A stretch of DNA of 64,000 bases. Source: an uncultured virus (IMG/VR IMGVR_UViG_3300008267_000234). Lineage: Duplodnaviria > Heunggongvirae > Uroviricota > Caudoviricetes. Position numbers and translations under genes: made by a program. The notes beneath the pieces were generated by a model. That model did not search any database, had not been told where the DNA came from, and saw only the letters and a list, made by a program, of their open reading frames with translations. How positions within the stretch are numbered: the first letter of the stretch is position 1; the number at the start of each line of letters is the position of its first letter. Below are positions 1 to 64,000 of the stretch, piece by piece. The stretch lies in the IMG/VR virus record IMGVR_UViG_3300008267_000234. The stretch is one strand, 5' to 3'.

Positions 1-56
1 GGCGTCGAAGCCGCGCTCCTCCATGCGCTGACGATGAGCCGACTCAAGGTAGGTCT

Positions 57-221
57 TCATGCGGGTTCGACCTCCATGTTGGCGATTGAAGGGAACCGTT
101 CAAATAGGGTGCGGAGACCCGTCACCAGATTCGTGATCCCGGTTTGCGTCTTTCGGAATGCGGTCAGTCTGTTTTCCGCGAAGTAGAAGACGGTTCCGTT
201 TGGGATATGCTTGAGCTTCAT
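57..221 (-). CDS. Small early hypothetical protein (54 aa, MKLKHIPNGTVFYF...)
   Basis: Read by hand (below ORF-track cutoff); stop overlaps next ATG (ATGA) of an ORF running off the window edge. Confidence 0.6.
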   Translation of the reverse strand: MKLKHIPNGTVFYFAENRLTAFRKTQTGITNLVTGLRTLFERFPSIANMEVEPA

Positions 222-253
222 TTTGTGTTTCGGTTGGAGTTGCCGGGAAAGTG

Positions 254-418
254 TTATGGAATTTTGATTCCTTTGTTGTACTCGGCGACGTAAGCTTCTG
301 CTTCTTTGCCCGTCTTGAAAGTCTTGTGAGGGGTCGTGGAGTAAAGCCCGATCACCACTTCCCAGTTTTTTCCACGCTTGGAATAACAGGCGATTTTGTT
401 TTTGAGTTCTGTGTTCAT
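254..418 (-). CDS. Small early hypothetical protein (54 aa, MNTELKNKIACYS...)
   Basis: Read by hand; A/C-rich leader, same orientation as neighbours. Confidence 0.6.
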   Translation of the reverse strand: MNTELKNKIACYSKRGKNWEVVIGLYSTTPHKTFKTGKEAEAYVAEYNKGIKIP

Positions 419-441
419 GTGAAAACGAGATTGAGTTGGGA

Positions 442-723
442 TTACAGCCAGCGACCCTTATTCATTACATCCTCGCCATTGATGAGGAGGGTGGCAGTGT
501 CGCAGAATTCGTCGTCGTCGCGCAGGTTCAGAATGTCGATGGCTCGCCAAGCCTCAGATTCACCGTCAAACGAGATATCAATCAGTCCGTGCTTGTCGTT
601 GGAGTTGACGGTGGACTGGCGGTCGATGGTGATACAGAACTCTGCATCCCTGACTTCAGAGAAGTGAATGGTGGCATGGGCAATGCCTGCGGCGTCGAGC
701 TGGGAGGAATAGTCTGGTTTCAT
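442..723 (-). CDS. Hypothetical protein (93 aa)
   Basis: ORF with plausible composition in minus-strand early cluster. Confidence 0.7.
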   Translation of the reverse strand: MKPDYSSQLDAAGIAHATIHFSEVRDAEFCITIDRQSTVNSNDKHGLIDISFDGESEAWRAIDILNLRDDDEFCDTATLLINGEDVMNKGRWL

Positions 724-802
724 GTGTTCTGTGGATTGAGATTAAATGGAGCTGAACTCCCTGCTGCCCCCGGCGTGAACCGGGAGCAGACGGGAATGCA
801 GG

Positions 803-1144
803 TTACCAGACTCCCATCGACTGCAAAGCATGACGGTCATAATCCAGCCAAGCAGGGAAGCGGTATTCGGAGAGCTTCGTCGCGAATTCTTTTGCCGCCG
901 GATCCCTGAGCATCATGACTGCCGAGATGCTTAGCTTGTATGCATTCGGCTGCATCCCCTGCCATGCGGCACACGCCATCTGGTCGTCAAAGGCGGAAGG
1001 GGATTTGGCCTTGAGGTAGCCTTTCTTTTTGCCTTTGGAGGCGATGGCCCGCAGCATGGCTGCTTTTTGGTCCGGGGTGAGCCATTCGATTTTGCTGGCA
1101 AAGAAATTGATGATGTCGGCAGGTTCGGTGTAGGGGCGTGTCAT
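803..1144 (-). CDS. Hypothetical protein (113 aa)
   Basis: ORF followed by hairpin at ~756-797. Confidence 0.75.
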   Translation of the reverse strand: MTRPYTEPADIINFFASKIEWLTPDQKAAMLRAIASKGKKKGYLKAKSPSAFDDQMACAAWQGMQPNAYKLSISAVMMLRDPAAKEFATKLSEYRFPAWLDYDRHALQSMGVW

Positions 1145-1221
1145 ATATTCAGTAGGTTGATGCGGTGATTCTGTTACAGATTGCGATTAGGTCAAAAAGA
1201 ATCTCAATACGCAAAGACGTA

Positions 1222-1464
1222 TCAATCGGTTGGGAGGTGAGCGTCAGCGTAAACAGTAATCCATTTGGCGTGTTGCTCGCTCCAATATTGGAGGGTATAC
1301 CGGACCAAGGAGTCGGGTTCCTCGTCGAAAAAGCACCGCTCCTCAGCCTGCTCGTCACAGGTTGCCTGACCGCTCCAAGCAGTTTCTCCGTTTTCCAGCA
1401 TGCGGTACGTGCGTGTTTTCGTGCGATGGTAGTCTTCAGGTGTCATATATTGCGATTGTGTCAC
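1222..1464 (-). CDS. Hypothetical protein (~74-80 aa)
   Basis: ORF in early cluster; start may be the second Met. Confidence 0.65.
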   Translation of the reverse strand: MTQSQYMTPEDYHRTKTRTYRMLENGETAWSGQATCDEQAEERCFFDEEPDSLVRYTLQYWSEQHAKWITVYADAHLPTD

Positions 1465-1518
1465 CCGCGATTAGATCGTCCAGAGATTTGTTTATACGCG
1501 ATTGAGTACGCGAGGGAA

Positions 1519-1588
1519 CGCCCCAGCTCCGCCCCAGCTCCGCCCCCAGCTCCGCCCCCAGCTCCGCCCCCAGCTCCGCCCCCAGCTC
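1519..1588. repeat. Tandem repeat CGCCCC(C)AGCTC x6
   Basis: Two 11-bp and four 12-bp head-to-tail units between divergent gene clusters. Confidence 0.97.
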
Positions 1589-1693
1589 GTTTTCGCCGCC
1601 TTACGTGAATGCGTAGTAAAATAATCATGCGGAGTGACTGACGGTGGCGTTTAATAGGGTGGGAATTATCCCAACCAACCACATACTGAGTAA

Positions 1694-1906
1694 ATGAACA
1701 CCCTAATCCTCACCACGTATCACGGCCCGACTAATTGCAAGGGCTCGCGCATCAAATGCCAATCATGGAAAGGCGTAACCTGGCATAGTTTCGACTATGG
1801 CGCGAGGTGCCCGCATGAAGCCGCAGCAAAGGAGCATGCGGAAAAACACGGGCTTCCCTCACCCGTCGCAATCGCCGGAATCAACTCCCCCGCGTTCATT
1901 GCTTGA
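1694..1906 (+). CDS. Phage early protein (70 aa, TTYHGPTNCKGSRIK motif)
   Basis: N-terminal T.Y.GPTN..GSRIK motif familiar from small phage early proteins. Confidence 0.75.
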   Translation: MNTLILTTYHGPTNCKGSRIKCQSWKGVTWHSFDYGARCPHEAAAKEHAEKHGLPSPVAIAGINSPAFIA

Positions 1907-1931
1907 ATTGAACCCCTCACCTACTGAATAT

Positions 1932-2639
1932 ATGTCACATCACACGTTTCACTTGTCACTCTCCTCTAATGCGAAAACGGGGAGGATTTATGTTTCCACT
2001 ACATCCGGCGATACCTGCCCCGCAGCATGCCCATTCAGGCATGACAATGCGGGAGGATGCTACGCCGGATCCGGTCCTCTTGCGCTTCACTGGCGTAAGG
2101 TGACGGCAGGGGAGCGGGGAGGGAATCTGGAAAGCTTCACCGCTCAAATCCGCGCAATCCCGGAGGGTTCACTATGGCGACACAATCAAGCGGGGGATTT
2201 ACCAGGGGAGGGAGACGCAATTAATGCGTCAGCACTCGCGGCAATTGTGGAGGCTAATCGCGGGAGGCGCGGTTTTACGTATACCCACAAGCCCGTGCTG
2301 GGGAGCGGTGCGCAAGAGGCGTCGAACCGTGACGCAATCGCGAGCGCAAACGCCAACGGTTTCACCGCGAACCTGTCCGGAAATACTCTCTCCCACGCTG
2401 ATCAGCTCTCGAGCCTAGGGATTGGCCCCGTTTGCGTGGTCCTGCCATCGGATGCGCCCGATACCTCATTCACTCCGGAGGGGAGAAAGGTGATTGTTTG
2501 CCCAGCCCAGCAAAAGGAGGGGATTACTTGCGCAACCTGCCAGCTATGCGCCAGGGGAAGCCGTTCAATAATTATCGGATTTCTGGCGCATGGCACAAGC
2601 CACAAAAAGGTGTCGACGGTAGCGAGGGGGGAAGCATGA
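1932..2639 (+). CDS. Cys-rich gp88-like phage protein (235 aa)
   Basis: N.KTG...STT..TCP..CP....CY, RHNQAGD, FTYTH, CPAQ, C..C.LC and HG motifs; start moved to ATG 1932. Confidence 0.75.
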   Translation: MSHHTFHLSLSSNAKTGRIYVSTTSGDTCPAACPFRHDNAGGCYAGSGPLALHWRKVTAGERGGNLESFTAQIRAIPEGSLWRHNQAGDLPGEGDAINASALAAIVEANRGRRGFTYTHKPVLGSGAQEASNRDAIASANANGFTANLSGNTLSHADQLSSLGIGPVCVVLPSDAPDTSFTPEGRKVIVCPAQQKEGITCATCQLCARGSRSIIIGFLAHGTSHKKVSTVARGEA

Positions 2640-2722
2640 GTGAAGAGCGAATTATGAAAATAACGGCCATAATCGCGCTCATTCTGGCGGTTTTGGGGGC
2701 AATCTTGTTTGCTTCACCGTAA
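2636..2722 (+). CDS. Tiny membrane peptide (28 aa)
   Basis: ATGA overlap with upstream gene; one hydrophobic helix. Confidence 0.45.
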   Translation: MSEERIMKITAIIALILAVLGAILFASP

Positions 2723-2737
2723 GCGGCAGACAGACAG

Positions 2738-2775
2738 AAAGCGGGGCCTCACCTTCACGGGTGGGGCCTTTCCGC
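2738..2775 (+). terminator. Hairpin/terminator
   Basis: GGGGCCTCACC-TTCACG-GGTGGGGCCTTT stem-loop. Confidence 0.6.
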
Positions 2776-2855
2776 GTATGCGTAGAAGAAAAAGGGTGGC
2801 GCGAGGGTTGACAAGATTCATATTTGGACCTCAGGCAGCAAACACGAACAAGAAA

Positions 2856-3053
2856 ATGAACACCGAAAAACGTGAAATCAAAAAACTAAAAGCGAACGCA
2901 TTAGCCGATTTTATTGCGGATAACACGGCGGTTTACGTCACCGAAGAGGATGCAGACAACGAGGACCGTCCGTTGGATTGCTCCCATACGCCGCATTCAA
3001 TCCTAATGTCTGATCTTCAGGCACAAGCGAAAGACGGGCATGGTTTTTTCTGA
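2856..3053 (+). CDS. Hypothetical protein (65 aa)
   Basis: ATG 2856 downstream of TTGACA at 2808. Confidence 0.65.
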   Translation: MNTEKREIKKLKANALADFIADNTAVYVTEEDADNEDRPLDCSHTPHSILMSDLQAQAKDGHGFF

Positions 3054-3083
3054 ATGATTCCAGAGCAACGCCCCCCCCCAATT

Positions 3084-3290
3084 ATGAACACCCTCGACCT
3101 TCTCCTTCTCTCCCTCGCGTGGGCCGTCGTCTCCTCCTATGGGGCCGCGTATGCATGGACTCACTCCCCCGCAATCATCCGCTCCATCTCCTCCCACCTT
3201 ACAAACGCTGGCGCTCGTAAAGTCGGGGGGATATGGTTCATGAGGGCCGGGAAAATCCGCGTCTCATTCTGCATCTCCTCTAAATCCTAA
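3084..3290 (+). CDS. Small membrane protein (68 aa)
   Basis: N-terminal hydrophobic helix; RKVGGIWF..G..RVSFC tail. Confidence 0.65.
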   Translation: MNTLDLLLLSLAWAVVSSYGAAYAWTHSPAIIRSISSHLTNAGARKVGGIWFMRAGKIRVSFCISSKS

Positions 3291-3302
3291 TCCCCTCCAC
3301 AA

Positions 3303-3518
3303 ATGAAAATCAAATGGACACAAGCAGACGGCGACCCTGTCGCTGAATTCCCCAACGGCGAAATCCTCCGCTTTTACTCATCAGGCGGCGGGGGAATGCT
3401 GACGCATCCGGCGAGGGGAGATGTTGGCAGCTTCTCGTTCCCTCTCCGGAATGCAGGTGATGCGTTCCACGCCCTACGCTTAGGGAAGCCGCTCCCCGAT
3501 CACTGCAAGGGTTGGTGA
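3303..3518 (+). CDS. Hypothetical protein (71 aa)
   Basis: ORF followed by terminator. Confidence 0.65.
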   Translation: MKIKWTQADGDPVAEFPNGEILRFYSSGGGGMLTHPARGDVGSFSFPLRNAGDAFHALRLGKPLPDHCKGW

Positions 3519-3536
3519 TGCCCCCCCTCCCCACAC

Positions 3537-3572
3537 AAGCCCGCTCCTTTTCACTAGGGGGCGGGCTTTTTC
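3537..3572 (+). terminator. Rho-independent terminator
   Basis: AAGCCCGCTCCT...AGGGGGCGGGCTTTTT. Confidence 0.8.
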
Positions 3573-3574
3573 GT

Positions 3575-4480
3575 GCCCGGATGCTGCAACCCTGAAACGT
3601 GGTCAGCTACAAGGAGAGACTGAACACAGGGGAGGGCAGGGATGAACGCGGGGACGGTGCCGGCACTGAATCCCCACTTGACAAGCACCGCAGCTTGAAT
3701 CGAAAGACGGGGGGGAAGGGGGGCCGATTGAAGAGAGTTCGATGGTTCAAGCGGAACAAGTGAAGGTGAAGGTGAAGGTGAGAGAGTGTGAAGGATGAGG
3801 ATGAGGATGAGAGAAGCGGAGGGGAAGGAGAGAAACGGAACAAAGAAGCGAGGGAGGAAAGGAGCGGATCCGCAACCCGGATCGAATCAGGAGGGGAGAG
3901 ACAAGCGAGGGAACCTGGAACCCCAGGGAAAGGATGAAGCCGGAAAGGGGATGCAGACTGGGGAGTGACTCAGGAAAAAGAGCGCCCTCAGCTACGGGAA
4001 AGAAGGGAGAAAGAAGGGAACGGCTGATTCCCTCCGCCCCCTCGATACCAAACAATCCGCGCCCCCTCGCGCCCCGACGTTTGCCAATATGGGCAAATAT
4101 CCCCCTGATCCAGCCCTTCCATCCCCTCCTTTCCATGAAGAACCGTTCACGTTTTACATTACGGGTATTGTAGGTAGTTATGGAATGCCGGAAATCCCCC
4201 CGGTGGATACCTCGAAGCCGTCCCGGCATGCAGTGACTGTGGTGCGGTGGTGGCGGTGGTGACGGTGACGGTGCGAGCCATGCCGCTCTCTAATGCGTTG
4301 AATGTGAGGGAGTTGCGACACCACCACGGGTAGGGGCGGGGGAGGGGGCGGCGAGTCCATCTTTTATATATCCCCCCCTCTTCAAAAATTTCCCTTATTT
4401 TCTCCCCCTACTCTTTCTTCATCGTTCCTTCATGTTCTCATTTCGCCCCTCTTCATGCTTGCCCTGGTCCTCCACTTAAA
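3575..4480. other. Long non-coding, strand-skewed region; putative genome end/packaging region
   Basis: Purine-rich then pyrimidine-rich tracts, hexamer microrepeats, G-runs at 4328-4352, no credible ORF; convergent gene blocks on each side. Confidence 0.5.
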
Positions 4481-4588
4481 TGCCTTCTGTGGAGCCATGG
4501 TTCCTGTTGTCTGGGATCTACCCTTCCTCCAAGTGTAGCACATGCTACATTTTCGTCCCTGCGAGGTCCATGGGATTCCCGTCTACCT

Positions 4589-6862
4589 TCATCTATGCAG
4601 CAGCGCCGTCCATTTCCCTTCGCGTTTGTAGATTCCGCATGGCTGGAACTTCAGCAGTCCGGTGTCTCGGCTGATTGTGTACGGCACTCCGGCGAAGAGG
4701 CAGATGGCGCAGGCTTCTTCCTTGGTGAGATCGGAGGCGTACTCTTTGGCTGCGGCGGATCTGGCGGCGTTCTTGAAACGCTTGATGTAGTGGTTGGCTA
4801 TGCCGGGTGTTGTTGTTTCTTCGTTCATTTTTTGATTATACCCTTTGCTACATTCCGTCCCCGAAGAAACCCCGGAGATTGCTCTGCCGGGGGGGGTGCT
4901 TCTTACTCTTCGCCATGGAGCATCCTGCGGAGTTCCCCTTCCATTCGGATTAGTGCATCGGCGCGGCCTTGGTTGTACATGCTCCACTTGCTTTCATCGC
5001 CGTTGTCTTCGTTCCTGTATGCGGACGCTTGTTTCTGGATTTCATCCAGCCACCCGTGTAGAGCCTTGCTGTTTATCTTAGTGTCTTCAATGATGTCTTT
5101 ACTCATGGATTGTTTGATTTGCCTCCCTCCAGCGCCAGAATATGCGCCATAGCCTCCTTCTTGGCGGTCTCAAGATCGGTTGGGGTTGAGTAGGTGTTCT
5201 GTCCGCCACCATGCCAGAACCATGATCCGTCCTTGTTTTTCTGAACGATTGCGAGCCAGTCCTCTCCTCCTCTGCTTAGGCGGCGGGTCTCTGGGCCGTA
5301 CCTTTGCTTCTCCTTTCGCCAAGAGAGGCGAGGTTTCGTGGATTTGGGTTCGTTGTTCATGCTTCCTCCTTCCTCTTCGCCTCTTCCAGCAACCTCTCCA
5401 GCTTGAACTTCACGGAGAAGAACCCATCTTCCGGGAGCCTTGCGGTGAAGAAGGACATGCCCATGCAGGAGTCTTCGTCGGCCTCGTAGGCAAACTGGTC
5501 GAGAAGGTAAATAAGCTCATCCAGGTCTTCCACTGAGATATTGATCGTTGGCTTGTTCATATCCCCACCTCCGTCCAACGTACAATCTCCCCATCTGGCG
5601 CTACCCACCAGTCCGTCTGTGTTTCGTAGTAGGCGTTGAGTTCCGTAATCTTTTCTGGAGTAAACGCACGCCAGTAGCCCTTCGGATCAAATTTGTGCCT
5701 ATGCGGTCTGTACCCTCTTTCGATCAGGGCGGCTTTGGTTTCTTCGGGGATGCCTTCGTTCATGGATTTTGCGTAAGGATTGCTGATAAGCGGCGCGTCC
5801 TGTGTCCCCAGCACCAGCGGCAGAGATGGATTTCGCAGTCTTTCCCTTCGTAGAAGATGCCTGATTTTCGTGTGCGGCATGATCTTCGGTTGAGGCACCC
5901 GTCACACCAAGTCAGCAAGCGATCCGCTGGTTTTGGAGCGGCACAGGTTTTCGGGGCTTCTTCGTTCATGCCTTCAGTCCCTTCACGACTTCCGTGGTGT
6001 CTTCATTCCAATCGCTATGGTCGCAGCCATTGGACATACGGCAAAGTGCCATACGGAGCAGTCTGTCATTTCGATGAGCTTTGCCCGTCCCAGCATCCAT
6101 GCCCCGCGTTCGGGTGTGATCTTCTTAATCCTGCGGAATCCGTTTCCCCGGAAGCTCCGACCTTCACCGTCCACCACGTCATGCCTTGGCGGGTTGTGGC
6201 TTGTTGGTCCTGCGTAGAATCCGATGCACCAGTGATCTCCGGGGTCTCCGTCACTGTACTTGGTGGCGAGGACGTAGTCTCCGATGGTCGGGAGCGGGCG
6301 TTTGGTTTCGCGTGTATTCATAATTTCACTCTTTATCCCTGAACTCCATGGAGCAGGCGAGGGCTACGAGGTTTGCGCTTAGGGTCAAGAGGATGTATTT
6401 CATAATCTCACTCCGGGACGAGTCTGAATCTGCGCCATTCGTAGCCGGGATTGAGGGTGTACCGCCACTCCTCCCACACCGCCAGATCCGTCATATCCAC
6501 TTCTCCAGTCTTGGTATCCACGACAGCCCAGACAAAGAGATCGGTGGATTCCGTCCGGTAACGCATCCCGTCAACGACAGGATAGTCAACGCGGAATAGT
6601 TGCGGTTCTTCGTTCATGCCTTCGCCCTCAGCACCCTCCGGGTCTTGGTTTCTTCCTCCTCGACGATCTCGTAGTTCTCCTTCAGCTTCTTGGCCTCTTG
6701 GAGGATCTGGGCTTGGACGGCGTCGTTCAGTGACTTCCCGGCCCATGCGTCTGCGTGTATTGCAAAGTCCATCAGGGAGATGAGGTACGTCCGTTTGTCA
6801 GATTCCAGATACCAGATGACCGAGTCGATGTACTGGATGGCTTCTTGGATTTCTTTGTTCAT
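4589..6862 (-). other. Run of small hypothetical genes: 4589-4828, 4903-5106, 5103-5360, 5357-5560, 5557-5763, 5760-5969, 5983-6321, 6408-6617, 6614-6862
   Basis: Most linked by ATGA stop-start overlaps; starts adjusted to the coupled Met. Confidence 0.75.
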
Positions 6863-6870
6863 AGTAAAAC

Positions 6871-7503
6871 TCAATACGCCCACTTCGCATCTCCCAGGAT
6901 CTCATCGGAATCCTGCCACCATTCATCCCATTTGGCGTTGGAGGCTGCGTCCCAGTCTGGGATTGCGGAGATTGCGTCCTTCTTGGTGAGCGAGGTTGGC
7001 AGGTACTTGATGCGGTTGTTCGGGTAGATGGCGATCTGTCCGTTGGAGAGACGGATGACATTCCCCTCCTTGTGTTCTTCCAGGAGTTCAGCGTCCCCGA
7101 CATCCAAGGTTCCTGCGGCTTGTCCCTCTGGGAGATAGTCGATGGTGAACATGTAATGCCCCGACATTGGCGGATGTCCCTTGCCTAGATTGACGAGGAC
7201 GGGCACGTCGTTCAGTTGATCCTTCCTCCAGACTTCGATGGAGCCAGAGAGGCATTCCCACATCTGGACCTTGTGGAGAGGGATGGCTTTGTCCGTCGCT
7301 TCCGGCAGGCACCAGTAGATGCAGTGCGGCGGGACTTTGTCGTAGCAGGCTGCGTACTTCTCGACCCAGACTTGGAAGCAGAGCGGGCGGTTTCGCATTG
7401 CACGGACGGATACCAGCCATGCGGGTTCGTACTGGGACGGATCACCGCCGAATGCGTCACAACGGACGAAGACTTTGGCTTTGGGGAGGTTGGCGTTTCT
7501 CAT
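6871..7503 (-). CDS. Hypothetical phage protein (210 aa)
   Basis: Long ORF, ATGA-coupled; no family recognised with certainty. Confidence 0.8.
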   Translation of the reverse strand: MRNANLPKAKVFVRCDAFGGDPSQYEPAWLVSVRAMRNRPLCFQVWVEKYAACYDKVPPHCIYWCLPEATDKAIPLHKVQMWECLSGSIEVWRKDQLNDVPVLVNLGKGHPPMSGHYMFTIDYLPEGQAAGTLDVGDAELLEEHKEGNVIRLSNGQIAIYPNNRIKYLPTSLTKKDAISAIPDWDAASNAKWDEWWQDSDEILGDAKWAY

Positions 7504-8717
7504 TTGTCCCCCAGCAATAACTTAGCTGCCCGCTCAATGAAAGCCTTCGCCTCATACGGTTCTGCGTATCCGGCACCGTATGGGCTTACGCCATCGTATA
7601 TCTCATGGTGGTGGAAGCGGGCGTCGTGGTCGAGCGGATCTCCATCTGGCGTTGCTGCGATGGACAGGGACCAGTTGTTACCCCTGCTCCGGAAGTAGAA
7701 CGGCAGTCCGTTGATCTTGCCTTCTGCCTGCACGGGGCAGAGTCCGCAGGGGCCTTGTTCGTATTCGATGGTCATGGCGTATCCTTCGGCTTGATGTAAA
7801 GCGGGCATTCCTCTTCTTCGATGTCCGTAGGCATCACCCGCACAACGCAATCTCCTGGCGGGCATGTCCTACGCAGGCAGTCCTTGCAGTCTTTGCGCCA
7901 TCCGGTTGCGGTGGCGATCCCGTAACATCTGGCTACGTCGTTTGGCAGTGTATTCATGGCTTCCTTTCCTTCATTTGCAGATAATCCGCAATCTCCCCGA
8001 CTGCCCCAATCAGAAGGAACAGCGCGAACTCAATCGGCGTAGACCCCGGTGGCGTTTCGGCTTTGTTGTTAAGTACGTCGCGCCCGCTTTTACAGCCAAG
8101 CTCGGCACGTAGCAGCGCCCACTCTTCCGATGTTTCTGGTTTCTTGCTCATGGATTCGCAAGCGGCAGAGATGACGGAAGAAGACCCTCCGCACTATCGG
8201 AGATCCCGATTCGGGTTGGATACTCATCCTCGGATTTTCCTGTGTAGCCCCCGTATCCAGCGCAGATTACGCAATACGTTCCGTCCGAGAAGTCGAGCTT
8301 GAGCCATCCAGTGTCATCAAACTCCGGCATTTTCATCTCGGTGACGCTTGTGATTGTTTTTCCAATTATGTTCATAGATCATTTCTCGCAGCTTGGCTGA
8401 ATAATATGGTACTTCCGGGTGAACTTGTCGCCCTCAAAAGCAGGTTCTCCGTAAACGAGTATCGGGTTGCCGTCGAGGGTGACGGTCTTCAAATCCACCC
8501 CGATCTGTGCATGAAGCTGTATCCGCCACCTTACTTCGTTTACGTCCCAATCCTCCGTGCCGAGATGAAGGCTGATTGCTTTGCGGTACAAAGCGTCTAG
8601 TCCGCCAATCACTGCTCTCACAGCCTCATCCTGAATCCTCTTCATGGCATCCGCGAACTCCTTGTCCACAAGATACTCGGGCTCAAAGCCTGCGGTGGCG
8701 TATGGGTTTTCGCTCAT
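7500..8717 (-). other. Small hypothetical genes: 7500-7775, 7772-7957 (Cys-rich), 7954-8151, 8148-8375, 8379-8717
   Basis: Tightly packed or overlapping ORFs. Confidence 0.72.
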
Positions 8718-8718
8718 A

Positions 8719-9306
8719 TCAACCCCAGGTTTCCGCCATGGCATCGGCAATTCCTTGATATGTCGTGGACCGAATCTTCCAGCGGTCGGCACTTGGCGGT
8801 AGCTTGTTCTGTCCTGAATCCGTCTGATTTCCCCAGCGAGGTCTTCCGTTTACGATACGAGGCGCAATTATGTTTGTGGGTTGGAGCTTCGGTAGATTCT
8901 TGAGCCAGAGACAAGTTGCCTTGCTGGCGTCGTGCCCGAACTGGTATGGATGGATGATTTGATCCGGCTTCCTAATTCTGGATGAGATGATGGATACTGG
9001 GTTCTCCAAGGCGATTTTCGGGATATTGGCGCTAAGGAGGAGTCGAACGAAGTCGAGGGCTTTGTCTGTTTCTTCCCAGCCTCTGCCCCGGTTGTTCCAA
9101 TGGATGCCAGAGACGCTGAGGTATGTGCATGGAGGGTGTGCGATCATCAGATCCCAACCGTCATCCAGAATATCACAGACATCCCCTTGGTAATGCGGAC
9201 CCGGCTTATCTGTTGGCAGAAGGTCGCAACTCATGGCGTCGTGTCCTTTTGCAATGAACGCATCCCGGACGGTTCCTGAGTATTCGCAGGCGACTAGGAC
9301 TTTCAT
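8719..9306 (-). CDS. Phage C5 DNA cytosine methyltransferase-like protein (short form, 195 aa)
   Basis: MKVLVACEYSG (variant motif I), DLMIAHPPC (catalytic PC), ALENP (motif VI); start at ATG 9306 coupled to upstream stop. Confidence 0.85.
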   Translation of the reverse strand: MKVLVACEYSGTVRDAFIAKGHDAMSCDLLPTDKPGPHYQGDVCDILDDGWDLMIAHPPCTYLSVSGIHWNNRGRGWEETDKALDFVRLLLSANIPKIALENPVSIISSRIRKPDQIIHPYQFGHDASKATCLWLKNLPKLQPTNIIAPRIVNGRPRWGNQTDSGQNKLPPSADRWKIRSTTYQGIADAMAETWG

Positions 9307-9638
9307 ACAAAGTCCTCCATCTTGATTACGGGGTGAATGTGGTGCGGGTCGTCCGATGATCTCATCCACGGGTGATTGTGTTCGCTTTTGAACGGGACTA
9401 CTGGATCTGCACCGTCGTTTAGAATTGCCTCTGCGTAGGTGATCCAGTCCCTTACGTATTCGATATACCGCTTGGCTTCGTGGTAATGACGCATGTCGAA
9501 GTCGTAGTGGTGCATCTGGCTTTCAGCCCAATCCACTTTCTTCCTCCACTGCTTAACCCTGATTCGCGGACGGTTCCACGGCTTGGCTTTCGGCGTGGTA
9601 ATCGGATTCCGCATCCGTTCGTAGACAGGGATTATCAT
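9303..9638 (-). CDS. Hypothetical protein (111 aa)
   Basis: Coupled ORF. Confidence 0.65.
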   Translation of the reverse strand: MIIPVYERMRNPITTPKAKPWNRPRIRVKQWRKKVDWAESQMHHYDFDMRHYHEAKRYIEYVRDWITYAEAILNDGADPVVPFKSEHNHPWMRSSDDPHHIHPVIKMEDFV

Positions 9639-9804
9639 TTCATCTTCAGTTTCCGGATTGCGGCCTTGAACTCCACCGCCATGTCACGGTGGTACTTCGC
9701 TTCCTCTTTGGCTCCGACCCAGCCTTCCTTCGCCTTCGATGTCTCCATCTTGGCGAGCCTGATGTGGGATTGGTGAATGCTCTTTAGTGTTTCGAGTACG
9801 TGCT

Positions 9805-10029
9805 TCATGTGAGTTTCAGTGTTTGTTCTTGTTCCGGCAGCTTGAACGTCCCCGGCTTGACCCGGATGAGCATTCCTCGCTTCACCATATTAGACAGAAT
9901 CGCGCCTGTGTGCTTTTCCGTATTCGCGTAAACGTCGCCGCCGACTAAGCGGACTGCCTCTTTCAGGGTGACGAAGCCGTTCGTCTTTGCCGAGCGGAGA
10001 ACCGCCTGCTGCTTACGGGAGGGCTTCAT
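9805..10029 (-). CDS. Winged-helix-like small DNA-binding protein
   Basis: LSNMVKRGMLIRVKPGTFKL is a typical wHTH recognition helix plus wing. Confidence 0.65.
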   Translation of the reverse strand: MKPSRKQQAVLRSAKTNGFVTLKEAVRLVGGDVYANTEKHTGAILSNMVKRGMLIRVKPGTFKLPEQEQTLKLT

Positions 10030-10340
10030 GGGTGCAGATGGATCGGTAGCGGGAGGAGATGCCTCCAGTGGGTCACAGTGAGTTGATACTCCGTCATACT
10101 ACTCCACCAATAGTCAGATCCATCCCACCATGCTTGGCTTTGCGTCTTGGTCTGGTCAAGAACTAGAACACCAACCTCCTCTTCCGGAAGCTCATCCTCT
10201 ACGGATACCCACCCAAAGTTCGCTTCCCGTTTCTGGGCGAGCAAGTCTCCGAGTTGATCTTGGAGTTGCCGCTTGAGTTCAGGGTCTCCTTCAAGGGCAA
10301 TGATCTCCTTGAGGTTTGGAATGGCAATAGCTCGGTTCAT
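10026..10340 (-). CDS. DUF551-like protein
   Basis: WVSVEDELP...VLV...VTHW..L..P signature. Confidence 0.75.
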   Translation of the reverse strand: MNRAIAIPNLKEIIALEGDPELKRQLQDQLGDLLAQKREANFGWVSVEDELPEEEVGVLVLDQTKTQSQAWWDGSDYWWSSMTEYQLTVTHWRHLLPLPIHLHP

Positions 10341-10579
10341 ACTTCAAAAAGCCTGCATCCAAAGTTTGCGTCCGTTTCAATGGAGTCAACGACGCCTCCA
10401 CTCCACCCGGCGCTTACGGTAATGTGAACCCCGCAATTCATCCTCGTACATACCCCATCAACCCAGCCGTCGTCCGGGTGAATACTGCGCGAGTAGTTCT
10501 CCAGTGACTCCTTTGTTTTCGACGTAGCCAGCCAGTGCTTGCAGTCCCGGCATAGGCCGAATTGCGGAGGCGGGTTCAT
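10337..10579 (-). CDS. Cys-rich hypothetical protein (80 aa)
   Basis: C..C.HW ... C ... FGC..F. Confidence 0.7.
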   Translation of the reverse strand: MNPPPQFGLCRDCKHWLATSKTKESLENYSRSIHPDDGWVDGVCTRMNCGVHITVSAGWSGGVVDSIETDANFGCRLFEV

Positions 10580-11262
10580 GCTTCCTCCTTCCAGTTGTAG
10601 ATTGGCTCTCCGTGGAAATACTTGCCGTCCACCTTATCGGATCGGACATACTTCCCAAGGAACTCCACGTTGCCTTTGCGCTCCATGCGCCAGACAGCCC
10701 CTTCGCAGAGACCGACCGCCCCGTGATGTGATGGCTCTACTGCTTCCATTGCAGCCTCAATGCTCATCGGTGGACCTTCGCTCAGAACCCTTGGCGTGAT
10801 GAACCCGCACTTCCCGGCCCTGTGTGCCACCATCTCGCACGTAATCCGCTCGGTTCCAACCATGATGTCGAATGGGACGAATGGTTCGTGCCAGAGCTTG
10901 TAGATCGTACCGTGCGCCATGTGAAGCCATTCGCCGCAGACTCGCTCGCCTGGGTTGAGGAGCGAGAAGAAGCGGTCTCGGTGCTTCATGACCCAGCGAT
11001 GGAAGACTTGGTGAGTCTCAAACTTACTGGTTTCTGCCCGGTATCCAGTACGGGTGAGAGAGACGATCTCGTCTCCGATTCGCGCAACGGCAACGCAGCT
11101 CCCGTCGAGCTTTTCTTGGACGACAACATGGTCATGCCTGTCCCTTGCCTTGATGGTAAGGAGTGCTGCTTGTTGGTCGGACAGCCCTTTGTCTGCCGGA
11201 CCTCTACGGGAACCGGGCAGGTGGGGGATTGATCCGTAGGCTTTTGTATTCAGTGGTTTCAT
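10576..11262 (-). CDS. ATP-dependent RNA ligase family protein (Rnl2-like adenylation domain)
   Basis: Motif I QEKLDGSC, GEW, FDI, EGAVWR, GKYVR. Confidence 0.85.
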   Translation of the reverse strand: MKPLNTKAYGSIPHLPGSRRGPADKGLSDQQAALLTIKARDRHDHVVVQEKLDGSCVAVARIGDEIVSLTRTGYRAETSKFETHQVFHRWVMKHRDRFFSLLNPGERVCGEWLHMAHGTIYKLWHEPFVPFDIMVGTERITCEMVAHRAGKCGFITPRVLSEGPPMSIEAAMEAVEPSHHGAVGLCEGAVWRMERKGNVEFLGKYVRSDKVDGKYFHGEPIYNWKEEA

Positions 11263-13535
11263 TTTGCGCCTCCAATCATTGAATCAGCGATACCTTTTGC
11301 CATGGTGGAAATGATCTCTTTGTCCATCCCAGAGAGCGCCTTGAAAAGCTCCGGGTTTGCACAGAGGCCGGAAATTGCCTGCCCCTCAAACCATTGGCGT
11401 AGAGACATCCCGTAAGCGCCAACTGCGCCCCTGTGATCCAGCGTCACAGGAAACGCGGGTCCGTCATTATTACTTATTGATTCACTCATCGTTTTGTTCT
11501 TTGTTCGTATTCACTTTTGCTCAGTTCTATGTACCAAGCACCTACGTATCTGCGTAGATTTCTCAGTTTCATCCAGATTTCCGGGCGATCCACGTCGAAG
11601 GCGAAGAACACCGAGTTGTAAAGCCACACTTTACATCTGGCTTTAATCGGAGGAATTCCAAAGGCAAAGTAGATAGTGTCCCCGTGCATAACATCTATGC
11701 CGTCGTCGTCTTTCATGGCTTCTCCTCCTTGCCGTGCATCTCAATTCCGCCACGGTTCATTCGCTCCCACGGTAGCGGCTCGCTCCAGTCTGAGTATGCG
11801 CGGACCCATCGTGGGATTGCGGCACTGCACTCGGGGTGGTAGTTTGATTTGTATGTGTCCCCCTCGAAAGTTCCAAACGCGGCTGCGTATGGAGTCCCCC
11901 TTGGGATCGCTTCCCAGCACCAATCGCACTCCCTTTCCTTCCGGGATTGCTTAACATGTCGTTCGGTGTGGAAGCTCACTTCGGCACCTCCTTCTCCCAT
12001 CGGCACAAGAATGATTCAGGCCCATCATCTCCAGACACAAGCCAGTCCACCCGTTGAGTCATTGCCGCCGCCCTACGGAGTGTATGCACAGCCTCCTTGA
12101 ACTTGGCAATGATCTCTGGTTGAAAGAAGTTCCCTTTCTTTCCGCCCCATTCATTTGGGGTCTCGTCTTCGTTGTCGAGAATCAACTGCTCAATATCCTC
12201 AGCAATCTGGTCAATCCTATATTGATTGTAATCAAAGTGTCCTCCACTCATGGTTTTTCTTTGTTCGTTGTTTGTTTCTTCTGCTCCTCCACCCATTGAC
12301 GGGCGCGTTTGATCTGGTCTTCCAGCTTGGCAATCTTCTCTTCGTTGTAGTAGTACCCGCCTTCGATCTCGAAAATCCACTCGTCGAACTCAAAGAAAGC
12401 GTCCACTCCGCCGAAGGTTTTGAGGTGAGTAATCATGCGTTCTCCTCTCTGATTTCAAAAGATAGCTTGCTTTGCTTTTGCTGGTTTTTCGCCTCGTTCA
12501 TACATTCATCACAGACATCCTCTGTGTAATGCTCGCCATATCTATCAACATCAATGGTGTTCATATCGTCTGGATGGAGCTGTTTTCCGCAGCCGTAACA
12601 CGGGCAATGGTTCATACGCCCTCCTCTCCGCGCCAGAACTGAGGATACCACTTTTTCGCAATGGACTGATCTATTGCGTCCAGCACGCCTTCAAAAGTCT
12701 CAGCCCAGACTTCGTGGTCACTCCCGGATGCCGCGCCGAACGCAGGTTGTACTGATGCAGCGAATCCACCCACGTTGGTTTTGTGGTTTCTCCAAGGGGT
12801 TACGTCGAGTTGGTAGTGGCTCATCATTTTAATCAACGCCGGGTATTTCATTCCTCCTCCTCTCCCTCAAGCAGCATCCGCGCAAGATCCATCCCGGACG
12901 TAATCTTCCTCACAGGCTTCTCCCCAAGCGATGCCTCGTACTTCTTCCTGCCACCATCGTTATCGGTGATGTGCCACTCAATCCAGCCGTCTGTATCCAG
13001 CATCTCCAGCATGGTGTCCCACGCCTTCCAAATCGCGTTACAGAGCGGCCCGTCGATGTCCAGTACGCCCGCGAGAGCCCCGGCTTCGATACGCAGGGTG
13101 ATGTCCCTGTGGGTGGCGTAGAGCCTGTCGATCTTCTCCGCGAGTTCTGTGATTTGTTGTTCTTTACTCATGTGTTTCAGTTTTTGCCAAAAGCTCCCGA
13201 TACGCGGCGGCTACGATTCTTGCGGCAGTCCGATTCAAGTCCTCGCCTTCTCGGCTGTACGGAACCATTGCCGCAGCCAGCGGAACCCAAGCCCAAGCAT
13301 CGCACCTGTTTGGATCTCGCGGATCAAAGTCAATGAACGCCAGCGCATCCTTTAGTTCTTGTTTCATATCTTCAATAGATCGCACGTTTACTTCTGTCGG
13401 CAATCCCGCGTCCGCGTATGCTGTACATTCAAACCAAGACTTAGTCTCCCGTTCCAGCACTGATTCTGGCATCAGCTTGTCGTGCAGCCTTTTTGATTCT
13501 GCTGTCATCGCTCGCCATCTTGCTTCGTCGTTCAT
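11259..13535 (-). other. Small hypothetical genes: 11259-11489, 11486-11716, 11713-11979, 11976-12251, 12248-12436, 12433-12615, 12612-12851, 12848-13171, 13164-13535
   Basis: Chain of overlapping ORFs; first has the GPAFP...GMSLRQWF.GQA motif common in phage accessory proteins. Confidence 0.75.
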
Positions 13536-13541
13536 AAGTGT

Positions 13542-13617
13542 TGGTGCGCTTGACAGGACTTGAACCTGCGACTGAGGAAAAATTGAACCTCCGCTCTGAC
13601 CGCTAAGCTACAAGCGC
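13542..13617 (-). tRNA. tRNA-like gene with non-canonical anticodon arm (identity undetermined)
   Basis: Acceptor GCGCTTG/CAAGCGC, discriminator A, encoded CCA, D-stem GCTT/GAGC, T-arm GCAGG-TTCAAGT-CCTGT; anticodon arm GAGG-TTCAATTTTT-CCTC. Confidence 0.85.
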
Positions 13618-13625
13618 ATAATTGA

Positions 13626-14500
13626 TTACGCCTTCTGATTCCTCAGCCAGCGACGGCAGCTCTCGGACATCTTCTTCGACGGGACCAGAAGCGAGCATCC
13701 CTCCGTCTCGGACGGCAGTAAAGAGAAGTCCCCGTCCACGCGGGCGAGGAGGTACGTCACGGCCTTTCTGGCAAAGACCTCCGGCATCTCGCACGGACGG
13801 TTCTCGGAGATCGCTTGGATCAACTGCCCACCGTCTTTCGGGCGAAATGTGTTTTCTTGGAATTGGTTCATTGTTTGTGGCTCTTATTTTGCAGTGCGCT
13901 TGAAGTGCAGTTCATTGTACCGCCGGACTCCTTTCTGGCAAGTATAGCGGAGAACGATAATCTTTGCCCCTTTATCCGCAATGCGATCCAAAGATCGGCA
14001 GTGGCGCTCTGCTGCTTTTTTGGTTCGGCAGTCCTTGTGACTGGAGTACCCTTTGTGTGGAACTTGACCGTAGCGGTCGTCGCTCATGTTGAGCCATCGG
14101 TTTAGCTTGCGGCACCACATGGTCATTCCAAACGACGTAACACTATACGAGACCTTAACTTTTCTTTTCATTGTTTGATCTGCTTGTTCAGAAGTTCGCG
14201 TGCATCCTTGATTGCAATGGCAACCATTCCCGGCTCAAGCCAGTGCAGCCTCAACTCTCCATCATTCATGTACGACAGGCGATACATCGCATCCGCCGCA
14301 TCATTCATGCAATGCGCCTGATCTGGATACGGAGCTTTGACAATGTCCTTCCTGTACCCGAATATATCTTCCGGTAGCGGTTCCTTGGATCGCAGGAACT
14401 CGTTGACCAGCGGCTCCCAATGAGGAGGGACTAAGCCTTCTTGCCGAATCTCCTCAAGGAGTTTGATTAGATCCTTGGTGACTTTTGAATAGTGGTTCAT
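13626..14500 (-). other. Hypothetical genes 13626-13871, 13884-14171, 14168-14500
   Basis: Consecutive minus-strand ORFs. Confidence 0.7.
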
Positions 14501-14622
14501 TGGAAATTAGTGCCGCTTCGTGGATTGAGCCAAGCGTGCGGCGGCGCTTGTATGAATCAGCCCAACGGCTTTAGCTCTGCGCTCTCACGATTTACGCTGT
14601 GCATGACGACACGCCTAGGAAA

Positions 14623-15198
14623 TCAAGTAACCTGCTTCAGATGAAGCGGGGTTTCAAGTGGAGGATCTGGAAGTGGCGTGTTGAAGCACTTGGACTCGTC
14701 ATCGCAGACCCAGCGACCCTCGCCATCCGACTTGTACAGATAAACGTCCCATGGGAAAAGCATGCCCAGCACAAGATAGATCACAGAATCTACGGCTACC
14801 GTATTGATTGCGTCTTTCTCGACATTGCTGGCATTTTGCTTTTGCCTTGAAGACAGAACGCATTTTTGGGTTGCGCCATCTTCCCCGAGTTGCGTGATGA
14901 GGTACTTTTGACGGCGGGATTTATCCAGCCCGAAATACTCCACCCGCAGGGACCACTTCGTATTTGGGAGGCCGCCAAGAACACCCGGCTTGCCGACTTC
15001 CGAGAAGTCTTTGGATGCCCATCCCTTCAGTTTATCCCACATGGCACTGGAAACCCCGTTGAGGTAACGAAGCCTTTCATCCTTGTCGCCACATACACCA
15101 GGAAGGCTGTACAGGACCAGCGCATCGTCTGCGAAATGAACCCGCAGCCAGTCTGCCCCGCGTTGCATTGTGAATAGTTCGATTGGGTATGCTTGCAT
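14623..15198 (-). CDS. Hypothetical protein (~191 aa)
   Basis: Long ORF; start moved to ATG 15198. Confidence 0.7.
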   Translation of the reverse strand: MQAYPIELFTMQRGADWLRVHFADDALVLYSLPGVCGDKDERLRYLNGVSSAMWDKLKGWASKDFSEVGKPGVLGGLPNTKWSLRVEYFGLDKSRRQKYLITQLGEDGATQKCVLSSRQKQNASNVEKDAINTVAVDSVIYLVLGMLFPWDVYLYKSDGEGRWVCDDESKCFNTPLPDPPLETPLHLKQVT

Positions 15199-15212
15199 GG
15201 TTGTTTGATATA

Positions 15213-15491
15213 TCACCATTTCGTAGCCGAACTCCACCACGCCGCAGATAAACGTCCTTTTGCGATGTTCTTCGCGTGTCTTGCCTTGAAGGACTCCCTC
15301 CTTGCTTTTGCTTCCTTGGACTCACCCTCCCGCTTCGGACTGCCGCTCACGCCTTGCTGTCCAAATCGAATCGTCTTCACTGTATCACCAACCTTGGCGA
15401 CAACAACGTGGCTCTTGGTTGGATGCGACGGGGTGCGCTTTGGCTGGTTGTATCCCTTAAGATCAAGGCGGGTGAGGCGGGAATCTTTCAT
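15213..15491 (-). CDS. Conserved small basic phage protein (92 aa)
   Basis: K.IRFGQQG...ARR.SF.ARH...SAAWWS...KW pattern familiar from aquatic phages. Confidence 0.8.
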   Translation of the reverse strand: MKDSRLTRLDLKGYNQPKRTPSHPTKSHVVVAKVGDTVKTIRFGQQGVSGSPKREGESKEAKARRESFKARHAKNIAKGRLSAAWWSSATKW

Positions 15492-15506
15492 GCGGTAGAG
15501 TACCTG

Positions 15507-15815
15507 CTACTGGCAACTGTCGCAATCAGGATTGTCGATACTGCAAGCCTTGCCCAGTGGAACGTCGTCAAGATCGTCGTCAACGGATGCCCCAGCGGCA
15601 GAAGGGAGCGGAGTGATCCTAGGTTTCTCCACAGCCCCGCTGCCACCGGGAAAGTCTTTGAGCGCATCCATGACACGCTTCCGCATATATGCTGCCTTGA
15701 TATACAGCCGCTCAGTCTCCTCACTCGTAGTCGCATTGATCGACGCCTCCCACGCCAAGATGGTGTCGCGCATCAACGGGGCGAGGTCGTGTAGCTTCTG
15801 TTCGTCCCCGTTCAT
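15507..15815 (-). CDS. Small protein ending in an RNR-like ACSIDNPDCDSCQ tail
   Basis: Coupled ORF; helical N-terminus, acidic linker, terminal CxxC. Confidence 0.75.
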   Translation of the reverse strand: MNGDEQKLHDLAPLMRDTILAWEASINATTSEETERLYIKAAYMRKRVMDALKDFPGGSGAVEKPRITPLPSAAGASVDDDLDDVPLGKACSIDNPDCDSCQ

Positions 15816-16033
15816 TTCCGTGTCCTCCTCATCAGCAAAGCGAACCCGGCAGCAGTCAGCAGGACGATTGGCGAAGACGGCTCTGGAGCCGCAATAGGAT
15901 CGACATGGATTCCATTGTGGTCCCAGTGATCGTTGTGCCAGTAAGAGGGGACGAGTGGCCCGTCCCTGCCAAGGGTAAAAACGGCAGATGCGTTGGTGGT
16001 AAATGCGAAGAGTGCGAGTAGTGCGTATTTCAT
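15812..16033 (-). CDS. Mini PEP-CTERM protein (73 aa)
   Basis: Signal peptide (ASA), APEPSS, hydrophobic helix, RRTRK. Confidence 0.85.
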   Translation of the reverse strand: MKYALLALFAFTTNASAVFTLGRDGPLVPSYWHNDHWDHNGIHVDPIAAPEPSSPIVLLTAAGFALLMRRTRK

Positions 16034-16038
16034 TGGTT

Positions 16039-16299
16039 TTATTTATTTCGTGTCATCAAAAGTGCGGCCCCGGCGAGAGTCAGGAGAACCAACGGTGAGT
16101 CTGGCTCTGGAACTGAGGGTGGTCTCGTGTCTTCAGTCCAGCGTGTCCCGGCGGAGGTATCCCTGCTGTGATCTCTGGATGTGCTTTCCGACTTGTCCTT
16201 GTCCTTCCCCCGGCCCTTGTTCTGAAAGTCGAACTCTGGTCCGATAACGGCAACCGCAGTAGCTCCGGCTGCGAATAGCGAGATGAGAATTGTCTTCAT
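16039..16299 (-). CDS. Mini PEP-CTERM protein (86 aa)
   Basis: Signal peptide (AVA), VPEPDS, hydrophobic helix, RNK. Confidence 0.82.
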   Translation of the reverse strand: MKTILISLFAAGATAVAVIGPEFDFQNKGRGKDKDKSESTSRDHSRDTSAGTRWTEDTRPPSVPEPDSPLVLLTLAGAALLMTRNK

Positions 16300-16652
16300 G
16301 GTTGGTTGGCTTCAAGTCCTGCGGCGAATGCGATCCGTGCAACTTCCTTTAGTTGGCACATCAGGATCTCGCCGCTCTTGTTAATCTCAAGCAGCTTCTT
16401 TTCAAGCGCCGCGTTTGCGGATTCTGTGGCGAGCCAGCAGACGGCTGCGGCATCGAATTCCCCGGTGGCGATATAGTCCTGCATCAGGCTTTCCGCTTCA
16501 TCCGGGTTGACCCAGGCGCATGTGAAGCACTCAGGGGAATTAGACTGGTGCCCTTGCCCGCACTCAGGGCATTCCCAGACGAACCCCATGCAGGTATCGC
16601 AGTCGCAGGAAACGATGGCTCCGGGGCATTGGCAGGCTGGGTTGTAGTTCAT
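16296..16652 (-). CDS. Zn-ribbon/Cys-rich protein (118 aa)
   Basis: Several CxxC pairs, C-terminal coiled coil. Confidence 0.7.
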   Translation of the reverse strand: MNYNPACQCPGAIVSCDCDTCMGFVWECPECGQGHQSNSPECFTCAWVNPDEAESLMQDYIATGEFDAAAVCWLATESANAALEKKLLEINKSGEILMCQLKEVARIAFAAGLEANQP

Positions 16653-16858
16653 GGCAGTTTCTGGGCAATCAGTTCGTCAATCATGTCGTCCCATCGCTCG
16701 CCGTTTAGGTTGCGTATATGGAGTTCAGAAATCTTCAGCGGGCTCAGCTTCCGCATCTCCTCGTACCGGAGGTAGCCTCTGGCGCACGGAAGTCCCCCTT
16801 CTTCGATAAGAACGCGCCGCTCTTCTTGCCAGATAAGATTCAAATCAGATTCACGCAT
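16649..16858 (-). CDS. Hypothetical protein (69 aa), first gene of the leftward operon
   Basis: ATG 16858 downstream of divergent promoter region. Confidence 0.6.
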   Translation of the reverse strand: MRESDLNLIWQEERRVLIEEGGLPCARGYLRYEEMRKLSPLKISELHIRNLNGERWDDMIDELIAQKLP

Positions 16859-16893
16859 GTGAGATATTCCTTCGTTCTCGCCGCCATCACAAA

Positions 16894-16932
16894 TACGCAA
16901 TCGCGTGTTTGCAAAGATTACGCATCCACGTA
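16894..16932. promoter_or_regulatory. Tandem TACGY-N4-RCGTA operators in a divergent promoter
   Basis: TACGCaatcGCGTG (16894) and TACGCatccACGTA (16919). Confidence 0.75.
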
Positions 16933-16941
16933 GATTCCGGT

Positions 16942-17295
16942 ATGACCCCATCGGCAGATCAAATCTCTCAAGACTACACAAAGCAGATGTCAGACCTCGG
17001 CTACTCGGTATTCGTCGTGGCTATCTCTGGAGTTCCAGATGACGAACGCGAGACAGACGACACGGCGATTGCCGTCTGCGCCTTGCCTCCTTCCGCTGGA
17101 GAGATGCCCGGTGACGAGTACCTGAACTTCGCCCTGAAGCGCATCGGTCAATCCTCCCGCGTGGCATACGACCTGTTCCGGCAAACCGGAGTTTCGGTCG
17201 TGAAGAACATGACGGACGACGAAGATGCCATCGCTGCCGTGCAAGCCATGGTGGATGAGATCCTGCCGCCCGCGTTTGAAGAAGGAAGCAACTGA
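16942..17295 (+). CDS. Hypothetical acidic protein (117 aa)
   Basis: ATG 16942; precedes endolysin. Confidence 0.7.
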   Translation: MTPSADQISQDYTKQMSDLGYSVFVVAISGVPDDERETDDTAIAVCALPPSAGEMPGDEYLNFALKRIGQSSRVAYDLFRQTGVSVVKNMTDDEDAIAAVQAMVDEILPPAFEEGSN

Positions 17296-17304
17296 ACCAT
17301 CACC

Positions 17305-17943
17305 ATGAGTACCCTAGAACTACGCCAGAGATTAGTCGAGATCGCCCGCAGAGACGTGGGCAAAGTCGAGATCAGCCACAATAGAGCGCCGTGGGTCCAA
17401 AAATACTGGGGATCTACGGATTACCCAAATGGACACAGGGATCGGGCTCCATTTTGTGCAGCCGCCGTAGCTTATTGGGTTCACCAGTGGCTCAAGGACA
17501 AAGAAGTCTTGGCTCAGTTGAAGTTGACTCTCGAAATGGCAGAACGCTGGCGCTGTAAATCTGCCGCTGCGTTTGCTTGGGCAACATGGGCGCAAGGACG
17601 GATCGCTTCATTCAACAAAGAGAAGGCAGCGAGAGAGGCCGCTGGATACAAGCCAAAACCCCAGGACCTACAGGTCGCCGGATTCAACGCCAACAGACAG
17701 GTCCAAATTATCTACGAGCAAAAAGACAGGAATGAAGGCAAACCCCGCCAAAGACTCAGGGCTGGTGATTTAATGATTTTTTCGATGTCCCACATAGGAA
17801 TAGTCGAGAATGACAATGCCAACATTGTCCAGACAGTGGAGGCAAACACAGGGGCTAACGGAAGCCGGGACGGTGACGGTTGCTTTTCAAAGACGCGAGA
17901 CCGCAAAGAGGCCCGCTTCTTCGTTCGCCTCATGGACCCGTGA
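17305..17943 (+). CDS. CHAP-like peptidoglycan hydrolase (endolysin candidate)
   Basis: PFCAAAV (Cys), GDLMIF, SHIGIV (His), TVEANT. Confidence 0.8.
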   Translation: MSTLELRQRLVEIARRDVGKVEISHNRAPWVQKYWGSTDYPNGHRDRAPFCAAAVAYWVHQWLKDKEVLAQLKLTLEMAERWRCKSAAAFAWATWAQGRIASFNKEKAAREAAGYKPKPQDLQVAGFNANRQVQIIYEQKDRNEGKPRQRLRAGDLMIFSMSHIGIVENDNANIVQTVEANTGANGSRDGDGCFSKTRDRKEARFFVRLMDP

Positions 17944-18032
17944 CGCACTTGCACTTCCCGGCGGTCAGCGCCCGCCCCCACTTGTGCCAGCACAGAGGGC
18001 ACCATCCTTCCGGCGTGTACAACTTGGAATAG

Positions 18033-18422
18033 TCACGCTGCGCTTGCGGAGAGGAGTCTTTTCCCGCAGTTCCTGATGCACTTATCTGCGACGAGTCCAC
18101 GTTTATTGACGATTCTAAGGAACAGTTCATTGGAGATCGTCCACCCGTCCGACAGTTCAATCAACTGGTCAAAGCGGAAACCTAGGGCGATCCAGTAGCG
18201 CCGGAAATTCGACGCATTGGTGCCTTCTCCGTTTTCGATCCTGCGGACCAAGTCATCTCGGCAATCCATCAGCCTTGCGACTTCCTCTTGGGTCAGCGGG
18301 TTCTTCGTCTTCCCTTGTGTGTTCCGGCTGAGACGCAGAAACTTCAGCATTTCTCTTGGCTTCCCGACAACGTCATTCGGATCAATTTTCGTCAGGTCTT
18401 TTCTACGGCTTTTTCTTGGCAT
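18033..18422 (-). CDS. XRE/Cro-type HTH regulator
   Basis: LTQEEVARLMDCRDDLVRRIENG. Confidence 0.8.
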   Translation of the reverse strand: MPRKSRRKDLTKIDPNDVVGKPREMLKFLRLSRNTQGKTKNPLTQEEVARLMDCRDDLVRRIENGEGTNASNFRRYWIALGFRFDQLIELSDGWTISNELFLRIVNKRGLVADKCIRNCGKRLLSASAA

Positions 18423-18434
18423 ATGGTTGGTGGT

Positions 18435-18653
18435 TTAATCTTGGTGCAGCAGAATCCAGAGCGCGAAGTCACGGGCATCAATACTAGGGATCTCCACCAG
18501 CGTCTCTTGATCGTGCGCCATAAGGACGAAGTCGCCGTTCTCATCCCGGCGCATGATGAGCTTCTTGTCTAGCGAGCGGGATAGGAAGTGCTTCTTCTTC
18601 CATGCGGCAGGCTGGATCAGGTTTGCGTTGTACTTGATTGGTGCCTGGCTCAT
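18435..18653 (-). CDS. Hypothetical protein (72 aa)
   Basis: ATG 18653 adjacent to upstream stop. Confidence 0.6.
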   Translation of the reverse strand: MSQAPIKYNANLIQPAAWKKKHFLSRSLDKKLIMRRDENGDFVLMAHDQETLVEIPSIDARDFALWILLHQD

Positions 18654-18654
18654 C

Positions 18655-18882
18655 TTACGACATCCTCCAGATCCGCGTTTCGGTTGCAGAGACCTTGCGG
18701 GTGCAGAGTTTGATTCCCCGTTGCCATGCCGTTGTGCGAATCGAATTCGCGTGCTTGCTCGGAAGCAGCACCGAGTCCCCGACCTCCATCGCATCCAGTA
18801 AAGCCTTGGCGCTTCCGTAGCTTCCAATTTCCCTCGGCACTGGAATCCCTTTTTCGATCTTTGGTAGTTGTGTTTCGCTCAT
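18655..18882 (-). CDS. Small putative DNA-binding phage protein
   Basis: IEKGIPVP...MEVGDSV...RIWR pattern. Confidence 0.75.
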   Translation of the reverse strand: MSETQLPKIEKGIPVPREIGSYGSAKALLDAMEVGDSVLLPSKHANSIRTTAWQRGIKLCTRKVSATETRIWRMS

Positions 18883-18932
18883 CTGGTAGAAGTAATGGTT
18901 GTTTGATCTGTCTGCAATTACGCAACGCCGTA

Positions 18933-19526
18933 TCAGGACGGGCGGTAGAACTCGCCAAAGTGTTCGCGGGCCGCTCTGTCGTAGGCGGCAGCAGCATCCG
19001 CGATCTCTTCAAAGTATCCGAGGTGCAGCGTTTTGCCGTCGATCTGGATCTTCGCTTCCCATTTCCCGCGATTCTTGATCCGTGTAACGCCCTTGCAACC
19101 ACTAGTGTTGTTCTTGTTCTTCCCGCGATTCCTGCCGTTCTCGGTCGGGGTTGCCAACCTGAGATTGCTTGGGTTGTTGTTCAGGCTGTCGCCGTCCCGA
19201 TGATCTGTATGTAAAACGCCTGGGTCTGACCCGGTTGTCAGCGCAAGGACAATTCGGTGGCATGTGCATTCATGCGTGCCTACGCGCACCCGGTAGTATG
19301 TTTTTCCGTATCCGACATTCACGGTAGATCCGGCTTCTTTTCCTGCATACATCGCATTGAAGATGTTCCACCCGCGTTGATTCTGGAAGTGATGCCTTGG
19401 TCTGATCTTCCAGCGGAGCCATGTTTTGCTGGTCGGGTCTATCTCGAAAGCCTCGCGGATCAAATCCATTTGCAGCGGAACCGCAGTTTTCGGCAGGTGT
19501 TTTCTGGATACTTTCGACTGACTCAT
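18933..19526 (-). CDS. HNH endonuclease with C-terminal AP2 domain
   Basis: HRIV, DHRDGDSLNNNPSNLR, N..N, NTSG.KGV, W.AKI, LGYF, AA.AYD.AA. Confidence 0.92.
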   Translation of the reverse strand: MSQSKVSRKHLPKTAVPLQMDLIREAFEIDPTSKTWLRWKIRPRHHFQNQRGWNIFNAMYAGKEAGSTVNVGYGKTYYRVRVGTHECTCHRIVLALTTGSDPGVLHTDHRDGDSLNNNPSNLRLATPTENGRNRGKNKNNTSGCKGVTRIKNRGKWEAKIQIDGKTLHLGYFEEIADAAAAYDRAAREHFGEFYRPS

Positions 19527-19580
19527 GTCTGGCTGGTAGGTTGTTGCTTGTTCGGTATATTTCAATTACGGGATGGCGTA

Positions 19581-19838
19581 TTAGGATTCTCGTTCATCCT
19601 GGAACGCACCAGAAAGCCTTTCCAGCATGTTCGCAATTCGGGCATGGTCCGGGATTAAATCCGACCCATCTTCTTCTCGTAAATACGGATTAACCACACG
19701 GGTGATATTTTCCCGATAGCAGTAGGCGTGAGACAACCGGGTGGCAAGCTCTGCAATTATTGGGCCATGCTCACCGCCAACGCTTGCCTTTTCAAAGGCT
19801 GTGGCGATCAGGACTAGGAGCGACATTTCGTCGTACAT
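19581..19838 (-). CDS. Hypothetical protein (85 aa)
   Basis: ORF between RNA element copy 1 and the HNH gene. Confidence 0.6.
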   Translation of the reverse strand: MYDEMSLLVLIATAFEKASVGGEHGPIIAELATRLSHAYCYRENITRVVNPYLREEDGSDLIPDHARIANMLERLSGAFQDERES

Positions 19839-19907
19839 AATTCAGGCTTTCTAGTATCTGCCTGTGTTGTGTGGTTCAAATACGTTTCTGCGTATTCTGG
19901 AAGAGAG

Positions 19908-20290
19908 AGGTAATCCGGCAGGAAGAACCGGAGCGAAACAGCTATCGCCTCTACGGATTAGGTAAAGGAGATGAGCTGAGGAGAGATGCGATCCGTATAG
20001 GAGATCACCATCGCGTTCAGGTGCTTGCTTGGGAGGTGTCAAACTCACGGGTCCGTTGGAACTCTAAAGAAGCATCCGGCTTCTCTCCAAACAACGGTTC
20101 GCACTCGCCTCCGCAGATCCCTGCGGCGTTTTGCTGTTCACCCGTTCTCCCACACGGGTCGGCGACCTTCCCTTGGAGGAGATTTTCCGAGTGGGGCAGC
20201 AATAGCGTCTCCGGAAGATTCCTGTCCATCGCAGGTTATATGGATGATGGATGACTGGGAACTTTGTTGCACCTCTGGATCAACCCGAAT
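19908..20290 (-). ncRNA. Putative large structured ncRNA, copy 1
   Basis: Colinear similarity to 54820-55222, 20-nt identical core at 20029-20048, multiple compensatory helices; boundaries approximate. Confidence 0.75.
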
Positions 20291-20296
20291 CAATGC

Positions 20297-20428
20297 AAAA
20301 AAGAACCCCCGCCGACTAGAGACTTCGGAAGGGGTTCTTTACCGGATTAGGTCCGGTGTTGAGGGAATCTTGCCGCCAGTCTCTAGTTAGCGCAGGACTT
20401 GCTTACGGCGTGCCGCTACAATCGTCAA
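20297..20428 (-). promoter_or_regulatory. Promoter plus attenuator-type leader upstream of ncRNA copy 1
   Basis: TTGACG -35; ACTAGAGACT (20378-20387) complementary to AGTCTCTAGT (20315-20324) inside a terminator hairpin with U-tract. Confidence 0.65.
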
Positions 20429-20524
20429 GCGGATTCCTTCTGCAAATCCGCATTCGCGTATTTCCGGGATTGACAATGGCTTCCCGGAGATGCACTCTCC
20501 CTGAAACAACCCCGACCACGACCC

Positions 20525-21016
20525 ATGCTTTCCGCTCAATTTATCCCAGGGGGCAACCCCGTCGAGTTCGTCACCACCGGACCCACCAAGCTCGCCCTGC
20601 CTACGGTTGGTGCGCTGCCCGGCGTGACACAGAACAACATCGCAGCATCCACGCTGACGACTGCTGATTCCGGCAAGACGATCTTCCTAAAGCTGGCTGC
20701 CGGGTTTGCGACAACCCTTCCTCTCCCGGAAGCGGGGCTGAGCTTTGAGTTCATCGTCGGGACCGCCCCAAGTTCCGGCTCCTACACCATCGTCACCAGT
20801 GGCTCCGCAAACATCATCAAGGGGCAGGTGTATACCTCCGACTTCAGCGGCACGGTGGACTCTGATATTGAAGTTTCTGGCGGCGACACCGTCACCCTCG
20901 TCACATCAAAGTCCGTTGCTGGCGACCGCGTCGAACTCCGGTGCGACGGAACCAGTTGGTTCGTGTACGGCTTCTGCTCCGTCTTCGACGCCATTACTAT
21001 TACGCAGGCTTCCTAA
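20525..21016 (+). CDS. Virion structural/decoration-like protein (163 aa)
   Basis: LT.ADSG..I...TLP...GL.FEF...GD.VEL.CDGT.W beta-rich module; TTGACA at 20470; own terminator. Confidence 0.6.
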   Translation: MLSAQFIPGGNPVEFVTTGPTKLALPTVGALPGVTQNNIAASTLTTADSGKTIFLKLAAGFATTLPLPEAGLSFEFIVGTAPSSGSYTIVTSGSANIIKGQVYTSDFSGTVDSDIEVSGGDTVTLVTSKSVAGDRVELRCDGTSWFVYGFCSVFDAITITQAS

Positions 21017-21035
21017 TTTCGTGGCCGACATCACG

Positions 21036-21075
21036 AAGCGCCAGTTCAAGACACCCTTGGACTGGCGCTTTTTCT
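21036..21075 (+). terminator. Rho-independent terminator
   Basis: AAGCGCCAGT...ACTGGCGCTTTTT. Confidence 0.8.
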
Positions 21076-21084
21076 TGAACCACC

Positions 21085-22932
21085 ATGCCAGTTCCGATCA
21101 TTCAGAGAAAAGGAGGGCTTTCTCCGAAGCCTCCGCAGTTTGACTACGATTCTTGGGGAGAAGACGAAAACGGGAACATCTACCATGAACTCTACGGGGA
21201 ATGGTGGGACGGCAAGATCGGGTACTCTCGACTGGATATTGAGCTGTCGGCGTACATCCGGGGGCTGAAACCGGAGGATGGGGGCGCAGGGAAATATCAG
21301 CACCTGCGGGAATGCGTTGATCTTCTCTGGAACTCAGACGGAAGGAGCATTGTGGAGTGGAATCCCTGGCTGGAGAAGATGCTGGAGGAGTCGTGCGAAC
21401 ACAACTTCCTTGCAGTCGCCGGATGTTCCTCGTCGTCCAAGTCGTTCGGGGGAGCCATCATCGCCATCGTCAACTTCATTGCGGACCCGGAGAATACCCT
21501 GGTCCTCGTCACCTCAACCTCCATCGGCGCGGCCAAGAAGCGGATCTGGAAGTCCGTCATCCAGCTTTGGAACAAGCTGCCGGAGAAATACCAGAAGCTC
21601 GGGAAGATCAAGCCCAGCTTGAATATGATCCACTACCAGCCGCAGGATGGATCAACGGCACACGACGCCGCCTCAATCACGCTGGTTGCCGCTGAGCAGA
21701 AGCAGGAAGCCTCCGCCGTCCAGAAGCTCGTCGGGTTGAAGAACGAGCGGGTGATCCTGATTGCGGACGAGCTTTGCGAACTCTCACCTGCCGTCCTCCA
21801 GGCATCCGACAACCTGATCTCAAACCCGTGGTTCCAGATGATTGCGATGAGCAATCCAAAGGACCGGGAGGATTCATTCGGTCTGATGTGCGAGCCCGTC
21901 GATGGTTGGTCTTCCTTGGACGAGTCAATGATGGAGTGGGACACGAAGTACGGGAAAGCCATCCGCTTCGACGTTCTTCAGTCTCCAAACTATCTGGAGC
22001 AGGAATGTATTTATAAATACATGCTGACCTACGAGAAGATCGAAAGGTTCCGCAACCAGCATGGGGAAAACTCAGCCCGGTTCTACCGCTTCTACCGAGG
22101 ATTCTTCCCTGTTCAGGGTGCCGAGGATACGATTTATACGGACACGGACTTCAACGCCTTCATGGCAGAGAAGATCAAATGGAAGGGTGAGCCAACGAAG
22201 GTTGCCGGACTGGACTTGTCCTTCTCCTCGGGTGGTGACAAAACCAGTCTGTGTATCTGTCTGTTCGGTGAAAGCGTGGACGGATTAACGTGCCTCCAGT
22301 TTGAGAAGTTCTACCAGATCCACGAGAACGCCGCCGACAAGCTGAACCCGCGAACGGATCAGATTTGTACCGAGGTGAAGAAGATCCTAGACCAAGAAGG
22401 CGTCGGGTATGCGAACGTGGCTGTCGATAATACTGGCGGCGCAGGCACGGTTGATCGACTGACTCAGTTCATGTCTAGGGATCTCATGCGAATCAACTTT
22501 GGCGGCAAGGCTACGGATCGCCCGGTATCTTCCAACGACAGAACTCCGTCGCACAAAAAGTACAAGAATCGCGTTTCCGAACTATGGGGTGTCGGAATTG
22601 AATACTTCCGTGGCGGGCAGCTTGCCGGATTCCGCAAAGACCATGATCTCTGCACCGAGATGAAAGCTCGCCGCTACAACATGGTGAAGGGCGCAGACGG
22701 TGAACGAATGGAGGTTGAGCCAAAGCCGAAGATGAAGCTCCGCATCGGTCGTTCACCCGATAAAGCTGACTCGCTTATGCTTTGCATTGAAGTCTGCCGC
22801 GAGAGATTCCACTGGCGATCCAAAGAACGCGGGCTGGCAGTGTTGCCTAAAAAGGATTTCTATGATGTAATGCGGAAGCTGGATGTGGTGAGTAGATCGA
22901 ATGGCGGTGGCGATTGGATGGCTATTGCTTGA
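21085..22932 (+). CDS. terL: Terminase large subunit
   Basis: Variant Walker A AGCSSSSKS, Walker B ILIADE, motif III MSNP, RNase H-like GLD..GGD, AVD, RSPDKADSL. Confidence 0.9.
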   Translation: MPVPIIQRKGGLSPKPPQFDYDSWGEDENGNIYHELYGEWWDGKIGYSRLDIELSAYIRGLKPEDGGAGKYQHLRECVDLLWNSDGRSIVEWNPWLEKMLEESCEHNFLAVAGCSSSSKSFGGAIIAIVNFIADPENTLVLVTSTSIGAAKKRIWKSVIQLWNKLPEKYQKLGKIKPSLNMIHYQPQDGSTAHDAASITLVAAEQKQEASAVQKLVGLKNERVILIADELCELSPAVLQASDNLISNPWFQMIAMSNPKDREDSFGLMCEPVDGWSSLDESMMEWDTKYGKAIRFDVLQSPNYLEQECIYKYMLTYEKIERFRNQHGENSARFYRFYRGFFPVQGAEDTIYTDTDFNAFMAEKIKWKGEPTKVAGLDLSFSSGGDKTSLCICLFGESVDGLTCLQFEKFYQIHENAADKLNPRTDQICTEVKKILDQEGVGYANVAVDNTGGAGTVDRLTQFMSRDLMRINFGGKATDRPVSSNDRTPSHKKYKNRVSELWGVGIEYFRGGQLAGFRKDHDLCTEMKARRYNMVKGADGERMEVEPKPKMKLRIGRSPDKADSLMLCIEVCRERFHWRSKERGLAVLPKKDFYDVMRKLDVVSRSNGGGDWMAIA

Positions 22933-22967
22933 CTTTACTCAGATACGTATTAAGCCTACAATCAGAA

Positions 22968-25319
22968 ATGACTTCATCGCGTGCCGACTTGCTACTAGAG
23001 AACATCCCGGATGACGAATCTCCGGCACCAGAGGAGCGGATCAAAAACGCATCGACGGGACGAGAATTCTACCGTGCGATGCTTCAAGCGGACAGGGCAT
23101 CTGCCGCGCAACGGGTTCGACATCAGTCAATGCTGGATGGTGAACCGCCACACGATCAGGCTGTCCTTGCCGCTACCGGGCAGGGAAGTATGACAAACCT
23201 CAACTGGGGTGATGCGGAAAACATTGTTGAGTACACGAAGTCCGGGATGATCGACTTGGTGAACTCAGTGGAGAACCTTGTCCGCACACCATTGCTGGCT
23301 CAGTATTTCGAGGATGAGGAACAAAGGCGCGAGTATGAACAGACGTTGGCAGAGGAAATCACCAAGACGTTCCGCCGCTGGGAAGGGTTTGATTTCAACT
23401 ACCAGAACCTGATCCATCACTGGCTCTGCTTTGGCGTTGGCATCGGCTACTGGGAAGACTCCATCGACTGGCGCTGGAAGACAACCGGGCTGTCAGACTT
23501 CTGCATTCCACGGCAGACTCTTGCTTCCGAAGAGAGGATCACCGTCGCTGGATGCCGCCGCAGGTACGAACTCCATGAACTTTACGAGAAGATTCGCGAT
23601 GAAGCCCGTGCTGAAAAGATGGGCTGGAATGTTCAAGCGGTGAAGCAGGCGATGCTGCGTGCGGATCATCCATCTGGCTCAACATCCGCATGGTCGGAGA
23701 CAGAATGGGAACGACTTCAAGCGCAGTTCAAGAACAACGACCTCGGAGCAACTGCTGCTGGTCGCACGCAGACTGTCGAAATGATTCACCTTTGGGTGCA
23801 AGAGTTTGACGGTTCTGTCTCCATGTACCTCGTCTCCGACAACCCACTTCAAGAAGACGGGAAGCAAGATCCATGGATGTACGTTCGTCGCCATGAATAT
23901 CCGGCAGTGCGGAATGCGTTCACGTTCTTCTGCTACGGCATCGGGACCAATGGAAGCTACCACTCCATCTCGGGCATTCTCCGTAAAATCTACCCACAGG
24001 TACAGGTCTCCAACCGTCTCCGCTCCAAGCTGGTTGATGCCGCCGCTATGTCGTCCGGCGTGATGCTCCAGCCACTCAACGAGACATCCTACGATAAGAT
24101 CGTCTACACCACGCTCGGGCCATACACAATGCTTCCAGCAAAGGACATTGCCGAGTACGTCGAACGGGCATCTCCGAATCTCGGGAACAACGTCACGCCT
24201 GTTCTTGCGGACATGGAGCGGACGATGAACCAGCGGGCAGGGCAATTCCAAGGCGGCTCCGCTTTCGGTGGCAGTCAAGAAAAGACCCGCTTCCAAGTTC
24301 AGGCAGAACTCGAAACACTCTCCCGCGTTGGCGCAACACAGCTCAATCTGTTTTACCCATCATGGGCAAGACTGATGCAGGAAGCCGTGCGCCGCCTCTG
24401 CCGGGTTGGATATTCAGACGCATCGCCTGGAGGCAAGGAAGCCGCCGATTTCCGCAGGCGACTTGCTCGTCGTGGATTCCCTGTCGAGATCCTTGAAGTC
24501 GTTGACTTTGATGCCGTCACCTGTGAGCGGGCAATCGGCTCCGGCTCCATGGTTCAGCGTAACGCCATGCTGGACGACATCGCCCCATACGCAGGCAGCT
24601 TTGATGAAGCGGGGCGGCACAACTGGATGCGGGACCGTGTCGCTGGCGCTCTCAAATCCTACGAGGTGGCAAACAGGTACATTGATCGGATGCCAGGGGA
24701 TCAGCGTCCGCCAGTAGACAAGAAGATTGCTGAGTTGCAGAACTTCGTCATGCGCTCCGGCTCGCCAATTCCAGTGGAGCCAAATGATATGCACGTCGTC
24801 CATCTGGACACGCACATTCCGTTCATTGCACAGATCCTCAACGACGTGGAAACCGGAGCGCTCAGCCTTGAAGAAGCCGTGCAGCCACTGCTCATCATCC
24901 ACGAACACTGCATCAATCACCTGTCGATTCTCTCCAATGATCCGACAGTCGAGTCAAAGGTCGCTGAGTACAATCAGGCTCTACAGCAAGCCGGGGAGAT
25001 TATCTGGAACGGCACGAAGAAGATTGAAGCCGCGCAGAAACGGGCCGCGCAAGAACAGCAGGCTCAGCCGCAGGAAGGACAGAATCCAGAAGCTGCCCAA
25101 AAAGCAGAGGAAATCAATTCCGAGATGCAGCGCAAGATCATTGAATTCCAAGTGAAGATCAAGGGGATGAATGACATCAGTGATGCCAAGCGCCAGAACA
25201 TGCTTGCGGATGCAGCCGTTAAGCGGAGGATTGAAATCGAAAAAGCCCAGCAAGGCGCGGCTTTGAAGGATGCAACCACGGCAGCGGAACTCCTCTCGAA
25301 ATCACGAACAATGCAATAA
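22968..25319 (+). CDS. Portal protein (783 aa)
   Basis: Size, position after terL, helical with Q-rich C-terminus; start ATG 22968. Confidence 0.8.
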   Translation: MTSSRADLLLENIPDDESPAPEERIKNASTGREFYRAMLQADRASAAQRVRHQSMLDGEPPHDQAVLAATGQGSMTNLNWGDAENIVEYTKSGMIDLVNSVENLVRTPLLAQYFEDEEQRREYEQTLAEEITKTFRRWEGFDFNYQNLIHHWLCFGVGIGYWEDSIDWRWKTTGLSDFCIPRQTLASEERITVAGCRRRYELHELYEKIRDEARAEKMGWNVQAVKQAMLRADHPSGSTSAWSETEWERLQAQFKNNDLGATAAGRTQTVEMIHLWVQEFDGSVSMYLVSDNPLQEDGKQDPWMYVRRHEYPAVRNAFTFFCYGIGTNGSYHSISGILRKIYPQVQVSNRLRSKLVDAAAMSSGVMLQPLNETSYDKIVYTTLGPYTMLPAKDIAEYVERASPNLGNNVTPVLADMERTMNQRAGQFQGGSAFGGSQEKTRFQVQAELETLSRVGATQLNLFYPSWARLMQEAVRRLCRVGYSDASPGGKEAADFRRRLARRGFPVEILEVVDFDAVTCERAIGSGSMVQRNAMLDDIAPYAGSFDEAGRHNWMRDRVAGALKSYEVANRYIDRMPGDQRPPVDKKIAELQNFVMRSGSPIPVEPNDMHVVHLDTHIPFIAQILNDVETGALSLEEAVQPLLIIHEHCINHLSILSNDPTVESKVAEYNQALQQAGEIIWNGTKKIEAAQKRAAQEQQAQPQEGQNPEAAQKAEEINSEMQRKIIEFQVKIKGMNDISDAKRQNMLADAAVKRRIEIEKAQQGAALKDATTAAELLSKSRTMQ

Positions 25320-25322
25320 CGA

Positions 25323-25631
25323 ATGGACATCAAAAAGCGAATCGCAGAACTCAAACAAGACTTCAAATCTAATGCAATCCTCCGAGCCGAATGGGACACA
25401 ATTAGGCATTCGGTCGCATACGGGAAAATATCGGAACTCGTATTCCTTACGAGTGCAGATGCACTGTCAAAAGTCTCTTCAGCGCAGCACGACATTGTGG
25501 CAGCAAGGGAGCTGTTCAAACACCAAGCAGTTCAAGAAGTCTTCAGGGCGCTGAACGAAGTCCACATCCCAGAACCGGAGAAGACTCCAATCCCTGCTGC
25601 GTGGGAGCATATCACCGCAGATCCTGAGTAA
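25323..25631 (+). CDS. Small head-module protein (102 aa)
   Basis: Between portal and scaffold. Confidence 0.7.
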   Translation: MDIKKRIAELKQDFKSNAILRAEWDTIRHSVAYGKISELVFLTSADALSKVSSAQHDIVAARELFKHQAVQEVFRALNEVHIPEPEKTPIPAAWEHITADPE

Positions 25632-25654
25632 TTTAGCCGAACCACCACAGACCA

Positions 25655-26809
25655 ATGGAATCACCATCCGCCATCGTATCGTCCGACCCTGGAGACTTTC
25701 TCTCCGTTATCAACGCCGCCATCGACAACCCGACCGAGGTTGCCGAAACGCCAGCCGCGCAGGAAGAAGTCTCGCCAGCACTGGATCTGAAGCCGTCCAC
25801 GCCAAAGGAATCGAAGTCCACGGAAACCAAGAAAGGAGCAGATGCCCTGCTTGGTGATGAGGAATCCACAGAGGAAGCCGCCGAGACGGATGAGGCTGAT
25901 GATACCCCAGACGAGATTAAGGAGGACAAGAAAGCCGCGTATAAGTGGGGCGAACTGCGGGCCGAAGCCAAGCAGGCGAAGGTTCTCGCCAAGGAAGTCG
26001 AGCAACTGAAGGCGCAACTGGCTGAGCGTGAGAAGCTGCGTGATGCCGATCCGCTGAAGCAGGAAGCAGAAGAACTGCGAAAGAAGTACGACGACCTTGA
26101 GAAGGAAGCCTACGTCTGGAAGATTGAGAAGACATCCGCATGGAAGAACGAAGTCGAGAAGCCAATCGCGATTATTCGTGAAGGCATCGAAAACATCGCC
26201 AAGGAGTACGAGGTGTCAGAGGAGTTGCTCTTTGAGGCATTCGCTGACGGCAATATGAAGTCCCGCGCCGAGAAGTTCGACCAAATCTTTGAGCATCTGC
26301 CACGGATCGTGCAAAACGAACTCGCCCGCTTGGATGCTGCCGCGACAGATGTCTCGCGCCGGAAGGCGGAACTGGAGTCGAACGCAGAGCAGGCTTACAA
26401 GGAACTCACTCAGCGGGAAACGGAGACGACCGAAAAGCAGAAGCTGGAATCCAAGGCCGCGCAGTTGCGGGCAATCGAATCCGACATGGCGAAGATCAAG
26501 AAGGTCGCCGCGAACTTTGTCTATGACGACTCGCCTCCAGAGAATGTCATCCGCGAGATCGAACAGGAAGTCGGCGCTACCTCGTTTGAGGACATGACGA
26601 CAGAGGAGAAAGCGTTCGCGATCATTGCATCGGCGGCACTTCCAAAGATGAACAAGACGGTCGTTGAGCTTCGGAAACAGATTGCTGGCTACAAGAAAGA
26701 GATCGCGCAAATCACCAATTCACGCCCCGGTGGCGCTGCATCTGCATCCAATTCCGCGAAAGGACAGCCGGACGGGAAGGGATTCCTAGAGGCAATCGGC
26801 ATTGCCTGA
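25655..26809 (+). CDS. Capsid scaffolding protein candidate
   Basis: Acidic disordered N-terminus, long E/K coiled coil, directly before capsid gene. Confidence 0.75.
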   Translation: MESPSAIVSSDPGDFLSVINAAIDNPTEVAETPAAQEEVSPALDLKPSTPKESKSTETKKGADALLGDEESTEEAAETDEADDTPDEIKEDKKAAYKWGELRAEAKQAKVLAKEVEQLKAQLAEREKLRDADPLKQEAEELRKKYDDLEKEAYVWKIEKTSAWKNEVEKPIAIIREGIENIAKEYEVSEELLFEAFADGNMKSRAEKFDQIFEHLPRIVQNELARLDAAATDVSRRKAELESNAEQAYKELTQRETETTEKQKLESKAAQLRAIESDMAKIKKVAANFVYDDSPPENVIREIEQEVGATSFEDMTTEEKAFAIIASAALPKMNKTVVELRKQIAGYKKEIAQITNSRPGGAASASNSAKGQPDGKGFLEAIGIA

Positions 26810-26828
26810 TTTACACCCAGCCATGGGT

Positions 26829-26866
26829 GCCCGCCATGTGTTTACAGACACTGGCGGGCTTTTTGT
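26829..26866 (+). terminator. Terminator after scaffold gene
   Basis: GCCCGCCA...TGGCGGGCTTTTT. Confidence 0.8.
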
Positions 26867-26867
26867 G

Positions 26868-27062
26868 TTGACAAAACGCAAGTACGCATACACGTATCTG
26901 TGCGCCATCCAGAAGGCGAGAATCTACTGGGAAACCAACCTGAGCATAAACAACCGTCCGACTTCGGATGCGTGCTTTCCCCGGCTCAAGGAGAGGAAAA
27001 CAACCAATTCCTGATACCAGGAAGAAACCTCGTTCCTTCAACCCCAATAGACAACAAGCACT
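26868..27062 (+). promoter_or_regulatory. Capsid promoter, operator and structured 5' leader
   Basis: TTGACA 26868; TACGCatacACGTA 26883; several hairpins before ATG 27063. Confidence 0.65.
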
Positions 27063-28673
27063 ATGGCAGCTACTACCGTACCAGCAACCTCTACAACTGG
27101 GTCGCAAATCATTCAGCAGAACTTCATCAACGAATCCGGTCGGATCGGTGAAGGTCTTTTCCGTTACGCCTACGATACCTCCCCTTGGGCGCGTATCGTT
27201 AAGCGTGGACTCTGGCCAGACGGAATGGGTGATTCCATTCGCGTTCTGAACTACGAGCGTGCGCTCGCAGGCACTACCGGAAAAGGCACTTGGTCCAATC
27301 ACCGGGCTCACGGGTTCTCTTCCGCCGCTACCACGAACAGCCCTCCAGACATCAGCACTAGTCGCGGTCTTCCTACGGCTTCCGTCGTCCAAGTGACACA
27401 GCGTCTCCGCGAATACAACTTGGCGTGGACCGCTGTTGAATCCATGCGGATTGACGTTCGTGATGCTGCCTTCTCGTTCCAGTTCAAGGAGCAGATGAAG
27501 ACGCTCTATGACTGCTTGCTTGATGCTGGTATGCGTGTCTGGAGCTATCGCACCCGCGAGGAATACTTCCGCCTCTGTGCGAACAAGGTCGTCATCGGTA
27601 CGCCTGAGTCCGGTCAGCTTAACTCGCTTGCCGATGTGTCTGTCACTGGCGCTACGGACTTCGCTACGCTGACTGGTTTCTCGCTGGCGAACCTGAATAT
27701 GACTGGCGCAGCTCCATCCGGTGGCTTCTCCACGAAGCATTCAGTTCTGACTGGCGGTGTCCTTCGCGACATCTACGCTCGCCTCTGCCGGAACGGTGCA
27801 GGCAAGAACTCTGGCGGCATGAGCGACGGCGCTCCGGTGTTCCCGCTCCTTACGTCTCCAGAAACGTCCGACTACCTCATCCGTGAGGCTGGCACGCGGA
27901 ACGATCTGCGCTGGGGTAACTCTGGCGAGCTTCTGAAGCCACTCGGCGTGACTCGCTCCCTCTGCGGATACAGCCACGTCCTTGACCACGAAGTCCCTCG
28001 TTTCACGCTGGCGATCAATAGCTCGGTCTACGACTTCACAGAAGTTCCTCCGTGGGCGTACCAGGCAGGCAGTATCAGTACGGCGATTACTAATGCGACC
28101 GGAAGCGTTGGACCGCCCATCACGAACACGACCTTGACGGTCGATTCAACTGTTGGGTTGGTGACTGGATCGGTTGTTACAATCTCCGCAACTTCTGCGA
28201 ATGATTCTGAATACAACGGAACATGGCGGGTTCTTTCCGTCGTCAGCGCCACAAGCGTTATCATCGACTGCCCGTATTCGGTGGATACGCCGCTCACCGG
28301 ATTCTTGACGACGAACACCAACGGTCAAGCTGGCTGGGTTGAAAACCCCGCATACCACACGGCTCCATACGAGATGTCCTTCATCCTTCACCCAGAAGTG
28401 ATGGAAGCCCTCACGCGGAATGCGACGACCAGCCTCGGCGCTGGGACGAACTTCGATCCGACCACTCGGATCGGAGACTTCAACTGGCAGAACATCCGCA
28501 ACGAAACGACCAACCCAGATGGTACGTTCGGATACTTCCGAGGCATCATGGAGTTCGCCAGCAAGCCGATGAAGACCCAGTACGGCTGGGCTATCATCCA
28601 TCGCCGCCCAGATCCGACCGTCCTCGCTGCCCCGTCCATCAGTGTGACGAGTGGCCTCGGACTCACCGCATAA
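27063..28673 (+). CDS. Major capsid protein with inserted beta-rich domain
   Basis: Position after scaffold, strong codon bias, own promoter and terminator; NP.Y..A.YE and NPDGTFGYF motifs. Confidence 0.8.
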   Translation: MAATTVPATSTTGSQIIQQNFINESGRIGEGLFRYAYDTSPWARIVKRGLWPDGMGDSIRVLNYERALAGTTGKGTWSNHRAHGFSSAATTNSPPDISTSRGLPTASVVQVTQRLREYNLAWTAVESMRIDVRDAAFSFQFKEQMKTLYDCLLDAGMRVWSYRTREEYFRLCANKVVIGTPESGQLNSLADVSVTGATDFATLTGFSLANLNMTGAAPSGGFSTKHSVLTGGVLRDIYARLCRNGAGKNSGGMSDGAPVFPLLTSPETSDYLIREAGTRNDLRWGNSGELLKPLGVTRSLCGYSHVLDHEVPRFTLAINSSVYDFTEVPPWAYQAGSISTAITNATGSVGPPITNTTLTVDSTVGLVTGSVVTISATSANDSEYNGTWRVLSVVSATSVIIDCPYSVDTPLTGFLTTNTNGQAGWVENPAYHTAPYEMSFILHPEVMEALTRNATTSLGAGTNFDPTTRIGDFNWQNIRNETTNPDGTFGYFRGIMEFASKPMKTQYGWAIIHRRPDPTVLAAPSISVTSGLGLTA

Positions 28674-28696
28674 TCTGGTGGTGGTTCACTAGAACT

Positions 28697-28728
28697 GGGG
28701 GTGTCAGCCAAGTAGGCTGGCACCCCTG
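28697..28728 (+). terminator. Hairpin after capsid gene
   Basis: GGGGTGTCAGCC-AAGTA-GGCTGGCACCCC. Confidence 0.65.
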
Positions 28729-28749
28729 CTCTAAACCGAAACTCTTACA

Positions 28750-29103
28750 ATGGCAGCACCCCATACAGCAAACGACGAGCAAGTCATTGCGAATGGACTC
28801 GCTCAAGCGATGGGGAAAACGGGTGCGCCAAGGATTTACAATTACGGTTCACCAAGCCCTCAGTTTCCAATCGCGGCAATCTACTGTGTTCAGGACTGCG
28901 TGCTTTTTGGTCTTAGTTTTTATGTAAACGAGAACAGCGTAATGTATAACGCAAAAGAAAACCAAGAGATTTCTGTTGATGTGGCAGGAGAGAGCGGTGG
29001 GAATATATCAAGTATTGCAGTTATCCCGGCGGGAACAATCATCAGGGGAAATATCTATTCATTTACTTTAGACTCAGGACTACTAATCGCATACCCAGCA
29101 TAA
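28750..29103 (+). CDS. Small virion protein, paralog A
   Basis: Shares AQ.MGKTGAP.IYN and C-terminal GNI....SG.L..Y.A with next gene. Confidence 0.75.
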   Translation: MAAPHTANDEQVIANGLAQAMGKTGAPRIYNYGSPSPQFPIAAIYCVQDCVLFGLSFYVNENSVMYNAKENQEISVDVAGESGGNISSIAVIPAGTIIRGNIYSFTLDSGLLIAYPA

Positions 29104-29107
29104 TACC

Positions 29108-29440
29108 ATGGCAGTTCCATACTCAGCACCACATCAGCAAATCACATCCAATGCGATTGCTCAATTCATGGGCAAGACTGGCGCTCCAGTAATCTACAAC
29201 GGAGCCGCAGCCTCGCCGCCAGCCGGATCGTACTGTGGGATCTTCTTCATTGCCGACACGGTCCTTACATCACTCCGCTTTTGGGAGGCTGGCAGAGCAG
29301 ACGTAACAACCGATGCTTCCGTAAACAACGTAGTCGGCGGCTCACTCGCCGGGATTACTTTCAAGGCGAACTCTTGGCTCTTCGGAAACATCAACGATCT
29401 TGTGATCTCATCCGGAACTCTACTCCTTTACAAAGCCTGA
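29108..29440 (+). CDS. Small virion protein, paralog B
   Basis: Paralog of previous gene. Confidence 0.75.
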   Translation: MAVPYSAPHQQITSNAIAQFMGKTGAPVIYNGAAASPPAGSYCGIFFIADTVLTSLRFWEAGRADVTTDASVNNVVGGSLAGITFKANSWLFGNINDLVISSGTLLLYKA

Positions 29441-29441
29441 T

Positions 29442-30636
29442 ATGCCGTACCGTTTAGACCCGAACACAGGACAGCTTGTATGGGATGGGCCTTCCGTCAC
29501 ACAGGCGACCCGTGATTCCCTCGGGACTCAGATCAGGGAGCTTCAGGCGCAGATCGACGCACTGAGCTTTATTGATCTGGATGATGTCCCGACTACGTAC
29601 ACGGGGCAGTCTGGGAAGATCCTCTCGGTAAAGAGCGCGGAGAACGGATTGGAGTTCATCACAAACAGCGGGGGCGCAGGCGTAACGGATGGAGATAAAG
29701 GCGATGTGGTGGTCTCTGGAACAGGCACCGTCTGGACTATTGATGCAGGCGCAATCACCACGGCGAAGATTGCAGACGGACAAGTGACGGTTGCAAAAAC
29801 CAGTGGCTTCGGGTCAATCGCAACCCAAGCGTCAAGCAGTGTCGCCATCACTGGCGGCACCATCACAGGCACCACGGTCAGCGGAATCACCCTCAGTGGC
29901 AGTGCCACCCCCACGCTGGCGGTGACGGGCACGACGGCGGTGTCAGGCACAAACACAGGCGACCAGACTATCACGCTGACGGGCGACGTTACCGGATCCG
30001 GCACCGGATCATTTGCCGCAACCATCGCAGCCAGCGCCGTCACATATGCCAAGATGCAAGCCGTCTCGGCGGCGTCCCGACTGCTCGGGCGAGGCACCGC
30101 AGGCACGACGGCAGTGCGGGAGATTTCACTGGGCACCGGATTGTCCATGTCCGGGGATGTTCTATCAGCTACGGCCACGGGCGGCGGCACTAACACCATT
30201 CTCCAATTCTTCCCACGGGACGCGGAGTTTCCGGCGACGAACTTTGCGACTATCGACACTCGAAACAACCACCCGTGTCTGGACTTTGACGACACCACCG
30301 TCGAAACCGTTTTCTTCACCGGGTTTATCCCGCAGGGGGCGACGTTTGCCGGAACGGGAACGGCTCTGACCTTCGTCCTTGAGTCAACTGCCACTAGCGC
30401 AACCAGTGGATGACAATTTCGGGACGGCTCAGGGCGGGAGTGCAGCAGTCAACGCGACATCCGGCATCGTCACCGAGGTGTCCGTCACATTCACGCAAGC
30501 CCAACTTCCCACCAGTCTCGCCGCTGGCGACATGATCCGCGTCCGCGTCCAGCGCAACACATCCGTTTCTGGGGATCATACCGGAGACGCTGAACTGCTC
30601 GGAGTCTACGCCAACATGACACCGCAGATCCCATAA
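29442..30636 (+). pseudogene. Tail/head fibre protein interrupted by a frame break at ~30407-30413
   Basis: T/G/S-rich fibre repeats (TGDQTITLTGDVTGSG, AVTYAKMQ); C-terminal domain stops at ATSG and continues in another frame as DDNFGTAQ...AAGD.IRVRV.R...TGDAEL. Confidence 0.65.
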
Positions 30637-30637
30637 C

Positions 30638-31264
30638 ATGGCCTTCCTCTTCGCCAGCGCATCGTCTCAATACCTGATCGGCGGGTCTGCTCCGGTTTCG
30701 GCGGTGCCGCTAACAATAGCGGCGTGGTTTAGACCAACCGCATCGGGAGCTAGTGGCGCTATCTGCGCTGTTGGCGGCGTAACGGATCACTGTCGGCTAA
30801 GTCTTTCATCCGGGCAAATACAAGCACTATCATTCGGCAGCGCATCCCCACAATCATCAACATCTGGCAGTATAACCGCAGGTCAGTGGGCGCATTGTGC
30901 TGCGGTATTTTCCGGGACAGCTAGTCGCATCGCATACCTAAATGGCGTTGCTGCAACGGAAAACACCACTAACTGCACCCAGGGATCGTTCAGTGAAACA
31001 CTGATCGGAGCCAGGCGAATAACCACGCTTGCTCAATTTATCAGTGGAGACATCGCAGAAGTCGGGGTCTGGAATGCCGCCCTCACCGCCGATGAAATCG
31101 CCGGACTAGCCAAGGGATTCCCCTGCCGACTCGCCCGTCCATCCTCGCTCCAATTTTACTCCCGACTCATCCGAAACGCCATGGACATCCGGGGAGGAAT
31201 TGCCCTGACGAATACCAACGGCGCAACCGTCTCAGATCACCCGCGCATCATCTACCCATGCTGA
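30638..31264 (+). CDS. LamG/concanavalin A-like domain virion protein
   Basis: LTIAAWF, GQWAH.AAV, YLNG, IGA, G.IAEV.VWN.ALT.DEI. Confidence 0.85.
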   Translation: MAFLFASASSQYLIGGSAPVSAVPLTIAAWFRPTASGASGAICAVGGVTDHCRLSLSSGQIQALSFGSASPQSSTSGSITAGQWAHCAAVFSGTASRIAYLNGVAATENTTNCTQGSFSETLIGARRITTLAQFISGDIAEVGVWNAALTADEIAGLAKGFPCRLARPSSLQFYSRLIRNAMDIRGGIALTNTNGATVSDHPRIIYPC

Positions 31265-31596
31265 CTCCACCTCCGCCACCTGCCGACCCAGCCGCACAAG
31301 TGGCTGCGCGGACCATCTTTCAAGAGGTATCCTATGAGCTACAGCGCCGGATTGCGCTGCACCAGAACCTGTTCCAGAAGGTCTGGCATTCGACCGACTA
31401 CACGCCACAACAATTCTTTGATGAATGCGGGGCGCAGGGCGAGAAATTCCTAGCCATCGCGGGCGCAAACGTCGCCCACATTGCGGCGCTGGCGGTCATT
31501 GACGGGAAGACTCTCAACGACCTGATCGACCCCAGCGAGTACGTCCCGCCAGTCTCCTACAGCATCAACCAAGACGGATCAGTCACCCTCTCATAA
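31258..31596 (+). CDS. Fibre-associated hypothetical protein
   Basis: Overlaps LamG gene end. Confidence 0.7.
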   Translation: MLTPPPPPADPAAQVAARTIFQEVSYELQRRIALHQNLFQKVWHSTDYTPQQFFDECGAQGEKFLAIAGANVAHIAALAVIDGKTLNDLIDPSEYVPPVSYSINQDGSVTLS

Positions 31597-31597
31597 C

Positions 31598-31831
31598 ATG
31601 CAGGAACTCAACACAATCTTCTCCACATTCGGGACTCCGGGGCTCCTCATTGCTTCCGTCTACTACGTCGTCAAAGAAGTTAAATCGCAGTTTGACTCGC
31701 GAGTCGGAGAAATGAAGACCCAGTATGACGCTCGGATAACCGCCCTTGAAAAGCGATCCGAAGACTGCGAGAAAGACAGGATCGCTCTCAGGGACATGAT
31801 TATCAACACCAAGACTCAGCCAAATGCCTGA
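31598..31831 (+). CDS. Holin-like single-TM coiled-coil protein
   Basis: N-terminal G..GLLI helix then coiled coil. Confidence 0.5.
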   Translation: MQELNTIFSTFGTPGLLIASVYYVVKEVKSQFDSRVGEMKTQYDARITALEKRSEDCEKDRIALRDMIINTKTQPNA

Positions 31832-33023
31832 TATTACCGTATCGTCCCCAATTCACACGTTCATGCAAGCTGCCGATAAGACAGCTATGCGTGCGGCGCT
31901 TGATCTTCCAATCACCCAAGCGTGGACTTCGGCGGCACTGTCTGGTGCATACGGGGTAACGATTGTCGCTACGGCTACGACCAACGTCACGCTGCCGACA
32001 TCCGGAACTCTCGCCTCAACCGCTGCGAAGATTTCAGACTTCGCTGCATGTACCTCTTCGGAGCTTGCCGGGAAGATTAGCGATGAGACCGGAACTGGCG
32101 CTCTGGTGTTTGCGAATACGCCAACACTGGTGACTCCGGTTCTTGGGGTTGCGACTGCCACCAGCATCAACAAGGTCACGATTACGGCTCCGGCAACAAG
32201 CGCCACGTTGACAATCTCCAACGGGGCTGCACTGACTGTCTCTGGGAATGTCACCCTGTCGTCCAGCGGATCATGCACGCTGACTCTCGGCGGAAACAAC
32301 ATCACGTTCGCTACATCTGGAGCTACGTCACTGACGCTTCCGACCACTGGAACGGTTGCGACTCTTGCTGGGGTTGAAACTCTATCGGGCAAGACTCTGA
32401 GTTCTTGCAGCCTCGGCACGCCACTCGACGGCGAGCTTAGTAACTGCACGGGCTATACTCTTGATGCAATTTCTGGCATTGCGTCTGCGGCTGTAACCTT
32501 CCTCTCCTCTCCAACCAGCGCAAACCTTGCCGCTGCCGTCACGGGAGAAACAGGCTCCGGCGCTCTCGTCTTTGCGACTTCCCCGACCCTTGTCACTCCA
32601 AACATCGGGGTAGCTACTGGACAGAGCCTTGCTGTCACTGGCGCGTTGACATCCAGCGGCGGGAATATCGGATACCTTGCCGGAGCTGGAGGGACTGTAA
32701 CGCAGATCACAAGCCAGACGACTGCCGTCACTCTGAATACGCTTTCCGGGATGGTGCAGATGATCAGCGGAGTATCTATCAATCATGAAACTGTTGCCGT
32801 TTTTCAAGTAAATAACAGCCGCGTTGCTCAATCAGATGTGGTGATTGTCTCTATCCGTGGAGGGACGAACAGTGGGAATACTCAGGCAAATGTTGTGGAA
32901 GTTGGCTCTGGGTATTTCAAGATTGCTGTGTCGAACAATAACGCAAGCGGTGGAACCCACGAAACTGGTTCCGCGATTCAAATCAACTTTGCAGTCTTCA
33001 AAGCGACAACCGCAGTATCCTAA
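31824..33023 (+). CDS. Fibre protein (399 aa)
   Basis: Duplicated ETG.GALVFA..PTLVTP..GVAT unit; GGTVTQ.TS.TT.VTLN C-terminal domain. Confidence 0.8.
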   Translation: MPDITVSSPIHTFMQAADKTAMRAALDLPITQAWTSAALSGAYGVTIVATATTNVTLPTSGTLASTAAKISDFAACTSSELAGKISDETGTGALVFANTPTLVTPVLGVATATSINKVTITAPATSATLTISNGAALTVSGNVTLSSSGSCTLTLGGNNITFATSGATSLTLPTTGTVATLAGVETLSGKTLSSCSLGTPLDGELSNCTGYTLDAISGIASAAVTFLSSPTSANLAAAVTGETGSGALVFATSPTLVTPNIGVATGQSLAVTGALTSSGGNIGYLAGAGGTVTQITSQTTAVTLNTLSGMVQMISGVSINHETVAVFQVNNSRVAQSDVVIVSIRGGTNSGNTQANVVEVGSGYFKIAVSNNNASGGTHETGSAIQINFAVFKATTAVS

Positions 33024-34795
33024 TGCCATCCGTCCCTCGGCAGACATCTCAAGCTCCGCAGCGGCAAAGGACTCGGGTATATCCAACTCCTAAGATTGCT
33101 GATGTAATCATCAGCCAGCGGTTTGAGACATCGCGAGTAACCATTCCAGCATACGGCTCGGCGCATCCAGACTCCACTCAGTACCCGAATCACAAGTTTG
33201 TCTACGCCCGCGTGGCAGATGAACAAGGTCTGTTTTTTGAGTTTGTCTACGCCGCCAATAGGGCGAACCAAGAGGATTATAACTACGAGATCACCTACCC
33301 ATACGGCGGGGAGATTAAGTACCCACGAATCACGCGGAAGTACATCCTGCCTCGCGGAGACAACTCGCTTACTCTTGGTTCTGCCGATCCAGGGACTACG
33401 CTCACTGGACTTTACGAGTACAGGCAACCCGGCGGGCAGTTCAGATACCTTCAGCCAAGCGGAGGATTCACCTACGAGTTCCAAGCAATCACGCAGGCAA
33501 CACTGGTTGCTCAGTCAGAGCGCCCGCTTGGTGATGAGCTAAACAGCTTGTACGTCGAGGTGACCCGCGTGTACGATGTCATCCCTGGGTCTGAAGATTC
33601 GACAAGCAGCAATGGCTTCGGGCAGGTAGATAACGGGTACACGGTTGAGCGGCCAATCCAAGACAAGAACTGGGTGCGGTTGACGTGGACGCTGGAGCTT
33701 CCGCGAACGATTGCTGATTCGTACCGCAAGGATAACTTCGATCAATGCCCGATCTCCGGGTACGTAAATCTGTTTCTGGTCAACGAGTCCATCAAGTCTG
33801 CTGACGACCAAAATCAGACATCGAAGATCGTTCGGGTGTACGAGGGCAATATCGCCGGAGACGCAACGATTTCTCAGGCAAGCGTCAAAGGGAGAGCGCG
33901 GGAGTTCCCCGGAAAGATGCCGCCGGAGAAGTTCCTGTCGTTCGTCGAGACAAGGACTGACGCAAACCGCATTATCACCCCAGACGACTTTGCTTTGGAT
34001 GAAGTATCCGCCCCGACCGGGATGCAACTTCTCGGCTCAAAGGTTGCGCCAGATGGAACGAACTCCGGTGAACGTAGCGTCACGGCGACAAAGTACGAAC
34101 TCGGCACCGTCAGCGGTAAGCGATGGGACGATAATCTCCGGGACTATATTCCATACACTATATCTGTCGTCAGTTCTGATGACGGCATCAACTACGTCGA
34201 GGAACCCGGTGAGCAGATCGAAGTCCAGCCAATCAATCGGTACTGGTCAATCGTTACCCGCGAGACTCCGCGTGAAACGGCAGCACCTCAACTAGTCAAG
34301 GAATACTACACGTCACGGCCATTCACTTGGCCCGCCGTTCTTCCGTCTGGTGGACCGGGTGCGCTTCGGTGGGATGGATTAAAGCGCAGGATGCCGCGTG
34401 GAAGCGAAACGTTCATTAAAGAGCTGTTCTACCAGTTTACATTGCGCCGTGCTTGGAGTGGCATCTGCAAAGCAAAGGTTCGCCTTTGGTGGCAGAAAAA
34501 TACTCCAATTATCAATCCAATCGAAGCGATGCAGCCAACAGAGATTGATGTCTCATGGCCCATTGGGAGAATCTTTGTTCCCCCATGTTTGCATGGGCGA
34601 TACGATTTCAATGGCACGACCGGAGATGACAATCCAGACTATTTTCCAATAAACTTTTCGATGATTGTAGACGCAACCAACTATGTTGATTGGCCTGAGT
34701 CGTTACTTGTTTCATCCAAGAGCGAACCGTACAAGGGTGGTTTTCGTTGCGAAGAGGTCATCATTTACAGCCCGCCTGAGTACATCCCGGAATGA
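33023..34795 (+). CDS. Tail structural protein (590 aa)
   Basis: Beta-rich ORF in virion operon. Confidence 0.65.
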   Translation: MPSVPRQTSQAPQRQRTRVYPTPKIADVIISQRFETSRVTIPAYGSAHPDSTQYPNHKFVYARVADEQGLFFEFVYAANRANQEDYNYEITYPYGGEIKYPRITRKYILPRGDNSLTLGSADPGTTLTGLYEYRQPGGQFRYLQPSGGFTYEFQAITQATLVAQSERPLGDELNSLYVEVTRVYDVIPGSEDSTSSNGFGQVDNGYTVERPIQDKNWVRLTWTLELPRTIADSYRKDNFDQCPISGYVNLFLVNESIKSADDQNQTSKIVRVYEGNIAGDATISQASVKGRAREFPGKMPPEKFLSFVETRTDANRIITPDDFALDEVSAPTGMQLLGSKVAPDGTNSGERSVTATKYELGTVSGKRWDDNLRDYIPYTISVVSSDDGINYVEEPGEQIEVQPINRYWSIVTRETPRETAAPQLVKEYYTSRPFTWPAVLPSGGPGALRWDGLKRRMPRGSETFIKELFYQFTLRRAWSGICKAKVRLWWQKNTPIINPIEAMQPTEIDVSWPIGRIFVPPCLHGRYDFNGTTGDDNPDYFPINFSMIVDATNYVDWPESLLVSSKSEPYKGGFRCEEVIIYSPPEYIPE

Positions 34796-35505
34796 TTCCA
34801 CTGAACGTATTACATCTCCTAAACCCGGACGAAATTCCAGATGGACTGCCGGGGATTGCCGCGCCGCTTTCAAGTAGTGAAACAATCATTGCTGGTGACG
34901 GCATCGGCATTCAAGAAATCAACGGCGACTACATCGTGTCCGTTAATGACTCGGTCGTCCAAGAAGCAGTTCGCGCCGTTGTCATGCCTCCGCAGGAAGA
35001 TCCGCTCACCGGGATGGGATTCCGCGTCTCGTATGCAGATGGCGTGGTCAGTATCAATCGCGGGTACATCCTGAACTCGTACTACGTGAATCCTCAATGG
35101 AAGAGCGAAGAGACGCGGGTTCCGGCTGGCGAAATCAGCATCAATAAAGATTCTTCTCAGTGTTCCATTTATATCGCAATCGGAATGAGTTTGTTCGGTA
35201 GCGAGGAAAACTCTCCATGGACTATGTATTATAATGAAGTGACGATTGAATCAACTGTATACGTGTCAGCGATCACGCTTAGAACAGAATGGAAGGGTTT
35301 GGACCTGACTCAGTTTGAGGCTATTGGAGAAAAGAGTCTTTTTGAAGCCTACTTCGACGAGCTTCCAATCTTTCCGGATGACACTAAGATCCGAATTCTC
35401 CTTGCTGATATCGATGGAAATGGCGTTGTGAGCCAGTCTCACATTGGTCTCATCACCCTTCCGCAGACATACGAGACCAAAGTTCAAGCATGGGAGTTAA
35501 CCTGA
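34792..35505 (+). CDS. Virion protein, paralog C
   Basis: Shares C-terminal IRI.LA...NGV..Q.H.G.IT with next gene. Confidence 0.7.
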   Translation: MIPLNVLHLLNPDEIPDGLPGIAAPLSSSETIIAGDGIGIQEINGDYIVSVNDSVVQEAVRAVVMPPQEDPLTGMGFRVSYADGVVSINRGYILNSYYVNPQWKSEETRVPAGEISINKDSSQCSIYIAIGMSLFGSEENSPWTMYYNEVTIESTVYVSAITLRTEWKGLDLTQFEAIGEKSLFEAYFDELPIFPDDTKIRILLADIDGNGVVSQSHIGLITLPQTYETKVQAWELT

Positions 35506-35508
35506 ACC

Positions 35509-36111
35509 ATGAATGTCATTCCCGGCTACGCAATCCAGGTCATCCCGAGTGATCTTGGAACGCTTATTGCCTTGGACCGAGACAGATTAGAGACTGATGT
35601 TGCCGAGGTGATTCAAGAAGAAGAGACAGATTTTGCAAAGGACTTTGATTTCCGGTGCGAGGTAATCGACGCCGCAGTTTCAGTAAACAAAGGGCGAGTC
35701 AGGGTTTCTGCCCCTGGGCCGAATATCGCATACGCCACACAAACGATTTTACAGACAACGCTATCCGGGTTTCTGCCTGATGAAGAAGGAGATATTTTTA
35801 TTGAAGCAGAGGTCACCGAAGATCTAACTCAACCAACCGTAACTGATGGCGCTGGTGGTGTAGTGACGTTTGCAGGTAATCCATATAATTATGCTGCTCA
35901 AACAGGAAACAACCCCAAGGGGCTCGGTTTCCCCGTAGTAACAAAAGGAGTCATGCCGCCAAGCACGATGGACCGCATTCGCATCCGACTTGCCGAGTAT
36001 TTAGTGGATGAAAACGGCGTGATCTCGTTGACGCAAACTCACTTCGGACCAATAACCGTCCTGCAACCAACCCAGCATAGCGGCTTCGCGATTTTCTTCC
36101 GCATCGTCTGA
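35509..36111 (+). CDS. Virion protein, paralog D
   Basis: Paralog of previous gene. Confidence 0.7.
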   Translation: MNVIPGYAIQVIPSDLGTLIALDRDRLETDVAEVIQEEETDFAKDFDFRCEVIDAAVSVNKGRVRVSAPGPNIAYATQTILQTTLSGFLPDEEGDIFIEAEVTEDLTQPTVTDGAGGVVTFAGNPYNYAAQTGNNPKGLGFPVVTKGVMPPSTMDRIRIRLAEYLVDENGVISLTQTHFGPITVLQPTQHSGFAIFFRIV

Positions 36112-36152
36112 CCCATTGACTCTTTCTCAATCTTGAATACCATCACCATCAA

Positions 36153-37094
36153 GTGAAGACCGTCGCTCAAATCAACAGCCTCCTTTCGGCGTATCTCCCG
36201 CTGAACGACGGTCATTCGTCTGCAACCAGCATCATCCCGATGCTTAATCAGGTGATGCCTCGTCTGTACGACATGGGGAACTGGAGAGCATTGCAGGAGC
36301 AGATCGACATGGATGCCAGTGCTGGGTATCTCTGCCTCCCGGAGGATTACGAGTCGATCATCATGGCTCGACTGAATGATTTTCCAATAGACATCCAGAG
36401 CCCGCATTACGAGTTTCAAAAGAATGGACCAGGGTACATTGAAGGTCCAGCTTCGTTCATCTACGGACTGATCGACGAAGGCTTTGTTCCGACAATGTCT
36501 GATCTGCCCATCGATGGCGTGGACGCACTGACGTTTACGTTGATTTCCGGGACATGGGATGCCTCTGATTCCATTCGTGTTGACTATATCACAGATACAG
36601 GGAAGGCCGTCTGGTCCGTTTCTCTCACCGGACTCTCCACGATCACACTGACTCCAGCGACCCCGATTACTGCCATCAAGAGCATTCAGTACACATCCAT
36701 GCCGGATCGCGTTCTGGCAACGGATGCGGACGACATCATCTACTCAGTCCTGCTTCCCGGCAGCAATGTCAGCGAGTACCGTCGCTACAAAGTCCCGCAA
36801 ATCTCTCCGGAAAATACACAGGAATGGCGCGTGACCGCATTGGTAAAGAAGAAATTCCAAGAGATCACGGCGAACACGGACCTTGTCTACATCGACAACA
36901 TCAACGTCCTCAAGCATTCCTTCCTTGCCATCATTGCCGAGGATAATGCGGACCTTGAACGCTCCAATTTCCACTGGTCACAGGTCAACCGCCAGCTCCA
37001 GCTTGAACTCAGCGAATCCCGTGGCGGTGCGAAAGGACGACCTCAGTTTGAAATCTGGGGCGCAGGCATCCCTAGTCTCCCATCACGATATTGA
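36153..37094 (+). CDS. Head-tail adaptor/tail tubular-like protein
   Basis: Helical termini with central LP.DY..I motif, typical adaptor layout. Confidence 0.55.
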   Translation: MKTVAQINSLLSAYLPLNDGHSSATSIIPMLNQVMPRLYDMGNWRALQEQIDMDASAGYLCLPEDYESIIMARLNDFPIDIQSPHYEFQKNGPGYIEGPASFIYGLIDEGFVPTMSDLPIDGVDALTFTLISGTWDASDSIRVDYITDTGKAVWSVSLTGLSTITLTPATPITAIKSIQYTSMPDRVLATDADDIIYSVLLPGSNVSEYRRYKVPQISPENTQEWRVTALVKKKFQEITANTDLVYIDNINVLKHSFLAIIAEDNADLERSNFHWSQVNRQLQLELSESRGGAKGRPQFEIWGAGIPSLPSRY

Positions 37095-37096
37095 TT

Positions 37097-38242
37097 ATGG
37101 CTTCTCTCTCCGAAACTCCATCCATGCGGCAGGCGCGAGAAACAGCCTTCCGAGACAAGTCCTTGCTCAGTAAGCGGTATCGACAGGCGAAGTCTTCCGG
37201 TGACTTCGGAAAAGCCATGGAGGTAGCGCAGCAGGCAGATAAGATGGGGATGCCAGTCGGAGTGACGGGCAGCTTCGATCAGTTGGCGCAAACCGGGCAG
37301 CGCAGGTACGAGCAAGGAATGTTCGCAGCCGGACAGCAACCAGAGAAGACTGGGCTGGACGCATTCGATTTCCGGCAGGCATCCCAAAGGGGAGCGGCAG
37401 GCGTTGGCGGATACGACTTTCGGCAAGGGGCGCAGAGGCGAGCAATGCAGCCAGCGGAAGACATGGCTCCGACAGATCCGACCGGGCAGAAGGTTCCGCC
37501 AGTGCCGCTTTCGACAACGGTTCCGGGAACTGAATTGACCGCTTCTCCGCAGCAGCAGGGTGGTGCCGCTCCTCGTCCAGAACTCGCCAGTCAGTTCGCG
37601 GACATCTGGGGCAAAGCGAAAACGCAGGGGCAGAAAGACAGTGTCCTGCTCGCCGCTTACAAGGCGGGCGTTCCGCTGAATGACTTTGGGAACAAGGAAC
37701 TGCTTCGTGTTACAGGCAAACCAGAAGAGCCAGCGCAGGGTCCAGTAGCGCCAGTAGCGTCCAGCCGAATGGTCGAAGTAAATCCAGCCGGATATACCGT
37801 TGCCACGGACGAAGGGAAGAAGTACATGCAAGCAAGAGAGCAAATATTCCTTAAAGATCCTGCTTTTGCTAAACGAAGGGCAGATGCCGCCGCCGCAGAT
37901 TCTCAACGCAGAGATCAATTCAATGCGACCGAGTATGCTCGCAAGACTCAGGAGCAACAAGCAATGGATCTCAATGAAAAGGCAAGACAGGACGAACTGA
38001 GTTCGTTTGATGCCGAGGTGCAAAGGAAGCAGCAGCAGCAAGCTGAGACCCTCTACGATCTTGAGCAAAGGCAGCTCGATACAGGCAATCGGATGAAGGC
38101 TCTTTCCAAAGAAGAGAAAGCGAGCAACAGCGGATCATTCATCACAAGGATGCCACAGAACACGGAGCGCATGTATCTCGACATGACCCGCCCAAGCGCA
38201 AGAAAGAAAATACAGAACCAAGGACGACTCACTAGACGATAA
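37097..38242 (+). CDS. Internal virion (ejection) protein candidate
   Basis: Q/A-rich helical, before giant protein. Confidence 0.6.
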   Translation: MASLSETPSMRQARETAFRDKSLLSKRYRQAKSSGDFGKAMEVAQQADKMGMPVGVTGSFDQLAQTGQRRYEQGMFAAGQQPEKTGLDAFDFRQASQRGAAGVGGYDFRQGAQRRAMQPAEDMAPTDPTGQKVPPVPLSTTVPGTELTASPQQQGGAAPRPELASQFADIWGKAKTQGQKDSVLLAAYKAGVPLNDFGNKELLRVTGKPEEPAQGPVAPVASSRMVEVNPAGYTVATDEGKKYMQAREQIFLKDPAFAKRRADAAAADSQRRDQFNATEYARKTQEQQAMDLNEKARQDELSSFDAEVQRKQQQQAETLYDLEQRQLDTGNRMKALSKEEKASNSGSFITRMPQNTERMYLDMTRPSARKKIQNQGRLTRR

Positions 38243-38243
38243 G

Positions 38244-39287
38244 ATGGCACCTCCCCTGAAACCAATCGCCCGCGCACGCTCCCAGTTCTTTGGCGAGCCG
38301 GAGCCGTCGCAGTTCTTCCCGCCATCCCCGGCGCTGAAGACCATGTCTCCGTTTGGGCAGTACGATTCCCCCGCTCTGCTTGGCGAACAGATGATGGAAC
38401 GCGAAGACATCCTTGCCCGCAGAAACAAGCTGGCAACGGATCTCGCTGGTGGCGCATACCAACGGCAGCAGTTTGCTTCCCAGGGTCGCATCCTTCCTTT
38501 TTCCGAACAGGTAGCCATCGCATCCGCTCAACTCGCGGAGAAGCAAGCTCTCGGAAATCTGGAGGACTTGCCGCAAGCGCAAGAGGCAGAGCGCGTCACC
38601 CGTGACTACCGGATGGCGCAGGCAAGGCAGGGGATGCAGGATATTCCAGCGCAGGCTCAATACGAGCAAGAGCAGCGAGGGTATAACTTGGAGCGGATGG
38701 CTGCGGATGACGTGAATGTTCGCAGGCTCCAGAGCTTCGCAAAGAATCCCGGTACACTCCTTGCCTACGAACGGTTCCAAGAAGATCCGGCGCTCTCAAC
38801 TCTTCCGACGGCCCAGCGAAAGAAGGCTGCGTACACTCGCGCCCTTCAGTTGGAGCAGGACTCTGAAGCCATCGACGCCATTGATACGATCCTGCAAACC
38901 GATCCGGCTGCGAATCCAGCGAAACGCGGGATGCTTGTCGAGCCAGTCTTTGACCCAGTCACGAAGTCCTTCATCGGAGAGCGCATCAAGGATTCTGCCG
39001 ACAGGGGGATGGTTTCTCAGTACATCGCCAAGGCGAAGAACCAGCGGAGGCAGATGGAGGTTGAGAGGGAAAAACGCCTCTCGAACGAATCAACTCAGCG
39101 GTTTGACCTTGGTCGTCAACGGATGGCTATGGCCGCTATCGACAAACTAATGCGAGGTGAAAATTTCGATGATTTGCCAGAAGATGAGAAGGCGGATCTC
39201 TTGGAGCTTCAAAAGCGAGCTGCCGGACTACAAGGCGACCAGCAAAACGCGCCAGCGACCAAGGGTGCAGTTAATCGTCTCCAGTAA
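38244..39287 (+). CDS. Internal virion (ejection) protein candidate
   Basis: Q/A/E-rich helical. Confidence 0.6.
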   Translation: MAPPLKPIARARSQFFGEPEPSQFFPPSPALKTMSPFGQYDSPALLGEQMMEREDILARRNKLATDLAGGAYQRQQFASQGRILPFSEQVAIASAQLAEKQALGNLEDLPQAQEAERVTRDYRMAQARQGMQDIPAQAQYEQEQRGYNLERMAADDVNVRRLQSFAKNPGTLLAYERFQEDPALSTLPTAQRKKAAYTRALQLEQDSEAIDAIDTILQTDPAANPAKRGMLVEPVFDPVTKSFIGERIKDSADRGMVSQYIAKAKNQRRQMEVEREKRLSNESTQRFDLGRQRMAMAAIDKLMRGENFDDLPEDEKADLLELQKRAAGLQGDQQNAPATKGAVNRLQ

Positions 39288-39333
39288 ACTCACGGCTTGA
39301 TTTTTCCCGCGTGCGCCTGTAGTTGCAGGACGC

Positions 39334-42300
39334 ATGGAGACCCCTACTTCTACTGGCACCGTCACTCAGCCAGCACCACTCAAACCCTGGAAGCAGGTAG
39401 CCGAAGAATCCAACATCTTCTCGCTGCCGCCGGAGCAACGGATTGCCGAGTACGATAAATGGTCCGCAGAGAATGTTGCCCAAGGAATTAAGGACGGGGA
39501 CTTCGATTCACGGGGCACGTTCGACCAGTTCAAGTTATTCGACATCCGCACCCGGAAAAACCTTGCGTCCGACGACATTGTTGGCGCTTCAGACGAAGAG
39601 GTGTTTGCGGATTACGAGGCATTCAAAGGCGCATTCGCCAGCACGCAGGCTGCATTCTCTGCCAACAAGCCAACCCCGCAGGACGAAGCTATCCAAGGCG
39701 AGGTGCTGCAAGGTAAACGTAAGTCCGCCTTCCTGCGCGGGCAGATGTTCTTCAACCCTGCCGTCGTCAACGATCCACAGAAGTACCGGGAAGCCATCTT
39801 GGAATCCGATGCGCCTGCCGACATTAAGATGTTCTACGCAGGACTGCGGCCTGAGATGGAGAAGTCCGCAACCGTCACCCGCCGCCGCGAGCTGGCGAAC
39901 AACGTCATCACTCGCGATGTAGCGGACAAGGTCGTCACTGCAATCCAAGAAGGAACAGAACTCTTCGGTGCTGACATTGGCACTCCGCAGTCCCCGGCGT
40001 TGAAGAAGAACAAGGACGGAATCTGGAGCGTGGTTGATCCAGAATACTCCGACAAGGAAACGTCGTTCCTCGGAAGGGCGAATGCCAAGTACAACCCACT
40101 GGCTGATTCTCTCTACAAGCCATTCGCCGCAATCAACGAGTACCAGCAGAAGTACGGACTAACGGACGAGCAAGTGCAGCAGGACTACATGGAGTCGCTG
40201 ATTGAGAATGCGCCAACATCCGTCAACCGCTGGTTTGGAAAGGCGACGAGCATCGAAGAATACGTCAAGCAGTTGGATTCCACCGTCCGAGTAAAGAACA
40301 AGGACGTTGCACCGGAAGTTCGCGTGCAAGATCCGAATTTGTTCTTTGACGCAGAGGGGTACAACGCTGCCGTCGATAAAGCGAAAGCGCCGGACGAAGC
40401 GAAGACCTTTGCCAAGGAAGCCCGCACGCAGTTTGCTGATGCCGTTGCCGGGGACATCTACAACAACCTCCTCAATAACCGGGACGACTTCCGCGAGGGA
40501 TACGCGAAGGATGTTGTGGACCGGAAGGACATGGAGAAGGCGATCACTCGGTACTACAAGGACAAGAAAGATCAGGCGTGGTACGACGACGTTGGTGAGA
40601 CGATTGGGCAGGCTGGCACTGCGCTCAAGCAAGGCGGGATGGACTTGATGATGATGCCGAGCGCAATTAAGGGGATGTTCGGTGACGTGGAAGCGGCAGA
40701 GAATTACAGGTACTACACGCTCGCCCAGAAAGGGGAAATGCAAGCCGAGGAGGCTGTCGCCAATCGGACTGGTGGCGCTGGCTTCATTAAGCTGAACAAT
40801 GATGTGATGCGGATCATCCCGGATCTCGTTGTCCAGATGGTGATTGCGGTGGCTACTGGCGGAATGCTATCCGGCGCTCAGGCATCATTGATTGCTGCCC
40901 GCACAGGGATCTCTAGGGCGGCTGCGACAACTGCGCTTCGTCAGGCAGCGATCACCGGAGAGAAGACGGCGCTGAAATCCCAGCTACTGAGGCTTATCCC
41001 GGAAGTCACCGCTAAGACTGTCGATGACGTAGCCGAGGAAGTCCTAAAGGCATCTGCGCGGACGGTGTCGAACAACCCATTCAAGGGCGGCATTGGAACT
41101 CAGCGTGCTGTCGGCTCAGCCTACGCGGGGCTCAGCTCCGCATCCGCAACATTCGGGCAGGTCTACACGGATGTCCGCAACATGGGCAAGTCGCCGGAAG
41201 AATCCATCGCAACGGCGCGGACGGCAGGTATCGTCGCAGGCGCAATCACCAGCGGACTCACGCATTCATTCGGGATGCTTGGTCGTGGTGGTGTTGAAGA
41301 CTTTGCTTCCATGGGGCGCAAGGCTGGGGAGTTCACCATCAAGGACATCGTCAACGCGGGAATGCTTGATTCACTGAAGACGCCAGAGGGGCGACAACTC
41401 ATCCGCAACATCGCCAAGGGAATCTCCAAGGATGCTCTGAGCGAAGGTGCGGAAGAAGGATTGGATCAGGCTCTCAATCTGATCTCGCAGTACGCTACGA
41501 ACCCATCGCCGGAAGCACAGAACCGGAAGGCGACGGACATCATCAACGAGTCCTTGTATGCCAGCTTGCTCGGAGGCATTGCTGGTAGTGGCGCTGCTTC
41601 CGTTGGACAGGCTCGCGCATCCGCTCCCGGCATTACGGCTCAGCAGATACAGGCTGAGATCCTCGGGGCGCAACAACCACCTGTCGCTGGCGTGCCTCCG
41701 GTGCAGCCGCAACAACCACCAGTTCAAGCGCCCCCTGTCGTTCCTGTTGCCCCTGTCGTCCCATCCGCGAACCCTGCGGTCCAGAACGCCCAAGCTGTGG
41801 CGAATGCTGCGGCGGCTATCCCAAATACAAGCCAAACCGCTGCGGCTCTCGCGGCTTTTGCGAATGCGGCAGCGTTTCCGATGCCAGAGAAGAATCTGCC
41901 TGAGATTGAGACCCCTAAGCCTGCGCCGGAACCAGAAGTTCAGCCAGCGGAAGAACCTGTTGCCGTCCAGCCTGAGCCCGCCACGCCAGAAGTAGCACCC
42001 GCAAACGCGGAGAAAACTCCAATTGAGCCCACTCCAACGCCTGCGAAAGTAGAGCCAGAACCTACTGAGAATATGAAGACGGAAGAAAAGCCACTTACCG
42101 ATGATGCCGCAGAAGCTATGCGCGACATTATTCAGATGAAAAAGTCGAAAGGCGAGAAGCCGAACGACGCCATGGTATCCAAGCTGGCGGAATACGACGC
42201 CAAGAAGTCCGGCGTTACGGTTGAGCAGGGCGACATCGTTTCAAATATCGTTGTCGGGCATCCAATGTTTGAGCCCCCGCATCCAGAATTGAAAAACCTT

Positions 42301-45300
42301 ATTCCAATCAAGATCAGAAATAAAGGCGATGCTTCCGGCTCTGTTGATCGCGCCCTAAAGGTAAAAGAGAAAGCCCTAAAGTATATCGGCGGCTATCAAT
42401 ACAATCAATCAAAGGCAAAAACGCCAGCACAGAAGAAGCAGTTTGCGAAGGATTTCAATCAACAGGAACTCAATCGTCAAGAAGAGATCCTTGGCTATCT
42501 GAACAACGATGTATTCCCGGAGCTAAAACGCATTGAAGAGGCTGCTCCAGAAGCAAAGCCAGAAGTCGCCCGCGATACGACGAAGACGGAGCAGATGACG
42601 CCGGAAAAAGGAGACGAGGTCTTCGTAAAAGGCGGGGATGAAAGAATCACTCGTCGCATTGACAATATCTTTACCGCAGAAGGAAAGCAGATGGTTTTGC
42701 TGCAAGGGCTTCGCGACCCGATGCCGCTGGATGAAGTTACGGTTGATCCAAAATCCGACTACCGCAAACGGAAGCAAAAAAAAGCCGAACAAAAACCACA
42801 GACGGTTGACGCAAGTCCTCAGCTAATCAGACAGCTTGGCGACTTTGCTGTGCGAGATAGACAACCTATCAACCAAGAGTATATTAACGCAAGTGGAGGA
42901 GTCGTCCCCGAAGGCTACGTCAAGCAGGGCGAGCTGTACGTTTATCAGCCAGAGCAGAAGGCGGAAGCGGTAGTGGAGGCAAGGGTTGAGCCTGCCAAAC
43001 CAGCACCTCAAACCCAATCCTCGCAAAAACTACCAAAGGAACTCGCCGGAGCGAAGCCGCGCTACGGATACGCAAACATCAATACGGAGCTTTCGTTTGC
43101 ATCCGACTTCGACAAAGCCGCTTACATTGTAGCTCAAGAGAAGAAAAATCGTCGCCATGACGATTATATGAAGTGGGCTGTTCAGTCGTCTGGACTTACC
43201 GAGGAGCAAGTCAGAGCGCATGGAACGATTGTCCGAGAATCAATCAAGGCATCCATCAAGCCTTACGCCCAGAACAAGCGCCCAGTTCCGGCGCTGTTTC
43301 CGGTTGCCGCCACTCCGGTAAACCCAAGCGCACAAGCCGTCAAGCCAACCGTAAAGCCAGCGCAAAGGACTCCGGTTCAAGCCGTCATTTCAAAGGCGAT
43401 CACGGAAACGCTTCCTCTCGATCTCACCAAAGCGAAGCCAAGGTATGCGTTCAAGGATAAGAATTTCATCGTATCCTTTGTTTCTGACTTTGATAAAGCT
43501 GCATATATCGTATCGCAGCCAGAGGACAAGCAAAACAAGCAGCATGCAAAGTACCTCGCGTGGGCAACAAGCGCATCCGGGTTGACGGCAGAACAAGTTC
43601 AAGCACACGGCAGTTATGTCCGCCAGTCAATCAAGACGATTGCTCAAAACGCAGAAGGCGGAACACCTTCCGCGCCAAAGTCGATTACGATTGGAAAGCA
43701 GTATACGAAAACCAAACCCGCAGTTGAGTCAAAGCCCACTCAAGGGACAACACCGGAAAAACAACCAGCGCAACCAAGCAAGAAAAAGATTCTGTTCCGT
43801 GGGTTTGGGCGCAAGGAGAAGGGGTCTGTGTATTCTGACCGAGCAGACGGTCCTGTTCTTGGCGGCGGAAAGTATTACGCCTTCAATGAAGAAGAGGCAT
43901 CTCGATACGGCCCGGAAGTTGAACAGGTTGAGTTTGACGCAAGTAATGCGCTCGTCATCAGCAGTGATAAAGAATGGAGCGATCTCACAAAAAAACTTGG
44001 CTGGAGATTTCCAAATCCAAGCGGCAGAAGTCCAGAGACGGCAAAGCAAGAAATCAAGACCCTGACCAACTACTTAAAAGCAAAGGGCTACACCGCCATC
44101 GTGGTTGATGGCATTAAGGGATCGGTTGGGGATAACGCAAAACTACTAAAGAACGTATTCGGAACTGACCAGGTATTTATTCCGGAAGGGTTTCCTGAAA
44201 CGCCAACTCAAGTAAAGCCGGAGCAAAAAGCAGCCGGACAAGAAGGAGAAGTAAAGGCTGAAGCGCCAGCCAAGGGAACATCTAAACCAAAAGGAATCCA
44301 AGGATCTGCGTTTGAATCCTCAATGCCAAAAGGCAAGGAGCGTGTCACCGGACAGTATGTGGTTATTGAAGCTGGCGATCTCGTTACAAGTTTTGATCCC
44401 GGATTCCCAAAAGAACTTCAGCCTCGCGATAGAACTCGCGCCGCAAGCAAAGAACAGATTTCCGAAATCGCCATCAATCTTGCCCCGGAAAGACTGGGGG
44501 ATTCCCCGACAGTTGATGTTGGTGCGCCAAACATTGACGATAACGGGGCAGTCCTTTCCGGCAATGGTCGCGTTACCGCAATCAGGGCGAATTACGAAAG
44601 CGGCGGGGTTGACTACAAGAATTGGATTACCCAGAACGCGGAACGCTTTGGGTTTAATGCGGCAGACATTGCTGCGATGAAGAATCCGGTTCTTGTTCGC
44701 AGGATTTCAGATTACGGGAAATTGTCTAAGGAGGAATTCGCCGTCCAAGCAAATCAATCGCAGGTATTGTCGATGAGTAAAGGAGAGAAGGCGAAAGCCG
44801 ACGCCTCAATCCTGCTGGCGAATACCGATCTGTTTTCTAAATTCAGACCAAGTGAGGATGGTAACGTGCTTGTTTCTACGAACCGTGAATTTATTGCCGG
44901 GTTTGTACAAGAGACTGGCGCAATGGATCTTCTTGCCGCCGATGGCAGTTGGACCCCGGATCTTGGTGTCCGCATCCAGAATGCAGTTCTCGCCACGATG
45001 CTTGATGGTGATGCAGTCATTATTCAAAACCTCATCGAAGACCCATCCGGCTACGGGCTGAAGAAGGTGTCTTCGGCGCTTTTGCTGAATGCTCCAAACC
45101 TAATAAAACTGTTTGGAACTGATTGGAGTATAAACCAACCACTGGCGCAAGCGATCAAGGATTTCATCTCCGTAAAAAACGCGGGACAAAAAGTCGAAGA
45201 GTTCCTTGACCAGAGCATGCTCTTTGCTGACCCAGAAAGAACAGCCGTCAGTGACATTCTGTTAACGAAACTCTTCAATGCAAAAAGCCAGAAAGAGCTG

Positions 45301-48300
45301 AATGACTTCCTTTCTAGCTATGTTGCAAGGGCTGAAAATTCAGTTGAAGATCAGCGTTCCGGCGGTCTTTTTGGTGGGCAACCCAGAACCGTACAGCAAA
45401 TTGTAACCGATCTTACATCCAATGAAAAACAACCAGCAGAACAACAGCAAGATCTCTCGTTTGGAAAACCTCAAGCAGTTCCAGCAAAACAAACAAACAC
45501 CAAAGGACAAAAGGCTAAAACTGCTACTTCAACTCCAGAAGTAAAGGCTGAGGCACCGGACAAGCAGGGCGATGTTGTCGCCTTCATCAAACAAGAGAAC
45601 GACAAGCAGAAAAAATCTCAGGCTTCAGCAGCGAGGAGTAAGCGCATCACCCCAGGCGAAGCCCGCAAGAAAGGCATCGCAATACAGATTGATCGCCTTG
45701 GCATCACCTCCAAAGATCCAGCGTCAGTCATTGCTGCGCTAGAGAAGATCGCAGCCAAGCCGAGCGAGAAGCACCATGGTCGCATCGCCAAGGATCTCCT
45801 CAGCGTACTGGAAGGCTCCGGCGTGCAGATCCAGCTTGTCTCCGGCAACGACGCAAGGATGGCGAAGTACGACTCCCGCGTGAACGGCTGGTACGATCCA
45901 GCGACAAACACGGCATACATCAACCTCGACGGGCCGCACGAACTCGGGATTGAGGAAACTATCCTCCACGAACTCGTCCACGCTTCCGGCGAGAAGGTCA
46001 TCCAGAATCCACAGACGGAAGCGCAGAAGCGTATCCTTGCCGACCTAGAGAAGCAGATGCTTGCCGCTCGCAAGAACGCCATCGCTCTCGGGAAGGCGAA
46101 GATGGGCGTCGATGTATCCGATCTCAAGATACTGATCGACATGGCGGCAGCGCAGAACGACTACGGATTGTTCGACATCCTCTACGGCGTGTCCAGCCTT
46201 TCCGAATACCACGCGCACGCTACGACCAGTCGTTCATTCCAGAAGTTCCTCGCCACCTACAAGGAAGGCGGAAAGCGGTCGCTGATGGAGCGGTTCATCA
46301 ACAGCATCACAAGCCTGCTGTCTGGCAAGAAGACGGCAGACGGATCGGATGCAGAGAAGGCATACGCCACGCTGCTTGACCTGATGCGCGAAGGCAAAGG
46401 GGATGTCCGGCTGTCGAACGCGGATGTCGTGCAGTCTCGGGCGAGGGGTGCATCCACAGAGCAGGATGCTGAATACCTTGAGCTTGCGAAGGATGAAGAG
46501 AAGAACGCAGAGGCTTTGCAGGCCATAGTGGATGCGGCGGCGAAGGCGGCGGGCGGGCAACTTGTGTTCCATGGAGGAGACATCGAAGGCGATGTGATTG
46601 ACGTTAATCGCAGAGAGCGGGGCGCGGAATCGGAACGTAGAGCCGGGACGTTCTATGCGTCGAGCAATCCAGACGCAGCTAAGACGTACCCAGGTAAGCA
46701 GCAGAGACTATTCTTCTTCCTGCGAAATCCATTCCGCATAGGGACTCCAGAGATGAGACCCGCTTCATGGACTGGCGATACGGCGGTTCGTGCTGGCGGC
46801 AAAGTTATCAGCAAGAAGACCAGCCTCTCTATTGGCGAGGCAGTTGATCGCGCCAAGCAGTTCGGGTACGACGGAGTTATTTACGACAACATAGTTGATA
46901 CAGGAAGACTCCCCAGTCAATCAGGCAAACCTCCGATTGGCTCTACTTATGTTGCGTTTAACTCGGAACAAATCAAGTCCGCCGACCCCGTTACCCGCGA
47001 CGACGCAGGCAACGTCATCCCTCTTTCGCAACGCTTCCAGCCAACATCCCCAGACATCCGGTTTTCGCGGGCGCGTGGAACTGCTTCGGACGAGGACGCA
47101 CGGCATGCCGCACTGGAGGCGCGAGCAAAAGACGGGGACGCTGAGGCGACGGCGGAGGCGCAGGCGATAGTGAATGAGGCGGCAGATGATGCGGCGTACA
47201 AGAGGTCTGGATACCACGGCACCCGTGCTTCGTGGACAGTTTGGGATAGCGACATCGCCGGGGGGCTTATAAACATAGGCGAATCAAAAGAAGTGGCAGA
47301 AAGATACGCCACTGGCGCTGGCGGCGGAAGGCAACCACTCAACATTACTGAAGTGGAGTATTACGACGGGCGTAAATTCACTCAACAAAGTTATACGGAA
47401 TGGACAAGCGGGAGCGAGTCGCTATCGACTGAGCAAATCCAGAAAGACGTAGACGACGGGGATGCCGTGCCGACTATTCCGGGCGCATCCGTAAAGAGCC
47501 TCAGATTCAAGGCGGACAAAATCCTTGACCTGACAACACCTGAAGGAATCAAAGTGTTGGCTGGTCTTAACTATACCACCCGTCTTGGGCAGGGGGTTGT
47601 TTCTGATGCAAAAGCCGGGAAGTTCTACTGGGATCGCACAAAGAATGAATACGCATTAAAGACTTGGAAAAATGAACTGATTCCGCAACTCAAGGAATTA
47701 GGATATGATTCCGTCAGGTTTAAGGACGACACACATAATACGATTGCCGTCTTCTCCCCCGAGCAAATCAAATCAGCCGACCCGTTCACCTACGACGAAG
47801 CCGGAAACCTCATCCCGCTCAGTCAGAGGTTCCAACCCGAATCTCCCGACATCCGTTTCTCCCGCGCCCGCAGCATCGTCTCCGACACAGTCACCAAGTT
47901 CGCGCCGGAGTTCAATGTGGTGGACGACAAGGACGGTCCTGCTGTGTTCTTCGACGGGCGCAACGTCACCGTCAATCCAGATGCCCTAGAGAACTTAGAC
48001 GAGTACGAGGTGAAGGACTTGTCCGAGCGGGCGGTCGTCGCCGCAAAAGCTGCGCCAAAAGATCCGATTGCCGCGTCCATCATTCAGCAAACGGACGGGT
48101 ATAGTGCGTACAACTTCGACTCAGCCACCCGCAAAGAGATCCGCAAGTCGCTGGCAAAGGCTCACGCTGTTGCGACCGAGAACGGCATGGCTCCGCTGGC
48201 GATGGATCTTGGCGCAAAGCTCTTTGAGTACGGTGGCGCTACGGATGCGGATGTAAGGAAGTCGATGGCGCGTGGAATTCCTTCGGACGAGGAATACCTT

Positions 48301-51300
48301 GCGACTGTCGAGGCTGGCGATATGGAGAAGGCGCAGCAGATGGTGAATGATTTTATCGGTGAGCCAAATAGCGGAATGACTCGCCTATGGAGATCGGACG
48401 CAGCAAAGGTTGGGACTCCAGTTCCAAACTGGATGGAATCAACAGAGGAGCTTCAAGGAATCAAAGACGCATCCGGTAGGTGGTTCTACAAGACAAAGGA
48501 GGAAGCGGAGCGTCACATGGCGGACTTTGAAGGCGAGTCGCTTTCGTTCGTTGACGTTCCATCTGAATCCGTCGAATCATTCAACGCAAAGGATAATCCG
48601 TTTGCTGGCGGATACGGAAAGCAGGGTTTTGAATACTTCGTCCCTAGGCAAATCGCGGAGGCGAGAGTATCTACGGCTCCAGTGGTTCGCGACGACGCAG
48701 GCAACGTCATCCCGCTCAGCGAGAGATTCCCTGGAGCCGCAATGCCTCAATCCCGCGCACGCGGAGTGGACCTAGTCGCCTATGTTCCTCGTAATCGCTC
48801 AGGCCCTCGTCTCGCCGTAGAGAAGCTCTTCGCCGGATTCCGCAGCCGAGGAATGGTGACGGAAGATGCGTACAATGCATTCAGGGATTTCGAGGCATTC
48901 AAGAAAGAGACTGAGAGCTTCATCGCCTTCATCGCAAAGGACTTCACCAATGTGACGAACAAGCTGTTTGGCGACGGGGCGGACAACTGGTTGAACTATC
49001 GTGTCTTCTCTCGGGATGCGAATGGCAATGTCACCGTCAGTAAGACTGGGTTCAAGACAGCAAAGGATGCAGACAACTTCGCTGCGACCAACAGGTACAA
49101 GGACTACATCGTCTCCACTGGGGAGGAGTTGATGAACAAAGCCCTCGGCAGCAACGGACCTACGCTTCGCGAGGATGTCCGCGACAGGATTGACCAACTG
49201 ACCAAGAAGGGGTTGGACGACATCGCCAAGTCCATCGAAGCCTACAAGGATGAGTATCTGAACTACTGGAATCTCGTCATGATGCAGCCGCAGCCTGGGA
49301 TGATTGATCCAGACCAGATTGCCACCTTGCGTGAACGTAAGGAGCAGTGGATGAAGGCTCTCCAGCTCCGCGCCGCAGAGCAGAGGCAGCTTGTGGACGA
49401 CGCCCGCAAGGAAGCCGTTCGTGTGGCATTGGAAGATGGTGCCAATCATATCATCGCCCAGCAGAAGTTTGCCAAGACGTATCTACCAGACGAGTTGGTC
49501 TACCAGATTGAGCGGACTCGCGATAAGATCGATGAGTTCTCCACGCGGCTCACAAAGATCGGTTGGCTGATGGAAGGAAGCGAACTCCAGATGGTCATTG
49601 ACGGTCGCATGGGTGTCTATGTCACTCGCTCCTATGAGGCGTTTGAGACTCAAGACCGAGCCAACTACGTCGCGTTCTTGGACGAAGCGTATCGCGCTCT
49701 CTACAACCCAGAGCAGGAATACAATAAGCTGGCAATGGAACGGATCATGCCTATGGTCCGACACATCAAGGCTGGGATTACTGAGCGCCGGATTCAGGAT
49801 CTGAAGAGGGAGAATGAGCAGCGCCAGTTGGACGAAATCATGGCGGACCTGATGGCAGATCCACGCCAAGTCACCCAGGTTGATCGAATCCCAGGGCAAC
49901 CAATCGAAGGGACCGAATACGAGCAACTGCTTCGCGCCGTTGCAAGACGGGAGCTTCTGCTTCGTCGATTGAAAGAGAAGGAGGATTTCATTGCCAAGGC
50001 TGTTACCTCTCTTGGGAAAAGCACGTTTGCCAGCAACATCGGCAATGCGCGAAATCGCATGCGTGCAATCAAGAAGGAAGCCAAGCGTCTCTACAGGGAA
50101 CGGTTTGCGGAACAGGTCGAGGTAGCCAATATCATGGGCGCTCCAAACGCTCTCCGGTGGACATTGATGACCGAGGACGAAGCCCACGACATTGCAAACG
50201 TGGAGCGTTCGCTTTCTGAAAGCCCCGGTAACATTGCCGGATCAAAGATCTGGACTGCAAGCATCAGCGGCAGAAAGCACTCGACATTCCATTCGGCAGT
50301 AAGTGATGATTTCAGATCTAATCTAGATACCATCACCAATTCCACGGCATCGCAAACCGGATTCAAGGGAACAGGGGCGGGTGACTGGAGGTCGATCAAT
50401 GACAAGATCCTTGAGTACAAGGAAAACGTGCCAGCATTCCGGCGCTTGTTCTTGGGGGAAATAAACAACCCATTGATGCGGGTTTCCGAAACGCTTACAA
50501 AACAAGCCAGCCTGATTGCTGCCGGAGAGCTGTACCAAAATCTTGCTGACATTGGAATGAAGCAAGGGTGGCTTGTTGAAAAAGAACTAGCCGACACAGA
50601 CACAACGAAATACGCAGGATGGACTTCGATCCTCACATCCAGCGACAACGATCAAGGATACAAAGACAATCCACTCAAGGATCTTGTTGCCGACCCGGTA
50701 ATGGTCGAGGCAATTAGAAAGCTACTGTCTACAAACCAGCCATCAAACAGCGCATTCAAAGCCATATCGTTTACCGTCGGATTGGTTTTGTTTAACCTGA
50801 CCGCAGGTAGCTTTAAGTCCATTCAGCGGAACCTCTCGTCGTTCATTCCGTTCCTTCTCAACACTGGACTTATTGGAGCGATGATCAATCCGCGCAGATG
50901 GTCCGTCGTTACGAGTAATTTCGTTCTTGCGTCCAAGATGGTCGAGCAGTCCATGGCATCTTCCGCTGGCGTCTCCAGTGGAAAAGACATCAGCAATCCA
51001 ATACTCAAGCGTCTCGACAAGGGAGTCAGGATCTTCCTCTCTGGGATTGCCGCTCTTCGCCTGTCTGGATTGGCTGTGAAAGGTGTATCCACTTCCGCTG
51101 GCTTTGTGTTTAGAACCAAGCAAAAGCCAACCAATGAGCAGTTCCAAGAAACGTATCAGCGTGCTGTCGGTCTCGGTGTCGCCAACGACAATGTCGATAA
51201 GGAGGCAATGAGCAAGATGCTCAATCTTGAGGAGACCTTGAACCGCAAACCGAAAGACAAGAAGCTCGGTAAACTTGGGAAGGTGTTGATGCTTAACGAA

Positions 51301-52782
51301 GCCTCTGAATTTGGATCTTATGCATTCTCTTTGGCGAAGTCAACGCTGAAAGAAAGAAGTCAGCTCTACGGAGCGCCGGATGATTTTACGAAGATCTTCG
51401 CATGGCTCAACGAGATGGATGCCCAAGCCCGAATCCATGCAAAGGATACTGCCGAGTACGAAAAGTGGAGAGGGAAGGACGGCTTGTTCTCAGACATGCC
51501 GCCAGAGCATGTCGAATTGGCGGCAGAGTATACGACCGATCTTGTTCAATCGCACTCCAAGGTCTGGGCGCACATCACCCAGTTCAAGAAAGCCGGGTTC
51601 GGGGTTCTTGCTGCTGCGTTCATTGCGGCCAAGGCTGAGTTCTATCGCAACGCATTCAACTCTTATAGGATTGCAGTCAAAGAGATGAGGTCAAAGAATG
51701 AACGCGAAAGAAACGCCGGGATAGCACGGTTTGCTTCCGCCCTTACCGCTCACTTTGTTTATGGTAATGCCATCGGATACGGATTGAAGATGATCTTGAA
51801 AGCGTTCGCTGATGACGATGAAGTGGTTGAGGATTCCATTGAGATCCGCAACGCAATCAGCGCCCTCGGACCTGAGTACGCGAAGAACAAGAATGCGACC
51901 TATGTCGTCTACAAGAATGGCACGTTCGACTGGGTTGATCTTAGCTTCTCCACTCCGTTTGCGTTTGTCTGGGAAACCATCAACGCCGGAAAGCGTGGAG
52001 TCTCAGAGGCCCAAGTCGAAGACAACATCGTTTGGGAAATGACTAAGGAGATTGTCGGGGAGAACCTCGGCAACTTCGCTTCGCCACAGATTGCGTTGGA
52101 TGCATTCGCGGTAATGCGTACCGGGTTTGATCCTATTCGCGGGGTCAAGATCTGGGACTCTCAAACAGACAACATGGGCGAAAAGCTAATGAAGTCTATG
52201 GGCTACTTCCTGAAGAAAGTCGGATCTCCGGGCGATGTGAAGAGTGTATCAAACATCGTCAACGCGGCTCGCGGGATCGAAGAGAACGGGCGACAGTACA
52301 AGCTCGGCACTGAAGTTGGGTCTGTGTTCTTGGGAACCTCTGTCAGGACATTCAAGATTGCAGACATCGTCGAGCAGAAGCTGGCGCAGGGAACCAACAG
52401 CCTGAACAACAGAATCACTCCGCTCTATAATTCCGTGCTGACGGAATCGAATGACGTGTCCATGGATGATTGTGAATCAGACACCACTGAATACTACAAG
52501 ACCGATGTAGAGGTGATGACCAAGATGCAAAAGATATGGGCGGCGGGGAATACGCTACTGGCAGATACTCCCGGCGGAAAGAAGATGCTTAGTGCTGTAA
52601 TTGGAGGCGACAAGGTAAAGATGGAGAGCAACCGGGAGCGTGCCCTCACTACCGGGAAGCGCCATCGTGTAACGCTCTCCGATTCCATGGACCGAAAGGT
52701 CAAAGGGCTTGGCGACAAGTACGACGACCCGCGCCACAAGGTCGTGAAGGATACCCTGAAGAAGCTCAACGAGAAACCGTGA
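39334..52782 (+). CDS. Giant polyvalent injected virion protein (4482 aa): ddrB-ParB-like, zincin metallopeptidase, multiple ART-like domains
   Basis: ELQPRDR...GAP...VLSGNGR (~44350-44800), ILHELVH (45961-45981), HG..F/Y..S..A..Y..GYDG modules, repeated DD.GN.IPLS.RF. Confidence 0.85.
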   Translation: METPTSTGTVTQPAPLKPWKQVAEESNIFSLPPEQRIAEYDKWSAENVAQGIKDGDFDSRGTFDQFKLFDIRTRKNLASDDIVGASDEEVFADYEAFKGAFASTQAAFSANKPTPQDEAIQGEVLQGKRKSAFLRGQMFFNPAVVNDPQKYREAILESDAPADIKMFYAGLRPEMEKSATVTRRRELANNVITRDVADKVVTAIQEGTELFGADIGTPQSPALKKNKDGIWSVVDPEYSDKETSFLGRANAKYNPLADSLYKPFAAINEYQQKYGLTDEQVQQDYMESLIENAPTSVNRWFGKATSIEEYVKQLDSTVRVKNKDVAPEVRVQDPNLFFDAEGYNAAVDKAKAPDEAKTFAKEARTQFADAVAGDIYNNLLNNRDDFREGYAKDVVDRKDMEKAITRYYKDKKDQAWYDDVGETIGQAGTALKQGGMDLMMMPSAIKGMFGDVEAAENYRYYTLAQKGEMQAEEAVANRTGGAGFIKLNNDVMRIIPDLVVQMVIAVATGGMLSGAQASLIAARTGISRAAATTALRQAAITGEKTALKSQLLRLIPEVTAKTVDDVAEEVLKASARTVSNNPFKGGIGTQRAVGSAYAGLSSASATFGQVYTDVRNMGKSPEESIATARTAGIVAGAITSGLTHSFGMLGRGGVEDFASMGRKAGEFTIKDIVNAGMLDSLKTPEGRQLIRNIAKGISKDALSEGAEEGLDQALNLISQYATNPSPEAQNRKATDIINESLYASLLGGIAGSGAASVGQARASAPGITAQQIQAEILGAQQPPVAGVPPVQPQQPPVQAPPVVPVAPVVPSANPAVQNAQAVANAAAAIPNTSQTAAALAAFANAAAFPMPEKNLPEIETPKPAPEPEVQPAEEPVAVQPEPATPEVAPANAEKTPIEPTPTPAKVEPEPTENMKTEEKPLTDDAAEAMRDIIQMKKSKGEKPNDAMVSKLAEYDAKKSGVTVEQGDIVSNIVVGHPMFEPPHPELKNLIPIKIRNKGDASGSVDRALKVKEKALKYIGGYQYNQSKAKTPAQKKQFAKDFNQQELNRQEEILGYLNNDVFPELKRIEEAAPEAKPEVARDTTKTEQMTPEKGDEVFVKGGDERITRRIDNIFTAEGKQMVLLQGLRDPMPLDEVTVDPKSDYRKRKQKKAEQKPQTVDASPQLIRQLGDFAVRDRQPINQEYINASGGVVPEGYVKQGELYVYQPEQKAEAVVEARVEPAKPAPQTQSSQKLPKELAGAKPRYGYANINTELSFASDFDKAAYIVAQEKKNRRHDDYMKWAVQSSGLTEEQVRAHGTIVRESIKASIKPYAQNKRPVPALFPVAATPVNPSAQAVKPTVKPAQRTPVQAVISKAITETLPLDLTKAKPRYAFKDKNFIVSFVSDFDKAAYIVSQPEDKQNKQHAKYLAWATSASGLTAEQVQAHGSYVRQSIKTIAQNAEGGTPSAPKSITIGKQYTKTKPAVESKPTQGTTPEKQPAQPSKKKILFRGFGRKEKGSVYSDRADGPVLGGGKYYAFNEEEASRYGPEVEQVEFDASNALVISSDKEWSDLTKKLGWRFPNPSGRSPETAKQEIKTLTNYLKAKGYTAIVVDGIKGSVGDNAKLLKNVFGTDQVFIPEGFPETPTQVKPEQKAAGQEGEVKAEAPAKGTSKPKGIQGSAFESSMPKGKERVTGQYVVIEAGDLVTSFDPGFPKELQPRDRTRAASKEQISEIAINLAPERLGDSPTVDVGAPNIDDNGAVLSGNGRVTAIRANYESGGVDYKNWITQNAERFGFNAADIAAMKNPVLVRRISDYGKLSKEEFAVQANQSQVLSMSKGEKAKADASILLANTDLFSKFRPSEDGNVLVSTNREFIAGFVQETGAMDLLAADGSWTPDLGVRIQNAVLATMLDGDAVIIQNLIEDPSGYGLKKVSSALLLNAPNLIKLFGTDWSINQPLAQAIKDFISVKNAGQKVEEFLDQSMLFADPERTAVSDILLTKLFNAKSQKELNDFLSSYVARAENSVEDQRSGGLFGGQPRTVQQIVTDLTSNEKQPAEQQQDLSFGKPQAVPAKQTNTKGQKAKTATSTPEVKAEAPDKQGDVVAFIKQENDKQKKSQASAARSKRITPGEARKKGIAIQIDRLGITSKDPASVIAALEKIAAKPSEKHHGRIAKDLLSVLEGSGVQIQLVSGNDARMAKYDSRVNGWYDPATNTAYINLDGPHELGIEETILHELVHASGEKVIQNPQTEAQKRILADLEKQMLAARKNAIALGKAKMGVDVSDLKILIDMAAAQNDYGLFDILYGVSSLSEYHAHATTSRSFQKFLATYKEGGKRSLMERFINSITSLLSGKKTADGSDAEKAYATLLDLMREGKGDVRLSNADVVQSRARGASTEQDAEYLELAKDEEKNAEALQAIVDAAAKAAGGQLVFHGGDIEGDVIDVNRRERGAESERRAGTFYASSNPDAAKTYPGKQQRLFFFLRNPFRIGTPEMRPASWTGDTAVRAGGKVISKKTSLSIGEAVDRAKQFGYDGVIYDNIVDTGRLPSQSGKPPIGSTYVAFNSEQIKSADPVTRDDAGNVIPLSQRFQPTSPDIRFSRARGTASDEDARHAALEARAKDGDAEATAEAQAIVNEAADDAAYKRSGYHGTRASWTVWDSDIAGGLINIGESKEVAERYATGAGGGRQPLNITEVEYYDGRKFTQQSYTEWTSGSESLSTEQIQKDVDDGDAVPTIPGASVKSLRFKADKILDLTTPEGIKVLAGLNYTTRLGQGVVSDAKAGKFYWDRTKNEYALKTWKNELIPQLKELGYDSVRFKDDTHNTIAVFSPEQIKSADPFTYDEAGNLIPLSQRFQPESPDIRFSRARSIVSDTVTKFAPEFNVVDDKDGPAVFFDGRNVTVNPDALENLDEYEVKDLSERAVVAAKAAPKDPIAASIIQQTDGYSAYNFDSATRKEIRKSLAKAHAVATENGMAPLAMDLGAKLFEYGGATDADVRKSMARGIPSDEEYLATVEAGDMEKAQQMVNDFIGEPNSGMTRLWRSDAAKVGTPVPNWMESTEELQGIKDASGRWFYKTKEEAERHMADFEGESLSFVDVPSESVESFNAKDNPFAGGYGKQGFEYFVPRQIAEARVSTAPVVRDDAGNVIPLSERFPGAAMPQSRARGVDLVAYVPRNRSGPRLAVEKLFAGFRSRGMVTEDAYNAFRDFEAFKKETESFIAFIAKDFTNVTNKLFGDGADNWLNYRVFSRDANGNVTVSKTGFKTAKDADNFAATNRYKDYIVSTGEELMNKALGSNGPTLREDVRDRIDQLTKKGLDDIAKSIEAYKDEYLNYWNLVMMQPQPGMIDPDQIATLRERKEQWMKALQLRAAEQRQLVDDARKEAVRVALEDGANHIIAQQKFAKTYLPDELVYQIERTRDKIDEFSTRLTKIGWLMEGSELQMVIDGRMGVYVTRSYEAFETQDRANYVAFLDEAYRALYNPEQEYNKLAMERIMPMVRHIKAGITERRIQDLKRENEQRQLDEIMADLMADPRQVTQVDRIPGQPIEGTEYEQLLRAVARRELLLRRLKEKEDFIAKAVTSLGKSTFASNIGNARNRMRAIKKEAKRLYRERFAEQVEVANIMGAPNALRWTLMTEDEAHDIANVERSLSESPGNIAGSKIWTASISGRKHSTFHSAVSDDFRSNLDTITNSTASQTGFKGTGAGDWRSINDKILEYKENVPAFRRLFLGEINNPLMRVSETLTKQASLIAAGELYQNLADIGMKQGWLVEKELADTDTTKYAGWTSILTSSDNDQGYKDNPLKDLVADPVMVEAIRKLLSTNQPSNSAFKAISFTVGLVLFNLTAGSFKSIQRNLSSFIPFLLNTGLIGAMINPRRWSVVTSNFVLASKMVEQSMASSAGVSSGKDISNPILKRLDKGVRIFLSGIAALRLSGLAVKGVSTSAGFVFRTKQKPTNEQFQETYQRAVGLGVANDNVDKEAMSKMLNLEETLNRKPKDKKLGKLGKVLMLNEASEFGSYAFSLAKSTLKERSQLYGAPDDFTKIFAWLNEMDAQARIHAKDTAEYEKWRGKDGLFSDMPPEHVELAAEYTTDLVQSHSKVWAHITQFKKAGFGVLAAAFIAAKAEFYRNAFNSYRIAVKEMRSKNERERNAGIARFASALTAHFVYGNAIGYGLKMILKAFADDDEVVEDSIEIRNAISALGPEYAKNKNATYVVYKNGTFDWVDLSFSTPFAFVWETINAGKRGVSEAQVEDNIVWEMTKEIVGENLGNFASPQIALDAFAVMRTGFDPIRGVKIWDSQTDNMGEKLMKSMGYFLKKVGSPGDVKSVSNIVNAARGIEENGRQYKLGTEVGSVFLGTSVRTFKIADIVEQKLAQGTNSLNNRITPLYNSVLTESNDVSMDDCESDTTEYYKTDVEVMTKMQKIWAAGNTLLADTPGGKKMLSAVIGGDKVKMESNRERALTTGKRHRVTLSDSMDRKVKGLGDKYDDPRHKVVKDTLKKLNEKP

Positions 52783-52826
52783 ATGCGTATTTGTGAATTA
52801 GATCACACATGCGAACCTCGGGGACT

Positions 52827-53003
52827 ATGCATATCCAAGAACTGATTCAAGAACTTGCGGCAGTTAAGGAAGAACACGGAAACCTTCCTGTGACTGTTTG
52901 TAATACGCACCCCGGTCAAGACCCATTTGAGCCTGTTGTTGCAGTTGGATTCACCGGGAAAACTCCAACCCACGTTGAGATTCTTGATAAGAAACTCCTA
53001 TGA
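52827..53003 (+). CDS. Hypothetical protein (58 aa)
   Basis: M.I.ELI.EL....HGNLPV pattern. Confidence 0.6.
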   Translation: MHIQELIQELAAVKEEHGNLPVTVCNTHPGQDPFEPVVAVGFTGKTPTHVEILDKKLL

Positions 53004-53305
53004 AAACCATCCGCGTCCGAATCCGCAAACGCTACCTCTCTGAAACCATGCGAAAAAATATGATCGAAATTACCGCTGGGTCCATTGGGCTTCTGATCGC
53101 CACCATTTCTATGTCGTCCTGTGCAATGCAGAATCTTGGCAGCTTGGAGGGGACGTATCGACTCCCATCCGGCAAGGGTGTGGTGACGATCAACATCCCG
53201 CTCAGCCGGGTTCCGTTGCTGCGGCCAAAGCTACCGGAGCCTCCGGTGATTCCGCCGTATGTTGAGGAGCCAGGTGCCGATCTTTTTCCTACTCTTGAGA
53301 AATGA
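53000..53305 (+). CDS. Putative lipoprotein, Pro-rich (spanin-like?)
   Basis: Hydrophobic stretch ending MSSC; Pro-rich tail. Confidence 0.45.
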   Translation: MKTIRVRIRKRYLSETMRKNMIEITAGSIGLLIATISMSSCAMQNLGSLEGTYRLPSGKGVVTINIPLSRVPLLRPKLPEPPVIPPYVEEPGADLFPTLEK

Positions 53306-53589
53306 TCGACGCACTCATTATCTCCGTCGCCGCCACTTACGCGACAATGCTTTGGCTTGCATACACGCTCGCCAAAGAACTTCGCCGCAAGCAGGATGAG
53401 ATCAACATTCTCGCGCAGACTCTCAGGAAATGGGAGGACGAACTTTCAACCGAGATGCCGCCCGAGTTCAAGGACTGGTGGCAGAATGATCGCGCCGAGT
53501 GGCCAATGGTTGCTTCCGCGCTAATCCGATCCCTGAAAGCAGACAACGAACGCGCCTGGGATATGGCGCTCAAAAATAAACGACCATGA
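53302..53589 (+). CDS. Single-TM coiled-coil protein
   Basis: N-terminal TM helix; coupled ORF. Confidence 0.6.
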   Translation: MIDALIISVAATYATMLWLAYTLAKELRRKQDEINILAQTLRKWEDELSTEMPPEFKDWWQNDRAEWPMVASALIRSLKADNERAWDMALKNKRP

Positions 53590-53798
53590 CGCACATCTAC
53601 CGAGTCTTCACCCGCCAAGGATACGTCAAGCTCCTCAACGCGGACCCGTATTGTAAAGAGCCGATCCCTCTTCCATCTGAAGGCTGGGAGTACGTTCGCG
53701 ACATCGACGCCGTAGAGTTCATCGAAAACATGGCGAATGGATACCGGGATCCATCTGATCTCTTGGACGAACTTCAATTTACACCAGAAACAGCATGA
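53586..53798 (+). CDS. Hypothetical protein (70 aa)
   Basis: Coupled ORF. Confidence 0.65.
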   Translation: MTHIYRVFTRQGYVKLLNADPYCKEPIPLPSEGWEYVRDIDAVEFIENMANGYRDPSDLLDELQFTPETA

Positions 53799-54229
53799 GT
53801 GAACCACAAATCATAAACCCCACCACCGAGACATCATCTACGGCAAGTCATCGCGATGAACCACTACGGATGTTCCATTCCCCATACGGGCATTCGGACG
53901 AGGAGAACTTCGTCTTCTTCTTCAATCGCCTTCAAGCCAAAGCGCACGTAAACGCCGTCGCCAAGGGTTTCTGGGAAACTGAGCGTTCCGATGGAGAGTC
54001 CATTGCGCTGATGCACTCAGAACTCTCTGAGGCACTGGAAGCCTTACGCCACGGCAATCCTCCAGACGACAAGGTTCCCCAGCACTCAGGGGCAGCAGCA
54101 GAGCTTGGCGATACCATCATCCGTATCATGGACCTCGCCGGGAAACGCGGCTGGAACGTGGCGCAGGCGATGATCGACAAGATGGAATTCAACGCCCAGC
54201 GGGCATACAAACACGGGAAGGAATTTTGA
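53795..54229 (+). CDS. MazG-like nucleotide pyrophosphohydrolase
   Basis: IALMHSELSEALEA...ELGDTIIRI.D...KM..N..R.YKHGK. Confidence 0.85.
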   Translation: MSEPQIINPTTETSSTASHRDEPLRMFHSPYGHSDEENFVFFFNRLQAKAHVNAVAKGFWETERSDGESIALMHSELSEALEALRHGNPPDDKVPQHSGAAAELGDTIIRIMDLAGKRGWNVAQAMIDKMEFNAQRAYKHGKEF

Positions 54230-54231
54230 TT

Positions 54232-54744
54232 ATGACCATCCAATACCCCATCACTCCCGGCGAGGACTCCGTCGCCATGGCGCTCGTCACCGCAGCCATC
54301 CAAGCTGCCGCTCAGTACGTCTCGGTCAGGCACCAGATCCCGATCAACAATGTCCTGGCTGGCATGAGCGTGTCCGCAAACCTGCTGCCGCCCATCAACA
54401 TGGCGCTCCAGTCATTTCAGGAGAAGCAGTTGGCTCAACAGATCGCTGCCGCTACGCCTGCTCCAGCACCTCCTCCGCAGCCGCCAAGTCCTCCGAGGCA
54501 GGCACCGAAACCGCAGCCCGTGGTTGTGCCTCAGCAGATCGTGGAGCCACCACCACCGAACTCTCCGGCCTACGCGATCTACGCAGCCAGAGCTTTGTCG
54601 CAAGACCGTCCGGCACCGATCCCATCTGCGCTTGTGGATCTCCCAAAAGTTGAGCCTGTGCCTGTTGCGGAAGCGCCACTGAAGGTACTGCCGGAAGTTC
54701 CGCTCAAAAAAAAGCCCGGTCGTCCGAAGAAAGTCACTGAGTAA
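54232..54744 (+). CDS. Pro-rich protein with C-terminal AT-hook-like KPGRPKK
   Basis: Low-complexity ORF, last of plus-strand block. Confidence 0.65.
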   Translation: MTIQYPITPGEDSVAMALVTAAIQAAAQYVSVRHQIPINNVLAGMSVSANLLPPINMALQSFQEKQLAQQIAAATPAPAPPPQPPSPPRQAPKPQPVVVPQQIVEPPPPNSPAYAIYAARALSQDRPAPIPSALVDLPKVEPVPVAEAPLKVLPEVPLKKKPGRPKKVTE

Positions 54745-54768
54745 TTCTCCTCCACCAACCCGACCAGA

Positions 54769-54804
54769 GGAAGCCTGTTGATTTAGTTCAGCAGGCTTTC
54801 TTTT
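54769..54804. terminator. Terminator at convergence of the two transcription blocks
   Basis: AAGCCTGTTGA...TCAGCAGGCTTTCTTTT. Confidence 0.75.
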
Positions 54805-54819
54805 GCGTATATAGTACAA

Positions 54820-55222
54820 CAGGAATCCAGAAGCGAGGAGCCAGAGCAGACAGAACATCGCCCCTGCCTATCGGCATTGGGATGATGTACTGGTACAAGC
54901 AGAGATCCAAGAAGGAGTCACCGTCGCTTTCGCAGGTGCTGAATTGGGAGGTGTCAAACTCACAGACTTGCGGGAACACTCGGCAATCTATCATTGCCTC
55001 CAAACCGCAATACGCACATCGTCCTTGGCTTTCAGGCCAATGTTTTGGGATTCGTCTGTTCCATCACTCCAGAGGGCGAGTTCTGGCGGAATGGATTCGG
55101 AGAGTGCTGGACCGTTACCGTGTCCTCCGGGTTCCCGTCTGGCTCGGGTTCTATTGCTGCCAGATGACTAAAGACTCTGGGGTGCCTTGTTCCCGCCACG
55201 CGTTTGACGGTATCAACAGAAA
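54820..55222 (-). ncRNA. Putative large structured ncRNA, copy 2
   Basis: Homologous to 19908-20290; identical core at 54944-54963; covarying helices; GAAA tetraloop on minus strand. Confidence 0.75.
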
Positions 55223-55223
55223 C

Positions 55224-55342
55224 AAAAAAGCCCCAACGACTCGCCTTCGTTGAGGATTTTCTGGTGGAGTGATCCACTTAATAAATTGCGACGATGGCGA
55301 GTCGGTCTTCCGAAGACTTAGCCAGCCGCCCATTGTTTGCAA
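55224..55342 (-). promoter_or_regulatory. Promoter plus attenuator-type leader upstream of ncRNA copy 2
   Basis: TTGCAA -35; CGACTCGCC (55296-55304) complementary to GGCGAGTCG (55237-55245) within a terminator hairpin with U-tract. Confidence 0.65.
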
Positions 55343-55345
55343 GCC

Positions 55346-55594
55346 CTATTTCTCAGGTTCCTCCGGGGGGTTTCTGTGTGGTTTTACCCGAATACTAATG
55401 TGGGAACAGGCACTGAAGTACACTTCCTCCAGCTCCTTGTTGTCCAGCCGCGCCAGCCGGACTGTGTCAACCGTGGTGCCAATCTGATCCGCGACAACAA
55501 CTCCCTTCCAGATCGGGCGAGCGTACTCAACCCGCAGGACAACTCCAGCTTCAGGCTTCCCCTCCCTGTGTCTGCGGATGATTGTGTCTTTCAT
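55346..55594 (-). CDS. Hypothetical protein (82 aa)
   Basis: ATGA-coupled ORF. Confidence 0.65.
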   Translation of the reverse strand: MKDTIIRRHREGKPEAGVVLRVEYARPIWKGVVVADQIGTTVDTVRLARLDNKELEEVYFSACSHISIRVKPHRNPPEEPEK

Positions 55595-56076
55595 GGCCAA
55601 GAAGTCTCGCCATCCCGCTCGTCCAGCAGCTTCTCCATGTTGGTTTTTAAGCCAGCCTGCTTGAGAACTTCTCTGACGATCCCGTCTTCTGGAAAGCCAG
55701 CAGCGGTAAGTTCATCACCGGACAGCTTGGAGAGATCGACGTGGACCGTATCATCCTCGGCATCCACATAATCCGGGTTGGGATACAGAAAACGAACGGT
55801 TGCCGCATTTTTGGCGCACTGCCTGTTCCGCTCCGCGATCTGCTCCTGCGTGGGTCCAGCGTAGGTTGCCTCAACTGCACGCTCCCGCTGAATCTCCAGC
55901 CATCGCTCCATGGTAGTAATGACCTCCTTGGCATCCTCCTCGGCAGACTTGTGCTTCCGACCGCAGCGCAGGATCTTCTTCAACGCCTGCCCGAGAATCG
56001 GGTCCAGCCCGTACTCAATGGCGATACGGTACGGGTCCGCTACGACGCCGCCGATCTTGATCTTGTATGGGTCCAT
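55591..56076 (-). CDS. DUF3310-like N-terminal domain protein
   Basis: DPY.I...YGL....QA.KK.LR.G.K...ED..E pattern. Confidence 0.6.
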   Translation of the reverse strand: MDPYKIKIGGVVADPYRIAIEYGLDPILGQALKKILRCGRKHKSAEEDAKEVITTMERWLEIQRERAVEATYAGPTQEQIAERNRQCAKNAATVRFLYPNPDYVDAEDDTVHVDLSKLSGDELTAAGFPEDGIVREVLKQAGLKTNMEKLLDERDGETSWP

Positions 56077-56078
56077 GG

Positions 56079-56407
56079 TCAGAAATCAATACCGTCTTCG
56101 TCCTGCCGTGCGCTTGGTCGCCAGTCCTTCGGCGCTCCGGTTTCCTTGGGCTTCGGACGACCGCCGGAACCGATCTGCACGATCTTCCATGCCGTCAGAT
56201 TATTGTAGACACTGCCGGACTTGGCCCGGTTGCCGCGAATGTTGAAGTGAACATCGACTTCATCCCCGACCTCGTAAGCATCCAGAGTGTCCACGTTTTT
56301 CTGGGTCATCTCCAGCTTGATCTCTTGAAGTTCCCGACATAGGCAATGTCTTTGATTTCGGAGATTGTACCCCGGACGGTATAGGCTAGTTGTTTTTCTT
56401 GGCTCAT
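56079..56407 (-). pseudogene. DUF3127-like OB-fold ssDNA-binding protein, frame-broken near 56325
   Basis: N-part MSQEKQLAYTVRGTISEI...GNFK in one frame; QEIKLEMTQ...GDEV.V.FNIRG...YNNL.AWKI and acidic DGIDF tail in another. Confidence 0.75.
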
Positions 56408-56715
56408 TGTAGTTGGAAAGTAGCGCAGTGTTTTTTCATCAAGCAGAATTGGCAGTGACCGCCGAGTGTACCTTCTGGCATGTCATCAAAATGTCCATTC
56501 CAATCGCGGGCAATCTGCTTCGCTTCGGACAAGGCTCCTGTGATCTTCAGTGCCAGATCGGACGGAGGATTACTCCCCTCGGAAAGCTCAGTGATAGACT
56601 CTTCGACTTCGCTCCACCGTTCGACGGCATTCGACAGACGTATCACACTGTCGTCCAGTACGACGGAGAGCCTGCATTGGAGCAGGGCGCGGAGGAGATC
56701 GGTCAAGGTTCTCAT
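56404..56715 (-). CDS. Protein ending in a Cas4/PD-(D/E)XK-like G.HC.FC.....C tail
   Basis: Only the C-terminal Cys motif is recognisable. Confidence 0.55.
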   Translation of the reverse strand: MRTLTDLLRALLQCRLSVVLDDSVIRLSNAVERWSEVEESITELSEGSNPPSDLALKITGALSEAKQIARDWNGHFDDMPEGTLGGHCQFCLMKKHCATFQLQ

Positions 56716-57125
56716 TGATTGTTCAACGCCTCGGCAAACATGAGGGCGTGCTTGAAAGTGAATAGAGTGAGAATAAAGAGGATCGCCAAACAGACGTACA
56801 GGTATGGCTTACCGGGAATCTCTTCTTCTTCTTTCCTTGGAGCCACAAGTTCAGGCTCAAGGATCGCCCTGCCGTCGATAAAGAACGTGCGGGATTCATT
56901 TTGCGACATGTACTCAACAAGGAGGTCGCGCTCTGATCCAAGCGGGATTCCGTACAGCATGTAGTGATCCCGAACGATGTCGATGGCATCCCGAACTGTC
57001 ACAAGCACCGTCTTGTTTGCCAGCCTTTCTTCCAAAGCGGAGTCCATGGCAGGGAACGGTTCGACATGAACAAGCAGAAGCTGCCTGTTTTCAAGAAGGT
57101 AATCAATGTCGTCGTTCCCTGCCAT
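56712..57125 (-). CDS. Hypothetical protein with C-terminal TM helix (137 aa)
   Basis: Start moved to ATG 57125. Confidence 0.65.
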   Translation of the reverse strand: MAGNDDIDYLLENRQLLLVHVEPFPAMDSALEERLANKTVLVTVRDAIDIVRDHYMLYGIPLGSERDLLVEYMSQNESRTFFIDGRAILEPELVAPRKEEEEIPGKPYLYVCLAILFILTLFTFKHALMFAEALNNQ

Positions 57126-57148
57126 ATCCGGTGGTTCGGGTGGGTGGA

Positions 57149-57487
57149 TTACGGTTGAACCGGGGTGCCGCCTTCTTCGGTGCCAGTCACTGGATCGCCG
57201 CCTTGTTCTCCAGTAATCGGGGTGCCGCCACTTTCTTGGATGACTTCCGGCTGCGGAGGTCCGGGTAGCGTGTCGATATGCTCCGAGTTTTCCAGAGAAA
57301 GGAAGATGTCCGACATGCTCACCCCGAGGATTCCCGCCGCGTATTGCAGCTTCCGGACAGTTGGGTTCGCGTAGCTGGAAAGTGCGCCGCCTTTCTTTTC
57401 GGTTTTTACCGCCCAGTTGACACCCTTCGTCTTGGCGATTTGCCGAAGAACTCCAGAGATGGTAGATAGATCGTAAGTCTTGCTCAT
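57149..57487 (-). CDS. XRE-like HTH regulator with acidic G/P-rich tail
   Basis: ANPTVRKLQYAAGILGVSMSDIF; TTGACT promoter with perfect operator at 57526-57539. Confidence 0.7.
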   Translation of the reverse strand: MSKTYDLSTISGVLRQIAKTKGVNWAVKTEKKGGALSSYANPTVRKLQYAAGILGVSMSDIFLSLENSEHIDTLPGPPQPEVIQESGGTPITGEQGGDPVTGTEEGGTPVQP

Positions 57488-57706
57488 GTGTGCCTTTCGA
57501 TACGGCTGGCTGATATGTAGTCAACTACGCATGTGCGTATTAAGCGGGATCTTCTTTCTTGTCCTTGTCTGCACAGCCGTCACAGGCAAAGACAAGTCGC
57601 CCAAGAACGAACGCAACGTCAACGACATCCCCGCAGCCGGGGCATGGTCTTGCTTCGACTGGAGCAATCATCTTTCGGATACGCTCTGAGATTGTGGTGT
57701 GGTCCA

Positions 57707-59068
57707 TTAGAATCTGTTTTTTGATTTAGGTTGATACTTTTCCTTCGGCTTACTCGGCTGACGGTCATCGGAATCCTCAAATCGCTGAAGCGGCCCGTTT
57801 CGGAACACGCGGAACGATACGTTGTTTCTTCCGTATCGGTTCTTGCAAACTTTGATCTTGCCATAATCCCCGGACTCCATCTGCCCGTCTTCTCCCTCCA
57901 CTTCGTCCATCTCAATACGGAAGAACACTTGTGGACTGTCGAGAATAGAACGGGCATTGCGGATCAGCCCGTCATCATTGAGCTGAACCGGAGCGATAAG
58001 AGTGCAACCCAAGTCCTTACGTATCCGTTCCAATGAGTCGGACAGATTCTTGAGCTGGATGTCTTCGCGTTCCTTCCCGGTGTTGTGGAGCGGAACAAGC
58101 TGGAGGTAATCGACAACCATGAAATCCAGAGGTTTAACCCGGTGCAGGGCGCGGGCATGGGCGGCAATCGTCTCCATGGTCACGAACGGATCTTCGATAA
58201 AGTGGACATCCCATTTATCGGCAATCATGTTCAGCCCTCGGGTAAGGGTCTGGACGGTGTGCGCTCCTTCCAATGGAGTTCTGCCCATCACCTGATTCAG
58301 TGGAATGCCTGTCTCTCTGGCGAGATCCCGCATGAGCATCTGGATTGCGGACATTTCGTAGCCCACAATCAATCCCCTGCGCCCATCTACCGCCAGCTTC
58401 CCAGCAAGCTGCATGGCGAGAAGGGTCTTCCCGTGCCCCTGCCTGCCGCCGATCAGGATGTACTCCCGGCGAATCCCTCCGACAAGAACTTCGTCCATCT
58501 CCGCAATCCCTGTCGAAACAGCCGGATCAAGGTTCTGCTCCAGTCCTGATTCAAAGGAGTCGATGTAGCTCATCACCACGTCTTTCACCGGGATCAGTAC
58601 GTTCTTTTCGGAATCGCACAGAATTGCGTCCAGACGGCGGACAACCTCCATAGCGCGACTGGTACACTCGGGGCCACCTTCAAGCGCAACACGGGTCAAT
58701 TCTGAGCCAATGGAGGCTATCTGGCGGTTCTTGCTCGCAGCCTTGATGTCTTTTGCGTACCCTTTGGCAAAAGATGGAGACGGGGCGAGACTGTAAATCT
58801 CCGTCATCTTTCCCATCCCGCCGATGTCCTCCAGCACCCGGAGATTCATCAGCGCCGAGCAGATCGAAACCAAGTCCACTGCATCGCCTGAGCCATGGCG
58901 CTTCACGATGACGTCGAACAGTATCCCGCAATGAGCCTCCGCAAAGTCCGATGGCTTCAGTACGCCAGCCGCAAAGTCCACGACCTGCTCCGGTGCCTGC
59001 ATCATGCAGGAAATCAGCGCACCTTCCATCTCTGCCGTCGCAGACTTTGTGTGTTCGGATTCTGTCAT
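57707..59068 (-). CDS. dnaB: Replicative DnaB-like helicase
   Basis: DnaB N-domain, Walker A GGRQGHGKT, YEMS, VVDYLQL, QLN, KNRYG. Confidence 0.93.
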   Translation of the reverse strand: MTESEHTKSATAEMEGALISCMMQAPEQVVDFAAGVLKPSDFAEAHCGILFDVIVKRHGSGDAVDLVSICSALMNLRVLEDIGGMGKMTEIYSLAPSPSFAKGYAKDIKAASKNRQIASIGSELTRVALEGGPECTSRAMEVVRRLDAILCDSEKNVLIPVKDVVMSYIDSFESGLEQNLDPAVSTGIAEMDEVLVGGIRREYILIGGRQGHGKTLLAMQLAGKLAVDGRRGLIVGYEMSAIQMLMRDLARETGIPLNQVMGRTPLEGAHTVQTLTRGLNMIADKWDVHFIEDPFVTMETIAAHARALHRVKPLDFMVVDYLQLVPLHNTGKEREDIQLKNLSDSLERIRKDLGCTLIAPVQLNDDGLIRNARSILDSPQVFFRIEMDEVEGEDGQMESGDYGKIKVCKNRYGRNNVSFRVFRNGPLQRFEDSDDRQPSKPKEKYQPKSKNRF

Positions 59069-59970
59069 TAGATTGATTTCTTGAAGCCTCCCCGTTTCTG
59101 CTGCTCATCGCGGCGTTTCGCCTCAGCCAAGTTGTCCAGCTCAGAAATCACCCGGTTCCAGTGCAGACAGAGGAACGTAGGATCGCAAGCCTGCTTCGAC
59201 AGCGAGGCAAACTGGAGCGTACTGGCACCGAGGACTTCGTCGTAGATCCGCAGGAAATCTTCGGCAGAGGCATCGCAGTTCTGAAGGAATTTCTCCAAGG
59301 CTTTCGGGAATCTTGGAGGAAACATGAACGCATCCGACTTCCGACCATTCCAGACTCCTTTGATCTGGCTGGTGATTTCGTGATGCCGTTGATCCTGCTC
59401 CTTGGCTGGCTTGGATTTCTTGCTGGATTTTTCTGGCTGGGATTCAAGTTCCATATCGGTATCTAGTTCGTTGTTGGCTGGTTCGTTCAGTCGAGACTCA
59501 AAAGCAATCTCCGCGAGTGCGGCGTGAGCCGGAGGCGAAAGAGCAATCGTGTGCATTGGTTCTTTTTCTGGTTCTTTTCTGATTCCTTCTGATTTGGGTG
59601 TCAATTTGGGGGAGACCCCCCTGTCTATTTGTACCAGGGGGGGTGGTACAATCTGACAGGGGGGAGTGGTACAATTTGGGGGAGGGTCCAATTCGTCACC
59701 ACCAGATCCAAGCGGAGTTTTTGGGTGCAATCGGTACATCGGAGTAGTCCCTGGGCGGGCAATCTGGGTGATGTGTCCAGCCCTTTTTAGCTCCCGAATC
59801 GCACGCCTCACGGCACGCTCCTCCAAGCAGGTTTCGGCACACAGGACCGCAACTGATGGATCGCATCTACCTGTCGTTTCGTTCAGGTGATCCGCCAGCA
59901 TCAAGCCAACGAACTTCGCGGAGGATGGAGCTTCGATGAGCTTGAATCGCTGCATCATCTGGATGCTCAC
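59068..59970 (-). CDS. Phage replication initiator (N-terminal winged HTH)
   Basis: LADH....G.CDPS...L..ETCL.ER.VRRA..EL...G; directly upstream of helicase. Confidence 0.8.
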   Translation of the reverse strand: MSIQMMQRFKLIEAPSSAKFVGLMLADHLNETTGRCDPSVAVLCAETCLEERAVRRAIRELKRAGHITQIARPGTTPMYRLHPKTPLGSGGDELDPPPNCTTPPCQIVPPPLVQIDRGVSPKLTPKSEGIRKEPEKEPMHTIALSPPAHAALAEIAFESRLNEPANNELDTDMELESQPEKSSKKSKPAKEQDQRHHEITSQIKGVWNGRKSDAFMFPPRFPKALEKFLQNCDASAEDFLRIYDEVLGASTLQFASLSKQACDPTFLCLHWNRVISELDNLAEAKRRDEQQKRGGFKKSI

Positions 59971-60539
59971 GTAGCTTGGCCCTCTCTGTAAAATCCACCA
60001 AACGCCTCTTTTGCTGCCTGTTCGTATGTCCTAGACGCCAATTCAACATCATCAAAATACCCAAGAGCAAACTTCCTGCCGTTTATTGTAATTTGAGCGC
60101 ACCATTTCCCAACTTGCTTTGCATAAAAAACGCCTTTCCTTCCGCTCGTATTATTGCTCGGTTTTCCTCGGTTCCTTTGATTATCAGTATGCGTTGCAAG
60201 CCTAAGATTCTCAGGCCGATTATTCAACCCATTATTATCAATATGATCTACTTCAAACCCAATAGGATCAATCCCGGTTGATAAAAAATACACAATACGG
60301 TGATTCCTATACATGCGACCGTTTATCATAAGTATGAAATACTTATCGGTTTCATTGTTTTCCTTTAGGCATCCAGCCTCCTTAGTTGAGAAATTTCCAT
60401 TAAATATCTTCTGTCCGCGTTTGTTTTTGAAATGATGCTCTGGTCTTGCCTTCCAGCGCAGCCCGGTGCTGCTGGTTAAGTCGATTTCCAAAGATTCTAG
60501 GATCAAATCAACCGGAAGCGGAGTTGCTTTCTTGCTCAT
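59967..60539 (-). CDS. HNH endonuclease with AP2 domain
   Basis: HRIV, VDHIDNNGLNNRPENLR, NTSG.KGV, LGYF; AT-richer than neighbours; start ATG 60539. Confidence 0.92.
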   Translation of the reverse strand: MSKKATPLPVDLILESLEIDLTSSTGLRWKARPEHHFKNKRGQKIFNGNFSTKEAGCLKENNETDKYFILMINGRMYRNHRIVYFLSTGIDPIGFEVDHIDNNGLNNRPENLRLATHTDNQRNRGKPSNNTSGRKGVFYAKQVGKWCAQITINGRKFALGYFDDVELASRTYEQAAKEAFGGFYREGQAT

Positions 60540-60551
60540 GGTTCTGGCAAA

Positions 60552-60704
60552 TAAAAGAGCCTTTCCCGGATACTGGTAGAAGTCGCCCCGTGACAGGCGG
60601 CAGTATCCAAGGAAAGGCAGATTGGTCGTCATGGAATGAACAGGACTTCTACATCCCGGCGCAGTTGCACAGCAGACGATATGCTCGTCTTTCTTAAAGG
60701 TCAA
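60552..60704 (-). promoter_or_regulatory. Promoter plus attenuator-type leader of the replication operon
   Basis: TTGACC-17-TATCGT; GTAGAAGTC (60644-60652) complementary to GACTTCTAC (60576-60584) in long hairpin followed by TCTTTTATTT. Confidence 0.7.
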
Positions 60705-60856
60705 GGCGGGGAATCGTCGCCATCTGAAGCCTCCGGCTCGTTCACCTCAACGGTTCTGCCCCACCAAACATCATTGCTGAATGTGACAAGATCCGCCCAG
60801 ATTGATTTCCGCACAGGCTCCGTATTTGTGGATTCCGGTATTTCTTCTTCAGCCAT
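60701..60856 (-). CDS. Small acidic protein (51 aa)
   Basis: Read by hand: MAEEEIPEST... Confidence 0.45.
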   Translation of the reverse strand: MAEEEIPESTNTEPVRKSIWADLVTFSNDVWWGRTVEVNEPEASDGDDSPP

Positions 60857-60883
60857 TGCTCTCAAAAGCGACGTGTGAAAATC

Positions 60884-61486
60884 TCATCTCAAAAACGGGG
60901 CGATCTGCTCAACCGGATACCGCCGCTTCCCGCTGGCATCCAGCAGCGTCACAATCCATCCACGGACGGGATCAAAGACACCCGCTGGTCTGTGAGCGTA
61001 GCGTCCATTGAAAGCGTTGTACGCATTCATGGTCACGAAATGCTCCCTCGGTCGCTCCTTCCAAACGATTCCACTCCTGGATTCAGGCGAAAGCCGATAC
61101 TGATCCCGGATGGACTGAATCTGCGCTTCGGACAATCGCAGTGACGACCTTGGCCTGATTGCGGCAAACGGACGCGGCTTGCGCTTACTGCGCTCTGCCT
61201 TGATCTGGTTCTCGGTGACGAGGTTTTTGAAGTCCCAGTTCATCCCGTTGCCGTCGAGGTAGTGGATTTTTGAATCCGGCAGCTTTCCTGTATTCAACAG
61301 CCACACAATATCGCCCATCTCGTAAGAGTGATTCTCCCATTTGAGAATGTATTTGTTCCATTGGAAGCTCCCAGCCATCCCGCCAATCGGCTTCCGGGGG
61401 GTGTTGATCTTCCATCGCATGACTTGGTGCTTGGCGTCGTATTCCCAGATGCGCTTTACCGTCTCAACTGTGAGTGTTCGTTTCAT
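60884..61486 (-). CDS. Degenerate HNH-derived protein with duplicated N-terminal-type domain
   Basis: IHYLDGNGMNWDFKNL in place of DH.DG..LNN..NL; second module SGIVWKERPREHF...FNGRYA.RPAG. Confidence 0.7.
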   Translation of the reverse strand: MKRTLTVETVKRIWEYDAKHQVMRWKINTPRKPIGGMAGSFQWNKYILKWENHSYEMGDIVWLLNTGKLPDSKIHYLDGNGMNWDFKNLVTENQIKAERSKRKPRPFAAIRPRSSLRLSEAQIQSIRDQYRLSPESRSGIVWKERPREHFVTMNAYNAFNGRYAHRPAGVFDPVRGWIVTLLDASGKRRYPVEQIAPFLR

Positions 61487-62103
61487 CAGTATCCAAAGGC
61501 GGCGATAGTTCTCTCGAAAGGCTTACCGGGTAGGCTCTTTACCAGTTCCAGCATCTGCTCGGCAAGCTCCCGGATCTCCCGCTGGGCGTTCGGCTTCATA
61601 CGGAGACCTAGGAAATGAGCGAAACTCCTGAAGTTGAACGAGACATCCAGCGTGATCTGGTTGCTGTATCCCAAGAAAAACCGCGACGACTCTTTCGCTC
61701 TCGCTCGTCCAAGGATCGGAGTCAGCTCTTTCAGCGCATCCTTATATTCTTGGACGCAATTCTCATGGTGACGACGCAGGCGTTCTTGCAGTAGCTCCGG
61801 CCAATCGCTCGGGATCAACGCAGTCGGAGCGCCAAGCTCTTTGTAGCGGGCGGATTCCCCGTTCGCACCAGTTCCCGCACGGTGCTTCAATATATGTATG
61901 TGAGTAGCCGTATCCACACGCACAAGAAAGTGCAACATACTTCTCTCGTAGGGCGAGTGATGTCCGGCAGTTGCCAGCATCTTCAGTAGATCACCGATCC
62001 GCGCACGCTTACCCTCGTCAATGTCCCGGCTGGTAGATGTCCATGCCGCCAGTGCATGAGTCTCGTCGCCACCGTAGTATCCAATCAATTCAACCGTATT
62101 CAT
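61486..62103 (-). CDS. thyX: Flavin-dependent thymidylate synthase
   Basis: GHHSPYE, KHR-x7-SARY, NFRSF.HFL.LR, AQ.EIR. Confidence 0.93.
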   Translation of the reverse strand: MNTVELIGYYGGDETHALAAWTSTSRDIDEGKRARIGDLLKMLATAGHHSPYERSMLHFLVRVDTATHIHILKHRAGTGANGESARYKELGAPTALIPSDWPELLQERLRRHHENCVQEYKDALKELTPILGRARAKESSRFFLGYSNQITLDVSFNFRSFAHFLGLRMKPNAQREIRELAEQMLELVKSLPGKPFERTIAAFGY

Positions 62104-62312
62104 TATTCGTTTTTGATAAAGGCTATCCCGCCGCAGTTCGCGCAGTCGTCCCGGAAAAACTCCCCTTGGAAGTCAGGTCCGACTTCGTATCCGTTTTCAT
62201 CATAGCGAAGATACTCAATCCCGTCGTCATCACAAAGCGGACACTTCCGGTACGTCGTCTTCCCTGTGATGATATTGCGGATCTCTTCTGCGGTGAGTTC
62301 GATGTACTTCAT
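62103..62312 (-). CDS. Zn-finger small protein
   Basis: CPLCDDDG ... CANCGG. Confidence 0.7.
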   Translation of the reverse strand: MKYIELTAEEIRNIITGKTTYRKCPLCDDDGIEYLRYDENGYEVGPDFQGEFFRDDCANCGGIAFIKNE

Positions 62313-62387
62313 ACGTCCAGTGCTTCGATGATCTTGTCGGCTTCATCCTCGGTCCATGCGGTGCCAATCAGTTCATCCACCATGTCT

Positions 62388-62990
62388 TCAACGGTGACTT
62401 CGACGATCTTTGATACGACGAGCAGGGCATCTGCGATTTTCTGTGCTTGTGCTTTTTTCATTGTTTATGTGTTTTGTTCTACCAAAATGTGCGATCAAGG
62501 CGGCATCAATTAGACCATCATGCGGCTCATCTGACTTGGAATTCAACCTTGGGAACACGTAGTCCGGCCAAAGTTCCGCTGCCAGTTTTGCAGCCCGAGG
62601 CTTAGTCTCGCCCTCTTTGAAGTTCCCAAGCAAGGCTCTCTGCCAGCCATCCAATCGGTTCCCGCATTTAATGGGATGGACGTTCTTCTTCCCGAAACCA
62701 AGGTAAAGAACGCAGTACAGAATCCCGAACGTCGTTGCGTAAGACCTCATCGTGTTCAGGCTATTCATGTGGTCCGGCACATCCTCAAGCCCAACCCATG
62801 CTTCATGCGTTGAAAGGATGTGGCTTTCACAGATAACCCGTGTCAACTCATGCGGGCAGATGGCATTCCTTCCCGCGATCTTGTTCCGCGCAAACGTGTG
62901 CGCCTCCAGAATCTCACCAGTGCTTTCAGCAATAGCAACCAGACCTCCGTCCAGCCCACCGTCAACTCCGATGTAGATTCTTGGTATCAT
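62388..62990 (-). CDS. RuvC-like Holliday junction resolvase
   Basis: IGVDGG..GG, LE, W, HDG..DAALIA. Confidence 0.8.
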   Translation of the reverse strand: MIPRIYIGVDGGLDGGLVAIAESTGEILEAHTFARNKIAGRNAICPHELTRVICESHILSTHEAWVGLEDVPDHMNSLNTMRSYATTFGILYCVLYLGFGKKNVHPIKCGNRLDGWQRALLGNFKEGETKPRAAKLAAELWPDYVFPRLNSKSDEPHDGLIDAALIAHFGRTKHINNEKSTSTENRRCPARRIKDRRSHR

Positions 62991-63280
62991 TCAGGCAGGA
63001 CTTCAACCCATTCCGTGACAGTGTAGCCAGCCGCTTTCCATTTTTTCGCCGTATCAGATGAATCCGTTTCCGCCTTCGTGTATTCAACTTGCCACATCCG
63101 CCGCGGCTCCGGCTTGACTCGCCAGCGGGTGAGGTCGCTTTGCATGTCGGGACCTGATGTCGATCCGTTGTCAACCCAGCCGACTACTTTGGTGTCGTAC
63201 TCAAGGATTTTCCCGTTCGCCTTGGCGACGTAGAGCGCCGCGAGTTCGGATGCTTTGGTTCTGATTTCTTCTGAATTCAT
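62987..63280 (-). CDS. Hypothetical protein (97 aa)
   Basis: A.GK..EY...W....P...WRVKPEP pattern. Confidence 0.7.
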   Translation of the reverse strand: MNSEEIRTKASELAALYVAKANGKILEYDTKVVGWVDNGSTSGPDMQSDLTRWRVKPEPRRMWQVEYTKAETDSSDTAKKWKAAGYTVTEWVEVLPE

Positions 63281-63948
63281 TTGTTCGATTTGTAGTATGG
63301 TTGGTTCTCAATCGCAAGCACCGCATCCACGTATTCGCCACCGAATGTTCTCAGTGCCGCTTCAAATCTGGCAGCGATAGCCCAAGCGTTGTACCTTTTG
63401 CTCTCATTCTTAGTGCCTGGTTTCTTACTCTTGGCGCATTCTGACCTGCAATGCTTCGTAGTCGGTGAGTTCCGAAAGACGTATGCGTTGTCCGGCCTGA
63501 CCTTCTTCGCCCTCGCCACACGCAGGATTTCGCTGGAGTCCTGGGTGAGATTATCCTTCCAGAGACCGTCCGTTTTGTCGATCCGATACACCTGCTTCTC
63601 GGGCCACTCTCCGTAATGCCAGAGCCATGCCAGTTTCAGATATGCAACGCGCCGCCGCTTATGATCCTCGTCATAGTAGTACAGGTATCGGTCCTTGACC
63701 TTGGCGTTGATGAAACTCCCGGCGACCGCTCCCTTTTTGCACCCACAGAAGTCGATCTTCCAGTGAAACGTGTTGCTGCCAGCATCCAGCGTGAGCCAGT
63801 CCCTGATCTTCCGCTTCAGACTATCCTTGGTGATCGTTTCCCAGCCCGCAGCCAGTCGGCGCTCAACCTTACGGATGCGGACGGGCTTCGGCTTCGGGAA
63901 GATGTTCTTCAGGCGAATGTTGCGTTTATTCCCATCCTTATACGCCAT
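63277..63948 (-). CDS. Degenerate HNH-like protein
   Basis: WK....G.VAGS...LAWLWHYGEWP...YRIDKTDGLWKDNL without catalytic H/N. Confidence 0.65.
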   Translation of the reverse strand: MAYKDGNKRNIRLKNIFPKPKPVRIRKVERRLAAGWETITKDSLKRKIRDWLTLDAGSNTFHWKIDFCGCKKGAVAGSFINAKVKDRYLYYYDEDHKRRRVAYLKLAWLWHYGEWPEKQVYRIDKTDGLWKDNLTQDSSEILRVARAKKVRPDNAYVFRNSPTTKHCRSECAKSKKPGTKNESKRYNAWAIAARFEAALRTFGGEYVDAVLAIENQPYYKSNK

Positions 63949-64000
63949 CTCCCATTCCGGGAGAACGCCATGCTTCCAGTACCAGACAACGGCTGCGGCT

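Follow-up and report, generated by a model that had tools for sequence, protein, structure and literature searches.

The stretch of DNA analysed here (64,000 nt, hereafter the window) represents most of a phage genome of ~70 kb, and the matching DNA runs are labelled as freshwater or lake metagenomes. A plus-strand virion and packaging module is bordered on both sides by minus-strand genes, which include DnaB, a replication initiator, ThyX, an RNA ligase, a methyltransferase and HNH_3+AP2 endonucleases. The genes relevant to the present analysis were located as follows.

10576-11262, minus strand: RNA ligase (Pfam RNA_ligase)
13542-13617, minus strand: tRNA-Leu(CAA), called by ARAGORN, with an Rfam match at 13545-13617
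18933-19565, minus strand: HNH_3 + AP2 homing-type endonuclease of 210 aa (Pfam), downstream of RNA copy 1
19581-19838: ORF of 85 aa between RNA copy 1 and the HNH gene, an unrelated insertion in the window
20525-54744, plus strand: virion and packaging module, with a small-terminase candidate, TerL and a portal candidate
21085-22932, plus strand: TerL
39334-52782, plus strand: polyvalent protein of 4482 aa (ddrB-ParB and ART-PolyVal) at the module end, presumably injected with the DNA
59967-60704, 60884-61486 and 63277-63948, all minus strand: further HNH-type endonuclease genes

The RNA ligase and the tRNA-Leu(CAA) share one minus-strand region, a hint of roles in the repair or supply of tRNA. 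An identity of the 4482-aa protein as an N4-type virion RNA polymerase was considered and dropped, its sole Pfam matches being ddrB-ParB and ART-PolyVal. Two of the four HNH genes of the window are HNH_3+AP2 (Pfam) and two are weaker PHROG-99 matches; one of the four lies between replication genes and ThyX.

Two non-coding stretches on the minus strand adjoin the virion module, copy 1 diverging from its start and copy 2 converging on its end.

19877-20297, minus strand: copy 1 RNA body (~420 nt, set by helix coordinates and covariation), with, in order, the 5' hairpin H0, H1 with PK1, H2, H3/H3b and the H4 domain (H5, H6, H7), then the single-stranded core, PK2, PK3 and the 3' hairpin
54815-55222, minus strand: copy 2 RNA body, paralogue of copy 1, set by alignment and by a match to covariance model R1 (see below)
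20029-20048, minus strand: shared 20-mer in copy 1, an unpaired core between H4 and PK3
54944-54963, minus strand: shared 20-mer in copy 2, an exact match to that of copy 1

The two stretches align colinearly, both on the minus strand, with 58.8% identity (223 of 379 aligned positions of the RNA body). The 20-mer GTGAGTTTGACACCTCCCAA has two exact occurrences in the window, both on the minus strand, against a chance expectation of 0.01 matches, and no site complementary to the 20-mer or the core was found elsewhere in the window. The colinear, diverged pair with a common 20-mer described in the first-pass annotation was thereby reproduced. Its placement of the locus was right, and the unit proved longer than it had proposed, with a 5' hairpin from 20297, a 3' hairpin to 19879 and a leader upstream. 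The two stretches are predicted to be paralogous minus-strand genes, of ~400–420 nt, for an undescribed phage non-coding RNA.

For comparative analysis, relatives were collected by way of TerL, which gave 16 loci in IMG/VR at 85–100% amino-acid identity (main group 87%). Blastn matches to copy 1 were obtained at 13 of 17 loci (67–79% identity, on the strand opposite to TerL and ~800 nt upstream of it); the remaining 4 of the 17 TerL loci hold too little upstream DNA for comparison. In related contigs of IMG/VR and of metagenomes, copy 1 orthologues are found upstream of the terminase genes, and one lineage, L055, came from a degenerate core-pattern scan of metagenomes. The resulting 10 distinct full-length sequences represent ~5 deep lineages: copy 1, copy 2, the L005-L011 group, L010/13/15 and L055. 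The lineages are mosaic: L055 is almost copy 1 in its 3' half, L010 equals the L005 group in its 5' stretch, and breakpoints fall inside the RNA gene.

Wider searches added little. The exact 20-mer was present at one locus in viral contigs, belonging to the same phage, and blastn against GenBank phages gave zero matches. Degenerate core patterns returned 12 loci in viral contigs, none beyond the contigs already known, 33 loci in metagenomes, where only L053 (= L008) and L055 were real by nhmmer, and 30 loci in bacterial and archaeal genomes, none of them real (best E 0.095). A 15-base scan with the promoter block returned 85 loci, the real ones being known contigs and one truncated locus only. 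The 80 distant TerL relatives (37–69% identity), searched with nhmmer and R1, contained no further central-domain member; L070 and L072 (TerL 68–69% identical) alone gave a match, confined to the 5' end.

L072 1760-2175, minus strand: diverged homologue of the RNA, also in L070

At this equivalent site a ~400-nt unit lies between two terminators. Its 5' end, H1 and 3' block are common to the family and its middle is different and hairpin-rich. In the L072 unit two 9-bp pairings also exclude each other, CGCCAGCAG/CUGCUGGCG and a local hairpin.

The arrangement in which two copies flank the virion module, as noted at first pass, holds for the window and was seen in this phage only: G006, the complete genome behind L072 (72,271 bp), has a single cassette, and a search of it for a second found none. 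A search for copy 2 orthologues with the neighbouring 172-aa protein gave no relatives, and as the contigs of the relatives also end before the equivalent site, copy 2 is known only from the window. The RNA family is narrow, with about a dozen contigs from one freshwater phage clade.

The predicted fold of copy 1 comprises the following elements, all on the minus strand.

20251-20246 with 20230-20225, minus strand: helix H1 (TCCATC/GATGGA), covarying
20235-20232 with 20224-20221, minus strand: PK1, CCUG in the H1 loop with CAGG, covarying
20185-20216, minus strand: H2 (UUCCGG/UCGGAA), with 4 stem sequences among the lineages and a conserved closing G-U
20146-20182, minus strand: hairpin H3/H3b, whose loop GUCGCC takes part in PK2
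20166-20161 with 19949-19944, minus strand: PK2, GUCGCC with GGCGAU, spanning ~210 nt
20047-20145, minus strand: central domain closed by H4, enclosing H5, H6 and H7
20126-20111, minus strand: H5
20097-20092 with 20058-20053, minus strand: H6
20084-20068, minus strand: H7
20104-20101 with 20024-20021, minus strand: PK3, GUGC with GCAC, crossing H4

Covariation was evaluated on two alignments. A plain, structure-blind MAFFT alignment of the 10 sequences was used for H1, PK1, H2, H3/H3b, PK2, H4 and a possible long-range AGUCA/UGAU contact. Across its 43 pairs 97.9% of the cells were canonical and 26 pairs were altered on both sides. Partners slid out of register were 36–44% paired, and 0 of 500 shuffles equalled the observed value, a statistic that overstates independence because the sequences form only ~5 deep lineages that are related and recombinant. 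In H2, 4 of 6 pairs were altered on both sides with 100% pairing, and H3/H3b with PK2 shows a U-A to C-G change that divides the sequences 4 versus 6.

The central domain was treated with model R1, a covariance model of 155 nt built from copy 1 and L055, which recovered all 10 family members at E<=7e-19 (next best match E 0.12); it matched copy 1 at 20002-20156 with 206 bits and copy 2 at 54915-55070 with E 3e-24. The model-fitted alignment (8 distinct sequences) was used for H4, H5, H6, H6b, H7 and PK3. Of its 31 pairs 24 were altered on both sides and 98.8% of the cells were canonical (slid controls 38–45%), figures to be read with the lean of such an alignment towards structure in mind, although the sequences are near-equal in length and almost gap-free. 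For four helices of the domain the count was 22 of 24 pairs altered on both sides, and PK3 reads ACGC/GCGU in L010. Copy 1 compared with copy 2 alone had 63 of 68 modelled pairs canonical in both; 35 of these 63 were the same, 27 changed on both sides and 1 changed on one side. A contig from an RNA library combines 20097 G>A with 20053 C>T, a compensating change that turns an H6 C-G pair into U-A.

Weaker support was obtained for H0 together with a CCCAC/GUGGG contact (94.9% paired, 4 of 10 pairs altered on both sides), a contact that competes with part of H3. The unpaired conserved stretches are AGUCAU, AAAAC, GUUUGGA, the 20-mer and GCGAYGGUGA. On the 3' side of GGUGA the sequence varies and is rich in pyrimidines, with only the PK2 3' strand and the terminal hairpin conserved in it. 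Minimum free energy z-scores (-2.5 and -0.5) were unremarkable and are not counted as evidence.

Most pairings listed in the first-pass annotation were recovered as covarying, namely TCCATC/GATGGA (H1), CCTG/CAGG (PK1), ACGGGT/ACCCGT (H4), CCGCAG/CTGCGG (H5), CCGTTG/CAACGG (H6), AGAAGC/GCTTCT (H7), GTGC/GCAC (PK3) and TCGCC/GGCGA (PK2). Its CCGGAG/CTCYGG pair had to be given up, the 5' half belonging to the strongly covarying H2 and the pairing being absent from L010 and L055, and the GAAA tetraloop is not conserved, the hairpin loops of H5 and H7 varying freely. The bases of GGAG/CTCC are invariant or ambiguous among the sequences. The core that it had called invariant is so in the two paralogues and in L055 only; in the 20-mer, 4–5 positions differ in L010 and in the L005 group. 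Taken together, the covariation supports a fold of at least 8 covarying helices and 3 pseudoknots, of which PK1 is local, PK2 spans ~210 nt and PK3 reaches across the central domain.

Strand was assessed from the G-U cells (26 + 14 = 40 on the minus strand), each of which would turn into A-C in an RNA read from the plus strand; they favour the minus strand, as had been proposed. Pairing was 97.9% and 98.8% on the minus strand versus 92.1% and 93.4% in a plus-strand reading. Two plus-strand frames cover the copies.

19871-20254, plus strand: ORF of 127 aa over copy 1
54882-55253, plus strand: ORF of 123 aa over copy 2

Their proteins are alike across the shared 20-mer only, and the L005 group has no stop-free stretch beyond 43–78 codons in any frame, with no frame kept open across the orthologues. 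The protein-coding test found neither a conserved open frame in the orthologues nor, outside the 20-mer, protein-level likeness between the copies. A functional structured RNA encoded on the minus strand is very probable.

To place the RNA among known families, Rfam 15 was used (4227 models, including GOLLD, ROOL, OLE, raiA, HEARO, group I and II introns, RNase P, tmRNA and 6S). At the gathering threshold the window gave a tRNA only. In 1-kb slices at E<=10, 4 and 3 matches were returned, all at noise level (the top one scored 18.7 bits where 43 is the threshold), and the minus strand of the RNA body held none of them; the loci of L072, L005, L010 and L055 gave 0 matches at E<=1. ARAGORN, run on the window as a test for tmRNA and tRNA-like RNAs, called tRNA-Leu(CAA) only. 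The statement that RNase P, tmRNA and group I/II hallmarks are missing is in keeping with these results, and the Rfam check proposed with it gave no match in the window or the relatives. A full-text literature search found no description of the RNA. One catalogue (PMC10690425) lists 10,006 viral candidate RNAs with motifs of 29–151 nt; its tables held no match to the sequence or contig terms, and its alignment archives could still list a sub-motif. A preprint (10.64898/2026.09.22.753630) describes an unrelated RNA array. The first-pass claim of a large minus-strand non-coding RNA with several pseudoknots, absent from Rfam, is upheld, with covariation on both the MAFFT and the model-fitted alignments. 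The novelty is at the level of the RNA family, with no match in Rfam 15 or the literature searched, and is not claimed as a new mechanism.

Each RNA body is preceded by a leader of ~100 nt, with a GC-rich hairpin and a U-run immediately 5' of the body. The upstream units and the terminators were arranged as follows.

20297-20428, minus strand: copy 1 upstream unit, with promoter-like block, leader and terminator
20428-20423 and 20405-20400, minus strand: promoter-like TTGACG and TAAGCA of copy 1, 17 nt apart, assigned on conservation
20387-20378 with 20324-20315, minus strand: loop A of the copy 1 leader pairing with terminator loop A'
20337-20303, minus strand: copy 1 terminator stem, with the U-run at 20302-20297
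55224-55342, minus strand: copy 2 upstream unit, with promoter-like block, leader and terminator
55342-55337 and 55320-55315, minus strand: promoter-like TTGCAA and TAAGTC of copy 2, 16 nt apart
55304-55296 with 55245-55237, minus strand: loop A of the copy 2 leader pairing with terminator loop A'
55255-55231, minus strand: copy 2 terminator followed by a U-run, called by a terminator scan
54715-54806, unstranded: back-to-back terminators 3' of copy 2, of which the plus-strand hairpin and T-run end the virion module
54728-54715, minus strand: terminator ~90 nt past copy 2, within the end of the putative plus-strand ORF 54226-54744

A consensus sigma-70 scan called no promoter upstream of either copy, and we therefore infer the promoters from conservation. 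Leaders were also seen in L005, L008, L009, L010, L011, L055 and L072. In the leaders, A, the loop of the first hairpin, is complementary to the terminator loop A', with a Watson-Crick match of 8–10 nt in 8 of 9 leaders and in six sequence versions. The match is 10 nt in copy 1, a length reached by 1 of 1000 shuffles, and 9 nt in copy 2 (4 of 1000); across the leaders 1–40 per 1000 shuffles reach the observed length, and that of L055 (6 nt) is not significant. The A/A' loop-loop contact may set the read-through of the terminator. With an intrinsic terminator directly before each body, most transcripts might stop ahead of it. H0, which covaries, starts right at the U-run and leaves no space for a separate promoter of the body, which is therefore most likely made by read-through of the leader terminator. 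The leader A/A' element (20297-20393 and 55224-55314, minus strand) may also be an independent regulatory element or a small RNA by itself.

Further upstream, between the RNA unit and terS, a non-coding block (20400-20530) is highly conserved among the relatives. Contigs from RNA libraries with the labels horse, soil, marine and freshwater carry the block at 95–99% likeness, an odd range of habitats for a freshwater phage; the spread may reflect a regulatory module in common use, or else carry-over from reagents or from one sample to another.

Contig pieces 95–99% alike to the locus were present in four RNA libraries and cover parts of 19890-20259 and 20392-20600 (pieces 19890-20016, 19980-20184, 20012-20184, 20175-20259 and 20392/20418-20600). 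They run into unlike sequence, again indicating mosaic relatives. Neither strand nor ends nor level can be read from such contigs, and a 15.8-kb phage contig in one run makes DNA carry-over possible; they are only a hint of transcription. The parts of the locus that the pieces leave bare, and the unexpected habitats, are not counted as evidence.

The genes 3' of the RNA body vary among the relatives. In most of them (L055, L010/13/15, L008, L011, L009/14 and L005) the start of an HNH-AP2 gene coincides with the 3' hairpin or lies a few bases from it, with no Shine-Dalgarno sequence visible at the HNH start beside the hairpin. The identity of the relatives' HNH genes to 18933-19565 is 90%, 86% or 50% depending on the relative (L055 90%), and relatives carry tandem HNH pairs downstream of the RNA; L006 has no HNH gene within 1.6 kb downstream. 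Homing endonuclease genes are mobile and often borrow the transcription of a neighbour. In the window, a UUG after the 3' hairpin of copy 1 opens a frame of ~21 codons (19815-19880, minus strand), which looks like a remnant left by the insertion of the 85-aa ORF, as the HNH genes of relatives start at the equivalent place. A putative 148-aa ORF without a family match (54412-54858, minus strand) starts within the 3' region of the copy 2 RNA. No partner protein for the RNA was evident among the window ORFs by Pfam and PHROGs.

The reading that we favour, at a probability of roughly 0.6, is that of a leader-controlled, stand-alone, trans-acting RNA beside which the HNH gene is a passenger. Transcription would start at the conserved promoter-like site upstream of the leader, and the A/A' loop-loop contact would decide the share of transcription that passes the terminator into the body. 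The body would act in trans as a stable folded RNA that offers its unpaired core to a protein or nucleic-acid partner, as a scaffold or catalytic RNA and probably not as the regulator of one downstream gene. Copy 2 lies between its minus-strand terminator (55255-55231) and the back-to-back terminators, beyond which comes the convergent end of the virion module, and the L072 homologue lies between two terminators with convergent genes beyond. Both being boxed by terminators with no downstream gene, they favour a stand-alone, trans-acting RNA. The HNH-AP2 gene would be a selfish passenger, a role suggested by HNH mobility together with breakpoints inside the RNA gene; its cutting, followed by repair, would drive local gene conversion in the RNA gene, which would account for the mosaicism and, plausibly, for the second copy too.

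A cis-acting 5' leader, controlling HNH translation or read-through into the minus-strand operon in the manner of a large put analogue, is rather unlikely. It would account for the start of the HNH gene at the 3' hairpin in at least 6 lineages of relatives, for the missing Shine-Dalgarno sequence there, for the minus-strand genes after copy 1, for the terminator-containing leader and for two copies per genome, as with putL/putR. However, copy 2 and the L072 homologue, followed by terminators and convergent genes, have nothing to regulate, L006 lacks a downstream HNH gene, and in the window the unrelated 85-aa ORF separates the RNA from the HNH gene. A length of ~400 nt with three pseudoknots, moreover, far exceeds the needs of known leaders of this type.

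That the RNA is instead the partner of the adjacent HNH-AP2 protein in a ribonucleoprotein, or forms one mobile element with the endonuclease gene, appears improbable. RNA and HNH gene neighbour each other, with one orientation, in the window and in 6 more sequence versions from relatives, exchange breakpoints lie inside the RNA gene, and HEARO RNA beside an HNH-domain ORF provides a precedent. Against this, HNH genes are missing beside copy 2 and in L072 and L006, the protein has a DNA-binding domain of its own, and it has window paralogues without the RNA, e.g. 59967-60704. The RNA also has no variable guide-like segment, the complement of its core is absent from the window, and the HEARO model of Rfam does not match it. 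A more specific version, in which the RNA directs, licenses or shields HNH-AP2 cleavage and the copies without an HNH gene serve as decoys or immunity RNAs, is a long shot; if true, a stand-alone homing endonuclease that works with an RNA of its own would add a new type of homing system or RNA-dependent nuclease.

That the RNA belongs, in degenerate or strongly diverged form, to a known class (group I intron, lariat-capping ribozyme, RNase P RNA, GOLLD or ROOL) is very unlikely. Size, pseudoknots, phage setting and nearness to homing endonuclease genes are similar, but no Rfam model rose above noise even at E<=10, the relatives included at their own cut-off, the RNA interrupts no gene, and its pseudoknot order differs from that of group I P3-P7. 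Last, a DNA-level site (recombination, packaging or origin) or a plus-strand protein is largely refuted: an exact 20-bp core in diverged direct repeats flanking the virion module, the terminase genes adjoining copy 1 and the 127- and 123-aa frames might suggest one or the other, but compensating changes preserve single-strand pairing and the 40 G-U cells would mismatch on the opposite strand, orthologues differ in the 20-mer, the complete relative has a single copy, and the ORFs are neither conserved in orthologues nor alike as proteins.

To our knowledge, large RNAs with several pseudoknots are rare, and the known ones are ribozymes, ribonucleoprotein cores or self-assembling cages. The covariation is unusually clean for so few sequences, the compact size suits cryo-EM or crystallography, and two natural variants in one genome allow comparison. 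The leader loop-loop contact on a terminator may be a new way to set read-through, and the link to a homing endonuclease offers a testable account of a mosaic RNA gene whose fold is kept.

Among known systems, phi29 pRNA is a phage non-coding RNA beside the packaging genes that engages in loop-loop pairing, in small protein-primed phages. The present RNA likewise lies next to packaging genes and shows predicted loop-loop pairing, but it has no sequence or structure likeness to pRNA, would be transcribed away from terS and TerL, and has its copy 2 far off. The put elements are ~70 nt long with two stem-loops; HK022 putL and putR resemble the present pair as two paralogous RNA elements per phage, downstream of a promoter (a putative one here) and near terminators. 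They act on the polymerase that makes them (PMC9378689). The present RNA differs in its length of ~400 nt, in following rather than preceding a terminator, and in that copy 2 has nothing downstream to express.

HEARO is the RNA of IscB and adjoins an HNH-domain ORF. The likeness lies in a structured RNA beside an HNH-domain gene in mobile, mosaic DNA; unlike HEARO, the present RNA has no Rfam match and no guide-like variable end, copy 2 and L072 lack an HNH gene, and the neighbouring protein is a 210-aa HNH_3+AP2 without RuvC by Pfam. Pfam and PHROGs scans of window ORFs gave no match to an IscB, TnpB or Cas family. Group I introns and the GIR1 lariat-capping ribozyme are similar in being pseudoknotted RNAs of a few hundred nt linked to a phage homing endonuclease gene. 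The present RNA, in contrast, is intergenic, has no exon-like flanks and no Rfam hit; in the group I intron test no split ORF flanked either copy, both being intergenic and each following a terminator. Its predicted pseudoknot order (H4 5' strand, H5, PK3 5' strand, H6 domain, H4 3' strand, PK3 3' strand) differs from the P3-P7 order of group I introns.

GOLLD and ROOL are large ornate RNAs, in many cases carried by phages. These RNAs are reported to self-assemble (PMC12286853). The present RNA is set apart from them by having no cmscan match, a smaller size (~420 nt), a very narrow spread and no multimer contacts in evidence, but like them it is large, pseudoknot-rich, phage-borne and found by covariation.

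Follow-up and report, generated by a model that had tools for sequence, protein, structure and literature searches.

Two diverged copies of a predicted structured non-coding RNA, each behind a terminator-bearing leader, border the late module of an uncultivated freshwater phage

To our knowledge, bacteria and phages rarely have large RNAs that combine many conserved helices with invariant nucleotides at the junctions, and the large ornate RNAs with solved structures are ribozymes, riboswitch-like sensors or RNA-only cages. The phi29 pRNA, for which Rfam holds a model, comes from a phage RNA gene that closes an early operon, is served by its own promoter and has no ORF after it, and the RNA is the product. 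Phage HK022 carries two diverged structured RNAs, putL and putR, which are located just downstream of promoters and function in termination control; these RNAs of about 70 nt, each composed of two stem-loops, are conserved in structure over sequence and precede the terminators whose action they suppress. In the lambda pR'-tR' unit, a promoter and short leader precede a strong terminator, yielding a short 6S transcript that is read through when Q acts. HEARO, the IscB omega-RNA, has a structured sequence of several hundred nucleotides and is encoded directly 5' of an HNH-nuclease ORF (IscB comprising RuvC plus HNH), while the free-standing homing genes of the T4 seg/mob type settle beside conserved sequence and drive local gene conversion. 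PMC12286853 describes GOLLD and ROOL, for which Rfam holds profiles, and reports that the 3' region of GOLLD is better conserved and its 5' region variable. Furthermore, according to Fremin, Bhatt and Kyrpides 2023 (PMC10690425), a covariation-based survey of intergenic regions yielded 10,006 viral candidate structured RNAs.

The locus described here is part of a window (i.e. the whole 64,000-nt stretch of IMG/VR record IMGVR_UViG_3300008267_000234) representing an uncultivated tailed phage, for which a close cultured phage was not found (best tblastn identity of the terminase, 28%). The plus strand from about 20525 to 54744 encodes packaging and structural genes, including a conventional large terminase of 615 aa (21085-22932; PHROG 2) and a 4482-aa ORF. 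The replication module (DnaB, an O-like initiator, ThyX and a resolvase) is located on the minus strand from 63999 down to 55346, and a second block of minus-strand genes runs from 19838 downwards. Words of 53500-57000 were present in sequencing runs of 17 studies, mainly of freshwater or sediment.

A reading made from the sequence alone (the sequence-only reading) had taken 54820-55222 as copy 2 of an RNA element. On the minus strand, this stretch indeed proved to be a diverged paralogue of another element, copy 1, located at about 19897-20285 of that strand. The pair was borne out by full alignment and nhmmer, which recovered both copies and no third one in the window, while BLAST between the copies returned a 52-nt block only. 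The core of copy 2 (54812-55198, minus strand) comprises ~390 nt with 16 predicted helices and is 57% identical to the core of copy 1 (19897-20285, minus strand), which was delimited by alignment, profile search and covariation. The copies are direct repeats, one at each border of the late (plus-strand) module: copy 1 heads the leftward (minus-strand) arm beside the terminase genes, and copy 2 ends the same arm after the replication genes.

Every contig with an 87%-identical terminase was shown to carry the element upstream of that gene and on the opposite strand, as does a closer relative of the window phage, the JGI metagenome contig L032. Together with the two window copies, the relatives represent ten distinct sequences in about five sequence types of 57-70% mutual identity, and the family (11 IMG/VR contigs of relatives, one JGI contig and the window) was observed in one freshwater phage clade only. 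A degenerate core pattern returned 12 stretches in IMG/VR, all from this clade, three in the JGI metagenomes (one known, one new, i.e. L032, and one chance occurrence) and none in 185,579 species genomes; the chance occurrence, L033, was rejected as a relative, as nhmmer gave no match. An exact 20-mer of the most conserved block matched a single IMG/VR record of 30.4 kb, which repeats the first part of the window without a difference and is hence not independent, and blastn in 'distant' mode with both copies matched nothing among 50,697 phage records. The copy-2 site is bridged by no relative's contig, the larger of these contigs stopping short of it, and the two genes nearest to copy 2 have no relatives in IMG/VR. 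Relatives of DnaB are at most 40% identical, 62 pyrophosphatase loci belong to other phages, and nhmmer detected no element in the 66 loci of other phages obtained by the DnaB/pyrophosphatase search (512 kb in total).

The element diverges far faster than its flanking genes while its fold is kept. It is 61-70% identical between phages whose terminases share 87% identity, and it is mosaic: between L032 and copy 1, identity reaches 96% across the 3' part but drops to 68% across the 5' part. When the two window copies were folded jointly, 32 of the 79 predicted pairs exhibited compensatory double changes. The consensus fold built on eight sequences contains 92 pairs in 16 helices, with 93.1% of cells forming standard pairs and 42 pairs showing compensatory double changes, compared with 40-47% and 7-11, respectively, when partners were slid by one to three columns; none of 500 shuffles attained any of the five measures used. 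By both types of control, the fold far exceeds what chance would give. Of the 92 consensus pairs, 74 are kept in copy 2, 80 in copy 1 and 79 in L017, and copy 2 possesses 25 pairs in which both sides deviate from the majority yet still pair (i.e. copy-2-specific double changes).

The best-supported helices are 4, 5, 7, 8, 9, 12 and 15, with helices 1-3, 10 and 16 being weak. In copy 2 (minus strand), the covariation-supported helices correspond to H4 (55164-55159/55143-55138), H5 (55129-55124/55103-55098), H7 (55095-55083/55072-55060), H8 (55059-55054/54967-54962), which closes a multi-helix domain, H9 (55042-55035/55031-55024), H12 (54998-54992/54988-54982) and H15 (54891-54881/54862-54854). 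Invariant unpaired blocks on the same strand are AGUCAU (55169-55164), AAAAC (55046-55042), GUUUGGA (55005-54999), GUUCC (54977-54973), UUGAC (54957-54953) and GCGA (54927-54924). A hand search for pseudoknots yielded three candidates, namely GGAGG with CCUCC, yAAAAC with GUUUGG, and loop CGCC with GGCG; as the bases concerned are invariant, covariation cannot test these pairings. The MFE z-scores were ordinary and non-significant (-0.44 on the minus strand and -0.59 on the plus strand); with a fold of no unusual stability, the evidence for structure comes from covariation, to which only about five independent types contribute.

Predicted pairs contained 55 G-U against 11 A-C combinations, and the alifold energy of the alignment was -80.3 on the minus strand as compared with -67.8 on the plus strand, both of which indicate the minus strand. 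Both window copies are overlapped by an open plus-strand frame of about 125 aa (54882-55253, 123 aa; 19871-20254, 127 aa), and the element might on that account be regarded as a plus-strand protein-coding gene. In BLASTP, however, the two products resemble each other only across 31 residues, at the conserved nucleotide block, and the antisense frames of 123-141 aa seen in the window copies are interrupted in types L007 and L017, where the longest open stretch spans 70-85 aa. The codon scores of the two ORFs are -0.05 and -0.12, neither has a match in Pfam or PHROG, and the indels between the copies are not multiples of three, such that a coding function is hardly credible. A conserved reading frame was not found across the element sequences. 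With compensatory pairs well beyond the controls and no conserved frame, the element is, as judged by covariation, a structured non-coding RNA.

The position of the copies as direct repeats at both late-module borders, beside terminase and replication genes, would also suit a DNA-level site (a replication origin, or a packaging or recombination site) with the RNA fold as a by-product. Iterons and AT-rich stretches were not found at the element (GC 0.49-0.57), and the more than 40 compensatory pairs, together with the strand-specific excess of G-U, indicate that selection acts on a fold of a single strand, which makes this explanation very improbable.

At gathering thresholds, Rfam 15 identified one tRNA and no other family in the window. 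Either copy matched Rfam models only at E of 2 or more, and three relatives gave nothing at E up to 1. Self-splicing introns of group I or II were rejected as candidates, given that no intron match was obtained in Rfam (E up to 10 on the copies and up to 1 in the relatives) and no split ORF flanks either copy; likewise rejected were HEARO/IscB omega-RNA (no Rfam match, and neighbouring proteins with HNH_3+AP2 only) as well as GOLLD, ROOL and the phi29 pRNA (no match in Rfam 15 scans). The lack of a match in Rfam 15 places the element outside these families.

The RNA is smaller than GOLLD and ROOL (about 390 nt, compared with about 580 nt and over 800 nt), and it differs from them in being located away from tRNA islands (the sole tRNA of the window is 6 kb from the element), in occurring as two diverged copies, in having a terminator-bearing leader and in its restriction to one freshwater clade. 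In kind, the element is closest to these orphan ornate phage RNAs (PMC12286853), which are likewise large multi-helix RNAs of phages or prophages that are recognised by covariation and are without a known protein partner or function. As in GOLLD, the 3' part is the better conserved one within the A family of the present element (copy 1 and L032), with the 96% and 68% identities given above. The element also resembles the covariation-based candidates predicted in viral intergenic regions in PMC10690425; the five sample numbers of element contigs, compared as number prefixes, do not occur in six of its supplementary files.

Upstream of the core, copy 2 was proposed to have its own promoter-like sequence and leader at 55224-55342. 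The leader was confirmed, at 55222-55310 (minus strand), by a terminator scan, a repeat finder and alternative folds, whereas the promoter fails a sigma-70 scan, which returned no sites at the copy-2 block; the copy-1 block fails likewise. The promoter-like block of copy 2 (55315-55342, minus strand) consists of TTGCAA (55342-55337), N16 and TAAGTC (55320-55315), begins 4 nt past the stop codon of an 84-aa gene (55346-55600, minus strand) and resembles the TTGACG..GCGGC..GTAA block conserved in copy 1 and its orthologues, which reads TTGACG..GTAGCGGCACGCCGTAA. The corresponding region of copy 1 (20400-20462, minus strand) comprises a palindromic AATACG-N6-CGGATTTGCA (20462-20441) followed by TTGACG (20428-20423), N17 and TAAGCA (20405-20400), and its block is conserved in the seven aligned copy-1-type leaders. 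A search for the conserved promoter block in IMG/VR returned 11 matches, nine of which are in the same clade; L111 and L113, both from one unrelated AT-rich phage without the element, were discarded.

The copy-2 leader (minus strand) contains a 14-nt inverted repeat with 93% complementarity, designated P1 (arms at 55304-55291 and 55250-55237), a predicted P2 hairpin (55277-55264) and, as detected by the scan, an intrinsic terminator stem (55255-55231) with a T-run (55229-55224). The 5' arm of P1 would begin a few nucleotides past the start site predicted by the promoter-like block. The copy-1 leader (20297-20392, minus strand) is organised in the same manner, with P1 arms at 20392-20378 and 20324-20310, then a P2 hairpin, a terminator hairpin and a U-run. 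Leaders are 85-100 nt long, and a terminator hairpin and a P2 hairpin were predicted in all eight; in each, the last (3') 48 nt fold at -14 to -22 kcal/mol and are followed by a U-rich tract, i.e. the G+C-rich hairpin and U-run of an intrinsic terminator. This terminator, which the sequence-only reading had not mentioned, separates the core from the putative promoter, and no second promoter was seen in the stretch from the terminator to the core. The claim that copy 2 is a stand-alone transcription unit therefore holds in that the unit is self-contained, though the core would be reached only by read-through past the leader terminator.

In all eight leaders, the terminator loop has an 8-10-nt complement within the first 45 nt of the leader, in five sequence versions, a result reached by 0-13 of 500 shuffles. 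As the 3' arm of P1 consists of the terminator loop and the first 3 nt of the terminator's 3' arm, P1 and the terminator should exclude each other: the loop cannot fully pair with a distant strand while its own stem closes. The leader thus combines an intrinsic terminator with a conserved alternative pairing that, judging by its topology, would exclude the terminator, as in an attenuator, and in these predicted folds it looks like a termination/antitermination gate. The complementarity between the 5' end and the terminator loop suggests that such a switch may be intrinsic to the RNA. The arrangement of promoter, leader and terminator ahead of material expressed on read-through is reminiscent of lambda pR'-tR', with the difference that no Q-like gene or qut-like site was identified here and that an RNA gene lies behind the terminator.

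On its 3' side, copy 2 was reported to end just before a hairpin at 54769-54804 and to lack a downstream same-strand gene, the next gene being convergent; all three observations were corroborated. The covariation-supported core stops at about 54812. The only sizeable minus-strand ORF downstream (54412-54858) scores as non-coding at -0.26 bits/codon, and the convergent plus-strand gene (54226-54744) is coding-like at +0.22 bits/codon, as compared with a range of 0.03-0.51 for 18 trusted reference genes. The hairpin (AAGCCTG..CAGGCTT), situated between the core and the convergent late gene, has a T-rich tail on the plus strand only and therefore probably terminates the plus-strand late operon and not this RNA, although it is perhaps a bidirectional stop. 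With its 14-nt loop, it could not be listed by the terminator scan, which accepts loops of 3-8 nt. That scan did detect a weak terminator-like site on the minus strand (54706-54728; a stem of 5 bp followed by T8). It is located within the convergent gene, at its 3' end, and is a possible end point of a read-through copy-2 transcript.

Contigs from three metatranscriptome libraries of three studies fall on 54762-55101, i.e. the 3' half of copy 2, and one of them covers 54762-55045, across the hairpin. This half differs at 0 of 203 positions in run X18, at 9 of 284 plus two gaps in run X19 and at 5 of 182 plus one gap in run X20, compared with 4.7%, 8.0% and 14.9%, 8.0%, 9.6% and 11.4%, and 4.8-12.6%, respectively, for neighbouring-gene contigs of the same runs (pieces of 86 nt or more). 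The copy-2 contigs are thus two to four times less diverged than the neighbouring genes (0-4% versus about 5-15%). This shows that diverged strains possess the 3' half of copy 2 and that it evolves at a slower rate than the genes around it. Bins of the copy-2 leader and of the 5' part of the core were without cover in the three RNA libraries, which carries no evidential weight. As DNA may be the source of these contigs, and as the same libraries cover the neighbouring genes, they do not prove transcription, its strand or its ends.

With no gene behind copy 2, the RNA itself is probably the product. Nor does the core lie directly upstream of one regulated gene family, as expected for a riboswitch or a gene-specific cis-acting 5' UTR. 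The earlier contention that the RNA is probably the product and not merely a 5'-UTR riboswitch is partly supported. In its favour, copy 2 keeps its fold without a gene behind it, its 3' half has diverged less than flanking genes, and the gene directly downstream of copy-1-type elements varies. On the other side stand the weak promoter, the terminator ahead of the core and the position of all nine copy-1-type loci at the head of the leftward operon, where the RNA may play a role in cis. In having no ORF behind it, copy 2 is comparable to the phi29 pRNA, and one copy of the element adjoins packaging genes. It differs from pRNA in that Rfam gives no match, the phage has the conventional large terminase, and no link to the virion is in evidence.

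A cis role can be extended to the whole family, in which case the element would be a transcription or mRNA element of the leftward arm, either a structured 5' leader that renders polymerase termination-resistant or a stabiliser or processor of the transcript, with copy 2 influencing read-through in cis where the convergent units meet, or being a duplicate without a job of its own. All nine distinct copy-1-type loci head a minus-strand operon, right after the promoter-like block and a leader resembling a termination/antitermination device, and copy 2 is located exactly where minus-strand transcription meets the late-operon terminator. HK022 put offers a parallel, as there are two diverged copies per phage in a promoter-proximal layout. 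The core lies downstream of the leader terminator, however, and so cannot act on it; the genes downstream have their own repeated upstream motif and vary between phages; and copy 2, with nothing behind it, has retained its fold and has diverged less than the genes next to it. In contrast to put, moreover, copy 2 has no operon to antiterminate, and a core of about 390 nt with more than 10 helices far exceeds the cis antiterminator RNAs known to us, all of which are far smaller. On balance, this alternative to the RNA as a product in its own right is considered unlikely.

The claim that copy 1 precedes an 85-aa ORF and an HNH-AP2 gene was verified by ORF and Pfam annotation. Directly after the copy-1 core, the intergenic motif AATACGCAGAAACGTATTTGAA (19875-19896, minus strand), which also sits before several minus-strand genes, marks the 3' limit of the core; it is followed on the minus strand by the 85-aa ORF (19838-19581), which is missing in L032, and by an HNH_3+AP2 endonuclease gene (19565-18933; Pfam). 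Tabulation of the neighbouring genes across homologues, as had been suggested, showed that they do not belong to one family: an HNH_3+AP2 gene is present within 300 nt downstream in seven of the nine distinct copy-1-type loci, in some of them as two genes in tandem, while L008 has other ORFs at this position and L009 has a 129-aa ORF without a Pfam match, after which the locus ends. Copy 2 has no HNH neighbour, the nearest HNH gene being 5 kb away. The HNH_3+AP2 genes occur in three versions, which are 45-50% identical to one another and about 86-100% identical within a version, and encode proteins of 190-211 aa in which HNH_3 and AP2 are the only Pfam families matched.

An HNH domain combined with a DNA-binding domain, together with presence/absence variation at one site, is characteristic of free-standing homing endonucleases. 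This variation, the mosaicism of the element and its fast divergence fit homing genes beside conserved sequence, not a protein-RNA partnership, and the HNH-AP2 genes look like selfish homing genes adjacent to a conserved RNA gene. Of the partnership with, or mobilisation by, an HNH protein that had been envisaged, the former is therefore unsupported and the latter is compatible with the pattern in the nine loci. HEARO, likewise structured and several hundred nucleotides long, precedes an HNH ORF, as at the copy-1-type loci, but the neighbour here is an enzyme of the HNH_3+AP2 homing type and is missing at copy 2, L008 and L009.

Taken further, the element could be chiefly a cargo or target of homing endonuclease mobility, with an RNA gene or an intron-like or ribozyme remnant serving as recognition site, and with diversity and the second copy arising from endonuclease-driven gene conversion; in its boldest form, the RNA would work with the HNH protein. 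The presence or absence of HNH_3+AP2 genes exactly at the 3' edge of the element agrees with such a scenario, as do the mosaic structure and the low identity of the element relative to the terminases. Against it, an HNH gene is missing next to three loci (copy 2, L008 and L009), size and domain content of the HNH proteins are ordinary, and there are no flanking exons or matches to group I/II introns in Rfam. Homing would, furthermore, account for spread and mosaicism and not for the conservation of an elaborate fold, and we regard it as a distinctly improbable explanation of the element as a whole.

The explanation we favour, with moderate confidence, is that of a terminator-gated, stand-alone structured phage ncRNA of a new family, with the RNA itself as the product. 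It builds on the fold, the strand bias, the non-coding nature of the element, the absence of a gene downstream of copy 2, the terminator and the complementarity of its loop to the 5' end, and adds to these a presumed promoter, gating, action in trans and a role for the HNH genes. Each unit would consist of a conserved promoter-like block, an 85-100-nt leader with a strong intrinsic terminator, and the core. The two exclusive leader folds, P1 or terminator, could gate transcription such that RNA polymerase would enter the core only in the read-through state of the leader, and the core would consequently be produced at a particular time or in response to a particular condition. Once folded, the core may function independently, as a particle of RNA alone or of RNA and protein, and would not be directed at a single gene downstream. 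The copy-1 transcript may continue into the genes behind it, where the conserved RNA gene would serve the HNH-AP2 genes as a site to settle, whereas copy 2 has nothing behind it. A bolder version, put forward tentatively, is a new class of complex phage RNA (a ribozyme, an RNA-only assembly or the core of a particle) that is made only when a novel type of RNA gate, formed by the 5' end and the terminator loop, opens, and that exists as fast-diversifying specificity types, two per genome, at junctions of the leftward and late arms where they could switch transcription programmes.

The element adds an RNA family without a match in Rfam 15, and, as the genome has a pair of paralogues of which one member is an orphan, it provides a natural test of the RNA as product. 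The design of its leader, in which the terminator loop would pair with the 5' end of the transcript, was not matched to a described attenuator. Finally, fast divergence with a kept fold, combined with an insertion hot spot for homing endonucleases, makes the element a compact system for the co-evolution of selfish nucleases and RNA genes.

When the stretch of contig L032, a JGI metagenome sequence from a related phage, that carries the predicted structured RNA element (L032:1259-1716) was compared with copy 1 and its borders (window 19860-20302), identity was shown to be 96 % in the 3′ part of the element (predicted helices H8-H16) but to fall to 68 % across the 5′ portion (H3-H7), with the flanks of the element being ~86-88 % identical. 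As judged from this alignment, the RNA gene holds an internal recombination breakpoint between L032 and copy 1.

The 85-aa ORF that separates copy 1 from the HNH-AP2 gene (19581-19838, minus strand), for which no Pfam or PHROG match was found, is an insertion specific to the window phage: it is absent from L032 and from two further contigs of related phages, L010 and L017, in which the element is directly followed by the HNH gene. A motif, AATACG-N6-CGTATTTGAA, composed of a palindrome (ATACG..CGTAT) followed by TTGAA, TTGCA or TTGAC, was represented by eight matches at six window sites (16888-16913 and, on the minus strand, 18913-18934, 19561-19582, 19875-19896, 20441-20462 and 57520-57541), compared with a chance expectation of 0.4. 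The motif immediately precedes the starts of minus-strand ORFs, within short gaps, and in relatives it was again found on the downstream side of the element, at a distance of ~1 kb. It resembles an operator combined with a promoter, or else an RNA hairpin, moving together with each gene cassette.

The promoter-like block of copy 1 (TTGACG..TAAGCA) has an exact 20-nt match in an unrelated AT-rich phage (L111:1120-1138 and L113:1501-1519), which lacks the element; this match is positioned within apparent coding sequence and is probably a coincidence. Short direct repeats, i.e. a 14-mer (93 % identity) and the exact 10-mer AAAAAAGCCC, were observed between 54708-54730, a weak minus-strand terminator-like site inside the convergent gene, and pieces of the copy-2 leader (55224-55233 and 55303-55316), and these may be due to chance.

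The replication module encompasses a second full HNH_3+AP2 gene and two partially matching ORFs (59967-60704, 60884-61486 and 63277-63948, all on the minus strand), all assigned to PHROG 99. Two of the three match this family by their N-terminal part only, carry no Pfam HNH domain and may represent degenerate or split homing endonucleases.

Elsewhere, the structural module includes a single 4482-aa ORF (39334-52782, plus strand). The host or lifestyle of the phage may be hinted at by its auxiliary genes, encoding a ferredoxin-like protein (6871-7503, minus strand; PHROG 3704), an RNA ligase (10576-11262, minus strand; PF09414), a MazG-like pyrophosphatase (53795-54229, plus strand) and ThyX (61486-62103, minus strand), and by its one tRNA (13545-13617, minus strand).
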